Positions 1 to 64,000 of a stretch of DNA of 64,000 bases are shown in pieces. The DNA lies in NCBI GenBank assembly GCA_010909165.1, contig VJWM01000119.1:744001-808000 (forward strand), given 5' to 3'. The translations under genes and the position numbers were made by a program. How positions within the stretch are numbered: position 1 is the first letter of the stretch; each line of letters starts with the position of its first letter. Below the pieces are notes generated by a model that saw only the letters and a list, made by a program, of their open reading frames with translations, had not been told where the DNA came from and ran no database searches. This DNA is from Anthoceros angustus (lineage: Eukaryota; Plantae; Anthocerotophyta).

Positions 1-3000
1 CCTGCTACCATTCTCTGTGTTTCAATCCTGTCTACATCGGTCCACCTACCTGCATCTGCATAGGCATTGGCCATGAGCACATATGCCGATGCACTCTGAG
101 GCTCCAGAGCCACGACTTTCAAAACACCACTCCTCTATATCCCCGTGACTTTTGCAGGCATTCAGCAAAGACGTCAAACCACAACATTGCTTTGGCTCAC
201 ATGATAACAGCATGTCTCTGCCTCATCTAAATGGCCTGCACGCCCAAGAAGATCAATCATGCAATTGTAATGCTCAAGTAGGTTTGATGCCATGCTGTTC
301 AGCCATGGAATCAAAGTGCTTGCGACCCTCATTCACCAGTCCCATGACTGCATGCTACTAGAAGGCAAGTAAAAGTAGCATCATCAGGCTGAATACACCA
401 ACGACTAACATCTCCTCAAAACAAGCTAGTGCTGTGACCTTCATCACAAGTACCACACCCAGATATCAGGGCATTCCATGTCACCACATCCTTTGTGAAG
501 CTGTCAAAACCTGCGTGCATCCAGTTCACCACATTTTGCATACATGTCCACCAGGCAGTTGCCCACAGTATGTTACCAGCAGTCCTCTTTCCACAATCTG
601 TGAGTGCAGCTGCCTGCCCTTCTGTAAGGCACCAGCTTGCACAGGCCTTCAGAAGGCAAGCAAAAGTGACATGGTCAGCCACAATCAGGCCCTCCTTCTC
701 CATTTGTCCATACAGAACAAGTGCCTCTTCACCGAGCCCATGATTGGCATACCCAGCTATCAGGGCCGTCCATGTCACCAGATTTTTCCCCAGCTGTCAA
801 AAACCAAAAACCTGCGTGCATCTTCCAGTTCGCCACATTTTGCATACATGTCCACCAGACAGTTACCACCAGTATGTTGTTCAGCTGTCCTCGTTCCACA
901 ATCTGTGAGTGCAGCTGCCTGCCCTTCTGTAAAGCACCAGTGCTTGCACAGGCCTTCAGAAGGCAAGCAAAAGTAACATGGTTACCCACAACCAGGCCCT
1001 CCTGCTCCATTTGTTCATACAAAACAAGCGCCTGTTGGCTGAGCCCATGATTGGCATACCCAGCTATCAGGGCCGTCCATGTCACCACATCCTTTGTGGC
1101 CAAGCTGTCAAAACCTGCATCTTCCAGTTCACACTTTGCATACATGTCCACCAGGCAGTTGCCCACAAGTATGTTATCCAGCAGTCCTCTTCAACAATCT
1201 GTGAGTGCAGCTGCCTGCCCTTCTGTAAGGCACCAGTGCTTGCACAGGCCTTCAGAAGGCAAGCAAAAGTAACATGGTCAGCCAAAACCAGGCCCTCCTG
1301 CTCCATTTGTCCATACAAAACAAGCGCCTGATTGCCCATACATCCAGCAATCAGGGCATTCCATGTCACCACATCCTTTGTGGCCAAGCTGTCAAAAACC
1401 TGGCGTGCATCTTCCAGTTCACCACATTTTGCATACATGTCCACCAGGCAAGTACCACTGTATCCAGCAGTCCTCTTTCCACAATCTGTGAGTGCAGCTG
1501 CCTGCCCTTCTGTAAGGCACCAGTGCTTGCACAGGCCTTCAGAAGGCAAGCAAAAGTGACATGGTCAGCCACAATCAGGCCCTCCTGCTCCATTTGTCCA
1601 TACAGAAAAGCGCCTCTTGACCAAGCCCATGATTTGCATAACCACCAATCAGGGCATTCCATGTCACCAACTTTTGTGAAGCTGTCAAAAACCTGTGTGC
1701 ATCTTCCAGTTCGCCACATTTTGCATACATGTCCACCAGGCAAGTGCCCACACGTACCTGGTCTACATGGGCTGTTTCAACAATCTGTGAGTGTAGCTGC
1801 CTGCCCTCTGTAAGTCACCAATGCTTGCACAGGCCTTCAGAAGGCAAGCAAAAGTAACCTCGTCAGCCAACCAGTCCCTCCTGCTCCATTTGTCCATACA
1901 AAACAAGCGCCTCTTGACCAAGCCCATGACCTGTGCAATCAGGGCATTCCATGTCACCACATCCTTTTTTGGCCAAGCTGTCAAAAACCTGGCCTGCATC
2001 TTCCAGTTCTCAAATTTTGCATACATGTCCACCAGGCAAGTGCCCACAAGTGTATTCTCTAGCTGTCCTCTTTCCACAATCTGTGAGTGCAGCTGCCTGC
2101 CCTTCTGTAGGGCACCAGCTTGCACAGGCCTTCAGAAGGCAAGCAAAAGTGACATGGTCAGCCACAATCAGGCCCTCCTGCTCCATTTGTCCATACAGAA
2201 CAAGTGCCTCTTCACCGAGCCCATGATTGGCATACCCAGCTATCAGGGCCGTCCATGTCACCACATTTTTGGCCAAGCTGTCAAAAACCTGCGTGCATCT
2301 TCCAGTTCGCCACATTTTGCATACATGTCCACCAGACAGTTACCCACCAGTATGTTGTTCAGCTGTCCTCGTTCCACAATCTGTGAGTGCAGCTCCCTGC
2401 CCTTCTGTAAAGCACCAGTGCTCGCACAGGCCTTCAGAAGGCAAGCAAAAATAACATGGTTACCCACAACCAGGCCCTCCCGCTCCATCTGTTGATACAA
2501 AGCAAGCGCCTGTTGGCTGAGCCCATGATTAGCATACCCATCTATCAGGGCCGTCCATGTCACCACATCCTTTGTGGTCAAGCTGTCAAAAACCCTGCGT
2601 GCATCTTCCAGATCACCACATTTTGCATACATGTCCACAAGGCAGTTGCCGACAAATAAGTTAGGAGGAATGCCACTGCGCAAAACATCACAGTGCACAG
2701 TTTTCCCAGATTCCAAGTCCGCAGCAAACGCACAAGCTTGAAGGGCAGCTACAAAGACGTGACCATTCGCCTTCACACCCAAGTTACGCATCTTATGGTA
2801 CAGTTGAATGGCCTCATTCGGCTTCCCATGTTTAGCATGTGCAGAGATAATGGAAAACCACATGAAAGCATCTGGCTTTCCCACACTGGTGAACACATCC
2901 ATGGCCTCCTGTAGCCTACCCCCACATGCATACATGCGCAAGACATGGTTCCCCAAGTATGTGTTTGACTCGTACCCAAGTTTGACAGTGAGACAGTGAA

Positions 3001-3652
3001 CTCTTCGCCCCAGAACCAGATCCTTCTTAGCTGCACACTGTTCGAGCACAGTATAGAAAAGAGACTGAGAAATAGGACTTTCTGTCTCCACCAGAGATTC
3101 CAGGGCTCCGACGGCCTCAGTAAGCTTCCCCTGCTGACATAACGTGCTCACAGTGACAGCCGTGATCACGCCGATTTCCGATCCTGCCCGACTGCAGGGC
3201 TCGGGAATATCCAGAGAGCTCGACTTGGAGGGAGACGCACCATGACCTATCTGAATATCCAAAGAAAGGAGCTGCTCTTCCACCCAAGGAGGCTTGAACA
3301 TGCTGTTTAACCAGAGCACCTCGCCAGACCCCTTACGCCAGAAGTCAGGCGAACGGGGACTCTGCTTTCCTCTCCTGTTATCCCACCACATGGCAGGGTC
3401 CAGAAAAAATTGTCGCCATAGGCGGTCCTGCTTCTGCTCTTCCTCCTGGCGACCACCATCGGTAGAAAATCCTTCCGTAACCATCCATTCTCTCGGAACT
3501 ACTGCGTTCCACACACTGCTGCTCCTGAAGGCTCGGTTGTTTGTCATAGCTTGACTCGCTAAGGTGAGGTGAGCGGGAGCTCCCGGCAGAATTCCTGTAG
3601 AGCCACCAATGTGTTGCGTCCACAACGAATCGGGTTGCCATAGTGTAGCCAT
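1..3652 (-). CDS. PLS-class PPR protein (copy B), OSB-like PDF motif at the N-terminus; frameshifted below ~2290; DYW domain lies beyond the window start
   Basis: ATG at 3652 (MATLWQPD) matches the starts of the paralogs. WWDNRRGKQSPRSPDFWRKGSGEVLWL motif, then P/L/S repeats in many broken frames. P2-L2-S2-E1-E2 occupy ~490-1 (DRIETQRMVAG at the window edge). Many single-base deletions plus an internal ~1.48 kb duplication. Confidence 0.85.
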
Positions 3653-4544
3653 CTTACAGGCCCCGATCTCGGAAGATGAGACGCACAAGCAACTAAGCAG
3701 GCTGTAGCAGGGTGCCCACCTAACAGCAAAACCAAAAATGAAATCCTCGTATCGTGCAACATCAACATCAGAACAGACGGAGGAGGTTGTGGGTGCCCGG
3801 GCCCCTTACCAAGCAAGGATTACAAGGGGATCGGCATGATTCTGATAGTTGTCCACATGACATCGACTGTATCGAGAAAGCAGACTTAACGTTAAGTGTA
3901 TGATGCAGGTATTGCGGGGTTGGCCACCTGGAATGGGCCATCTCGGGGTTGATCAAGATCGGCATCCGGGAATGAGTCCGCCAAGCTTGTGGTTTGCTGT
4001 CTTCAAAACGAGCCAGCTGGGCAAATGTGTGAAAAGGCCACAAGGACAATTTCCATTCGCCGGAGTTGCCACCAAGCTCCAACACTTGTGACTGAACTGT
4101 AATTTGCTGGATTGCCCTCCGGAGATTCCATTCTTCGACACGATGAAAAGGCTCAAATTGAGCAGGATGGATGGAAAGCTCCTTGGGTTTCTCTCCTTGC
4201 AAAGCGCTGCCCGTAATTTCTAAGACTTGAAGGAATTCCATTGACCTGGTAGGCTTTTTGGGCAAGCTGATGCTCATGAGGCTATTAACACCCGCTACTA
4301 GCCGAACGTCAAGTCACATCGGGCATGTGTGGATCCTCAAGCACAGCCTGTACAGGAATGGGGTCCTCGGCTGTCAGCTCTGTGGTGTGGGCAAGGGCTG
4401 GGAGCAGGTGGTCCAAATTGAAACGTTTCTATTCAAATTTCATCAGAGTAGACGTGTATTACATATTAGCAGGTAAACCTCACGATGAGGTTAATCTAAC
4501 TTTGCCTACCTGAAAAGCACGAAAGTCCAAAGACTATTGATCAA

Positions 4545-4892
4545 CTAATCTTCCTCATCGGTAAATGCATCCCCGCAATCTGCACCGAGGTGATCGGGGA
4601 GCTGGTCGCCACCCCAATGTAAGATGGAGGTCAATCTTTCCACCATGCATTCCTCTCCCTGATGATTGATAAGAAAAGTTGGAGCATTATTGATCAATAT
4701 CTGAATTGACGGAAGTCGTTCAATCACATTGTTGACAAGTGTCTGTCCCGTTGGTACAGCAAACCCAAGAGCCTGAATTCGCACGGTAGATTGACGTGAT
4801 TGCTGAAGATGATTTATTGCCATACCCATCTTCCTTTCCAGTGCTGCGGAAGAACAACCAGCAGTAACTCGAATTTCCAAATTATTGGCCAT
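4545..4892 (-). CDS. Small Alba-domain (DNA/RNA-binding) protein, 115 aa, divergent and intronless
   Basis: MANNLEIRVTAG...MAINHLQQSRQSTVRIQALGFAVPTGQTLVNNVIERLPSI matches the Alba pattern EIRIT...YA..LL......V..[KS]A[ML]G.AI...V.I.E.L..R.P. Acidic tail. The upstream part of the ORF-track ORF is AT-rich non-coding sequence. Confidence 0.65.
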   Translation of the reverse strand: MANNLEIRVTAGCSSAALERKMGMAINHLQQSRQSTVRIQALGFAVPTGQTLVNNVIERLPSIQILINNAPTFLINHQGEECMVERLTSILHWGGDQLPDHLGADCGDAFTDEED

Positions 4893-7359
4893 TTTCCTTA
4901 AAGAAAGAAGAAAAAGTATGTCAGCTAAAACATGGAATATACAAAAAAAATCAAAATTAAAAACTATATTTACAACTATAAAAACTATATCTATGAAAGG
5001 GATGGAACTAGAAAAATAAATGAACAAAAAATATGATATACACACCACACTCAAGTTTGAAAACAAGCAAGAAGAACCAAAAATATCCTAAACAGAATGC
5101 AAGTAGAAGTTGATTTGATTGGACATTTGCACCTTCATATATAGGCCAAGGATGTCAAATACATCGATAGCTTTGCTGTAAAAAAACTTATTGAATGTAT
5201 GTTTTCCTTCGCTTTGGATTATTCAACATATATGACTTTCTCTACCAGATAGACTACAATTGATCAATTTTTTATTAGAATAATAAGAGTACATTTAATA
5301 ATAAGATCCTTGGACTTATCCTTGGAAGGAAACTCTATCCTTGGAAACTCATTGTTTGTTGCAAGTCGTCACTAAAATGATAATCATAAAGAACATGTTC
5401 GTAAGTGCAAATGGTGCTAGTAGGCATAAGGTGCATGGGAAGTTAGGGTCGAGATCGATTGCCATAGTGCAGTGCTTCCAAAAAGGACAATTATTTAAAA
5501 GGCGTTTCTAAAAGAACAATTACATAAAAGGTGCTATGTAATAGATATAATGCATGCACCAAAAGTCAAACCCACGATAGGTTGCTCCAAGTGGCATTCA
5601 TAAAAACACAATTAGATTGCACTCTCCATGTGATATGATTGTTATAGTGTCCTAGCTTCTCATCAAGAGGACAATTGTGTATGTAAAGGATGTTACATAG
5701 TCGGTAGAATATGTACAAGAAATCACTCCCGAAATACATAGATTACTCTAAGTGGTATTGATATGAAGAAAACAATAAGATTCCACTCTTCGTGTGATAT
5801 TCATCCATATAACACATATTTACATATAACTTGGTTTATGAGTGGTATTCATACACTCTTTGTGTGATAGTCATCCATATAACACATAGATATACATATA
5901 ACTTGGTTTATATGTGTGTAACATTTATGTCAAACTCTATTATATATTCAGCTCAGTATCTATAAAATAAGCGCTACGAAGAAGACCAACTTAGTTTAAC
6001 ATCAGTAAAAAAAACTTAATCTTAATTGTTCTTAAACAACTTTTTTTATTCTTGATTTAATTTTTTTTACAAAGACGAACCTTCATAATAATCTAGTTGG
6101 TTAGAAGCTCTTCAAGATCTTCAAGCATTACGATATATATCTACTCCATGGTTGGAGTTTCCATATCCTCGACATCGTGGGGTTAGAGTCTTTTCTCCAA
6201 CCCTAAATAAAGACATTCAAATACGACTTTTTTTGGAAGTCGTAATTCATAAGGATGTGGCTTGAGGTTACATTGTAAGTCTTATAATACTAAGACAGAT
6301 TTTTCAGCTTCCCCAACATGCACATGTGATCCAGCATTTTACTCATAAGAACGAGTTCTTTGTTTAATAAGGCGAAAACAAGGATGGGAAGAAGCCCATC
6401 CAGCTGAGGACAACCAATGAGGACCCCAAAGGAAAGATTAAAAAAAAAAAAAATTCCACCTAAAATTACCTACTACTCCCAAACATCATATGCAGGAAGA
6501 ACAATAGAGATTCAAACCACAGGAAGAGAGGAAACATACTCATAAGATTGCAGCCGACTTTGTAGCATGCATTTAGTCGGATAGACTGCTCGAAGACTGT
6601 AGCACATGTCTCAACGCGCGTTCCTCCATATCCTGGACTTGGTGCAAAGGGCTTTGCAGGCCCTCCGTATCAGCGACGGGTTCTGCAAAGGTGACTACAC
6701 TGAGCTAGGGTAACCAGGGCACAAGACAGCGCAAGGAGTCCGAGGAAGTAACCGCCGTTTCAATGCCCGGCCGGGAAAGAAGTTTCAAAACTTGTTAAGC
6801 TTCCTGGACTCTCGGATACTGTGCATCCTCTACGCCCAGAATCGAATTGGGTTGAAAGCTCGGCATGTGAGGAAAGCGGTGGCCACACCCGGGACTGCAC
6901 TTCCATCAGAATGGGTTTTGATGTGTCCAAAGGCCAGCTCAATTCTATGCAGTCCCCGACACGTCTAACACGAAAAACTCTATCCATGATACCAGTCTGC
7001 ACGATGTTCATGAATACGTCAAGCTCGGTTCCGGCGTTCGATCTTTAGGATGAGTCACCTGCAGAAGTAAAATCATATGTACCTGTATCAAAATAAAAGA
7101 TCACTCAAACGTAGACAGCGAGGTTGCGCTCATCTACAGACACAATCCTGAGCAGCCCAGCCAGACACTTGCAACCCATCAGGTACACGTCACGAACAAT
7201 GCAAAGGAGCGTGGTTACAGGTACCTGCACAGGTGAAATGAAGTTCATATCAAATCCTTCGCTCAGTCCCACTTCCTGTTGGAACCGACTGCTGATTCTT
7301 GCCCGGACTCCCACATGCAACATTTCCCTTGCTGGGCAATCGCTACTACATCTTCATTC

Positions 7360-10278
7360 TCACGGTCGACTGTTACAGCTGCAGCAACCACCAGCAAATC
7401 GATGGACACGGTACCCATCCCTTACCACAATGTCCCTCTTTTCCACCCTTGACATAATCTCCGTAGAGCTGTGGCAGTCACTGCACATGCGTAGGTTCTT
7501 CGTTACTACCAGAGGTGTGCCGTTCGGTGTGTTCAAGAGACCAAACGCCAGAGCCAGCTTCTCAGCATGCCCACATAGCACATCTTCCTTTTCCTTCTCA
7601 GTCAGTGGCTTCAGAACCAACTTTGTGTGTGGTACATGGCCGCCTTCCTGCTTCAGACGCGCATTCATGCTCTCTACCTTGGGCGCAATATCATCTCTGT
7701 TTTCTCCCACCACAAACGTATGCACCTGCTTCTTCACCTCAATGCCTGCCACTGCTGGTTTCTTATTAGCTCCTGCTACCATTCTCTGCGTTTCAATCCT
7801 GTCTACATCGGTCCACCTACCTGCATCTGCAAAGGCGTTGGCCATGAGCACATATGACGATGCGCTCTGAGGCTCCAGCCTAACGAGACTTTCAAAACAC
7901 CTTGTCGCCCTTTCCACATCCCCGTGACTTTTGCAGGCATTCAGCAAAGACGTCAACCCAACAACATTGCTTTGGCTCTCAAATGATAATAGCATGTTCT
8001 CTGCTTCATCTAAATGGCCTGCACGCCCCAGAAGATCAATCATGCAATTGTAGTGCTCAATACTAGGTGTGATACCATGTTGTTCCACCATGGAATCAAA
8101 GTACTGGTGACCCTCTTTCACCAGACCTTCATGACTGCATGCTGCTAACAGGCAAGTGAAAGTAGCATCGTTAGGCTGAATACCGGCAACTAACATCTCC
8201 TCAAAACAAGATATTGCATTGTGACCTTCATCACAAGTTCCATACCCACCTATCAGGGCATTCCATGTCACCACATCTTTTGTGGCAAGCCTGTTAAAAA
8301 CCTGGCGTGCAGCTTCCAACTCACCACATTTTGCATACATGTCCACCAGGCAGTTGCCCAGCACTAAGTTATCTAGCTGTCCCCTTTCCACAATCTGTGA
8401 GTGCAGCTCCCTGCCCATCTGCAGGGCACCTGCGCTTCCACAGGCCTTCAGAAGGCACGCAAAAGTAACCTCGTCAGCCACGATCAGGCCCTCCTCCTCC
8501 ATTTGTCCATACAGGACAAGTGCCTTTTGGCCCAGCCCATAATTTGCATACCCAGCAATCAGGGCATTCCATGTCACCACATCCTTGGCAGCAAGGCTGT
8601 CGAAAACATTGTGTGCATCTTCCAGTGCGCCACACTTTGCATACATGTCCACCAGGCAGTTGCCCACCAGTAAGTTGTCTAGCTGCCCTCTTTCCACAAT
8701 CTGTGAGTGCAGATGCCTTCCCGTCTGTAGGGCACCAGCACTTGCACATGACTTCAGCAGGCAAGCAAAAGTTACATGGTTGCCCACAATCAGACCCTCT
8801 TGCTCCATTTGTTCATACAGAAGAAGGGCCTCTTGGTAGAGCCCGTGATTTGCATACCCAGCTATCAGGGCCGTCCATGTAACCACATTTTTTGTGGCCA
8901 AGCTCTGAAAAACCCGGAGTGCATCTTTGAATTCGCCACACTTTGCATACATGTCCACCAGACAAGTGCTCACAAGTATGTTGTCTGCCTCCCCTCTTTC
9001 CACAAGCTGTGAGTGCAGCTGCATGCCCTGCTGTAAGGCACCAGCGCTTGCACAGGCTTTCAGAAGGCATACAAAAGTTACATGGCTACCCACAATCAGG
9101 CCCTCCTGCTCCATTTGTCCGTAAAGAACAAGCGCCTCGTGGCCATATCCATTATCCGCATAGCCAGCGATGAGTGCATTCCATGTCACCACATCTTTGG
9201 TGGCCAAGCTATCAAAAACCCTGCGTGCATCTTCCAGTTTGCCACATTTCGCATACATGTCAACAAGGCAGTTACCGACAAACAAGTTAGGAGGAATGCC
9301 ACTGTGCAACACATCACCGTGCACTTTTCTGCCAGATTCCACGTCCGCAGCAAATGCACAAGCTTGAAGGGCAGCTACAAAGACGTGAGCATCCGCCTTC
9401 ACACCTGAGCTACGCATCTCATGGTACAGTTGTATAGCCTGCTTAGGCTTCCCATGTTTAGCATGTGCGGAGATAATGGAAAACCACATGAAGGCGTCTG
9501 GATCACCCACCCTGTCGAACACATCCATGGCGTCCTCTAGTCTACCTGCACACGCATACATGCGTAAGATATGGTTCGCCAAGTACGTACTTGACTCATA
9601 CCCAAGTTTGACAGTGAGCTCATGAACTCGTCGCCCCATAACCAGGTCCTTCTTCGCTGCACACAGTTTCAGCACAGTATAAAAGACAGACTGAGGGATG
9701 GGACACTTTGTTTGTGCCAGAGATTCCAAGGCTCCGACGGCCTCAGTAAGCTTGCCCTGCTGACATGACGTGCTAACGGTTACAGCCGTCAGCACGCCCA
9801 TTTTCGGTCCTTCACACCTGCCAGGCCCAGGCTTGTTCGGAGAGCTCGACTTGGAAGGAGAGGCGCCATGACCCATCTGCATATCCAAAGAAACGAGCTG
9901 CTCATCCACCCAAGCTGGCTTGAACATGCTGTTTAACCAAAGGACCTCGCCGGACCCCTTACGACAGAAGTCAGGCCAACGGGAGCTCTCCTTACCTCTC
10001 CTGTTATCCCACCACATGGCAGGGTCCAGAAAATATTGCCGCCACAAGAGCTCCTGTTCCTGGTGCTGCTCCTGGCGGCCAAAATCGCAGGAAAATCCCT
10101 CCATACCCATCCATTTAGTGGGAAGTGCTGGATTCCTTACACTGCTGCACCTGGAGGCTTGGCTGTTTGCGAGCGGTTGACTCAGTAAGGTGAAGTGAGC
10201 GGGTGCTCCTCCTGGTGTCCCTGTACACCCGCCAATTTGTTGGGTCCACAACGGATCCGGTTGCCATATTATGGCCAT
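7360..10278 (-). CDS. Intact PLS-PPR-E1-E2-DYW:KP protein (copy A, 972 aa), candidate organellar U-to-C RNA editing factor
   Basis: Uninterrupted ORF from ATG 10278 (MAIIWQPD). PDF motif, 3 homogenised PLS triplets, KPAVAGIEV box, CGHAEKLA, CSDCH, HRF..GCCSCNSRP end. Confidence 0.93.
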   Translation of the reverse strand: MAIIWQPDPLWTQQIGGCTGTPGGAPAHFTLLSQPLANSQASRCSSVRNPALPTKWMGMEGFSCDFGRQEQHQEQELLWRQYFLDPAMWWDNRRGKESSRWPDFCRKGSGEVLWLNSMFKPAWVDEQLVSLDMQMGHGASPSKSSSPNKPGPGRCEGPKMGVLTAVTVSTSCQQGKLTEAVGALESLAQTKCPIPQSVFYTVLKLCAAKKDLVMGRRVHELTVKLGYESSTYLANHILRMYACAGRLEDAMDVFDRVGDPDAFMWFSIISAHAKHGKPKQAIQLYHEMRSSGVKADAHVFVAALQACAFAADVESGRKVHGDVLHSGIPPNLFVGNCLVDMYAKCGKLEDARRVFDSLATKDVVTWNALIAGYADNGYGHEALVLYGQMEQEGLIVGSHVTFVCLLKACASAGALQQGMQLHSQLVERGEADNILVSTCLVDMYAKCGEFKDALRVFQSLATKNVVTWTALIAGYANHGLYQEALLLYEQMEQEGLIVGNHVTFACLLKSCASAGALQTGRHLHSQIVERGQLDNLLVGNCLVDMYAKCGALEDAHNVFDSLAAKDVVTWNALIAGYANYGLGQKALVLYGQMEEEGLIVADEVTFACLLKACGSAGALQMGRELHSQIVERGQLDNLVLGNCLVDMYAKCGELEAARQVFNRLATKDVVTWNALIGGYGTCDEGHNAISCFEEMLVAGIQPNDATFTCLLAACSHEGLVKEGHQYFDSMVEQHGITPSIEHYNCMIDLLGRAGHLDEAENMLLSFESQSNVVGLTSLLNACKSHGDVERATRCFESLVRLEPQSASSYVLMANAFADAGRWTDVDRIETQRMVAGANKKPAVAGIEVKKQVHTFVVGENRDDIAPKVESMNARLKQEGGHVPHTKLVLKPLTEKEKEDVLCGHAEKLALAFGLLNTPNGTPLVVTKNLRMCSDCHSSTEIMSRVEKRDIVVRDGYRVHRFAGGCCSCNSRP

Positions 10279-10679
10279 CCTGCAGCCACCGCTCTCGGAA
10301 GATGGACGCACAACAAACTATCCTGCTACGGTATGGTGCTGGGCGTGCTAGGCTGATGATATTCGTCGAGTTTTACTTCAGACAAATTATGGAAGTCATG
10401 TTCCAAGGACTTCGTATGAAAGCCTTCAAGGCACATTGACGGACATGAACAAACGATCACTCCGCCCTCGACAGCATCGTCCCGCCTGCATCGAGAACAG
10501 AGCAGGAAGCCCCACATGCGTGGGAAAATTGTCAATGGGTCGATCGAGGACGGCAGTCCCGCAACATCGTGAGATCACACTATCCAACTTGGTATTATTT
10601 GGTTAGTGGGAGGCCCGCACAGAAGCCCACACTATGCCCAAGTTTGTAAGCTTCATACAGTTTGTAAGCTTTGGTGACG

Positions 10680-10880
10680 GCTTCATCTGGTTTGTCCACC
10701 ATGCTCAGCACTGACATAACTTCTTTCAACCTGCCATGAAAAGCATACATTCGCAGGATGTGGTTGCATTATAAGAACGTATCCGATGCTAAAGGTAATA
10801 TCAGGACATTCCTGAAATTTGTTTGTAAGTTATCCCTCAAGCGGACCAGGGTTTTGCAGTACTGGTGAAAGGCACACTGA
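10680..10880 (-). pseudogene. PPR relic (N-terminal S-type motif of the cluster family)
   Basis: Minus-strand translation gives ASDTFL*CNHILRMYAFHGRLKEVMSVLSMVDKPD, homologous to NHILRMYAC.GRL.EAMDVF..V.KPD. Confidence 0.7.
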
Positions 10881-10899
10881 ATGAAAGGCAGGAGTGCTT

Positions 10900-11470
10900 G
10901 GCCATGTGCATCTACTGGGGTATGCAACAAGGTGGCAATGGTTGCACTCGATTCTGGCACGATTCTTTCCCCCCTGCAGGCTTGTGCAACTGTGGGCAAC
11001 CAGGCTGTGGTGAATGGGAGGCAGGTTCATGCACAAATCAGAGAAGTGAGGACTTGACGCAGCTAATCTTGTAGCAAACAGTTTGGTGAACACGTGTGCA
11101 AAGTGTGGCAGCCTAGAGGATGCTCAGGGCGTGCCAAGTGGGATGCCATTATCGCAGAGCTTTCACAGAATGGAAGTGGGCATGAAGCCCTCAGCATAGG
11201 GCTATGCACGAGGAAGGCATTGTTGCACCCAATTCCTTGACATTTGTTTGATGATTCGCTGGTAGCCAGCAGGCTGATAGACAAATATGGAAATCCGGTA
11301 GCATGGTTGATGCTCGACCGGTGTTTGAGGCACTGGCCCAAAGAGACGTTCTCACCTCGACTGCGCTGATCGCAGGATACACCCGTCAAGGAGACAGTCA
11401 AGAGGTCTTTGACTTGGTCCACAGGATGAAAGAGGATGGCATACGGCCAGACGGCTTTCGGAAGTGGTCA
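10900..11470 (+). pseudogene. Plus-strand PLS-PPR relic of a different subfamily
   Basis: Broken frames give LQACATVGN..GRQVHAQI, VANSLVNTCAKCGSLEDA, WDAIIAELSQNGSGHEAL and LIDKYGKSGSMVDARPVFEALAQRDVLTSTALIAGYTRQGDSQEVFDLVHRMKEDGIRPD. Confidence 0.75.
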
Positions 11471-11599
11471 TAGAAGTTGCCTACGAAAGTCCAACTTCTG
11501 GCAAAAGACTTTTGTAGGCATCTCGTATGTCTATCATCAAGCCTTGGACAAATAAAATCTTGAACATGTAAGGTCTTTTTTTGGCGGTCACCTGAACAT

Positions 11600-12395
11600 C
11601 TGAAGTTGATGGAGGAGAGAGTTCCATGTGACTTTCGACAAAAACCTCTGCAAAAGCACATGACTTCGGGGGGAAAACCATAGCCTCCTGTAGCCTTCCT
11701 CCGCATCCACACATGCGGAAGAGATGGTTCCCCAGGTATGCATTCGACTCGTGCCTCCTTTACCCTTCCTCCACATCCACACATGCGCAAGAGATGGTTC
11801 CCCGTGTATGCATTCGACTCGTAACCACGTTTGACACATGTATGAACTGGTCGCCCCACAAACAGATCCTTCTTAGCTGCACATATGTTTTAGCGCATGT
11901 AAAACAGAAGCTGCGAAATAGGACAGTCTGTATGGAAGGAGAGGCACAGCGACCCATTTGCATATCCCAAGACCAACCTTCCAGAGGCACCGTGGCCTAT
12001 CTGCATATCTCACGAAACCAGCCTTCCAGAGGAACCGTGACCTATTTGCATATCCCAAGAAACCAGCCTTCGGGAGGCACCGTGACCTATTTGCATATCC
12101 TAAGAAACCACCCGTCCAGAGGCACCGTGACCTCTTTGCATATCCCAAGAAATGAGCCTTCCACCTATTTGCATATCCTAAGAAACCACCCGTCCAGAGG
12201 CACCGTGACCTATTTGCATATCCCAAAAAATGAGCCTTCCAGAGGCACCGTGACCTATTTGCATATCCCAGGAACCCAGCTGCTCATCAATCCGAAGGTT
12301 CGACCTGGCAGGAGAAGCACTGCAACCCACCTGCATATCCAAACCAGATACTCATCAACCCAAGCTGGTTTGCAGAGCAAGATCTCACCTACTTG
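11600..12395 (-). pseudogene. 5' relic of a cluster-type PPR gene with internal repeat expansions
   Basis: GYESNAYTGNHLLRMCGCGGR appears twice, with CAKTYVQLRRICL/AAKKDL-like sequence and the PAWVDE/DMQIGHGAS linker sequence. Confidence 0.75.
11940..12290. repeat. ~8-copy 45-bp minisatellite derived from the PPR linker
   Basis: Unit ccttccagaggcaccgtgacctatttgcatatcccaagaaacca starts recur at ~11998, 12043, 12088, 12133, 12166 (short), 12211 and 12256. Confidence 0.9.
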
Positions 12396-12404
12396 ACGCA
12401 AGCA

Positions 12405-13466
12405 CTACCTCCACCTCGTAGAGCACTCATAAGGTGACTCCATCACCTGTCCTGCCTCATCCACATACATATAACCAATGTTACCAAAATATAACAGGGC
12501 AGCTATAATTGCTCGCTCTGCCGGTGCAGGGAACTGCTTAGCATGTATTTGGACAATGGTGTTGAATTCATCCATCTGTTTGGAAACAGAAAAGTATATT
12601 CGCGAGTAATAATTCTCCCATTCTACGTCCTTAATATTGTATTTTTTTCCAATATACTCCTTGATCCGACGAAACTCAGGAGTCCTACCGATGGCATTGA
12701 GGATCCTCTGTTTTCCTACAATCCCATTCTGATCATTTTTTTGTTGGTCATCTTTCTGTTGCAACCAGTCAGGATTTTCTCTGGCAAATACCTCACAGAT
12801 GTACTCAATTGCTCCTCGAAGATTGCACATTCCCCTCAACCGCAAGACTTCATTGTTTACCTGTTTCAATTTTTTGTTAATTGATATCAAATAAATCTGC
12901 AATTCCAAATTCTCAACCATGTACCTCTTGGTAGATTTGACCTCTTCCACGAAAGCCTTGCGATATTTGTCCGCTCGTCGAACTAGTTCCTCAGCGTGTT
13001 TATCCGCTACCCTTAACCTGTCTTCGAGTAACTGTAACCTATTTGGAAAGGACTCGTGATATTTCTCCGCTTGTAGACCTGATTCCTCAGCTACCATTAC
13101 CCTATCTTCAAGTAACTGTAACCTGTCCATTAACCTATCTTCAAGTAACTGTAATCTATCTGTAAGTAACTGAATGACATGGTCAGATTCGAAAGAAGCT
13201 CGTCCTAACACAGATTTCAACCTTAGTGGCCATTGCACTGCACGGACCTGGTGCTCCGCACCCAACAGGGACTTCCAACCTTTGGCCATTCCCCGGGAGA
13301 GCTGCTGGCTCTGCCCTAACAAATGCTCCGCCCCCGACGAGGGCTTCCAACGTTTGGCCATTCGCCGAGGGAGCTGTTGGCCCTGCGCCAACAAAGGTCT
13401 CCAAACCCTGGCCAGTGCTCTGGCTTGCTGCTCCGACCCGCACAACGAGCTCCAGACTCCGGCCAT
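12405..13466 (-). CDS. Uncharacterised coiled-coil protein (353 aa) with a presequence-like N-terminus and an N-x-RGA(I/L)E C-terminal domain
   Basis: Intact ORF. R/S/L/A-rich N-terminus with ~24-aa repeats, (D/N)RLQLLE heptads x3, and LRLRGMCNLRGAIEYI...IYFSVSK...ERAIIAALL. Confidence 0.7.
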   Translation of the reverse strand: MAGVWSSLCGSEQQARALARVWRPLLAQGQQLPRRMAKRWKPSSGAEHLLGQSQQLSRGMAKGWKSLLGAEHQVRAVQWPLRLKSVLGRASFESDHVIQLLTDRLQLLEDRLMDRLQLLEDRVMVAEESGLQAEKYHESFPNRLQLLEDRLRVADKHAEELVRRADKYRKAFVEEVKSTKRYMVENLELQIYLISINKKLKQVNNEVLRLRGMCNLRGAIEYICEVFARENPDWLQQKDDQQKNDQNGIVGKQRILNAIGRTPEFRRIKEYIGKKYNIKDVEWENYYSRIYFSVSKQMDEFNTIVQIHAKQFPAPAERAIIAALLYFGNIGYMYVDEAGQVMESPYECSTRWR

Positions 13467-14319
13467 GGCTCCGGCTCCGGCTCTGCCTGATGCACGGACA
13501 CAAGAAAGAAGTACATATGGCCACGTACAAGTACAGTCGAACCTGTAACCTGCGCGTTCTTAGCTCGACGCTCTAACTAACAGAGCTAATAGCCCCCAAC
13601 AAAAGTTCCGCCAGAGACACAATAGGTACGACGTACAACTGCATATGACGCCATACCGCTGCAGAACTTGCAGATGCCAAGGACCGGCCTAGGATTGTTT
13701 GCAGATATGGTGTCCGTTTCCTGCGTTGCCACAATCCCACGTCGTCACTGGTGTGTTCACTTGAATCTGTTTGCAGCCCGCAGCATGAGTTGCGGTGAGC
13801 AGATCATTTCTTGCTTGCGTCCATTCTTGCTGTGATATTCCCGGTACTCAGAACAAGGAAGCATGTCTCCTCTCTCCAGCAGGCAGGGCATGCTCAAGGG
13901 CTTGGCAGTGTTCACAACATTCTGCGTTTGTCTCGCTCCGCTGCTCCATCCTTCAGGGATCGTGGTAGCAAGCGACTTCCAGCCTTGCTCCACAGCTTCA
14001 CCCTCGTGGTGACAAGTGACTTCCAGCATCGCCTCACATGTCCGTTTCTTCGGTGTTTGCCCTTGACTGCCCGACCAATACCAAGACGAAAACCCAGTCA
14101 TGAATAGTAGCAAAAGTCGACTTTTCTACACGAATTCCTTCACTTCCTACATTTCCCGAATGAGGCCCTGCAGCTGGAGCACAACTTCCCGAAAGTAGAC
14201 TGTGCAAGCACAGTACCTCGACTTACAGCGCCCACCTTCTTTAGGAACCGACTCCCGATTCGTCGCCCGGCTCCATGCAAATCTTCATCTGCTGAGCACC
14301 CGCTAGCTCATCATCATTC

Positions 14320-17300
14320 TCACAGTCGACCCTTACAACTGCAACAACCAGCAGCAAATCGATGGACACGGTAACCATCTCTTACAACAATGTCTCTCCT
14401 TTCCAATCTGGACATGATCTCCGTGGAAGTGTGGCAGTCACTGCACATTCGTAGATTCTTCGTTACCACCAAAGGTGTGCCATTCGGAGTGTTCAAGAGA
14501 CCAAACGCCAGAGCAAGCTTCTCAGCATGACCGCAAAGCACATCTTCCTTTGCCTTCTCAGACACTTGCTTCAGCACCAATTTGGTGTGCGGCAAATGAC
14601 CCCCTTCTTGCCCCAGACGTGCAGTCATGCTCTCTGCCTTCAGCGCAATCTCATCATCTCTGTTTTCTCCCACCACAAATGTATGTACCTGCTTCTCCAC
14701 CTCAATGCCCGCCACTGCAGGCTTCTTGTTAGCTCCTGCTACCATTCTCTGTGTTTCAATCCTGTCTACATCGGTCCACCTACCCACATCTGCATAAGCA
14801 TTGGCCATGAGCAAATATGCGGATGCACACTGAGGCTCCAGTCTAACGAGACTTTCAAAACACCGAACCGCCCTCTCTATATCCCCGTGACCCTTGCAGG
14901 CGTTGAGCAAAGATGTCAACCCCACGACATTGCTTTGAGTTCCACATGATACTAGCATGTTCTCTGCCTCATCTAGATGGCCTGCACGCCCAAGAAGATC
15001 AATCATGCAATTGTAATGCTCAACAGTAGGGTTGATGCCATAATGTTCAACCATGGAATCAAAGTACTTGCGACCCTCTTTCACCAGTCCCTCCTGACTG
15101 CATGCTACTAACAGGCAAGTAAGAGTAGAATCATCAGGTTGAACACCGGTGATTAACATCTCCTCAAAACAAGCTAGTGCGTTGTAACCTTCGCCACAAG
15201 TACCACACCCAGCTATCAGGGCATTCCATGTCACCACATTTTTCTGGGCCAAGCTGTCAAAAACCTGGCGTGCAGCTTCTAACTCTCCACACTTTACATA
15301 CATGTCCACCAGGCAAGTGCCAACAACTACGTTATCCAGCTGTCCTCTTTCCACAATCTGTGAATGAAGCTGCCTGCCCGTCTGTAATGTACCAGCACTG
15401 GCACAGGCCTTCAGAAGGCAAGCAAAAGTAACCTCGTCAGCAACAGTCAGGCCCTCCTGCTCCATTTGTCCATACAGAACAAGCGCCTCTTGGCGGGCCC
15501 ATGATTGCATACCCAGCTATCAGGGCTGTCCATGTCACCACATTTTTCATTGCCAAGCTGTCAAAAACCTGGCGTGCATCTTCCAGTTCGCCACATTTTG
15601 CATACATGTCCACCAGGCAGTTGCCCACCAGTATGTTATCTAGCTGTCCTCTTTCAACAATCTGTGAGTGCAGCTGCCTGCCCGTCTGTAAGGCACCAGC
15701 ACTGGCACAGGCCTTCAGAAGGCAAGCAAAAGTAACATGGTTAGCCACTAGCAGGCCTTCCAGCTCCATCTGTCCATACAGAACAAGCGCCTCTTGGCCA
15801 AGCCCATGATTTGCATACCCAGCTATCAGGGCTGTCCATGTCACCACATCCTTTGCAGCCAAGCTGTCAAAAACCCTGCGTGCTTCTTCCAGTTCGCCAC
15901 ATTTTGCATACATGTCCACCAGGCAGTGCCCACCAGTATGTTATCTAGCTGTCCCCGTTCCACAATTTGTGAGTGCAGCTGCCTGCCCTTCTGTAAGGCA
16001 CCAGCGCTTGCACAGGCCTTCAGAAGGCAAGCAAAAGTCACATGGTCAGCCACAATCAGGCCCTTCTGCTCCATTTGTCCATACAGAACAAGTGCCTCTT
16101 TGCAGAGCCCATGATTTACATACCCAGCGATCAGGGTCGTCCATGTCACCACATCCTTTGTCGTCAAGCTGTCAAAAACCTGGCGTGCATCTTCCAGTTC
16201 ACCACATTTTGCATACATGTCCACCAGGCAATTGCCTGCCCTGCTGCAAGGCACCAGCGCTTGCACAGGCCTTCAGAAGGCAAGCAAAAGTCACATGGTC
16301 AGCCACAACCAGGCCCTCTTGCTCCATCTGTCCATACAGAACAAGCGCCTCTTGGCCCAGCCCATGATTCACATACCCAGCTATCAGGGCCGTCCATGTC
16401 ACCACATCCTTTGAGGCCAAGCTGTCAAAAACCCTGCGTGCATCTTCCAATTCGCCACATTTTGCATACATGTCCACTAGACCGTTGCCAACAAATAAGT
16501 CAGGAGGAATGCCACTATGCAACACATCACAATGCACTTTCTTGCCAGATACCAAGTCCGCAGCAAATGCACAAGCTTGAAGGGCTGCTACGAAGACCTG
16601 TGCATTCGCCTTCACACCTGAGGTTTGCATCTCATGGTACAGTTGAATGGCCTCCTTAGGTTTCCCATGTTTAGCATGAGCGGAGATTATGGAAAACCAA
16701 ATGATGGCATCTGGCTTTCCCACCCTGGTGAACACATCCATGGCCTCCTGAAGCCTACCTACGCATGCATCTTCCAGTTCACATTTTGCATACATGTCCA
16801 CCAGGCAAGTGCCAACAACTACGTTATCCAGCTGTCCTCTTTCCACAATCTGTGAATGAAGCTGCCTGCCCGTCTGTAATGTACCAGCACTGGCACAGGC
16901 CTTCAGAAGGCAAGCAAAAGTAACCTCGTCAGCAACAGTCAGGCCCTCCTGCTCCATCCGTCCATACAGAACAAGCGCCTCTTGGGCGGGCCCATGATTT
17001 GCATATCCAGCTATGAGGGCTGTCCATGTCACCACATTTTTCATTGCCAAGCTGTCAAAAACCTGGCGTGCATCTTCCAGTTCGCCACATTTAGCATACA
17101 TGTCCACCAAGCAGTTGCCCACAAGTATGTTATCTAGCTGTCCTCTTTCAACAATCTGTGAGTGCAGCTGCTTACCCTGCTGTAAGGCACCAACGCTTGC
17201 ACAGGCCTTCAGCAGGCAAGCAAAAGTGACATGGTTAGCCACTAGCAGGCCTTCCAGCTCCATCTGTCCGTACAGAACAAGCGCCTCTTGGCCAAGCCCA

Positions 17301-19312
17301 TGATTTGCATACCCACCTATAAGGGCTGTCCATGTCACAACATCCTTTGCAGCCAAGCTGTTAAAAGCTCTCCGTGCTTCTTCTAGTTCGCCACATTTAG
17401 CATACATGTCCACGAGGCACGTGCCCACCAGTGTGTTATCTAGCTGTCCTCGTTCTGCAATCTGTGAGTGCAGCTGCCTGCCCTTCTGTAAGGCACCAGT
17501 GCTTGCACAGGCCCTTAGAAGGCAAGCAAAAGTGACATGGTTACCCACGATCAGGCCCTTTTGCTCCATTTGTTCATGCAGCACAAGTGCCTCTTTGCAG
17601 AGCCCATGATTTACATACCCAGCGATCAGGGTCGTCCACGTCACCACATCCTTTGTCGTCAAGCTGTCAAAAACTTTGCATGCATCTTCCAGTTCACCAC
17701 ATTTTGCATACATGTCCACAAGGCAATTGCCCACCAGTACTTTATCTAGCTGTCCTCTTTCCACAATCTGTGAGTGCAGCTGCCTGCCCTTCTGTAAGGC
17801 ACCAGCGCTTGCACAGGCCTTCAGAAGGCAAGCAAAAGTAACATGGTCAGCCACAACCAGGCCCTCCTGCTCCATTTGTTCATACAGAACAAGAGCCTCT
17901 TGGCCAAGCCCATGATTTGCATACCCAGCTATCAGGGCCGTCCATGTCACCACATCCTTTGTGGCCAAGCTGTCAAAAACCCTGCGTGCATCTTCCAGTT
18001 CACCACATTTTGCATACATGTCCACAAGGCAATTACCCACCAGTACTTTATCTAGATGTCCTCCTTCAACAATCTGTGAGTGCAATTGCCTGCCCTGCTG
18101 CAAGGCACCAGCGCTTGCACAGGCCTTCAGAAGGCAAGCAAAAGTCACATGGTCAGCCACAACCAGGCCCTCTTGCTCCATCTGTCCATACAGAACAAGC
18201 GCCTCTTGGCCCAGCCCATGATTCACATACCCAGCTATCAGGGCCGTCCATGTCACCACATCCTTTGAGGCCAAGCTGTCAAAAACCCTGCGTGCATCTT
18301 CCAGTTCACCACATTTTGCATACATGTCCACCAGGCAGTTGCCAACAAATAAGTCAGGAGGAATGCCACTATGCAACACATCACAATGCACTTTCTTGCC
18401 AGATTCCAAGTCCGCAGCAAATGCACAAGCTTGAAGGGCTGCTACGAAGACCTGTGCATTCGCCTTCACACCTGAGGTTTGCATCTCATGGTACAGTTGA
18501 ATGGCCTCCTTAGGTTTCCCATGTTTAGCATGAGCGGAGATTATGGAAAACCAAATGATGGCATCTGGCTTTCCCACCCTGGTGAACACATCCATGGCCT
18601 CCTGAAGCCTACCTACGCATGCATACAAGCGCAAGATATGGTTCCCCAAATATGCATTGGACTCGTACCCAAGTTTCACAGCGAGATCATGTACTCGTCG
18701 CCCCACAACCAGATCCTTCTTAGCTACACACAATTTCAGCACAGTATGCAACAGAGATTGGGATACAGGAGAATTTGCCGCCAGATATTCTAGGGCTTCG
18801 ACGGCCTCAGTTAGCTTCCCCTGCTGACACAACAAGCTCACGGGTACACCAGTTCCGACGTTCATTTCGGCTCCTGCACGCCTGCCAGGCTCAGGCTTGT
18901 CCGGAGAGGCACCGTGACCCTTCTGCATATCCAAAGAATCCAGCTGCTCATCCACCCAAGCTGGCTTGACCAAGTTGTTTAACCAGAGGACCTCTCCGGA
19001 CCCCTTGCGCCTGAAGTCGGGCGATCGGGAGCTCTTCTTATCCCGCCTGTTATCCCACCACATATCAGGGTCTAGAAACAATTGTCGCCACAAGAGCTCC
19101 TGCTGCTGGCGACCACCATCGCTGGAAACAGCTTCCCCAGCAATCCATTTCCTCGGGAGTGCTGGGTTCCCTACACTACTGCACCTGCCGTCTTGGTTGT
19201 CTGCCACCGGTTGACTCCCTAACGTGACCTGAGCGGGAGCTGCTGGTAGCATCCCTTTACACCCACCAATTTGATGAATCCATACGGGATCCGGTTGCCA
19301 CACTGTGGCCAT
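14320..19312 (-). CDS. PLS-PPR-E1-E2-DYW:KP protein (copy C, C-terminus GRL), interrupted by a ~1.49 kb internal duplication
   Basis: ORF 19312-16199 plus C-terminal ORF 15510-14320. Removing 1492 nt (15299-16790) restores a single 1166-aa frame with 5 homogenised PLS triplets, KPAVA, HAEKLA, CSDCH and SCKGRL. Confidence 0.88.
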
Positions 19313-21211
19313 CTTACATCCACCACTCCGGAAGATGAGCCGCGCAACAATTTACGACAAAGCTACCATCATGAATCACCGCAATCCACCTTCATGAATC
19401 ATCGCAATCCACCTTTATGAATCATCACAATCCGTGTGTCTCTGATCTTCAGGCCAACTTCACCACCTTCCTCCCCACTTTCTGCGTTGGAGTTTCGAAA
19501 CTTCAAAAAATGTTTTGCACGACTGTTGCCAAGGCCATTGAGTGCTGCTGTGAACGTAACTGGGATTAGAATCAGACAGTGCTTTGAAAGTTGACGCTAC
19601 CGGCCGAAGGGTTTAGGGTCTAGGAATCTAAGCCCCGAACTTCGAAGTAGGAGGAAAATGCAGACAGTTTTGTTCTTTGTGCTTCTTGTATTTGATGGCA
19701 CAGTTGAGTGGGAGTTGCAGGTGGCACTCCCCATCAGGGCGGGTAGGGAGCACGGAATTATGGCACAACGCATCAAGGCATATTTGTGTCCCTTCATCAC
19801 GCTGAACGACGTACCTGTATGATAGTAACACTGGAAATGGCGAACCTCGAAATGGGCTGGTCAGGCTGGGTTTGAGATCCTGGTTCGTGTTGCTAGGATG
19901 GTCTTTGGTTGTTGTGAGTCTCAATTTCGCAGAGCGGTGCCTGTAAGATGGCGACAGTCTGGCCACCGGATTCATTGTGGACCCAGCAAATTGGTGGTGG
20001 ATGCGTGGGATTTCAGAAGGAGTCTCGCCCACCCCACCTCTGACAAGCAAGCCTCCAGGTGCAGCAGTGTAAGGAACGTAGCGCTTCCCAGAAAATGGAG
20101 GGCTGTGGGACCACTGGACCCTGTCATGTGGTGGGATAACAGACGAGGTGAGAAGAGCTCCTGCTGCTGGCGACCACCATCGCTGGAAACAGCTTCCCCA
20201 GCAATCCATTTCCTCGGGAGTGCTGGGTTCCTACACTACTGCACCTGCCGTCTTGGTTGTCTGCCACCGGTTGACTCCTAACGTGACCTGAGCGGAGCTG
20301 CTGGTAGCATCCCTTTACACCCACCAATTTGATGAATCCATACGGGATCCGGTTGCCACACTGTGGCCATCTTACATCCACCACTCCGGAAGATGAGCCG
20401 CGCAACAATTTACGACAAAGCTACCATCATGAATCACCGCAATCCACCTTCATGAATCATCGCAATCCACCTTTATGAATCATCACAATCCGTGTGTCTC
20501 TGATCTTCAGGCCAACTTCACCACCTTCCTCCCCACTTTCTGCGTTGGAGTTTCGAAACTTCAAAAATGTTTTGCACGACTGTTGCCAAGGCCATTGAGT
20601 GCTGTGAACGTAACTGGGATTAGAATCAGACAGTGCTTTGAAAGTTGACGCTACCGGCCGAAGGGTTTAGGGTCTAGGAATCTAAGCCCCGAACTTCGAA
20701 GTAGGAGGAAAATGCAGACAGTTTTGTTCTTTGTGCTTCTTGTATTTGATGGCACAGTTGAGTGGGAGTTGCAGGTGGCACTCCCCATCAGGGCGGGTAG
20801 GGAGCACGGAATTATGGCACAACGCATCAAGGCATATTTGTGTCCCTTCATCACGCTGAACGACGTACCTGTATGATAGTAACACTGGAAATGGCGAACC
20901 TCGAAATGGGCTGGTCAGGCTGGGTTTGAGATCCTGGTTCGTGTTGCTAGGATGGTCTTTGGTTGTTGTGAGTCTCAATTTCGCAGAGCGGTGCCTGTAA
21001 GATGGCGACAGTCTGGCCACCGGATTCATTGTGGACCCAGCAAATTGGTGGATGCGTGGGGATTTCAGAAGGAGCTCTCGCCCACCCCACCTCTGACAAG
21101 CAAGCCTCCAGGTGCAGCAGTGTAAGGAACGTAGCGCTTCCCAGAAAATGGAGGGCTGTGGGACCACTGGACCCTGTCATGCGGTGGGATAACAGACGAG
21201 GTGAGAAGAGC
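19092..21211. repeat. ~1.06 kb tandem duplication spanning the divergent 5' ends of PPR copies C and D
   Basis: 19092-20159 is repeated as 20153-21211. The junction is on shared aagagct, and the copies differ mainly by homopolymer indels. Confidence 0.92.
19313..19947. promoter_or_regulatory. Putative bidirectional promoter (635 bp) between head-to-head PPR genes
   Basis: Lies between ATG 19312 (-) and the first-copy ATG 19948 (+). Contains a triplicated (tc)atgaatca(c/t)c(g/a)caatcc unit at ~19367-19433. Confidence 0.5.
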
Positions 21212-24139
21212 TTCCGTTCACCTGGGTTCCGGGGTAAGGGATCCGGCCAGGTTCTCTGGTTAAACAGCTTGTTCGAGCCAGCTTGGGTTGATGAGCAGCC
21301 TGTTTGTTTGGATATGCAGATGGGTCATGGCGCATCTCCTTCCAAGTCGAGCTCTTCGGACAAGCCCGAGCATGGCAGACGTGCAGGATCGAGAAGGGGC
21401 GCCGTAACGGCTGCGAGAGTGAGCACGTTATGTCAGCAGGGGAAGCTTACCGAGGCCGTGGGAGCCCTGGAATCTCTGGCGCAGACAGACAGTCCTATTT
21501 CTCAGGCTCTCTTTTACACTGTGCTGAAATTGTGTGCAGCTAAGAAGGACGTGGTTGTGGGGCGACGAGTTCATGATCTTACCGTGAAACTTGGGTACGA
21601 GTCGAATGCATACTTGGGGAACCATATCTTGCGGATGTATGCATGTGGAGGTAGGCTACAGGACGCCATGGATGTGTTCAGCAGGGTGGGCAGACCAGAT
21701 ACCTTCATGTGGTTCTCCATAATCTCTGCACATGCTAAACATGGGAGGCCTGACGAGGCCATACAACTGTACCATGAGATGCGTAGCTCAGGCGTGAAGG
21801 CGGATGCTCACGTCTTTGTTGCAGCCCTTCAAGCTTGTGCGCTTGCTGCGGACTTGGAATCTGGCAGAGACGTACACCGTGATGTGTTGCTCAGTGGCAT
21901 TCCCCCTAACTTGTTTGTTGGCAACTGCCTAGTGGACATGTATGCAAAATGTGGCAAACTGAACGATGCACGCGGGGTTTTTGACAGCTTGGCCACAAAG
22001 GATGTGGTCACATGGACGGCCCTGATAGCTGGGTATGCAAATCATGGGCTGCGCCGAGAGGCCCTTGTTCTGTATAGACAAATGGAGCAAGAAGGCCTGA
22101 TTGTGGGTAACCATGTAACTTATGCTTGCCTTCTGAAGGCCTGTGCAAGTGCCGGCGCCTTACAGCAAGGCAGGCAGCTGCACTCACAGATTGTGGAAAG
22201 AGGACAGCTAGATACCGTACTGGGCAACTGCTTGGTGGACATGTATGCAAAATGTGGTGAATTGGACGATGCACGGAGAGTTTTTGACAGCTTAGCCACA
22301 AAAAATGTGGTGACATGGACCGTCCTTATAGCTGGGTATGTAAATCATGGGCTCAGTCAAGAGGGGCTTGATCTGTATGGACAAATGGAGCAGGAGGGCC
22401 TGATTGTGGCTGACGAGATTACCTTTGCTTGCCTTCTGAAAGCCTGTGCAAGCGCTGGTGCCATACAAAAGGGCAGGCAGCTGCACTCACAGATTGTGGA
22501 AAGAGGACAGCTAGATAACATACTTGTGTGCACTTCCCTGGTGCACATGTATGCAAAGTGTGGTGAATTGGAAGATGCACGCCGGGTTTTTGATAGCTTG
22601 GCCACAAAAAATGTGGTGACATGGACGGCCCTGATTGCAGGGTATGCACAGCAAGGTCTTGGCATGGAGGCGCTTGCTCTGTATGGACAAATGGAGCAGG
22701 AGGGCCTAATTATGGCTGATGAGGTTACTGTTGCTTGCCTTCTGAAGGCCTGTGCAAGTGCTGGTGCCTTACAGCAGGGCAAGCAGCTGCACTCACAGAT
22801 TGTGGATAGAGGACAGCTAGACAACGTAGTGTTGGGCAATTGCCTGGTGGACATGTATGCAAAATGTGGCCAACTGGAAGCTGCATGTGAGGTTTTTGAC
22901 AGCTTGTCCACAAAGAATGTGGTGACATGGACGGCCCTTATAGCTGGGTATGCTAATCATGGGCTTGGTCAAGAGGCTCTTGTTCTGTTCAGACGAATGG
23001 AGCAGGACGGCCTGATTGTGGCTGATGAGGTTACGTTTGCTTGCCTTCTGAAGGCCTGTGCAAGCGCTGGTGCCTTACAGAAGGGTCGGCAGCTGCACTC
23101 ACAGCTTGTGGACAGAGGGCAGCTGAATAACATACTTGTGGGCACTTGTCTAGTGGACATGTATGCGAAGTGTGGCGAACTGGAAGATGCACGCCGGGTT
23201 TTTGACAGCTTGCCCAGAAAAGATGTGGTGGCATGGAATGCCCTCATAGCTGGGTGTGGTACTTGTGATGAAGGTCACAACGCACTAGCTTGTTTTGAGG
23301 AGATGTTAGTGGCCGGTGTTAAGCCTGATGATGCTACTTTTACTTGCCTTCTAGTAGCCTGCAGTCATGAGGGACTGGTGAGTGAGGGTCGCAAGCACTT
23401 TGATTCCATGGTGAAAAAGCATGGTATCAAACCTACTATTGAGCATTACAATTGCATGATTGATCTTCTTGGGCGTGCAGGTCATTTAGATGAGGCAGAG
23501 AACATGTTGTTATCATGTGAGAGCCAAAGCAATGTTGTGGGGTTGACATCTTTGCTGAATGCATGTAAAATTCACGGGGATATAGAGAGGGCGACTTGGT
23601 GTTTTGAATGTCTCGTTAGACTAGAGCCTCAGAGGGCAGCTGCATATGTGCTCCTGGCGAATGCCTATGCAGATGCAGGTAGGTGGACCGATGTGGAGAG
23701 GATAGAAAGACTGAGAATAGTAGCAGGAGCTAACAAGAAACCTGCAGTGGCGGGCATTGAGGTGAAGGAGCAGGTACATACATTTGTCGTGGGGGAAAAC
23801 AGAGATGATATTGCGTCCAAGGTAGAGAGCATGAATGCACGTGTGAAGCAGGAAGGGGACCATGTACCACAGACAAAGTTGGTGTTGAAGCCACTGTCGG
23901 AGAAGGAAAAGGAAGATGTGCTTTGCGGGCATGCTGAGAAGCTAGCCCTGGCGTTTGGTCTCTTGAACACTCCGAGTGGCACACCCCTGATGGTGACGAA
24001 GAATCTGCGGATGTGCAGTGACTGCCACAGTTCCACGGAGATTATGTCAAGGGTTGAAGAAAGAGACATCGTTGTCCGGGATGGCTACCGTGTGCATCGA
24101 TTCACAGCTGGTTGTTGCAGTTGTAAAGGTCGACCGTGA
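21002..24139 (+). CDS. Intact PLS-PPR-E1-E2-DYW:KP protein (copy D, 1045 aa, C-terminus GRP)
   Basis: Uninterrupted ORF. Degenerate PDF motif (PGF), 4 homogenised PLS triplets, KPAVAGIEV, CGHAEKLA, CSDCH, SCKGRP. Confidence 0.94.
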   Translation: MATVWPPDSLWTQQIGGCVGISEGALAHPTSDKQASRCSSVRNVALPRKWRAVGPLDPVMRWDNRRGEKSFRSPGFRGKGSGQVLWLNSLFEPAWVDEQPVCLDMQMGHGASPSKSSSSDKPEHGRRAGSRRGAVTAARVSTLCQQGKLTEAVGALESLAQTDSPISQALFYTVLKLCAAKKDVVVGRRVHDLTVKLGYESNAYLGNHILRMYACGGRLQDAMDVFSRVGRPDTFMWFSIISAHAKHGRPDEAIQLYHEMRSSGVKADAHVFVAALQACALAADLESGRDVHRDVLLSGIPPNLFVGNCLVDMYAKCGKLNDARGVFDSLATKDVVTWTALIAGYANHGLRREALVLYRQMEQEGLIVGNHVTYACLLKACASAGALQQGRQLHSQIVERGQLDTVLGNCLVDMYAKCGELDDARRVFDSLATKNVVTWTVLIAGYVNHGLSQEGLDLYGQMEQEGLIVADEITFACLLKACASAGAIQKGRQLHSQIVERGQLDNILVCTSLVHMYAKCGELEDARRVFDSLATKNVVTWTALIAGYAQQGLGMEALALYGQMEQEGLIMADEVTVACLLKACASAGALQQGKQLHSQIVDRGQLDNVVLGNCLVDMYAKCGQLEAACEVFDSLSTKNVVTWTALIAGYANHGLGQEALVLFRRMEQDGLIVADEVTFACLLKACASAGALQKGRQLHSQLVDRGQLNNILVGTCLVDMYAKCGELEDARRVFDSLPRKDVVAWNALIAGCGTCDEGHNALACFEEMLVAGVKPDDATFTCLLVACSHEGLVSEGRKHFDSMVKKHGIKPTIEHYNCMIDLLGRAGHLDEAENMLLSCESQSNVVGLTSLLNACKIHGDIERATWCFECLVRLEPQRAAAYVLLANAYADAGRWTDVERIERLRIVAGANKKPAVAGIEVKEQVHTFVVGENRDDIASKVESMNARVKQEGDHVPQTKLVLKPLSEKEKEDVLCGHAEKLALAFGLLNTPSGTPLMVTKNLRMCSDCHSSTEIMSRVEERDIVVRDGYRVHRFTAGCCSCKGRP

Positions 24140-24400
24140 GAAACAAGATGGGATACCCAGTGCTCAGCAGGTGAAAACGCTTACCTGGTGCAACTTCCAT
24201 GGGTTCATCATTCCCTTCCACATTTTTCTGAAGACGAAGTTGAGGGTTCGTTTGTGCCGACACGTCGACACCAACAAAGCTAACATGCCTTCAAGGTTGC
24301 TTTACCATCTGAGAGAGGATGAGGGGCCAAGGCCACAATAGGGAGCTTTCCTGCCATAGCTTGGCAATGGGAACAAAGGGCCCTGGCTACAACATTGCTT

Positions 24401-24487
24401 TGGCAGGAGAAGGCGTGTGAAGGCTCCCCTATTGTGGGAGGAAGGCAGGACCTGCGTTCCTCCCACAATAAGGGAGCCTTCCTGCCA
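24401..24487. repeat. Near-perfect inverted repeat / hairpin overlapping the second copy of a short direct repeat
   Basis: aaggctcccctattgtgggaggaa pairs with ttcctcccacaataagggagcctt (1 mismatch), with inner gcag/ctgc and outer tggcagg/cctgcca. Direct repeat 24331-24394 ~ 24462-24520. Confidence 0.8.
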
Positions 24488-25118
24488 TAGGAAGGGGACG
24501 AAGGGCCCTGGCTACAACATCTCCAACACAGTCTACATACATATCTTTCATCATCTCAAGAATTCCAAACTTCCTAACTGGGGGGCCGATTGTAGTTGCG
24601 TAGGAATCAAAAGGCCCATCACGACACGCCCGTCCTTCGTGGACTTCAATAGGCTTGTCTGTTTGTTGCTGTCTGTAGCGTAGCCAACGCAAGAACGTGG
24701 CGGGCGAGAACTGTTGACCGAACAACAAGTCCACCAAGCATCTTCACCACTCGCTCTTTATTGATCCATCCGGTTCTGCGAGACGACAGACGACGGGGGC
24801 ATCTCTCATAGCGCAGGCGGGGGGAATCTCTCAAAAGTGTACTTTGTACTGACTCCTGACGCTCGCCGTGCGGATGCGGGGGCATCTCTCGTCGCGGAGG
24901 CGGGGGCATCTCTCACAGTGTACTTCGTGGTGACTTATAACGCTCGCCGTGCGGATGTGGCCTTCAGGAGGTGAATCGAATGGGTACTCCAATCTGCATT
25001 CTGCAGCCTCGAGCTCGGGGCCAATCCGGTTACACATTTCACGAGGTGAAGTGAATGCAAGATGTTCCACGACTGGTTTTGATGTAAGAGCCTGATTGTA
25101 AGGCTTGATTGAGTAAGC

Positions 25119-26967
25119 ATGGCAGCGGCAGCGGCAGCGGTGGGGCCAAATTATGCACACAGTCAGGCGCCGGGGTCGGGGCCGGCTTTGATTGTGGCGG
25201 CAGCCTTGGTGGGATTGCTGTCCGTGGCGCTCTACACAGCAAGGAGACGGACGGGAAGGGATGCTGGACGATTGAAGCTCCCTCCGGGGCCTCGGAATCT
25301 TCCAATCATCGGATCAATGCACCTGCTTTCCGACCCCCTGACTCTGGCTTTCGAGGATCTGTCCCGGAAGCACGGCCCGCTCATGTATATGCGGCTGGGC
25401 GCCACGGACTGCATCGTCGTGTCCGATGCCGACACAGCCAAGGCCTTCACCACCACACACGACGCGCAGTTCGCGTCCAGGCCGTACACCACCGTGGGAA
25501 AAGTTGCCGGCTTCGACTTCAACAATGTGGCCACCGCGCCGCAGAGCCCGCGCCTGCAGCGGCTGCGGAAGCTCATTGTCATGGAGCTAATGTCCGCGGA
25601 GAGACTCGCTAGCTTCGACAACATTCTGGCGGAAGAGATTGCTGCGTGTGTCACCAGGATGTGGGACATGCACACCGATTCTGAACGGGTTGCGTTCCGG
25701 CGGGAGCTGAAGGTTTGCACGGCCAAGATCATCTACCGTATCTTGTTCGGGGTGCAGTCTGATGTGGCGGGGGAAAGGATAGAGGCCTACGGCGAGGCCA
25801 TGGAAGGCATCAACAAGACCGCCGGAAAGCTGGACCCCGGCCAATTCTTCCCTGCTGTTCGGTGGATGGATTTGAGGGGAGTGGAGCGTGACTTGAAGGA
25901 GGACATGCGTGTGGTTCAGGGCTTCCTCCAGGCTGCGATTGATGACAGACGCGCCACTGCCACTGCCGACAGGCAGCGCACCATTGCTGACATTTTGCTG
26001 TCGCAGAATCAGGCGGGCCAAATCTCGGGGCTCGAGCTCATGGCTGTCATTTTCGTTAAGTATCCCTCTGGATCCGGAACCGTGACATTCGCAAAACTGG
26101 TGTCTGGTGTTGCAGTAGCTGAATGCGTGAACTTCGAACTCACCAATGTTTGATTTGAGCTGCTCGCGGTTGCAGGACATCTACGCTGGTTCGGTGGAGT
26201 CTACGTCTGCAGCCGTGGAGTGGGGGATCGCGGCGCTGCTCAACAGCCCGCACCTGCTCAAGCGAGCCCGCCAAGAATTAGACTGTGCGGTTGGGAAACA
26301 CCGTCGTGTTGAAGAGAGCGACATCGCCAATCTCCCCTTCCTGCAGGCAAGTCACCACTGTCTCACATGGACTACATGGATCCCCGCTTCACATAACATT
26401 TTCATGGCACTCTTGCAAGTCGCCACCCTTTAGCAAGTTCACCATCCGATTAGGGTTTACCTGGCCTCTGATGATTCACAGGCAGTCGTGAAGGAGACTC
26501 TGCGTTTGTACCCTCCTTTTCCTGTCACCTTCCCGCACTACAACGAAGAGGCAGCGGAGGTGAAAGGCTATTACATCCCGGCCAAGAGCGCCGTCTTCTT
26601 CAACCTCCCCGTCATCGGTAGGGACCCCCGGAAATGGGAGCGACCGGACGAGTTCGACCCCGACCGCTTTCTCAACACCAACATCAACGTGCTGGGAGCA
26701 CACCACCAGGTGATCCCATTTGGGGCGGGGAGAAGGATGTGTCCTGGGGCCGCCTTGGGAATAGCCACCACTGTGAGAGCTTTGGCCAGCATCTTGCACG
26801 CGCTGGACTTTCAGCTGGTAGGAGATGATGGCATCATTCAAGCTGCTGGAACGCAGGCGCAAGGGACCATTGACATGACCGTTGCAACGGGGCTGGGAGG
26901 GTACATGAGGACGCCAGTGCCTGCAGTGCCACTTCCCAGGCTTCCCGTCAACGTGTACCGCACCTGA
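25119..26967 (+). CDS. Cytochrome P450, CYP71 clan (A-type), ~530 aa; exons 25119-26054, 26176-26346, 26482-26967
   Basis: Signal anchor, LPPGP hinge, FASRP, I-helix DIYAGSVESTS, KETLRLYPP, PDRF, PFGAGRRMCPG heme motif. Intron 1 is GT-AG at the position typical of A-type P450s. Splicing gives a continuous frame. Confidence 0.93.
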
Positions 26968-27049
26968 CACCTACGCCACCCCAAGAGGATCCATCCACAG
27001 CTTCATCCTGCTATCTTCGCTGTCTTCCATGATGAAAACAAATTGAGTT

Positions 27050-27185
27050 GCGGGAGGATGCAAGAGGGACCGATGGCGGGAGGATGCAAGAAGGACCGAT
27101 GGCGGGAGGATGCAAGAGGGACCGAAGGCGGGAGATGTAGGAGGATGCAGAGAGGGAGCGATGGCGGATGCGGGAGTAGGCGGAA
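27050..27185. repeat. Short tandem repeat (gatggcgggaggatgcaagagggacc-like, ~4-5 copies)
   Basis: Directly visible downstream of the P450 stop codon. Confidence 0.75.
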
Positions 27186-27804
27186 ATATGAGTCATCATT
27201 CATCGGATGTGGGTTCATGCGCATGAAAAAATTGAAGTGGAAGTTTGAAGTGTTGGAATTCAGTGTGGTTAGGCTTGTGGCTTTACGATTTACTTATTTC
27301 ATACCTTATATTTTTTATTATATATTACGATGTAATTTTTCATACTGTAAGGGGTTGGTAGGGGTATTTTTATTATACTTAAATTATATTATTTACATGA
27401 TATATATTATATATAATATAGGTAAAATATATAAAATACCAAGATTTGAAGTAAATCTATATAATATATTAGTAGTATGTAATTTATATATATAATACTA
27501 TAATTTCAAATAAATATGTATGAAATGAAGGTACATTCTCCTTCTTCATTGGATGCAAACTCTCTTTCTTCATTGTCCTCCATTTCACTATTGTGAACAT
27601 CTTCCATGCCACTTTTTTCAACCATTTGTACAAGTTCAAGACTTTCTAAGTACGCTATCCAATTCTCCCAATGTGTTGCTTCAATAGTAGCATTGTGTTG
27701 TTTTAATACTCTACTGTTATAATAGCCATAAACAAGCATACCAACCCTGTGCATTGTAGTTCTTGCATTATTATCACACTAGACATATTTCCATGCGCTT
27801 GTCT

Positions 27805-28630
27805 CGCTGTGGTTGCATAGCTGTCGTGGCCAACACACAAAATGGTTACAAGGGCAGGTGGCGTCTCAATTGCCTGCCCATCCTACGTATACTAGCTACA
27901 ACAATCTGCTCCCACCAACCTACATCTCGAACAGGTTAAACAAGCTTCTCGAATTCACTCCTGCCAATCACGAATGAGCTCAATCACGGATCTCACAAGT
28001 GTAACGAACGTGGTTATGGGACTTGAATGGTTGCCAAAGCTCCACGGCCTTATTACATAGCAGACATCAAAACAATCCACTTATTTGTGCTTCTAACAGC
28101 CTTTTTGTCCTATCCTCGCTCTGCCAGCCTTTTTGTCCTATCCTCGCTCTGCCAGCCTTTTTGTCCTATCCTCGCTCTGCCTGTCAACGTTGCCCTACCG
28201 TCGATCCAGTCGCATTTGAATCACTGCATTGCGTGTAGGCCGTTGAATCGGTCCGTTATGTTGCCGTTTTTCAAGGGTCGGGCCCCTTTCATGTCTACCT
28301 ATTTTGTGTATCGCTATGTCTATCCCTAAACACACGGACCATGACTATGTATCCATGCCCGAGCATATGCATACACAATCATGTACTGTCATCAACATCA
28401 GTTCGGCAATCCTATGTTGCCAAGTCCAGTGACTTACCATATACGAGTTCTATCTACCTATCTTGCCTATACACAGCCGATGCTACTAATCCATTCCGCT
28501 ACACACATGGTGTCATGACAACTGTCGCGCCGTGGTTGCATAGCTCCCGTGGCCAACACACAAAATGGTTACAAGGGCAGGTGGCGTTCTAGCTTCCTGC
28601 CCATCCTACATATATTAGCCGCAACAATTG
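27805..28630. repeat. ~100-bp direct repeats (27805-27910, 28530-28630) flanking a ~28-bp x3 tandem at ~28097-28182
   Basis: gtggttgcatagct..cgtggccaacacacaaaatggttacaagggcaggtggcgt occurs twice, and cagcctttttgtcctatcctcgctctgc occurs three times. Confidence 0.8.
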
Positions 28631-28639
28631 ATGAAAGAC

Positions 28640-31600
28640 CACATTATTTAGGGCACTATTAATGAATCCCTAGAATTAATAATTAGTTAATTCTTAGGGC
28701 AATAAGTAGTTGCTTAGGTAGTTACTTATTTAAACAAGGTCTCCTAAGAAGTGGAGACAGGCTCCACTTTTTAGAGACCGAGGTCGTTTAGGCCAAATGT
28801 GACCTCTAAAATGAAAACGAAACCCTCTTTTAAGGGGTTTGCCCCCAAACAAGACCCAAAAACATACTCTTCGGTGGGCCCACCTTTATGAAGAGCACCT
28901 TTTACTGGTTCCTCATGCCAACGGACCCTGCTCGAAGCTGCTTGGGATTGAACCTGGTTGTGGAATATGAAAGTTTGGGCACTCCTACTTTTTGGATCAA
29001 AAAGGATCAAACTAGAGCAAAACTAGAGCAGAGCTGAAGCGAACGGGAGAGAATTGAAGTGAAGTGGAAGAGAATTGTCAAGATCTTGAGGCAATTTGTT
29101 GGAGAATGAGGAGTAGAGGGTGAAGGCAATTAAGCCAAGGAAGTAGCTTGAGGTTGCTGCACAAGCAGCTGATAGGCTTGCAGAGGCAAAGGCACGATTA
29201 TTGGGGACCACCACCAAGTTTGAGGGAAGGCAAAGTAATTTGCCACATGTGTGGAAGAAGTGAGACATGGGCAGTGATCATATTGCTGAGATTTTGCAAG
29301 AAGGAGGACTGCTAGGTAGAGATGTGTGGCAAGGGTTGCTGCAGGAAGATGGGCCAAGTGCCCGTAATGGTGGAATTGTGCAGGATCTGCTGCGGGGCTC
29401 TAGGTTGGGAGCTCGATGCGAGAGAGGAGCAGCAATCGGTGCAAGGATGGGAGCGAGGAGCTCATGTTCAGGGTGAGCAGCCACAAGGGTTGCAAGAGGA
29501 GGCCATGGCGGTGCGAGGCACATGGAAGTGCTCTTAATGGAGTCACGATGGGAGGATGGCATGATAGGGCCGTGTGTTGAACTAGGAAAGGCCATGGTAG
29601 GGCACTCACGGCAGTGCTGAATTTGTAGCTGGGCTGCAAGATGGAGGTGTGGCCAAACCATAGAAGGCGGTGTGGCCGCAACATGGTGAAGGGATCACAA
29701 CGGGCGTGCATCATGACGGCGGAATTTGCGGTGCAAGTCAAAGTGAAGGGAGGCCGTTGTGGTGGCCGTGAGGAGAAATGGGTAGCAAGGAGGGTTGATA
29801 CGAGATGTTGTTGAGGTGTGAGGAGTTCACCGGGGAATAAATCCAGTTTATTCAGGTTGAGTGTTGTGTAGCCATTTTGGTGTGTTGGATAGTGAAGTGT
29901 AAGAACTCCAAAGTCAAGCGCCCCTAGGGGCGGATAAGTACTGAGATGGGGGCCTTTTGTGTGAGGTGTTATATTTGCAGAAGTCGCATGAGAGCTAATT
30001 GGGAGAGTGTTTGGGTGGTGCACCCTACGCGGAGTAGGTGTAGGGTGGCAGTGGACGTAGGGCATGGCACTCCCTACTGTAGGGAGGGAGATAGCTGGCC
30101 CTACGAGAATGGAGAAGGTGTAGGGTGGTAGTGGACGTAGGGCATGGCACTCCCTACTGTAGGGAGGGAGGTGCACCCTACGCGGAGCAGGTGTAGGGCG
30201 GAGGGTCCCGGACAGGTTAAGGTAGTACGTAGGGTAACAAGGGTGACCCTACATAGGTAGGGCAGGGGTCCCTACATGTATGTATGTGGGTAGGACGGTG
30301 CGTGTCCATAAGTAGGGGATATGTGGGTAGGACAGTGCGTGTCCCTCATCAGACAACTGACTTGAAACTGCTGGGACGTGCCAAGTGTTTTTTGTTTTTT
30401 TTGGGATCTGTGGTGTGAAAATAAGTCGGGTTGGTAGTAGGCAGAGGTATTTATAGAAGAAATGCCCTTGGCCTATGGATTCTTTTCTTGTTTTGATTTT
30501 TAAGTTAGAAAATAAATGGTCCGGGAATTTGGTGTTCCTTGGCCCATGGACTCGGAATGTTCCCTAAAAAAAGTCTATATATGTGAGATAGGGGGTTGGA
30601 ATAATTAGAGTGTGATAGGTCTATAAGTTGGGGTCGACCGACGCGGCGGTAGCTGAATGAGTGTGGGGTTGTGGATTGGGATGTGGGAAGCGGTCGTAGA
30701 GGTCGAACAGGAGTAGGGGAACCTGGGAAACTTAACCCTAGGGAATGACAGAATCCCGTTCAAACAACGGAGCGCAACGGCGGCTGGACGGGAGCGAGCA
30801 GCGGAGCGCGACGACGGCTGAAGCGCGACGAAGTCGAGGAGCTGTGTCTGGGGGGCACTGCGATCAGCAGGAGGGCGCGAGGCGCAACGACGAAGGGAAG
30901 GAGCTCCGAACCCCCGTCAGCGACATCGCGAGGCGCGACGCAGGAGGAGGAAGGCGCGATGACAGCGCCCTTGCCGAGGAGGTAGGAACTCGAGACCGAC
31001 CCCGTGAAATTCGCAGCGAGGTGGCGTTGGTTTGTGGCGCGAGACCAGAAGACCGTGAGAGGGATGGCGCCCAAGGTCACCACCGAAATTGTGCTTGCCC
31101 AATGGCCGAACATGGATCATTGGAAAGTTCGAGCTGGGAGCGTGAAGGAGTCAAGCCGGGTTTCATGGAAGAGCGGTGGAATTACATGAACTGGACTGTG
31201 CAGAGTGCGCACACCAAGGACAAACACCAAAGGGGATTTAGAGCGAAGCCGCAGGATTGGGACCGGAGTGTTAGAGGGTGTATGGGCGAAGGAGGAGGGA
31301 TGGAGCCGCCCAGAAAAGAAGCACGGCAAGAAAAGCAGCACCGCCCGTTAAAGCGGGCGATCATGAACCCAACGGCCGGTTGACGAGGGATTTGGCAAAA
31401 GCAGCTTGATGGGTCCGCCAGTGGCTCCTATGTTTCGCAGACAAGAAGTGTGATTATTTGTCCGACCACTTGCCGCCTTCATGAAGTGGTCAAGGGGCTA
31501 AGATCGATTAGCGAATTCTCTTGACAAGTTGTGTGAAGAGAGGTTGAACTTGATTTCCTCCGCCTCGGCCTCTCTAATCTCACCATTTCGGTCCATCTTT

Positions 31601-34600
31601 ATGTTTACGCTAACTGCCCCGCTGAGGTGGAGATTGTAGCCTCCTCCACATGTGGAAGCCGGTTAGGGAGGTGAAATGGAAGGCGGAGGAGCCCAAGGAG
31701 GAAAAATCGGATAGCCGGGAGTCGGGCGCTGCCTGAGGAGGAGAAGGAAATTCCCACCAAAGAAAAGGAGGAAGACCGGGGTGAAAGGCGGGCATCAAAA
31801 AGGTGAAGGCGGATGCGCTGGCCACTGTGTCGAAAACGCGGCTAAAATGAAAGCCAAACGGCAGCTTGGAGGTGGCGTAAGAGGAGGCGCGATCCGAGGA
31901 CAATTTTGCCGACTGGATGCGATGATGAATCAACTCCGAGGGTTTAGGGTCGACCTCGAGGCGGACCCCTCAAAGATGGGAAGAGATTTTCAAGGGGACT
32001 CCACCGCAATGAGGTGGATGCAACCGAATTGGTGAGGGTGCGACTCCGGGGAGGAAAGTTCTCGATGAGGGATGGCGCGCGCGGGCCGCCACAACAAGTG
32101 GACTTGCAGGAGCCGACCACGCCGATGATCCGGGCCCAAGCGCATTTGTTGGATCAAGCGGCTTTAGCTCTCACCGCCTCAGGGGGCGACGGAGGAAGTG
32201 GTGAAGGCCAGTTTGACGAAGGGGAGGCCAAGCGCAAGCAATCGGAGGAAGACAAGCGGAACCTAGAGGAAATAAGGGCCAAGATTCAAGAAGATTTGTG
32301 CAGGCCTGTGAGAAGTTGCAAGCCATGACGAGCCAGGAAGCACTCATGGCTCAAATTAAGGATGCCCACGACGAACCAGAGATGCAGGGGAGTTGTTGCA
32401 GCCCAGAGCGTGAGGCGGCCTCGGTGGAAAAGGCCCATAAGCTAGCGAGCGATATAAGCGGAGCGGATGAGGCACGCGGGTCGCCGTAAAAGACAAAGGG
32501 AAGGGGAAGCGCAGGTGACCACGATCGAGTAGCGGAAGGACCTACCGAGCGGAAGGAAGCAAAGAACCGAGGTAGCCGAAACCTCACCTACCGGTTGAAC
32601 GAACGACGGTGGAGTCCACTACATGTAGTCGAAACCGCCACCGACATTGGCGCAACCAACCCGGAAGGTGGGCGGGCGACAGGCGACGTGGCGCCGCGAG
32701 GACATAGGCCGTGCAACTGTGTAGCCTACGGGAGGAGGGGGTAAGCACCTCACCGCAGTTAGGGGTCCTATTATATTACGGCACATGGATGAGGAAACTT
32801 ATGTGCCCGGTCTATATGTGAATGGAGAACGCGTGCTTAACCTCACCGCCCATGTGCGTGTGGAAATAGGAGGGACTGTGGCCTACCATCGCAAGTGAGG
32901 ACCCGGTGCATACTTCTACCATCGCCCGGTGTGGGGTTGGCTCCCTATTATGCGGAGGCGACTTTGGAGGAGTTGAGCGAGGAGGAGGTCCAGCTTGGGT
33001 GGACGAGGAACCGAATAATCCTCAAAGAATAGGCGGCCGGAAGATGCGGAAGCCCAGGCGGTACACCTCAAATTCGACGCCCAGCAAGATGTGGAGGTGG
33101 CGAAGAGGAGGCGCGATCCGAGGACAATTTTCGACACGGATGATGAATCAACTCCGGAGGGTTTAGGGTGACCTCGAGGCGGACCCTCCTCGGCATGGGA
33201 AGAGATTTTCAAGGGGACTCCAGCAGCGGTGGATGCAACCGAATTGGTGAGGGTGCGCACCTTGGGGAGGAAAGTTCTCGACGGAGGATGGCGTCGGGCG
33301 GGCCGCCACAACAAGTGGACTTGCGGGGAGCGACCACGTCGATGATCCGGGCCCAAGCGGTTGTTGGATCAAGCGGCTTTAGCTCTCACCGCCTCTGTGC
33401 GGGCGGAGGAAGTGGTGAAGGCCAGTTTGACGAAGAGGAGGCCAAGCGCAAGCAATCGGAGGAAGACAAGCGGAACCTAGAAATAAGGGCCAAGATTCAA
33501 GAAGATTTGTGCAGGCCTGTGAGAAGTTGCAAGCCATGACGAGCCAGGAAGCACTCATGGCTCAAATTAAGGATGCCCACGACGAACCAGAGATGCAGGG
33601 GAGTTGTTGCGAGCCAGGCGAGGCGGCCTCGGTGGAAAAGGCCCATAAGCTAGCGGAGCGATATAAGCGGAGGCGGGATGAGGCACGTGGCGGGCGAAAA
33701 GACAAAGGGAAGGGCGGTAGCAGGACCACGGAGTAGCGGAAGGACCTCTGAGGCGGAAGGAAGCAAAGAACCGAGGTAGCCGAAACCTCACCTACGCGGT
33801 TCTTTGAGCGAGCGTCGTGGAGTCCACTACCGCGGTAGTCGAAACCGCTACCGACATTGGCGCATCCAACCCGGAAGCAGGCAGGGGCGGAGCGACAGGG
33901 TGCGACGTGGCGCCTCGCGAGGACATAGGCCAGGCAACCAGGTGTAGCCTACGGGAGGAGGGGGTAAGCACCTCAGCTGCAGCAGGGGGTCCTATTATAT
34001 TACGGCACATGGATGAGGAAACTTATGTGCCTGGTCTATATGTGAATGGAGAACGCGTGCTTAACCTCACTGTCCATGTGCGTGTGGAAATAGGAGGGAT
34101 CAGGGCCTACCTACTGCAAGTGAGGACCCGAAGTGCATACTTCTACCACTGCGCCCGGGTGTGGGGGTTGGCTCCCTATTATGCGGAGGCGACTTTGGAG
34201 GAGTTGAGCGAGGAGGAGGTCCAGGCTTGGGTGGACGAGGAACCAGTAATAATCCTCAGCAATAGGCGGCCAGCGGAAGATCACGGAAGCCCAGGCGGTA
34301 CACCTCAAATTGACGTCCGGTGGGTGAGGTGGAAGTAGTGTGGAGAACCCGTCCACCAGCCGGGCGTGGCGGGAGAGCTCGTGGCGGCAGAATGGAGGAC
34401 GAGGCCGACGGCCAAGTCGAGGTAGGGCGCAGATAGCGAGGGTCGAGGTGGTAGCAACCTAAAGATAATTTGGTTAGGTGTCGACCGACCTAGGATCGCC
34501 CGAATTGTGGGCGCGTCCCGCGATAGCCATCTTAGGACCTAAAATCCGGGCATGGTGCCCCACCGATGTATAAGAGGGGCGACTAGGTCCCTCACGCCGA

Positions 34601-37600
34601 TAACTCTCGGTTGAGATCCCCACGCCTGGCTGGTTGGAGACGTCCGATTGACAGAGGTGGTGTGCGCGAGACGCCCTAGGGTGGTCGAGAGCTTGCTCCG
34701 CACTGGGAGGAGGGGTGATAAAGCAATCTGCCGACAAAGGAGGAGGAAACTGGGATTGGCGCGGGTCCGGAGCTTGCTCGTAACGCCTCACTGACGCCTG
34801 GGGTTCTTCTTTCCTTCACACTTGTCCTCGCTAGTTGTGTTCAAATTGAGAGAGAAGTGTTGAGTGGATGGTTGGAAGCTGTGAGCGATTGAGGGAGAGA
34901 GAGAGAGAGGGAGAAGATTGGGTGAAGGAGTGACTAAACAATCAGACGATGCGAGGTGTGAGAGGAGTTGAGAAGGGAACTAATTGAGAGGCAAAGGAGA
35001 TTTGTGTGAATCCAAAAGAAACCAAACCGGCACCGGTGGAAGGCACAAGGGGAACAGCTCCTTGTAAAATTGTGTGAGTGTGGCGCCTTTGTGTGTGTGT
35101 GGAGCGTGAGGATTTGTGGAATTTAGGTCCCTAGGAATCGGTGTGTGTGTGCATGAAGTGTGGAGTGCAGAATAAAGCGGATCCGCACACGGGTGACGCG
35201 GATCCGCGCGCCGCACCGGAAATAAGTCGCTAGGGTTTGGTGGGACCCACCCTGGTCAAGCAACTACCGAGAGGGTGAGAGCCACCGCGGCCGTGGAATA
35301 AGATTTGCGTCGTGGAATAAGAGCCGTAGCTAAGTCGGGGTAGTAGTGGTTGAGTAGATAGGTAAGAGGAGTAATAGCAAGTAAGTCTTGACTTAGGTGA
35401 AGGTCAAGAGCGATAGAAGAAGGCCTCGCACAAACCATTCCCTTGGGAGCGAATCCTAAGCCTACAACGACATTGAGGGCGAATGTGGACCTCACGGTGT
35501 CCCTGGACACAAATCCACACTCCACACCTACGCACTGTCCCTACCGAGGTAGGGAACAAGGTGGTAGGAAACAAGTAGGGGACAGAGATGCGGGTAGTAT
35601 GTAGGGTGACCAGGGTGGCCCTACATGGGTAGGATGTAGGGTAAGGGTGGACTCTACTACAGAACTAGGTAGGTAGGTAGATAGGTAGGTAGATGGGTGG
35701 GGTGAGTGTCTCCTCACTGTAGGGAGTGGTGAGGTCTCACCGTAGGGAGTGGCGAGGTCTCCCCACGAGGAAGTGGGCGACACCCTACTTGGATACTTGG
35801 GGGCGACACCTACTTGGATACTTGGGAAGCAAGTCAGACAGTGTTCAACCTAGGAAGTTGTTAAAAAGGGCTGTATATGCAAGGTTGAGGATAAATAGGG
35901 TATATTAGGAATAATAATCCATAAATATGTAAGGTGTAGTGTAGGGTGTTTATAACAAGTAGGGCTACTAAATCGAGGACGGTGGAAATAGTGCCACATG
36001 GCAAGGAATCAACGGCCTATATCAAGAGTTTTTGTCACTACCAAAGGGCCATGCAAGCGGTGTGTAGGGAGTGGCACCTAGGAAGCTGTGAGGAATCACA
36101 GGAAGAGCTTGTGCATGCAAGGGAAAGCTAGAGCAAGGACTTGGTGGGAACGCGGTGCCCATGTGTGTGCAAGGAGAAGGAGGTGTGCGTGCATAAGGAG
36201 TTGTGTGTGAAGGGATTTGAAGCACAACTGTGAAGAGGGCAACGGCGCTGAATTTTTGTGCCTAGGACCTTGCAAGTGAGGGATTTGGGCGCATAAGGAG
36301 CTGTATGTTGTGAGGACATCAAGTTTGAGCTAGGTGGGACTGTGGAGTGAAGAGGAAGTAAGTGGAAAAGGGCTGAAGTTGCTCTCTTGGTGGATCTTGT
36401 GTGGCGAGTGAAGAAATCTCGCAATTGTGTGTAGACACTGAGGTGACAACTAGGTGGAAACGAGCACGTGGGCGTGCCCAAGCTTGTCTTGTTTGTGCAG
36501 TTATTTTGAAGGTGCAAGATGGTGAAAGCGCCTGCACCTAAGAAGGGCAAGTTGGTTGCTAGGGAGCCAGGGAAGAGGTACAGATGCTTGAATTTAATTG
36601 CTTCCCTGCACAGGTGGAGGCTAGGCACTTGGTGGCATTCAGATGGTTTGCTGGACAGCCCAACACATCCGACAGGTATATGGAAGGCCGTAGAGGATGA
36701 CTCGGAGGAGGAAGAGGAAGGCATGGAGCAAGATCCGCTCACGGGAGACCTTCTTGCAGTGGAGAGCGTGGAGGCGGTAGGGCCATAAGAAGTTGACCCA
36801 CGTCCGTAGGAGGTGTAGAGGGTGGCCCTACATCCGTAGGATCACCGGCGCGGTGAGACGGAGGTAATTGAAGGGGTTGGTGGTAGCTTGGAGTGTGGGC
36901 TCATTGCTTGGGGAGACTTTCTTTAGAGGAGGCATTAATGCTTGTCAACCCGGTGGGGTGTGTTGACTAGCTAGATAGGAATGTTGACAGAGCCATTAAG
37001 GCTCACATAGGTGAAGTTGCTAGAATAGAATTTTACCCAAGATGCTTGGATGTCGAACTTAAAGTCGTAGGATACACTAAAATAAGGAGTGAGGCGTGGA
37101 GGCGCGCCGAGGGAGGTGTATGTTGTGAGGACCTCCCTATAAAAGGAGGGAGCTTGTGAAGTAAAATTATCACGTCTTGCGCTCCCAAACTCGCGAGTCC
37201 TTTGCTCCTTGTGAAGGAATTTCGTGCCGGCTGCAAGCTAACGCAGTGTCTGGTAGAGAGGGAGTTTGCGGTGGTCGGAGTGCTTGGCGGAGGGCTCGCT
37301 CCTTGCGGGCGCCTCTGCAGGTTGCTCCCCTTGTGAATGGTTGCTGTGAAATTGCTTTGCTTTGGGTGTGTGGCGATGCCCAAGGAACTCTCGGCTTGAG
37401 GGTAGACTACAGGGAAAGACTCCACAGGTTCATTGTCTGGTGCAAACTCATAGCAACCGCCCAAGGAAGAACTTGTTGGCTTGTGGCGGACCCAGGCGGT
37501 TGTCGTAAGGCGAGCTAGGGCTGAGCTTGAAGTAAGGTTAGATTAGGAGGATGAGGAGTTGAGTTGAGGTGAGTGTATGTTGAGGAGAATGTGGAGCTGA

Positions 37601-38200
37601 ATGTTGAGTAGAGGAGTAGGTAGAGATTAGAGTAAGAAGAAGGCCCAAGTCGAGCCTAAGGGAGGGTCCCAAATGCACCAAACCGAGACCGGAAGCCGGG
37701 CTAAGGTCTCAAAATCACGGGTGGAGAAGTCGCTACCGTAGGGGGTCCCTACGCGAGACGGTGGACCTACCGCCATAGGGTGGGACCCACGATCGTAGGA
37801 TGTCGTAGGTCCAGTGGAGTGATCCGAGCAAAGGCGGAGTGGCGTCTAGAGTTGGTGGTTGAGGGTGTGCCAATTGTGGGAAGGCGATGGGAAAGGAATA
37901 GTGGACGATCACGGGGTGGTGAAGTCGCTGCAACGTAGGGGGTCCGGCGTAGTCACGACTCACGCTGTGGGGTGTGGACCCATAGTCGAGGGTGTCGTTG
38001 TAGGTCTAGAAGCGGTGATTGACGAGCAGCATGGTGAGGCGTGGCTGTCTGTGGAGTGAGTTGAAGTTGCTCCACCGTGTGAGGGAGCTTGGGTGTGAAG
38101 AGGCGTGTGGTTTGTGCCTTGGATGTTGGTGACCGACAAACAAGAGTCTCATGGGACGAAACCTATTGTACTTAGCTTATAAAGTGATGGGTGTGGCCAC
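28640..38200. mobile_element. Unclassified repetitive/TE-derived region with purine-skewed blocks, CCCTAC/GTAGGG palindromes and a broken accessory ORF
   Basis: No host-like genes. 29743-30020 is homologous to 40801-41110. 80-bp tandem at 30036-30175. Broken plus-strand ORF 31.7-34.3 kb (HMDEETYVPGLYVNGERV...). No catalytic TE domain recognised. Confidence 0.5.
31867..34315. repeat. ~1.22 kb tandem duplication
   Basis: 31867-33078 is repeated as 33092-34315 with many small indels. Confidence 0.9.
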
Positions 38201-39199
38201 TAGAGGGTGAATCTCGGAAGCCCGGTTTTCCTCCCACATCGTTTAAAAAAAAGCCTTTCCACGGTTTTTATCGAAATCCAGCCACATCCGCAATTTATTT
38301 TAATCGCACATTTTAGCGTTAGTACTCAATATATACCTCAAGCAAACCCCGCCTGACCAACAATAATGATCAAGGCTTTTATACATTCGTTCAAAAGCAG
38401 TCGCACACTGCTGGCCAATGCTATTTAAAAAAAATCGTGTTCCAAGGAACCGACTCGGATTTGAGTATAAATATCATAGTAATTTCAAACTAACATATCC
38501 ACATGTACACACTCGGAATCGTATGGAATAGAAAACGCAAGGAGCAAGGGAAGTAATATCCGTTCCCAGTAACTGTCGTGGCACCGGACTTCCGCCGCCA
38601 TGGCCCTCCTCTTGCCTTTCAGAAAGGCTTAATTATCCACTTCGGTAAAATTGCCCTTCACGCTGTCTACGCATCTGTCTGATAAGCAACCCGTCTAATT
38701 CCCCATGATAGACAAGTATCGAAAAGATGGTCATCCAAACATCCCAATCATAACCTCACACACAATCCAAGAGACGTGAACATAACCGTCCATGGAGCTC
38801 CTTGAGCTCACCCTCAACTCAGTCCCACATAACTTAGAAAGTTCCTATGTGAACAAAAGGAAAGCTTTATCTTGTCTCATATGCCTACCCAAAACTTCTC
38901 CTCAAAATCCTAATTCATTTCTGCAGACACCGCCTTGAACATGTTGATTCTGCATACACCAACATACAGTGTCAGCACATCATACACAAGACCAATGGCG
39001 CAAGCATACAAAGGCATCCAGAGGAGGAAAAAACTGCTGTAGGAGGAGAAGGAGGCCGAAGATGCAGTGTGGTCTGCGAGGCGGCGACAGAGGGAGCTGG
39101 CCCTTGTGATGGCAGCAGCAGAAACTGCTGCCAAAGCATTGGCAGTAGTGGAAGGAGCTTCCGTGAAGACTGAGCCATAGTGAACATCTGCCACACAGG

Positions 39200-39780
39200 C
39201 GAAACACTGGGTTTGGTGTAGCAATGGTAGCAGTGAGATTAACTTGATGCACCTCATACAATCCAGGGCTTCATCCATCAATAACTGGACAGCTGTTCAA
39301 ACATGTATTAGTGGTTATAAGAAGCACTATGCTTAAACTTAACACGGCTGATGACTGCATTGATGAACAGCCGAAAGTCTCGCAATGTTTGAGTGCCTAG
39401 ACGACCAAAAAATCTCTCTTGCCTAAGTGAGGGTCCTCCCCCCTCCATAGTGTCAGAACCTTCTGACTGATCAGCTTGGCCTTGACCTCCTGTAAGGGTA
39501 GTTCCCAAAATCCCCGAATGACTCCACTGCAAAAGGTTTGAATGGTCCTGATGATCCTCAGAATCCGAGCTGTTTGAAGCCACTGGTGTGAGCAAGTTGG
39601 TTAGAGGTGACCAGCTGATCACTGGCTCTGTAAATGCCACAGGTGTATTGGGTCCGATGCCGCCTTCAATGGCTTCTTCCCATTGTCGCTGCCGCCTGAC
39701 AGCCCACCTCCTCCTTGCCTGCGCCTGCTCAGGGCTAATCCGCCTAGGAATGTCCCGGGTCCTTAAATGGTAGCGCGGGC
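39200..39780 (-). mobile_element. Possible retrotransposon gag N-terminal relic
   Basis: PSLRQERFFGRLGTQTLRDFRLFINAVIS resembles the F.G......F start of Ty3 capsid domains. Weak. Confidence 0.35.
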
Positions 39781-40624
39781 TGGTCTCCTACTCCTCAGGG
39801 TGCATCACCCATGTGCAAAAGGAGGTTAGTCCCAAAGGCAGATTTGTACAATAGACACAAGCGACGCATTCAAAGCTCTCACCCTGGTTGGGTGTCAACG
39901 CAAGTTTGACCGCTCGCCTTATGAGCCGTAAGTCCGATTCGCAACGTGATCGAGATGCTTTAAAATTGCTGCCAGTATGGCCGCCAGCAGCTCCAGCCAT
40001 CTCGCAATGTTGCAATCCCTTGCATGTAGTGCTGGATGCGTGCGATCAGCAGTTAATGAAGTGAAAATTCGGGCACCATTGCTTACAGCATGCTGCCCAG
40101 AATCAAGAGGTTCACGCAATTTGCATGACCATGAGTCTAGAAATCGCGACAATGCTCTGCACAATACTCCGCTGCTCAAGACGCCATCCACAATTCAAAA
40201 TTCCATTCCAGCAGCCAACGAGTCTAGGGATTGCTCCCCTAGGCCTGTGCACTGCGCTCACAAGCGGGACTTCAACAACTGCCTGAAACAGCCCTAATTT
40301 CAAGCTTATCCTGACTCCTATCGCCGCCATGCTCACGCTCCACCTTAGCTCGGGTACTGCCCGACTTCTTGCCATGATTTGCGTCTTCCTCACACAATTC
40401 TGATGTGCCTCCCACGTTGAGCAGCACAGCTGCAACCAACTTAGCTCTAGGGTTTCTTAACCCGCTTTCTGACCTATAGGCCAACAGCTATTTCTGATAT
40501 ATTCATCTAAAATGGACATGCTCTCATACTAAGCTATATATCCATGTAAGAACTAGCCAAACATTGGTCAAACTATAAGCCCATACTCTTACCCCCGCTT
40601 AGCTATCAGTTGCATGACAACAGT

Positions 40625-40798
40625 CCGAGTACCAGCCATACTCCGGAAGGAGATTATGTCTACCTGCATCGGAAGCTAGGCAACACCTTGGAGGTATCCA
40701 CTAGCAGAGTCATCTTGCGGGTCGTGCGAGTAGGCAAAGATGGAGTGCTTGAGCTCGAAGGATCTGATGGCCGAAGATGTAAGGATCACCTCAAATAG
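40625..40798 (+). mobile_element. Ty3/gypsy integrase C-terminal (SH3-like) fragment
   Basis: EGDYVYLHRKLGNTLEVSTSRVILRVVRVGKDGVLELEGSDG..CKDH matches the GD.VYL...ILRV..V...GV..LEG.DG pattern. Confidence 0.6.
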
Positions 40799-41254
40799 GT
40801 ATGAAGGGAGGCCATTGTGGTGGCCGAGAGGAGAATTAGGCAGCAAGAAGGGTTGATATAAGAGTTGGTGGAGAAGTTTGCTAAGGAGAAATGTGGCTAA
40901 GGAGCTTGGTGAAGAGTTCGCTGGGGAATGAGTGCAATTTATTTACATGATGTGCACAAGAGAATTTGGTGTGTTGGATATCGGAGTATAAGAACTCTAG
41001 AGTTAAAAGTCCTAGGGGTGGTTTAGCACTCAGATGGGGTGCTTTTTGTGTGAGGTATAAGTGCTTATATTTGTAAAAGACACATGGGAGCTGATTGGGA
41101 GAATGCTTAGGCGGTTGCAGGCGCAGCCCAGCGCATGGGTTTTGGAGGCTGAAGATTGAGCTTTTTCCTTGGGTTTTGCTGGGCAAGATGGTCTCTATGG
41201 GAGCGCCTACTGTAAACGATGAGTGATTTTTTTTGTTTTTTTGTTAAGTGTGGT

Positions 41255-41525
41255 GTCATAGGGATACTCAAGACAGTCCTAGTGTAGGAGGATACTCAGA
41301 GCACTGACAGTCCCAACACAGCTCTATTTCACGTCGCACGACAGCTGTTATGAAAGACAAGCAGCTCAAGCTGGGACATACTCGGGACAGTCCCAACCTC
41401 AAACATACTCGAGATACTCCCAACCTCAGCCATACTCGGGACAGTCCCAGCAGTGAGTATACTTGGGATAGTCCCAACAAAGAACATACTCGGACGGTCC
41501 CACCACCTCGGCCATATACTGGATA
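41255..41525. repeat. CATACTCGG(G)ACAGTCCCA repeat array, copy 1
   Basis: Motif recurs ~7 times. Block 41272-41335 is homologous to 51335-51395. Confidence 0.75.
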
Positions 41526-42233
41526 AATTTGGCCTACAATCGAACGACGTATAACCTTTTCCGGTAAGAAGGTGTATTTGCTGTTCCGATTGATCCTGCT
41601 AGCAGAACATTCACTATTACTAATTGGTCAAAAAAAACGTCCGTGATACGCGTGGCCTAGAAATAAGATAGAGGTTCAGTGGGTCCCTTCTGTCTTTAGA
41701 TGTGTCTTTTGACGGACGTCCCTACACATCTAAGACGGGCAAGGCTAAGCTCGCTGCCTCGTGGCCCGATGGCCGGTTATGCCTTAACCGACGCTGGGAC
41801 CATGGTTTGTGGGACGCGGACGGAAAGGGAAACGGACGTTGCAAGTGCACGGGACGGAATCGTCCTTGGGGTCCGCCCGTTTTGTTGACTGGTCCAGTCG
41901 GCAGAACCAGGACGGGCTTCCCACGCCTTCTCGCTGTCCTTTCAGGGTATGTGGTCCCGTGTTGCCACGCGTCGCCTCCCTAAGTGGGTTAAGGGTTTGT
42001 ACCTCCTTCCATACGGCCGGCTCGTGATTTGTGTGACCTGGGCACTCGTCAGGGGTCAGGCGCCCGGGCGGCGCATGCATTCTATGTGTGCCCTGACCGA
42101 ATGTCAGAGTTATGCTAGTGGGGCGTTCGGATTTCCAGACCGTCCCGCTGCAACTTTCCCTGCACAACGCTCCCTTCTTGCTCATTTGGCCTTTCTGCTG
42201 GCAACAAGACTTGCTGATCAATTCTTAGGGCGT

Positions 42234-43262
42234 CTACAACATGCTCACGTCCTCCCCCTTCGACCCAGGCCCAACCAACTCCTCGTCAGGAAATCGGTCA
42301 TCTGTGGCCTCAAGTCGTTCTCCAGTTTTCAGACGAGAAATAAAATCAGCATTCTGATGCTGCTTCCCTGGCCTAGTTTCCACGTCATAATCAAACTCTT
42401 GCAGCAGTAGTACCCACCTGGCAATCCTTCCTGACAAATCTGGCTTGTTTACAAGGTACTTCAACGCGAAATGGTCAACATGAAACGTCACTTTGCAAGC
42501 AAGCAGATAGTGTCTGAACTTCTTAGAGGAGTAAATGATTCCAAGACCCTCCCTCTCTGTGGTTGAGTAGTTCTTCTCAAAGATCCGCGAGTCACTCACC
42601 GGCATAGAAAATAGGATGATCCTGCTTTCTCGGCCCTTTTGGCTTAGGGCGGTCCCAATAACATAGCGGACACATCCACATATACATGAAACGGTTTCCC
42701 AACTTGTGAAGCGAGTGCGCTCACCAAGCTGCCCTCACCGCTGAAAAGCCTCTGCCTTGCACCTGGCCCATTCAAAGGGTACATCCTTCTTGGTCAATTG
42801 TGTCGACAGCGCCTTTTAGCAAAACCTTGATGAATCTCCTGTAATATCCTACTGGGCCCAAAAAGTAACGCACTGTCTCACCGCTTAAAAGGCCCATCTC
42901 AGCTCATAATCGCACCACCTTTTCCCTATCTACCGCAACCCTCGTCAAAACCTCGATGTGCTAACAAATGCCCTCCGTCATACCAAAATAACACTTCCCC
43001 GGATGAAGTTTCATGTTCGACTCTCTGCACTTCTGGAAACACTGTCTTAAATGGTCTAGATGCAGTTTCCTTTTCCCAAACACGCAAAAATCATCCAGGA
43101 ATACCTCCATAAACTTCCGCAAGAAGTCTCGGAATATCGCGTTCACCACACGCTGGAAAGTGGCAGGCGCATTACACAACCCAAAAGGGAGCTTCGAATA
43201 AGCGTAGGTTCCCCAATCCGTTGTGAACGTTGTCTTGTCCTGATCTTCCTTCCGTAGCGACT
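42234..43262 (-). mobile_element. Ty3/gypsy reverse transcriptase-RNase H fragment (frameshifted)
   Basis: EDQDKTTFTTDWGTYAYSKLPFGLCNAPATFQR...EVFLDDF...HLDHLRQCF, and EKNYSTTEREGLGIIYSSKKFRHYL...VDHFALKYL...GRIARWVLLLQEFDY...NADFISR. Confidence 0.95.
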
Positions 43263-43571
43263 CCCGCATGGCTGGTCTGGTCAGCATGTGGATTGACCAA
43301 ATGGCCATACATTCAAACTTTAAAATAGGGGGGAATATCCTATTATTCCTATATTCAACGGAGGAAATCTTGGGACGAATGCATATTTCAAAATTGACAT
43401 ATTCAAGTATAAACCTGAGTAAATTTCTACTGTAACTCTGGAACAACTTCTAGTGAACATGAAAATTCCTAGAGGTAATACTTATAACCAAATTCATTGC
43501 CTCTACCACTGATACACTGGGATTTGAGATCGAGGGTAACGCATCTAACGCCTGACGATGCTTAGCATAGC

Positions 43572-45177
43572 TCACTTCGCGCGGCGCGCTATGCGTCGGC
43601 TTGACAACAGTTTCTTCTCGATTTCCTTTTCCAAAGGCGCTAGCCTTTTCTTCTTCCCTATCGGGTGCACCTGATCACCCACAACCATGGTACCTGAACC
43701 CTCCTGCACGTCATCAAACAAACCGGGATTCAGGAATGGGGGATGTGCCTGATTTGCCATCGACGAAAAAAGGTTGAGGAAGGATGTCCAAACGAAGGTG
43801 TAAAAGCACCTACCAAGGCTTGTTTCTTTGAGCTCCTGGTGATTCGCCTGCCAGATGCGGGTGTCCGTGGCTGAGTGGCAGGCACATACTCCATCTCCAT
43901 CAGCCTACGCAACTCTGAAGGCGTCTCCTCACCTCCTTCCATCATATGGTCATCGACTTCCGCAACTCTCCCGGTTTGGAGTGTCGCATTCCCATCGACA
44001 CCCTGAATCGATATCTTCGGTTCCCACACGCATCGGTGGATCGACTGCCCTCCTCCAAAGATCACCAACATGTCTGCCTCATCCACCACATCGCTAAGTC
44101 ATCATGGCAAATGGAAGACACTCTTGCGGGCAATCTTAAAGCACCAAATCATCATCACTCACCTCCAGACATTGGGAGCACCTTCCAAAATTCCTGCATG
44201 TCATCCATTGAATGAGCCAGCGCCCACTTTGTCTCATCTGTGCTTGGATACTTCCCCCACCGAAGCAGAAACCGCTTTCGGAACTCTGCAGCACCAATCC
44301 GCCCGTATGGATTTGTCCCCGCCTTACCATGCTTGGCCACTCGCACGGTATCTCACGACAGAGGCCATTTCCCCGCCACCTTCGTTGCCCACATGCCCAC
44401 CGCCTTCTTGCCAATCTTCCAATGTCACATCGGAAGGCTTCTTCCCCACTTCTTCCGCAATAGCTTTGCTCCTTTCTTAACCTTCTTAAGAATGGTGAAA
44501 TTCCTTTGCACCTGGCACTTGGAGAACCGGCTGTTGATGATGTCCACATTCGTAATAGCAGGAAACTGTGCCCGGATCCAGTCCACTAAATCAGTTCTGA
44601 GCTTGACAGAGTGCTTCGTCCATGACTTGAGAATCTTGAGCCTGGTGACACACAGCTCTTTTGTTCTCTTCTCGAACAATGACTTACTTCGGGCTTGCAC
44701 CCACCGGGGTCCACATCTCCTCGGCCCGAAGCCGATCTCCGAAACATGCTTGAATATCTCCATGATGCTTTGTTGTCCATGAGCCTTTATCAAACAACGA
44801 AACACATCAGAAATCGGATACGGTCGCAACATATCGCCCAGTGCGAGCAACTTCGGAGACAAGTCCATGACAGTCTTTCCAGTATTGTCCTTAACGCGTG
44901 TTTCCCACAAATTAGACATGGGCGCATCCTCCCTCTGTTTTGTGCAGGCCAGTGCATCGTCCTCCTCCGAGGGCATAAAATCGGACTCCCCATCGCTATC
45001 CTCACTCCCACAGTCATCCTCAGACATTGATTTATCCTCGGGAGGCACCCACGCCATAAGCCCGTCAAGCGTTTCCTCCCAGTTGTCCGGCATGCCGTCG
45101 GGCTCCACTCCCAGCTTCTCGGCTAAGGTGTTCCCACATGGAGAAGCCAAAGATAATATTGGGCACTGAAACTGCAA
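43572..45177 (-). mobile_element. CACTA TnpA/PTTA-like second gene (frameshifted)
   Basis: Co-oriented and downstream of Tnp2. Acidic N-terminus, W..HS..LR.DL..WI..QFP and KPSDVTLEDW segments reminiscent of TnpA-like proteins. Confidence 0.45.
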
Positions 45178-45578
45178 CTGTCGCCAACACAGCTGGAAAG
45201 ATGGCTGCGGTCGTAATTCGTGTTCGTCGCCTAGGCGGGAAAGGTGCAGCGTAAGAGAAGTCTGATAGTTTCTCGCCTCTTACGCTATGGCAGTGTACAA
45301 AAATCTTCACGACCAGGTTTGAATGAAATTGTACATGGGGCAGGGGCCCGGGCGTGAAGACGAACCTCTTCGCAACTGGTAAGGTGTCCAGCGCAACGGC
45401 CGATACCAGAGCCTGAACCTGCTGCACCGGCTTGGACGAAAAGGGGCGTATAGTATGGGCGGAGTTTGGGCGTAAAGCTGGGGAGAAGTCCACAATTGTG
45501 GGCACAGTTTTTTCAGTCTGCTCGACATTTCCAACATTGCCTTCCAATCACTCCGAGGTTTGCGAGTTCCTCCAACCA

Positions 45579-46415
45579 ATGGCGAGCGGTGTTGCGCGGT
45601 ACATGCACTCCATCCTCGTGGCTCCGACTTCTTCTGAGGAGGCGGGTGCCGGGTTCCACAGCGATTCGTCTTCGGACGGAGCATCGTGGAAACTGGCAAA
45701 GCGGAGGAGGGACATGGCAAATGAGCGGCCCATTGTGCAGCCCATCTGGCGGTGGGATCATGACCTGCTCACGACGGGGTGTGCGCACAAGCTGAGGAAA
45801 CGCTCAGACTCGGCCGCTTGGGTTGAAGGGCGAGGAGGTGGACGGCGAATGACGCAGCCTGGGTTGGTGGCTTGCACAAAGACTTCATCTCGGGCTTTGC
45901 AAGGATGATGCCTTGGCCATGTGGACCTCCATGCACCGATGATGGAGGTTCCAAGCTGGTGGGTGGCTGTCCACCCCCGGGAAGGACTCCCTATTCTGGA
46001 GCGTGCCAAGGACCTTGGAGGTTTTGTGGTTGACGTCATTGAGGAAATGCGGAGGACCCCGGGTGTGAACAACAAAGTGACAGTGGTGGAGGTTGGGACA
46101 CCAGCCAGCAAGCTAGTGTTCGTGCACAATCCGAATCGGGAACTGCCATTTGATATTATGGTGGTTGACTTGGAGCCTTTTTTCGGCGATGGTGCGCCAC
46201 CTCCAAACTGGGATACCACCTTCGCCTCGATGTGGAGTCGAGGTGGAGTTTGTGCGGTCTACGATATTCAGAATTTGCCTCCGAACTGGACACCAAAGAA
46301 CAAGAACCGCTTGAACCTGTACACTGGTCCAGAGGAGAGCTTGCGGAAAATCTTAAGTGTGCCATGCAAGGTCGGAGGCCACTTGTTGCTCATGAAGCGG
46401 AGGTTGACACGCTGA
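45579..46415 (+). CDS. Unknown antisense passenger ORF(s) inside the CACTA element
   Basis: Two consecutive ORFs (MASGVARY..., MDLHAPMM... 164 aa) with globular composition, between the Tnp2 and TnpA-like genes. Confidence 0.4.
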
Positions 46416-46719
46416 GCGTGGGGTATGCCCAGCGGTTTCACTGTCTCTGTATGCCACCACTTTGTGGCATACATGATTTCGTGAATGATGATGCCATGTT
46501 CCATATGCTGGAAGGATTGGACCTCATCATTAGAACATGCCACGCTGTGGGATCTCACGGCGGACATGCTGCAATTGTGGGGAGCATCTATGCCTTCTTT
46601 TTTGAGCCGCGTTCACTCCAGCACTCAGGATTGAAGTTAGCCGCAAGCTCTCCGGCACATATTTTTTGTTTGGCTAGTTTTGAATTTGCGAGCTTTGTGA
46701 AGTGATGGGCTTCTCAGAA

Positions 46720-49700
46720 TCCTTGGAGGCCATTAGGAATGTCGACATCTCATAGAGATGCGTAAAACTGGATGTCTTGAGTGGACTGCTACCGCTTTTG
46801 TTCATCACCAGTTTCAAACATAATGTTAAACTGAGTTTCAAAGTTCACTTCTTGGCCAAAAGAGGGATTCAATCCCAAGTCATCTGATCACGATTACGTG
46901 TTCCACCCTAGCCGCCGTTGCACACACCATCGACAGCAACTTTCATGTCACAATTTTAAGTTTCCTACACTGTATTGGGCATATTGACACCCATCCGGCA
47001 ATGATTCCCACGCTGAAGGCGCGGGCGAGCATATGTACCAATGCCGCCGACCAGCTCGCCAATCTGGGTGCGCAAAAGCCTGTGTCACATGACTTGGGAA
47101 AGTAAATGGTCCGGTTCGGTGATCCCGGTGGTAACGGTGGGGACGGCGGTGTCAAACCATGAATCCGCATTCCGCAACCATAGACGGAGGGTTTTTACGT
47201 ATCGCACTCATACCAGTTGACATTGAGGACTATTGTGGTCACTGACCCATCGTCTGTGGTTGCTTCAAGGATGTCTTTTACCTGGCCAAAGAACTCCCTT
47301 TTCCCGCTGTCCATTTCGAAACATCCATAAACCCAGGAATCTTGAGTCGACCGGCGGCGTTTGTCCGCCTCCAGAGTGCGAAAGTGGTATCCTCGAGTCT
47401 CCAATCCGCGGAAAGAATCCAACGTCAAGCGTGGGCCAGCTGCGATCGCTCGAACATCCATGTAATTTGGCATGCGTCTCCAGCGACCCGCGGCCATTCC
47501 AGCCTGGAGCCATTGAAGGTAATTGATATCATGGTCACCCCTGTCAAACTCCTCTCGAATTGGAGACAATGCATCGGAATTGAGCACAAGATACCAATGT
47601 AACCGTTTTTGCTCATCAATAGTAAGGCTCACTACCTTGGCCTTCCCAATAGTCCTTTCTGCCGGGTGGTCAGGGGTTCTGTAATTAAATAGCTGGCCGT
47701 GTTCACGAGTGAAATCAGCAAGGTAATCTGCCAAGAAGAACAAGGTTTCCATTGCTAAGTAGCCGGTTGCCAAACTCCCTTCCGGTTTTGCCTTTTGCCG
47801 CACAGATTGTTTAAGCACCAGCATGTGCCTTTCGAGGATACATCCAATGACAATTCCACTCTGGATTCCACTTAAATTCGATGTATGATCATATGTTGCA
47901 TTGGGTTCCGAGAAAAGCAGCTTCTCTAGTTGGATCATGATATCAATAACTTAGCTTTCATAATGGGGATGTCACGGCCTGGCCTTCTTACATATCCATC
48001 GTAAAGGGCACTCAATTGGACCGGAGTACTGTGGAAGCGACATCGTAATGCAATGGGTAAGTAAAGCGCATTAAGAGATGCCGATGGCTCTTCATGCCTG
48101 TGACTTTGGACCCCCGAAAGCATGTGGACAAGTTGGCCCCAAATCCGGTCGGGGGTTTCATCCTGCAGATTTCAGCTTTTACTGCATCCACTCCCCTCGC
48201 AAGCAATATGACGCGCCAGGCAAGTGTGCCTCACCGTTGTCGTACACAAGCCATAACCATGGCTTAGAGTCTGCATCCTCAAGATCAACACGGGCACTAT
48301 GGGTGTCCCATTGACCAGACAAGACATTCCACAATGCCTGACAGTTGTTCAATTCAACATGCATAATATCCTTGAGCCATATTTTGTGAATTTGAAGGAG
48401 GTAATGCGGTAAGTGTTCAAAGAAAGTGGATTTATGCGCTTCCCCGACGGTAGCATGGGCGAGCGCTTCCACCTAAGCATTTCAAGCACTTGGTTGTATG
48501 AGCGGTGGCATGACACGGAGCTCCCTCTCATTGTTAAAGTACTCCCGATCAACAAGACGTCGGGGGTCTTGAAGGGAAGGGCACCATCGTCTGCCGTCAG
48601 CAGTTAGTTTGTCCGAGCATTGGACCACAGGCGATTCGACCGCATTCTATGCAAAGAATTGTACCCGAACTTGAAGCCCTAAAGGACCCCCGGACCGGGA
48701 TAGTCGCAAGAGGCATTGATAATTGCGTGGGTTGAAATAACGGTCCGCGCTACCGATGTCCTTGGAGTAGTCCACAGCAGGCACACCAACGAAGAGGGCA
48801 CCGAGCTCAGCCAACAATGGCTCCAAATAAGCGTCCGCGTAGGGACTTGCTTGGGCCCCGGAATGATGATGGGCATGAGTAAGTATTTCTTCATTGCCGA
48901 GACCGGTGACGGTTATGTATGACAAGGAGGACCGCCAAATGGAATAAGCAGTTCGGTGGTCGGATGGATTAAATCCATCTATGCATATACCAAGCCTTAT
49001 GTTTGATGTCGTTCCGAACCTAACTTCATCCAATGCACGCCATGCAGGGGTGTCAGCCATTATGCGCAGATGGCCATCCTCGCTTTTGTGTCTCGCAAAC
49101 CAGGTCAACTCCTTGGCCGTTTTTGGGCTGGTGAACATCCGTTGAAGACGTTCAGTGATAGGAAAATAGAAGAACGATTTTCGGGGGATGCCTTTCTTCG
49201 CGTTCTCGCCAGCTCGATAGCGGGCTTCCCCGCATTTTTGGCAATGCTTGTCCAAAGCGTGCGGCCCCCAGAAAATGCAGCAGTCACCAACACATGAATC
49301 AATTCGAGTGGATGTTTGCCCAAGTTGCATCATAGCGCGGCGAGCCTCTTGACGGCTGCTGGGCATACAATTGTTCTGTTTGGGAAGAAGGCCAGTGGAG
49401 AGAATCTCAAAATTGCGATCATCGGTCAAAATCTTAAACCGATCTTGAATGAATAGCAAGGACACGATGGCGGGACAGTGTGTGTGAGGTTTCGTTGAAC
49501 ACAATCCCACAGGGTGGTGGCAGCCATTGCGGTGACGGTTGTGGGGACAATCCGGGGAAAAGGCGTGCGTCTGCCGCATTCTCCATTCCGCCAACATTGG
49601 TGACAGCCTCATAGTCCGCGTCGAGTGCGAATCATCATATGCATCATAGGCGGATTACGCCGGTGTCGGACGTGCCCTCGGAGTCGCTGGATGGCATAGA

Positions 49701-49900
49701 GGATGCCGATCGAGGCCGAATCCCATGGGCCTCACAGGTCAGTCTTCGTTGTCTTCTTGAATAGAAACCTTGCGCATCAGCTCACCATATTGTGAGGGAA
49801 GGGATGGGAGCCCATCATCATGCACCGGGCCACCACTTTCAACCACATAAGCAGGAGCCGGCCTCTGCCTCAAAGCATCCAGAAGGCGACAATTACGCTG
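46720..49900 (-). mobile_element. CACTA (En/Spm) Tnp2-family transposase, frameshifted
   Basis: IDSCVGDCCIF...HCQKCGEARY...PRKSFFYFPITERLQRMF...DTPAW...NIRLGICIDGFNP...YSIW, IIPGPKQ..DAYLEPL, DYPG, DIMHVELN, GMKSH, ERHM..LKQ.VRQKAKPEGSLA.GY, GYHFRT, FFGQVKDILE...VNWY. Confidence 0.95.
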
Positions 49901-51040
49901 CACAAGATAATGGGACATATTAGCAATTTTAGGTAATCGATATGGAAATACCGCGAGGATGGACCCGGTACATGCGTTGCAATTCGTTCCCACGCTTGTA
50001 CATAGCGCTGAAATATTAGCCACCTGGTTTGAAGGCGCATAATCACGACGAGGGCCAGATAATTTTTGGGATATCTCTGATGCAGGCGCATCCATCGGCG
50101 CACTTTTGTGATCCGAGGCCGGAAAGCCGAGTGGATGAAGACCCATTCTGTTTGGACGCCATCACTGCTTATTGGGAGAACGTTGGGCGTGCGCCAGGTT
50201 AAAGTGTCCGTTGAACGGAAGGATGTCCGTTTTGTCGCCCAAGTTCCCGTTAAATTGGCAACGGCAACCGATTGTCGACCACGGCCGGGTTGGAACGTAC
50301 ATCCAAACACGTCGTATAAGATGGGGCTGGGACACGTCTTATAGTAGCATGGAGCATTTTCCGGAAGAATGCGACCATGCGTCTCAAATGAAGAGACCCG
50401 TCTTTTTTTTAACACGCAAGAAAGACCCCTGGGCCAGCGTCCTATATGCCACGTCTTAAATCTGCCCGTTTTGTTGTAGTGATTCCAATATAGATATTTA
50501 AAGAAAATGCTAGTATAGAAATTGCCCTTTTTAAGATACAAATAGTCAGTTTATTCTCGCTTAAATAGCATGCTGGATAAGCATGTTAGTGCTTAACCCT
50601 AGGTTAGGAGACGGGTTGGTAAACCCTGCTGTAGGCTAGTTACAGCAAGCTGCCTAAACGTGGGAAGACAGTGCCAAGGGCACGGGAGCAAGCCGAATGA
50701 TGAAGCAAAGCTAGGCAGAACGTGGCTGAGAGGCCCGCGTGAAGATAGTGGCATGCTGGGGCGAAAATGGGCTGCTAGGGCAGAGAACATTAGTTGTTGA
50801 AGTCGCGCTTGGTAGCACTACGCACCAGAAAGAACCCGTTGTGCCTCTAATCTGGAAAAAGGCTCTAAATTTGGGGGATCTGTTTCGTGCACGATTCATG
50901 AGAGATGTGTGCGCGGCGCTGATGAGTGTGATTTCCTAACTCCTAGTTTTGGCAGATTGCTAAGGCTTGATGCTTGTGAGTAGCATTCTCCAAGACATGG
51001 CGCCCAAATCTTCAACAAAGGACTCATTTTTGGCTACATG

Positions 51041-51395
51041 TGTGACAGGGTAGGTGGGGCATACTTGGGACAGCCCTAGTCCCAACCATACTCGGGACGA
51101 TCACAGTGCAGTCACACTTAAGAGCCGATCAGTGCAGTCACACTTTCGGGACACTCCAGTCGGTCACACTCAGGACAGTCCCAGCCACAGGGATACTCGA
51201 TATAGTCCTAGGCCTAGCTCCAGCTACATCCAGGGCGGTCCAGTTCTTGTCGGCCATACTGTGGGCCGATCAAGTACCCATACTCGGGGCATCAAGTACC
51301 GTCACACTGGGGCGGTCCACGAGGATACTCGGGGCGGTCCTAATGTAGGAGAATACTCGGAAGCGATGTGATCCCAACACGGCTCTAATACCACG
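51041..51395. repeat. CATACTCGG repeat array, copy 2, ending in a tRNA-iMet PBS-like sequence on the minus strand
   Basis: Repeated (c/g)atactcgg. ggctctaatacca at 51381-51393 reads TGGTATTAGAGCC on the minus strand. Confidence 0.65.
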
Positions 51396-51645
51396 CATGC
51401 GACATCAATCAAAGTGGAGGACCTGGCTCTCTTGCAATTGAACGTGTACACGATGAAGTTAATTACTTCTACCGATGCCTGAGATCATGGCATAACAAGC
51501 TGGATAGCTGCAATTGCATGCATTGCATCACTACAGTAGGTATTGGAGAAAGGATACATAAAGGAACCCAAGCCCGTCCGCATATACCTTGAACAAGCGG
51601 ATGTCCTGCTTGTTACTATCGGCATCGAGTTCCTGGACTGCAGAC

Positions 51646-54600
51646 TCATCCAGAGAGTAATAGGCTAGCACAAGGATGCCATTGCCGACTTGGTCCATGT
51701 CCATCTTCTCGAAGAACAGAGTCCGCGCAATATCGGCGGATTCTTGAAAGCCTCTTTTGCGCTTTGGGCGGAGGTTGCCACCCCTTTCTCATATCATGCA
51801 AAACACGTGTTTTAAAGAGATGTCTTTGAATGGCGAGTTCCACTTAGAACAATGTAAGTAATATCGAGGTTTTTCCATGTATGCACACTTTTGTTTCTTG
51901 CGCGTCGTCCCTTCGAACTTACTGGGAAAGGCAGTGCCGGCACTATGGGTCCAAAACACGTAATATGCATTCAAATCAAAGTCGGGCATTTTCCACGAAG
52001 GGTCAAAAGCAATTATACGGTCAACGGACGAGCCCCTCATCTACAAGTCACAGCTACCCAAAGGGTCATCTACTTCAACCAAATTGAGCTCCGAATCGCA
52101 CCGTTTCTACATTTTCCAAATCCGCCTTTCCATGTCACCAAAGTCATCACCTTCAACTGCAAAGCGAACCTCATTGTCTGCGGTGGTAGTGTGCCGTTTT
52201 CATCCCATATTGTCAATGCCCTTGGTCTTCAACCGCCGGTCGTCACAGGGTGCGGAGTCCTTCATTCGACCCTTCTTTCCAAGCAAGCTATACACTTGCA
52301 TTTTCACATCAATGCCTCTCTGCAGATCTCCTTTGCCCAAAACTTGCAGGGCCCGCGAAAACTTATCTGTTATTTCTTGAACTCGTCCGGCGCGCCAACC
52401 CGTTCACTCGTTGTGACATATACATTGAGCATCGTGCGTCTTTGTCAATGGCCACAACGTTCCTTTTCCGTTGAATCCGGCCACCAAAATGATCCCGATC
52501 ACGCGGTCAACAATCCGATCGTCTTCGTTGGAGAACATGTTCACCAACATGCCTAATAAGCCCACGGGTTTACGATATGGCGTCGACCATCTTATCACCG
52601 ATGTGGTAAATCGCTTCTTCACCACAGTCCCATGTCGGATAACTCTTGGCAGCACCTGTTTGATGTCTTTGCCGGCAAAAAGAGGAGCTTTTCCGACATT
52701 GGACTCTGTCCTCACTGCGCTTCCCTTTGTCAAATATTCCACTGTTTCAACAGCACCACTGTTAGGTGGGATGTTGGTTTTCTCCCATACCAGGGTTTGT
52801 ATGACTCCTTTCCTGCACCAAGACCTCAAAGCCTCCCTGGCTTGAATCACCCCATCCACCCCATGCATAAGAATTATCCCACATCGCTCGTGGTCTTCTC
52901 GTTGAAAGAGCGATGATCTCTTTCAATTCTTCTTCAACGAAAGCCTTGTCATTCTCATGCAGTAAACCTCGAGGAGGTCGCGAGAAAAGAAGAGTATACC
53001 TCCTCGGTGGCAAAAATCCTTTCATATCCAAAATGTCTCGATGCACCACGATATGCCACTTTGTCCAAGACCAGCACTCTGGCTCACCGCATCCATGTCC
53101 TTGTCGGCCATTTGTTTTCGCTCTTCTTCCATCCGTTTCGATTCGCGCTATAAACAAAATCTTGGAAAGGTTTTGGCAGCTTTCAAATCCTCAATGTCTC
53201 CCGGTTTACGCAAGCAGACGGTGGTCGAAACAACTCATTGGCTGATGGAGCGCGGTCGGCGGCGCACGTGTGTCGCGTCGGCCACTCCTCTGACCGGCAG
53301 CGGCAAATGGCGGTCGCCACGGCCGGCCGGCGCCGGCCGCGTCGGCCGGCGCCGCGCAATCGCGCCGGCGCGCGCGCACCGCACTCTGGGCGCAAACAAG
53401 AAGGAGTCGCGGTCGGCGGCGCACTACCGATCGCACGGCGCGCCGAATACACTCACTTACCACTTTCAAAATTGTTTGAACTTCGCCAATTCCTTGGCCT
53501 CGGTATGTTTGAAGCTGTTTGGCGACTTCTGGCACACTTCATAGCCTTCGAAGGCATGCTCGATAAGGTTAATCTTCTTCTGTTGCCAACATCGTATCCA
53601 TATCTTTTAGCTGCGTTTCCTTGGATGACCTTCGGGTCACTATCAACATCTCTTCACCTTTCGTCCTTGGGACTCCTTGGAATGCTCTCCATGCCCTTAG
53701 AGCATTGGAGCCGGACGAGGGGTCGATTAGGCTGGCTGTTGTAGTTGGGTCTTGTGGCTTCCGTTTTGCTTGCCGCTTCGTCTCAGGCTGCTGTTCACCG
53801 CTGGGAGTTCGCACTTCTCCCACATGGAAAATGGTGTCCACGTTCTCCCACAATTTACGCACCTCGCAATCCTCAGCAGTCTTCCATCCACCATCTTCAT
53901 CATAATCGTCCTTGGAGTTTCCAGCCTCCTCCAGCATCCCCAGCAACTTGTACACATTGAACTTCCACTGCACAGTAGGTTTTCCATCGGGGTGTGTCCG
54001 GTGCCAAATCTCAAGCTCATCATGTATGTAGCGGACTTGTTCAATAAAACCAAGCTTCTTCCTCTTGTCTGCATACACATTGTGATCCACTGCCAGCACC
54101 CTCATTTCTTCCTCTGTCAAGCCTGCATATACATGGCCCTCGAGCCATTGAAATTTATCTTCCGCCGGATACATTTCAGACAGTGTCTGCATGGCGGCAT
54201 AGCAATGGTTCCCTCCCAGCACCCCTAGGGTGTAATCTTTGAGCTCGATCTCCTCCGGTGCATCTTCTTCTTCAAGCTTGTCTTTGGATCAATCATGCAC
54301 AAAAGTGGGAGCGTCCTTCCTTCACAGGACACATGCGCATCGCCGAACAAGGCACTTCATCCATGCCTCATCCACCTTCCTTATCGAGCATCTGCGTTAG
54401 AAATGAAGCGGGGCGTAGTACGAAAAATGTGAATGTCGAATGTTGTGGTTTGCACCCGCTTCTTGTAGGCCCGAGTGCGAACCATCTCCGATAGTCATCC
54501 TCCTGCGAAGGAGCTCCAGTCGTTCGGCATCATGGTGGCAACGCTTCCTCTTCGCATGCTTCCTCGACTTCCTTAATTTTTCCGCCTCGCCCACCTCTTC

Positions 54601-55141
54601 TCCATCACCAGAGATCTTGCCTTCCTCTTTCGCTTGATTGGTGTGCTCTGCATGGAAATCAAAACAAGATGCTTCAATTCTTACATGGGTTGAATTGCGG
54701 AGGCGAGCTTAGGAGCATTCTTACCAGCCATTCGCCTTCTCATCTTCACTTTGACAGGGAGCTGATTCCCTTCTTCTTCTTTCACTGCGGCTGCCCGCGA
54801 ATCCTCTTCGGACGAGGAGGGTCACCTCCTCCTCAAAAGCCTCAGTTCAAGACCCCGAGGCTGGACATGTTGCGAGCCATGGACAGCCTCGTCGAGCTCG
54901 CCTCCGCGCCGGACCACGAGGCGAGGCGCTCCTCCTCTTCCGGAGAGCTCGGCTCGGCAGGAACCTCGTCCTCCTCCATCTCCGGTTGCATAATCCGGGC
55001 ATCGTTTCGATGCACACACACCCACCGGCCCGCTGATAGGTGCGTGCGTGCCTCGCGCCCGATCACCGCGTCGATCACTACACCTCTGTTCTTCAGCACC
55101 TTCGCGTGGAGTAGAACGCAAAATTGTTCTCCCCTGTTCAT
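51646..55141 (-). pseudogene. ParB/Srx-like domain + beta-class N6-adenine/N4-cytosine DNA methyltransferase-like gene (multi-exon, frameshifted)
   Basis: RKVDEAWM..L and LGVLGGNHCYAAM...VYAGLTEEEMRVLAVDHN (ParB-like). HRDILDMKGFLPPRRYTLLFSRPPRG (motif IV position), QTLVWEKTN, YRKPVGLLGMLVNMFSNEDDRIVD, then a broken GSG.ILVAG and RNVVAIDKD (motifs X, I, II). Confidence 0.65.
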
Positions 55142-57143
55142 TTTAAAGAGGAAAACAATGAGTACCGACATGAAACCCTAATCGAAAATGGGAAGTGATA
55201 CATGACATACAAGACTTACATCTTGAACACTTTTGGAATCACGCAAGGCCGATTTCAACTGGCTGCTCACGACGAGGCATTATCTTGGCAGCATCCATTA
55301 TCGGGGAGATGTGTGTTGATGTCATCGTTTATGTGCAAATGAGGTTTCTTGGTGACCAAAAGCGTATGTGCATATCTTATTATTCGTCCTTGTTGCACAT
55401 AGAATCCATCCGACTCTTGCACAGGAATCCCCTCAATACCATTGTAACCGTTAATCCATAAGGCCTGGTGGAATCCAAGGCACTGGATCTTGGGTTCTTC
55501 TTGCAACAACGCTCCACTCTTGCATGTTGTACCGCCGGAAGAGAATCACGGAGCTTTTTCACCGAAAGCTCCACAAAGTTAAAAGCATGAGGAATCGCAT
55601 GTTGCATTTCCACCGAGGTTGGTGCTCCCTCGCGGCCATCAATGTCTTCATATCCTCTCCGTTGAGTACCCTTTGAGGTGGACGTCCGGACACTACCATG
55701 AGAGGATTCTCTCAATTGCATAATAGCGGTGGGGTTCTGTTACCACATTCGCGGGATCGCATCCCCTCATCCGTCGCGCCCTTGCGGCGATCCTGCTGCT
55801 CTTGCACCCGCTTCTTGTAGGCCAGTGCGAACCATCTCTCAGATAGTCATCCTCCTGCGAAAGCTCCTCGTTCGGCATCGTGGTATTTGTCAAGACAGCC
55901 TTCCTCTTCGCATGCTTCCTCGACTTCCTTAATTTTTCCGCCTCACCTCTTCTCCATCACCAGAGATCTTGCCTTCCTCTTTCGCTTGATTGGTGTGCTC
56001 TGCATGGAAATCAAAACAAGATGCTTCAATTCTTACATGGGTTGAATTGCGGAGGGCGGTTAGGCATTCTTACCAGCCATTCGCCTTCTCATCTTCTTGG
56101 TGACACAGGCAGTTGCGGATTCCCTTCTTCTTCTTTCTGCGCTGCCCGTCTCGGACGAGGAGGGTCACCTCCTCCTCAAAAGCCTCAGTTCAAGACCCCG
56201 GACATGTTGCGAGCCATGGCTCGAGCTCGCCTCCGCATCGGACCACGAGGCGGCGCTCCTCCTCTTCCGGAGAGCTCGGCTCGGCACAGCCGGAACCTCG
56301 TCCTCCTCCATCTCCGGTTGCATAATCCGGGCATCGTTTCGATGCACACCCCGGCCGCCTGATAGGCGCGTGCGCCGCCTCGCGCCCGATCACCGGTAGC
56401 GTCGATCACTACCTCTGTTCTTGACCTTCGGATAGCGTAGAAGCAGCAAAATTGTTCTCCCCTGTTCATTTTAAAGAAAACAATGAGTATACCATCGTGA
56501 AACCCTAAGCGAAAATGGGAAGTGATACATGGTGACATTCAACGACTTACATCTTGAACACTTTTGGAATCACGCAAGGCCGATTTCAACTGGCAGCTCG
56601 ACGAGGCATTATCTTGGCAGCATCCATTATCGGGAGGAGATGTGTGTTGATGTCATCGTTTATATGTGCAAATGAGGTTTCTTGGTGACCAAAAGCGTAT
56701 GTGCATATCTTCGCCCATTCAGTCCTTGTTGCACATAGAATCCATCCACTCTTGCACAGGAATCCCCTCAATACCATTGTAACCGTTAATCCATAAGGCC
56801 GATGGTGGAATCCAAGGCGGTGGATCTTGGGTTCTTCTTCGCAACAACGCTCCACTCTTTATGTGTTGTACCGCCGGAAGAGAATCACGGAGCTTTTTCA
56901 CCGCTGCTCCACAAAGTTAAAAGCATGAGGAATCGCGATGTGCATTTCCGAGGTTGGTGCTCCCTCGCGGCCATCAATGTCTTCATATCCTCTCCGTTGA
57001 GTACCCTTTGAGGTGGACGTCCGGACACTACCATGAGAGGATTCTCTCAATTGCATAATAGCGGGTGGGGTTCTGTTACCACATTCGCGGGATCGCATCC
57101 CCTCATCCGTGCAGCGCCCTTGCGGCGATCCTGCTGCTCTTGC
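54449..57143. repeat. ~1.35 kb tandem duplication
   Basis: 54449-55805 is repeated as 55802-57143. Junction on ttgc; indel-rich copies. Confidence 0.9.
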
Positions 57144-57382
57144 GGCCCGCACGCATTTTTTGCTTCGATGCGTGGCGGGCGCCTCCAACGCTGGGGTCGA
57201 TCTGCATGCTTATTGCTCCGTAGCGTCCTCGCGATCACCATCCTGCAATCTTCAAAAACCTCTGTGCGGGAAGTTGGCGGGAGGAAGTAAGAGAATTCGT
57301 ATCCGGACTCTCGAACTCTTGATGAAAAAGGAGAGGCTCGAGCTTCTGTGGAAATGAAATATGGATGTTTGAACTGCATCAA
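56586..57382 (-). pseudogene. Unknown broken ORF upstream of the ParB-MTase gene, probably element-borne
   Basis: MMQFKHPYF...EFSYFLPP...IPHAFNFVE...RPYGLTVTMVLRGFLCKS across shifting frames. No family recognised. Confidence 0.35.
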
Positions 57383-60300
57383 CGGGATTACGATAAAGCC
57401 TTAACACCTGCTAGTTACGCTAAAACGGCTCTGAAGTAGTAGCAACGGTAGGTTCACTGAACACGGTCATCATTCATTTAACCTCAAATGCCTAAAATAG
57501 GCCCATTACAAATTCCGATGCATCCACCTCAACTTATGCCATCATTTTCTAAAGCGGTGGCTGCACTCTCATTCAAGGTCCATCGGTCAATTCAATATCC
57601 TATTCCACTCCCATCATCGCACTTGCATTATGATAAATCATCAATTGTAAATCATCCAACACCACCGTACCACCTTATGTCACATGTCTATAATTGTGGG
57701 TGTGACTTTGATCTTGATTCAAAGTGCGGTTCTTCCTCGCATGCACAGCTCTTGAAAATTTGCCGATGTTGAAGCGGTGGAAGGAGTTCTTGAAGTCAAA
57801 GGACTTGGATGCTATCGGTCGGGCGAGCGAGATTCCTCCGATATGCAACACTCCACAGCATGCGTCGGTGGCGGGCGTCGCGCAAGCACTATTTGCATAT
57901 TGACATTCCATGGCTTGAGATGTGTATCATTTGAACTACGGCGCATCAAGGTTCTTGAAATGCCATATCAAGGTGTTCAAGATGAAGAGGAGAACTAGAT
58001 GAAGGTACGTCGTGCAAACTCGTGCGAAATCGATTGCATTCAAAGGCTCTTGTTAACATGATTCCGGATGTGTGTTATTCGTCTGCGGTGCACGGCCTCC
58101 ACCACTTCGCCGCGATAAGCGCATCCATTCCAAAGACACCCTGCTTTCAATATGTTGGATTCCATTCACGGAAGTCCTTCTCCGGAGACAGCCTCGCCGT
58201 ACATCCCGACCATCCGCAAGACTACTCCTCCGGAAGTGCTCCACGCAGCACGACACGCCCGTCGGATATGGCCGCTTGTTGGGGTGAATGCCAACTCGGT
58301 TTGCAGACCGGTTGTATCTAGAAGATACCTGTTTCCACCTGCTGTGGCCCCAGGACGTTCGGTGGAACCTGTTGTGGAGGAAGAGGACTCGGATGATGCA
58401 TTTGAACATCCACCTCCAAAGGCGTACATATAATTTGAAGCCGGGTCCGAATCATTTATCGAGCATGGCGAGACCACCACGTAGGCATACAGTAGGCAAT
58501 CTAAAGTGCACGAGATGAAATGTGAAGAGGTTCGTATTACCGTGATTTTCGCAAAACTGTTGTGGTAGACAATGCTTGAGGACAATAGGGAAGGCAACCT
58601 TTGAGATTTGAGGTATCGGTTCCTTAGAATGTGCGGGGGGCGGAGATGCACCTACAATCCCTTTTGATGTCGATTATGAGAGCGATGGAAGGGTTAGGGT
58701 AGACTCGTTTCTTGTCGGACGAGGAAAAGTGTATTGTTGTAGAGAGGCCTTGACGCGTTTATTGTATCGGGTCTGGCAGTGCGAAGAAGCAGCGAGAGCG
58801 ATCGGAAACATTGCGTGGTGCCCGCCTGCGTCGGCGACGAATCACATCAGACTCGTGGATGAACCAACTGTTTATGCTTATTGCCGAGAATGCCAAACAT
58901 TGAAGTGTATCACCTTCCGACTCTTACTCAAAAGGCGAGGTGTTTCAAGAATACAAGCAACATATGCGGCCTCAAGATCTGATGTTTCTCATTCCTACTT
59001 TTGTCGACTTTGGGCTACGCACACAAGGTGAAAATTCAAGAGCAATCGGTTTGCCTTGTGCACAACTGCGATTACCTCAAGCGAAATATAAAAGCGAGAA
59101 AAGCAGAGAAAAACAAGGTGAGGCTTGATGTGAAATTGTGTTTTGGCAATGGTGCGGTGGAGGTAGTGTGCGCTCGGTGGCGCCGTCGCGGTCGGCGCCT
59201 CGGCGATAAATAACGGCCTGGACGGCCGAGGCGTAGTTGTGAAGTCGCGGTCACGGCGCACAGATTTCGGTGTTCCTTCCAGGCGGCGGTTTATTCCTCA
59301 ACGTTGTTTGGGTGATTATTTTGCGAAGCATTTGAAGGCGATCGCGAGGCGCAAGTCCGAGAGAGAAAAATGCATCAAGCACCGCGTGAAATGTTATGGA
59401 GACCGGCAAAGTATATCGGGATATCCATCGACGGATGGACCAAGAAGACCGCTTCCACATTTCACGCGTTTACCCAAGGACTGTCGGATGTAGGTTTGAT
59501 CGGCGTCCATGTTGTGGGGTGCATGATTTATAACTACACCATGTCGGAACTCTTCATGGCATACGGAACATCCGAGCGATGCAAACGACTATAGCCAATA
59601 TCCGATGTCATTTCAAATTACGAGGACTACTACCAAAGGTTCTTTATCTTCAACTCGACAATCGCGGGAGAATAAGAATGCGCTATTCGCACGAATATGT
59701 TGGTAGAGCTTAAGGTTTTGAGAAGGTAAAAGTAGGATTCCTCCGGTTGGGCACACTCATGACCAGTTGACGGATGTTTTCGAGGTTTTCAAGTGCTTGC
59801 GAAGGAAGCTTTCGTTGCCCAAAGTGACGGTATTTTGGAGAATGCATATACGCCCAAACCAAAAATTATGGAGGTGAAAGAAGTTCCGGACTTAAAGTTT
59901 GTGTGGCCAATACCTTATGGTAAGGCTGGCTATAAACAGTTCTTTTGAAAACAGTTGCACAATATATCTTTTCGACATCAGTTCAAAATAACCCGAGAAA
60001 AGCGAGGTGAGCGGACTTATTCGTGATGAGGGGTAAACAATATTCCAGATGAATCTGGTCACCGGACGAGGGTTTGGAGTTTTGAATAATGTCCCATCTA
60101 CTCCTATTCAAGCTCGTTTGGTTCATTTGGAGGTCCAGTAAAAGCGGTTGCGGAGGGAGAGATCCCGAAGAAGTCTTGCACAATGCGTGGGAAACTAGAG
60201 GAAAACTCGGGACCCATTTGGGCGGTGAGGATATTTGGTGGGAGGAATTCAGGTGAGCAATCACCATCGTGGACAAGATAGCATGTGAGCATCTTGAGGA

Positions 60301-61663
60301 ATTGAAGACCCCTTGGCAGTAGTGCGATAGAACACATAATGAAGAGTTGCATCGCCTGGTTGTACAGGGTGAGATTTTACAGCATCAATCGTTCGCAAGT
60401 GCCCGGACATGTATGTTGGAGCGTACCGGCGGGATGATGCGCGGGAACAAGAAAGCTTGAGCGGCGATGTGTTGGAGATACAAAGCAGTCACATGATTGC
60501 GGTGCCTTGTGAGACAGATCCATTACGGCTCGCAAAAGTTCTGGTGGACTTCCAATGTGACGCCCATTCATTAAAGTCCATTGGTGGGTGACTAAATGCA
60601 CCGCATTTGAAGGCGGTACCTAGAGGAGATGATTTTACGATCACCACCAGCGCGGCTCGTGGTCGCTCTCAACGACGGAGCATGAGGTTGCGGAAACACG
60701 TCGACAAATTGCTTCTTTTCGGACACATTCATCTTGGCATACGGGTTTTCTCTAACAAAGCGAAGCAACTAAATGCAAGGACCCGAACCATAATACGGAA
60801 AAACATATACGTTTTGCGCTCTGTGCGAGGAGGAAGCTCGGAACATATGGAAGGAAGGGCGCTGCGGATGATGGCGTTGCGAGAAGATGTTGCATCGGGC
60901 GAGGACATTGAAACACTTGATGAACATGGTTCATGGAGTTGATTAGTTAGTTTTTGATTGACCATGGACTCCTACTAGTCTTTGGTGTGGGAAGGTATGT
61001 CGCCGGTGCGACTTCTCAGTGGATAGGTTGTGTGTTCCCCATGGACATAAGCGGCTTAACCAAGTGCAGTATGGGCACACAAAATGACGGTACAACAAAA
61101 TTTGCGATTATGTTCCAAATCGGCCAAAACCGTGTCTCTATTCGATGGACCTTATTTTTTAGGACAACACATGATAAGACCGGCTGTCGACAAATGTTCA
61201 AACGCATCCACGATTCGGTCCCACACTTTTTAAAGTTTTGGAGGAATGAATTCAAAGACAATAATTTTTTGGCCACGTTCTTTTCGGTCCTGTCGAAAAG
61301 TGGATGCCAAATTTCTTCAAAACCCGCAATAACGTACATGGTTTTCTGGGACATGCTTTTTTTTGGATATGATGATGGGAAAGTTTACTGCCTTTTGCCC
61401 AGCAGCCCATTTCAACGGAATCCGCCGATATTGCACAGACTCTGTTGAAGCATGAAGTGATTGTCTTGTTGTCAAGAAGTTTGGTCCTGAGAAAGAACAC
61501 GTAGATTTGCAAAAATGTTCCCGCAGGTTAATCACAAGAGATAGCACGATTACCTAAGTGCTACTACCAAAGTGCATGCATGCACACATACAGATTGCCT
61601 ACCCTTCCGCACGGAGATTTTACCATTCCCTCTTCGAAACGGGCCATCTCCGCAAGCCTAGAC

Positions 61664-61840
61664 TGTGAGATGTGAAGAACCTCTTATGGCAAGAAGGTTC
61701 GAGCATAACAAGAGCACGTGAAATGTAAATAAAACTTTTATGGCAAGAAGGTTGGATCATAACAAGAGGGTGTGAAATGTAAAGAAACCTCTTATGGTAA
61801 GAAGATTGGATCATAACAAGAGGGTGTGAAATGTAAAGGT
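61664..61840. repeat. ~54-bp tandem repeat, ~3.3 copies
   Basis: gtgaaatgtaaagaaacctcttatggcaagaaggttggatcataacaagaggg starts at ~61665, 61718, 61772 and 61826. Confidence 0.85.
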
Positions 61841-62863
61841 GGCCACTAAGATCTCAAGTGCCCATGACCAGAATCTAACTGCAAGCCTGTGAAATATATA
61901 TGTTGAAGTCGCTATCAAAGTAAGAGGGTTGGAAAAAAGCATGTGGAGAGGCTTGAAAATATAAACTCAAGTTTAAAATAATGTATTCTACCCAGAATCT
62001 ACATACGTTTATTCCAAATTGAGCAATTTGATTATAGCTTTGAGATGTTGTTCTGGAGTTAGGGCACGTTAGACTCCCTTGGGCGAGCTAGGGCATGTGA
62101 CTCCCTCGGGCAAGCTAGAAGAAGAAGAAGAAAAATTTTATTTAAGTCCACTAAGGACGAATTTCCGTCATGGGACTAGGGCACATTACACTCCCTCGGG
62201 CAAGCTATCTCGTATGTGAGACCATCCATTGTATTGGATTGATTAATCCTAAGATATCATAACTGAATAAATGATAAAATATCTGACCTTGATAAATCAC
62301 TTTAAAAAATAGAAAGATAATTCTTTAGAATATTTTATACAAATATACTTATAGTCACTTACAAAAGAATAAGTCAATTTATAAATATGCAAAGATGAGA
62401 AGTCCTATCTACACCAAGTCCCACTCAAAATGAGTTTTAAAATATCGAACTCAAATGCTATCTATATATGCAATGATCTCCATACCAGATAACTATCAAA
62501 TGAATTTTGTTTTGGGTTTTGAGGGCTTTCTTGATATCTTAATCAGGATTCATTACGAAGTTCTTGTGATATTTGGTTCAGCACGATTGTCAGGTTCTTG
62601 GTGATATTTTCGTCAGCATAATTGTTACGTTTGTGGGACAGGTTGTGATAGCTTGATCTGCTAGCAGCATTGTGATTTAGTTGCTGGAGAAAGCGTGGGT
62701 CGATCGGGCAAGGCTGCTAATGCGGTTGTCTAATAGTTATGTGAGAATGCTGAAAAAGATGGCAAGCGTGGGTTCCTGGATAATGATGATGCTGAAAAAG
62801 ATGGCTAGCGTGGGACGTTCTTGGATGGTGATGATGCTAAAAGAGAGGCCAAAATGCCATGGG

Positions 62864-64000
62864 ATGGATGGAGTGGATCCGGATCTGGAGGTAGAGCTGC
62901 CTCACGATGTTGTGGCCTCGATCCAGGCCCGGCTACCGTTGGTGAGCCTGCTGCGATCGCGCGCGGTGTGCAAATCCTGGAATGAGGCTCTGGCATCGCC
63001 GAGGTTGTTGAAGGAGCATCTAGAAGCCCGTGGAGGAGAGCAGGATTATATGTTGTGTGTAGTAGGAAGATGCGACTCCGACCCCATCTGTTGCATCTAT
63101 CATCCCTCATCCTGCACAGTCTTTTGCGGCTCACAGCTCTGAGGCCCAAATCCCACGATGGATGCGCCAGTCGCGGACCCGTGCGAGAATCGCGGATTTT
63201 GCCGGGGGAATTATGGATGCTGGCTGGTCCAAGGGGTCGGCGGCCGGCGGTGTGCTTGTGTCCGTGATGTACACGCTGCTATCAGGGGAGGGCTTGGTGG
63301 TCTCACTGTAGGCAGCAAAATTGGCTCTCTTGGGCACAGGTGCGGCCCTCCCAGCCGGCCTCGCGCTCCACCAGGTATTGGGCGTATTGATGGACGCCAC
63401 GGCGCACTCCTTCAAGCTTGTGGCAGTGGAGGAGAGGTGGGATATGGCTCCGCCTTGTCGTCGGACCTATGTCATGGACTCCGCGCTCGGGACATGGAGT
63501 GTCAACACAACCCGACTCCACGCCCCCAAGTTCGTCAACTTCATGGCCGGGCAGGGAGTGTTTATGGGCACCATGCTCTACTGCATTGCCACAAGGTGGT
63601 GCAATCTCTGCACCTACGACTTGGAGCAGGCCCAATGGGAATGGCTGCAAGTAGACATGCCTCCTGGCTTGGCCATGTTTGACACCAAACTTGTCCGCGT
63701 GCGGGATCGGTTGCTGTGTGTGACCCAGGATGGGGACCATGAGCAGCAACAACGCCCCGAGGGCTATTCGATTTTGCACATCTTGGAGCTGGATTTCGGG
63801 CGCATGTCCTGGACGGCGGTGGACGCCATGCCCGCTTCCATTGCCGCCGAATTCTGGAAGCCATGCATGAGTTCGTTCACTGGCAGGATCGGGCGGGAGG
63901 TTGTTAACCGCATCAAGGTCGTGGCGGGTCAAGCCTCTGAGGTGTACATCATGCATGACATGCTGGACAGGATCTTGGCTGTAGATTTGGGACACACGCC
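62864..64000 (+). CDS. F-box protein with a kelch/F-box-associated beta-propeller; frameshift near 63110 and in-frame TAG near 63310; runs off the window end
   Basis: ELPHDVVASIQARLPLVSLLRSRAVCKSWN F-box. The downstream frame gives SFKLVAV...YVMDSALGTW...GVFMGTMLY...TYDLEQAQW...MP...KLVRVRDRLLCV...ILELD...W..VDAMP. Confidence 0.8.

Follow-up and report, generated by a model that had tools for sequence, protein, structure and literature searches.

The window, the whole stretch of 64,000 nucleotides of Anthoceros angustus analysed here, holds a broken gene that joins a ParB/sulfiredoxin-like domain to a DNA amino-methyltransferase, with a CACTA transposase gene close by. A transposon that carries its own DNA-marking enzyme bears on the interplay of mobile elements with host silencing and on the origin of eukaryotic 6mA or 4mC writers. 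The design is not new: it has been published from a brown alga, and green and red algae have related proteins; the present work adds the tie of the ParB-methyltransferase package to the DUF7869 transposase family. The features of the locus are as follows.

51711-51714, unstranded: left copy of a 4-bp target-site duplication, GAAG, read from the sequence and identical to 61447-61450
51715-51743, plus strand: left terminal inverted repeat, 29 nt, beginning AACAGAG, complementary to 61418-61446 at 27 of 29 positions (93%)
52366-52473, minus strand: methyltransferase C-terminal piece after a frameshift (RNVVAIDKD..), aligned to the end of the family's domain (RN..VE.D) in alignment A3 and matching the related locus L002 by tblastx
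52407-52898, minus strand: methyltransferase middle piece with LVWEKTN, PYRKP, SNEDDRIVD and a degenerate motif I, matching Pfam N6_N4_Mtase
52867-53067, minus strand: methyltransferase N-terminal piece with motif IV as SRPPRG (52966-52983), aligned to the family's Y(T/S)L.I.D.P.G
53148-53459, minus strand: probable intron, GC-rich and with palindromes, bounded by a GTAAGT start and a pyrimidine run plus AG
53469-53931, minus strand: helical middle region (WRAFQGV etc.), interrupted by one frameshift and placed by tblastn and family alignment A1
53932-54396, minus strand: ParB/sulfiredoxin-like domain with two in-frame stops, placed by its phmmer relatives and tblastn
54544-57110, unstranded: internal tandem duplication of a unit of about 1335 bp, present twice, with the copies matching in blocks at about 90-100% (repeat families D2-D19, spacing 1327-1356)
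58612-59990, plus strand: decayed DUF7869-type DDD transposase, its remains spread over three or more frames, placed by tblastn with the L006 protein, with 58612-59342 assigned by eye only
61418-61446, minus strand: right terminal inverted repeat, 29 nt, pairing with 51715-51743
61447-61450, unstranded: right copy of the target-site duplication, GAAG, a perfect match to the left copy

The broken gene and its two domains

The gene spans 52366-54396 on the minus strand, and every motif originally quoted for it, from the ParB/sulfiredoxin-like core to the amino-methyltransferase motifs behind it, was recovered on that strand. VLGGNH..VYAGLTEEE..LAVDHN lies inside the stop-free stretch 53572-54288 and YTLLFSRPPRG at about 52966-52995, followed by LVWEKTN, RKPVGLL and SNEDDRIVD within 52407-52898; RNVVAIDKD is in another frame (52366-52473), and GSG in a third frame only. 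The gene is interrupted by two in-frame stops and by four or more frameshifts. The frame changes near 53572-53606, 53025-53060, 52870-52900 and 52470-52480, and the stops (54322-54324 and 54289-54291) fall within the part that tblastn aligns to relatives, where P0002 and P0010 read through them to 54381 and 54393. Alignments of P0001, P0027, P0005, P0006, P0007 and P0014 extend to 53587-53617, and a stop codon at 52363-52365 ends the C-terminal methyltransferase piece. The ends of the probable intron are splice-like as read by eye, and the related loci L006, L007 and L012 are likewise split over several exons. The locus is a dead copy without function of its own, and its pieces were searched one by one.

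A phmmer search of 1.84 billion proteins with the 239-aa front piece returned 26 relatives (best E 3e-21), none of them prokaryotic. These relatives, together with the Pfam scores of intact family members given below, indicate that the gene match is not due to chance.

The fold of the front domain is visible in structure rather than in sequence profiles. A ParBc profile, proposed originally as the check on this domain, matches neither the window piece nor any of 23 family members; the nearest Pfam entry is DUF6551 (E 0.0017, in four members), and a family profile of the domain against the PDB gave nothing under E 1.8. The fold was instead shown on a relative, using an AlphaFold model of P0005 residues 20-170 (pLDDT 85), which is aligned with the window piece in alignment A2. 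The first 29 Foldseek rows for this model are all ParB, Noc, KorB, PadC or Srx. In VIA-align the top 28 rows all belong to the ParB/sulfiredoxin superfamily before Z falls to 2.1, and Myxococcus xanthus ParB (7bnk) superposes with Z 8.7 and an rmsd of 2.3 Å over 86 residues. As modelled, then, the front domain of the family has a ParB/sulfiredoxin fold. The arginine-rich nucleotide-binding motif of this superfamily is GERRxR in ParB and GCHR in Srx. In its place the family carries GG(N/T/G)H(S/C/G/T) followed by A(R/K), with GGNHTR in only three members; the window copy reads GGNHC.

The proposed match of the back part to N6_N4_Mtase held for intact relatives but not for the window piece by itself, which scores 15.1 bits (E 0.022), below the gathering cut-off of 26.7. 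The Ginkgo protein P0014 reaches 65.7 bits (E 7.6e-18), the Adiantum protein P0018 42.3 bits (E 1e-10) and a Chara ORF 29.8 bits. The same window piece (52407-52898) matches the Ginkgo protein by tblastn at E 2e-4, and the window pieces alone gave nothing useful beyond weak matches against Pfam and PDB sequences. Motif IV precedes motif I, the beta permutation, and alignment A3 sets the window pieces colinearly along the family. On these sequence grounds the back part is assigned to the beta-class DNA amino-methyltransferases.

Comparison with characterized enzymes favours a 6mA-type over a 4mC-type activity for the family, because motif IV has D rather than S and the family profile lies closer to N6-adenine enzymes. 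Against the PDB, the profile matches CcrM at 3e-11, M.MboIIA and the DpnA-like M1.HpyAVI at 8e-11 and M.RsrI at 2e-10, and N4C enzymes at 4e-4 to 6e-3 only. CcrM, M.MboIIA, M.RsrI and M1.HpyAVI share with the family the IV-then-I order, a PxQKP-type motif, and F.GSGT followed by R/N..(G/A/S).(E/D); the present family differs from CcrM-type N6-adenine enzymes in its fusion to a ParB-fold domain and in motif IV, where intact relatives read DIPYGF and the window copy SRPPRG. Marchantia DN4MT1 and bdelloid rotifer N4CMT are likewise bacterial-type amino-methyltransferases in eukaryotic genomes, but DN4MT1 reads TSPPY where the window gene's family has D.

Motif IV was first read as ADPP with homopolymer bases lost. 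That reading fails on the nearest relative, L002, which has DLPRGL at this place, so that the PRG of the window copy is inherited. A canonical (D/S)PP(Y/F/W) is absent from the window copy, from L002 (DLPRG) and from ten intact copies, whose DIPYGF retains the D and Y of the canonical motif. An in-frame motif I, FxGxG, is absent from the window copy, which reads DRVIGIILVAG with a GSG in a shifted frame beside a stop.

The element that encloses the gene

The two 29-nt inverted repeats bound a 9.7-kb unit (51715-61446) that encloses the ParB-methyltransferase gene on the minus strand and the wreck of a DUF7869-type transposase on the plus strand. The inner 17 nt of the terminal repeat occur at two sites only in the whole window, with 0.08 expected by chance, and it is very unlikely that chance placed a 27/29 inverted repeat around precisely this gene pair. 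Outside the transposase remnant, 57.1-61.4 kb has no detectable match, and language-model features of 60592-60939 gave nothing useful.

The transposase was recognized through an 897-aa relative at locus L006, which matches Pfam DUF7869 at 1.7e-52 and covers 59343-59990 of the window by tblastn at E 5e-8. The window pieces match L006 and L008 down to E 3e-7; the similarity is modest (26% identity over about 650 bp), and their own DUF7869 match is weak (E 0.023). A protein homologue search with a 92-aa transposase piece gave nothing useful. Three aspartate motifs survive in three frames, IDGW at 59430-59432, LDN at 59657-59659 and GHTH..D at 59773-59775. In alignment A6 their counterparts IDGMDQ, LDN..ENKN and GHTH..D..FS show no variation between plants and sea urchins, and the aspartates are candidate catalytic residues. 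The DUF7869 transposase family occurs in bivalves as well as in sea urchins.

Elements of the Sola superfamily combine a DDD transposase with 4-bp target duplications, inverted repeats of 11-1124 bp and a size of 2-15 kb (PMC10741241). The window element resembles them in its 4-bp duplication, its 29-nt repeats, its 9.7-kb length and the D-D-D signature, of putative catalytic role, in its transposase family; it differs in that the core carries the Pfam name DUF7869 only, and the element is likened to Sola by description. The duplication reads GAAG and flanks both 29-nt repeats. Among the window element, L006 and the Riccia locus L028, the window copy is the only one at which such a duplication was seen. 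Given the putative DDD transposase, the 4-bp duplication and one published precedent (PMC12477816), 51715-61446 is very probably a single dead copy of a Sola-type cut-and-paste DNA transposon, separate from the neighbouring CACTA insertion.

The same termini can be read as those of a hAT element, with repeats starting from CAGAG (51717 and 61444) and a decayed 8-bp duplication, TCGAAGAA vs TTGAAGCA. The CAGAG start resembles those of hobo and Hermes, six of the eight flanking bases match, and language-model features of 59316-59591 lie nearest to ZBED1_RNase-like, DUF659 and hAT clusters (0.90-0.91). However, 4-10% of shuffled proteins reach that feature score, and the 8-bp reading requires two mutations where the 4-bp reading requires none. 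The segment 59316-59591 is homologous to a DUF7869 protein whose family signature is D-D-D, no hAT dimerisation or DUF659 domain was matched by Pfam in the window pieces, and no hAT dimerisation domain is reported in the 897-aa L006 transposase. The L006 DUF7869 homology and the D-D-D motifs speak against a hAT identity, which is highly unlikely.

The CACTA neighbour stands outside the Sola-type unit. Tnp2 (Transposase_21, E 1.6e-8) lies at 48647-49612 and a DUF4218 match at 47195-47938, both on the gene's strand; the co-orientation originally described is real, with Tnp2 about 1.8 kb downstream of the gene. This proximity speaks for the gene as cargo of an adjoining large CACTA element, as do CACTA-like subterminal 27-nt repeats that extend to about 51.34 kb, and the CACTA ends are not fixed, which leaves room for a Sola-type insertion nested in a longer CACTA. 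Past 51.34 kb, however, the subterminal motif is absent save for one off-by-one match at 60203, and the window yielded no pair of CACTA termini that would take in the gene together with Tnp2 and be flanked by a 3-bp duplication. The terminal inverted repeats that the gene was expected to share with Tnp2 enclose the gene and the DUF7869 transposase instead. Nor are the relatives L006, L028 and L029 linked to a CACTA transposase: they pair the gene with DUF7869 and never with Tnp2. Because the gene sits in its own repeats and 4-bp duplication with a different transposase, with Tnp2 outside and with Tnp2-free relatives, CACTA is not taken to be the carrier, and cargo status within it has only a very slight probability. 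The originally proposed transposon-borne fusion of ParB-like and bacterial-type beta-class methyltransferase domains stands, but not its carriage by a large CACTA element.

The gene pair in other genomes

The head-to-head pair recurs at L006, L008, L028 and L029, loci that come from the liverwort Riccia sorocarpa and from environmental contigs, and two of these pairs lie between inverted repeats. At L006 the repeats are 37 nt long and 97% alike, with no target duplication at their ends. In Riccia (L028), an 856-aa N6_N4_Mtase gene stands beside a 1076-aa DUF7869 gene, and the copies of a perfect 21-nt inverted repeat lie 11 kb apart, the left one abutting a run of N. The package is spread across streptophytes, from Chara to a liverwort, ferns, Ginkgo and this hornwort.

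The Chara loci L001 and L003 raise a different possibility, that the window gene is a decayed host gene or captured fragment unrelated to the transposase and that the inverted repeats belong to something else. At both Chara loci no transposase is detectable where the flanks of the gene can be read, but these flanks are largely N. The recurrent pairing elsewhere, twice between inverted repeats, and the enclosure of exactly both window genes by a 27/29 repeat make a host gene or fragment improbable, if somewhat less so than a hAT element or CACTA cargo. A metagenome search with the Chara protein P0016 returned no relative.

Related designs and a proposed function

The closest published design is Sola1-1_Ec32 of Ectocarpus, in which a ParB-like and DNA methyltransferase gene lies opposite the transposase; its authors propose that the accessory protein binds and marks its own element (PMC12477816; Genome Biol, 2025). 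By its published description it is, like the window element, a DNA transposon whose accessory gene is encoded on the other strand from the transposase. It differs in host (a brown alga rather than streptophytes), in length (21.5 kb against 9.7 kb) and in its 1104-aa protein, where intact proteins here have about 550-900 aa. On the strength of the Ectocarpus report, the window element is regarded as another instance, newly from streptophytes, of a known design.

ParB-methyltransferase fusions of prokaryotes and phages, and ParB-Tls loci, have also been described (Iyer et al., PMC4738411). As in the present family, a mobile element there carries a ParB-fold domain that is fused or otherwise linked to an amino-methyltransferase. 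The eukaryotic family differs by its introns and its extended helical middle region, by GGNH(S/C) where ParB has its arginine-rich motif, and by DIPY for DPPY. In red algae, the Plavaka accessory genes PAG2 and PAG3 encode a ParB-like or N6-adenine methylase domain, and inverted-repeat arrays adjoin the ParB gene (Bostrychia preprint, 10.1101/2025.02.11.637652). These too are transposon accessory proteins with such domains, but ParB is combined with a 2OG oxygenase and the methylase with a SET domain, and the elements are Plavaka/KDZ rather than Sola.

In common with its relatives, the window element once bore two divergent genes, one for a DDD transposase with a DUF7869 core and one for an accessory protein in which a helical middle region connects a ParB/sulfiredoxin-fold domain to a beta-class DNA amino-methyltransferase. 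In intact elements the ParB-type domain may bring the methyltransferase to the element's own DNA, which would then be marked, more likely with N6-methyladenine than with N4-methylcytosine. Such a mark might serve self-marking, transposition control or escape from silencing. A more specific and rather doubtful version concerns intact Riccia and fern members: the ParB-fold domain would load on the element's own short palindromes and N6-methyladenine would be written there, a private mark unread by host 5mC silencing, with stranded gene copies kept by the host. A repeat search of the window element found no repeated palindromes and no internal copies of the terminal-repeat motif; in the Riccia element, one 20-nt palindrome is present eight times or more.

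The dead gene and the element around it

The window's ParB-methyltransferase gene is encoded on the minus strand in several pieces of a broken reading frame, between inverted repeats that mark the ends of a transposable element.

51715-51743 and 61418-61446, 29-nt inverted repeat pair, 27/29 complementary
53572-54288, minus strand, stop-free front piece of 239 aa, beginning VLGGNHC..VYAGLTEEEMRVLAVDHN
52867-53067, minus strand, methyltransferase piece with YTLLFSRPPRG, read from sequence
52407-52898, minus strand, methyltransferase piece with LVWEKTN, PYRKPVGLL and SNEDDRIVD, read from sequence
52366-52473, minus strand, methyltransferase piece with RNVVAIDKD and then a stop, read from sequence

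GAAG flanks both repeats on their outer sides, and the inner 17 nt of the repeat occur nowhere else in the window. All motifs quoted in the original prediction are present, and the pieces are colinear with the architecture of the wider family (tblastn). The gene is dead. Two in-frame stops fall within the front alignment to relatives (54322-54324 and 54289-54291, tblastn), the frame changes at least four times, motif I is degenerate, and motif IV lacks both its aspartate and its tyrosine. The GC-rich interval 53148-53459, which opens with GTAAGT and closes with AG after a pyrimidine run, is probably an intron; the gene is likewise divided into exons in the related loci L006, L007 and L012. Inside it, 53200-53460 is very GC-rich and carries overlapping GCCGGC-type palindromes with a 10-nt period. 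The broken gene was queried piece by piece: one piece matches Pfam N6_N4_Mtase (E 0.022), the front piece has no Pfam match, and no piece matches the PDB by sequence.

The plus strand inside the element holds decayed coding pieces with IDGW, LYLQLDN, ENKN and GHTH..D. One piece weakly matches Pfam DUF7869 (E 0.023), and 59343-59990 matches an 897-aa ORF of metagenome contig L006 (E 5e-8). Upstream of the ParB-methyltransferase gene, a unit of ~1335 bp is tandemly duplicated (54544-57110). With blocks still 90-100% alike, the duplication seems to have arisen after the element decayed; no coding match to the unit was found. Just beyond the right end lie a 54-nt tandem repeat of 3.3 copies (61664-61838) and an F-box ORF (62681-63142; Pfam F-box-like, E 4e-7).

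Domains of the ParB-methyltransferase family

An exhaustive phmmer search of 1.84 billion representative proteins with the 239-aa piece returned only 26 relatives (best E 3e-21). The named matches, all annotated as hypothetical, come from Chara braunii, Adiantum nelumboides (a fern) and Ginkgo biloba, which has at least seven paralogues; the others are Logan contigs. The family alignment reveals a single architecture: a front domain (RP.D..HV.., GGNHS..AR, VYAGLT.EE, LA.DHN), a helical middle (VWDL..IF, DM..PWR..QGI, SLEEM..EF) and a methyltransferase domain (Y(T/S)L.I.D.P.G, IW.KPN, PYQKP, VLD.FSGSGT, RN..VE.D). Chara locus L003 holds three diverged, intronless copies or fragments in 36 kb (10334-12025, 36193-38097 and 44460-46226), two of which are fused in one 1825-aa gene model, GBG86584.

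Sequence profiles of the front domain do not reach ParB. A structural model based on residues 20-170 of relative P0005 and on an alignment of 23 sequences that includes the window piece has a mean pLDDT of 85 and shows a ParB/sulfiredoxin fold. ParB, Noc, KorB, PadC and sulfiredoxin account for every one of the top 29 Foldseek rows, albeit at weak E-values (best 4e-3). VIA-align superposes the model on Myxococcus ParB (Z 8.7, rmsd 2.3 Å, 86 residues) and lists 28 entries of the ParB/sulfiredoxin superfamily before dropping to Z 2.1. Whereas ParB carries an arginine-rich nucleotide motif, the family has GG(N/T/G)H(S/C) in its place.

At the back of the protein sits a beta-class amino-methyltransferase. 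Pfam recognises N6_N4_Mtase in intact relatives (Ginkgo P0014, 7.6e-18; Adiantum P0018, 1e-10), and the profile of the domain alignment matches CcrM (3e-11), M.MboIIA (8e-11), a DpnA-like enzyme (8e-11) and M.RsrI (2e-10), but N4-cytosine enzymes much more weakly (4e-4 and 6e-3). Ten intact copies, found in Riccia and in environmental contigs, have DIPYGF as motif IV; the nearest relative, L002, has DLPRGL there, and the window has SRPPRG. Because L002 has DLPRGL, the PRG of the window was inherited within its subfamily, and the proposal that motif IV was ADPP with lost homopolymer bases is not supported. Judged from sequence, intact members are more likely to have 6mA-type than 4mC-type activity, since motif IV has aspartate, not serine, and adenine enzymes match better.

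A two-gene transposon family

Searching metagenome contigs for a degenerate pattern of the ParB core yielded 23 loci. In two of these contigs, L006 and L008, an 897-aa ORF matching DUF7869 (1.7e-52) stands head-to-head with the ParB-methyltransferase gene; in L006, 37-nt inverted repeats (97%) enclose both genes within 7.6 kb. In Riccia sorocarpa locus L028, an 856-aa N6_N4_Mtase gene with a ParB-like front is head-to-head with a 1076-aa DUF7869 gene, the pair spanned by a perfect 21-nt inverted repeat with copies 11 kb apart, and locus L029 repeats this design. Because these loci have the same gene pair, enclosed in L006 and L028 by inverted repeats of their own, the window unit is a further copy of a two-gene transposon family.

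The L006 transposase has about 100 relatives, among them proteins of Ceratopteris, Adiantum and Chara, many Riccia sorocarpa genes, and proteins of sea urchins and bivalves; all retain IDGMDQ, LDN..ENKN and GHTH..D..FS. The group of P0110, P0112, P0118 and P0125 extends the DUF7869 relatives to these animals besides plants. Past the catalytic core, the last ~200 residues of the L006 transposase (510-3200, minus strand) form a conserved C-terminal tail, PFWI.K...V.WY...GKY, which has no Pfam match and may be a reader-type domain. Adiantum nelumboides P0103 joins an integrase core (rve, PF00665) and DUF7869 in one gene model, through either nested insertion or model merging. On either side of the Riccia L028 element (1-3804 and 24013-24286) are gene models with the same Ion_trans and EF-hand domains, which are either tandem paralogues or parts of a single channel gene that the insertion interrupted.

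In intact copies, the ParB-fold domain would guide the attached methyltransferase to DNA of the element itself. A 20-nt CTGTATGCGCGCATACAG-type palindrome occurs at least eight times in the L028 element (4300-12151, CM100794.1): close to one of its ends, within the methyltransferase and transposase genes, and in the spacer that separates them. The ParB-fold domain may bind at these palindromes. L006 has a 20-nt palindrome in the interval separating its two genes, and no such repeated palindromes remain in the window element.

Classification, neighbours and precedents

Sola elements are defined by a DDD transposase and a 4-bp duplication (PMC10741241), and on this definition the window unit is taken as Sola-type. 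A hAT reading, raised by CAGAG ends, six of eight matching flank bases and hAT-like atlas features, was dropped on DUF7869 homology. The neighbouring CACTA genes, Tnp2 (48647-49612) and DUF4218 (47195-47938), are real. A 27-nt ATACTCGGGAC-type repeat forms one cluster on each side of these genes (41367-41501 and 51050-51335); the clusters have the same orientation, lie 10 kb apart and are probably CACTA subterminal repeats. A search of the window found no CACTA termini. The Sola-type insertion may adjoin the CACTA element or nest in its edge. In either case the inner element carries the methyltransferase gene, which is not, as originally proposed, CACTA cargo.

ParB-methyltransferase transposons are already known as a kind. 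A survey of Ectocarpus transposons describes the 21.5-kb Sola1-1_Ec32, whose transposase has a ParB-like and DNA methyltransferase gene on the opposite strand, names Petroll et al. (2025) beside it, and proposes that such proteins bind and mark their own element (PMC12477816). A Dam-type family with a ParB-type HTH is found in chlorophytes and chytrids (Iyer et al., 2016), and Plavaka accessory genes in Bostrychia include ParB-like and N6-adenine methylase genes, with inverted-repeat arrays nearby (10.1101/2025.02.11.637652). Our literature search turned up nothing on such elements in land plants or Chara, nor any mention of DUF7869. The kind is thus old, but its members in streptophytes appear new.
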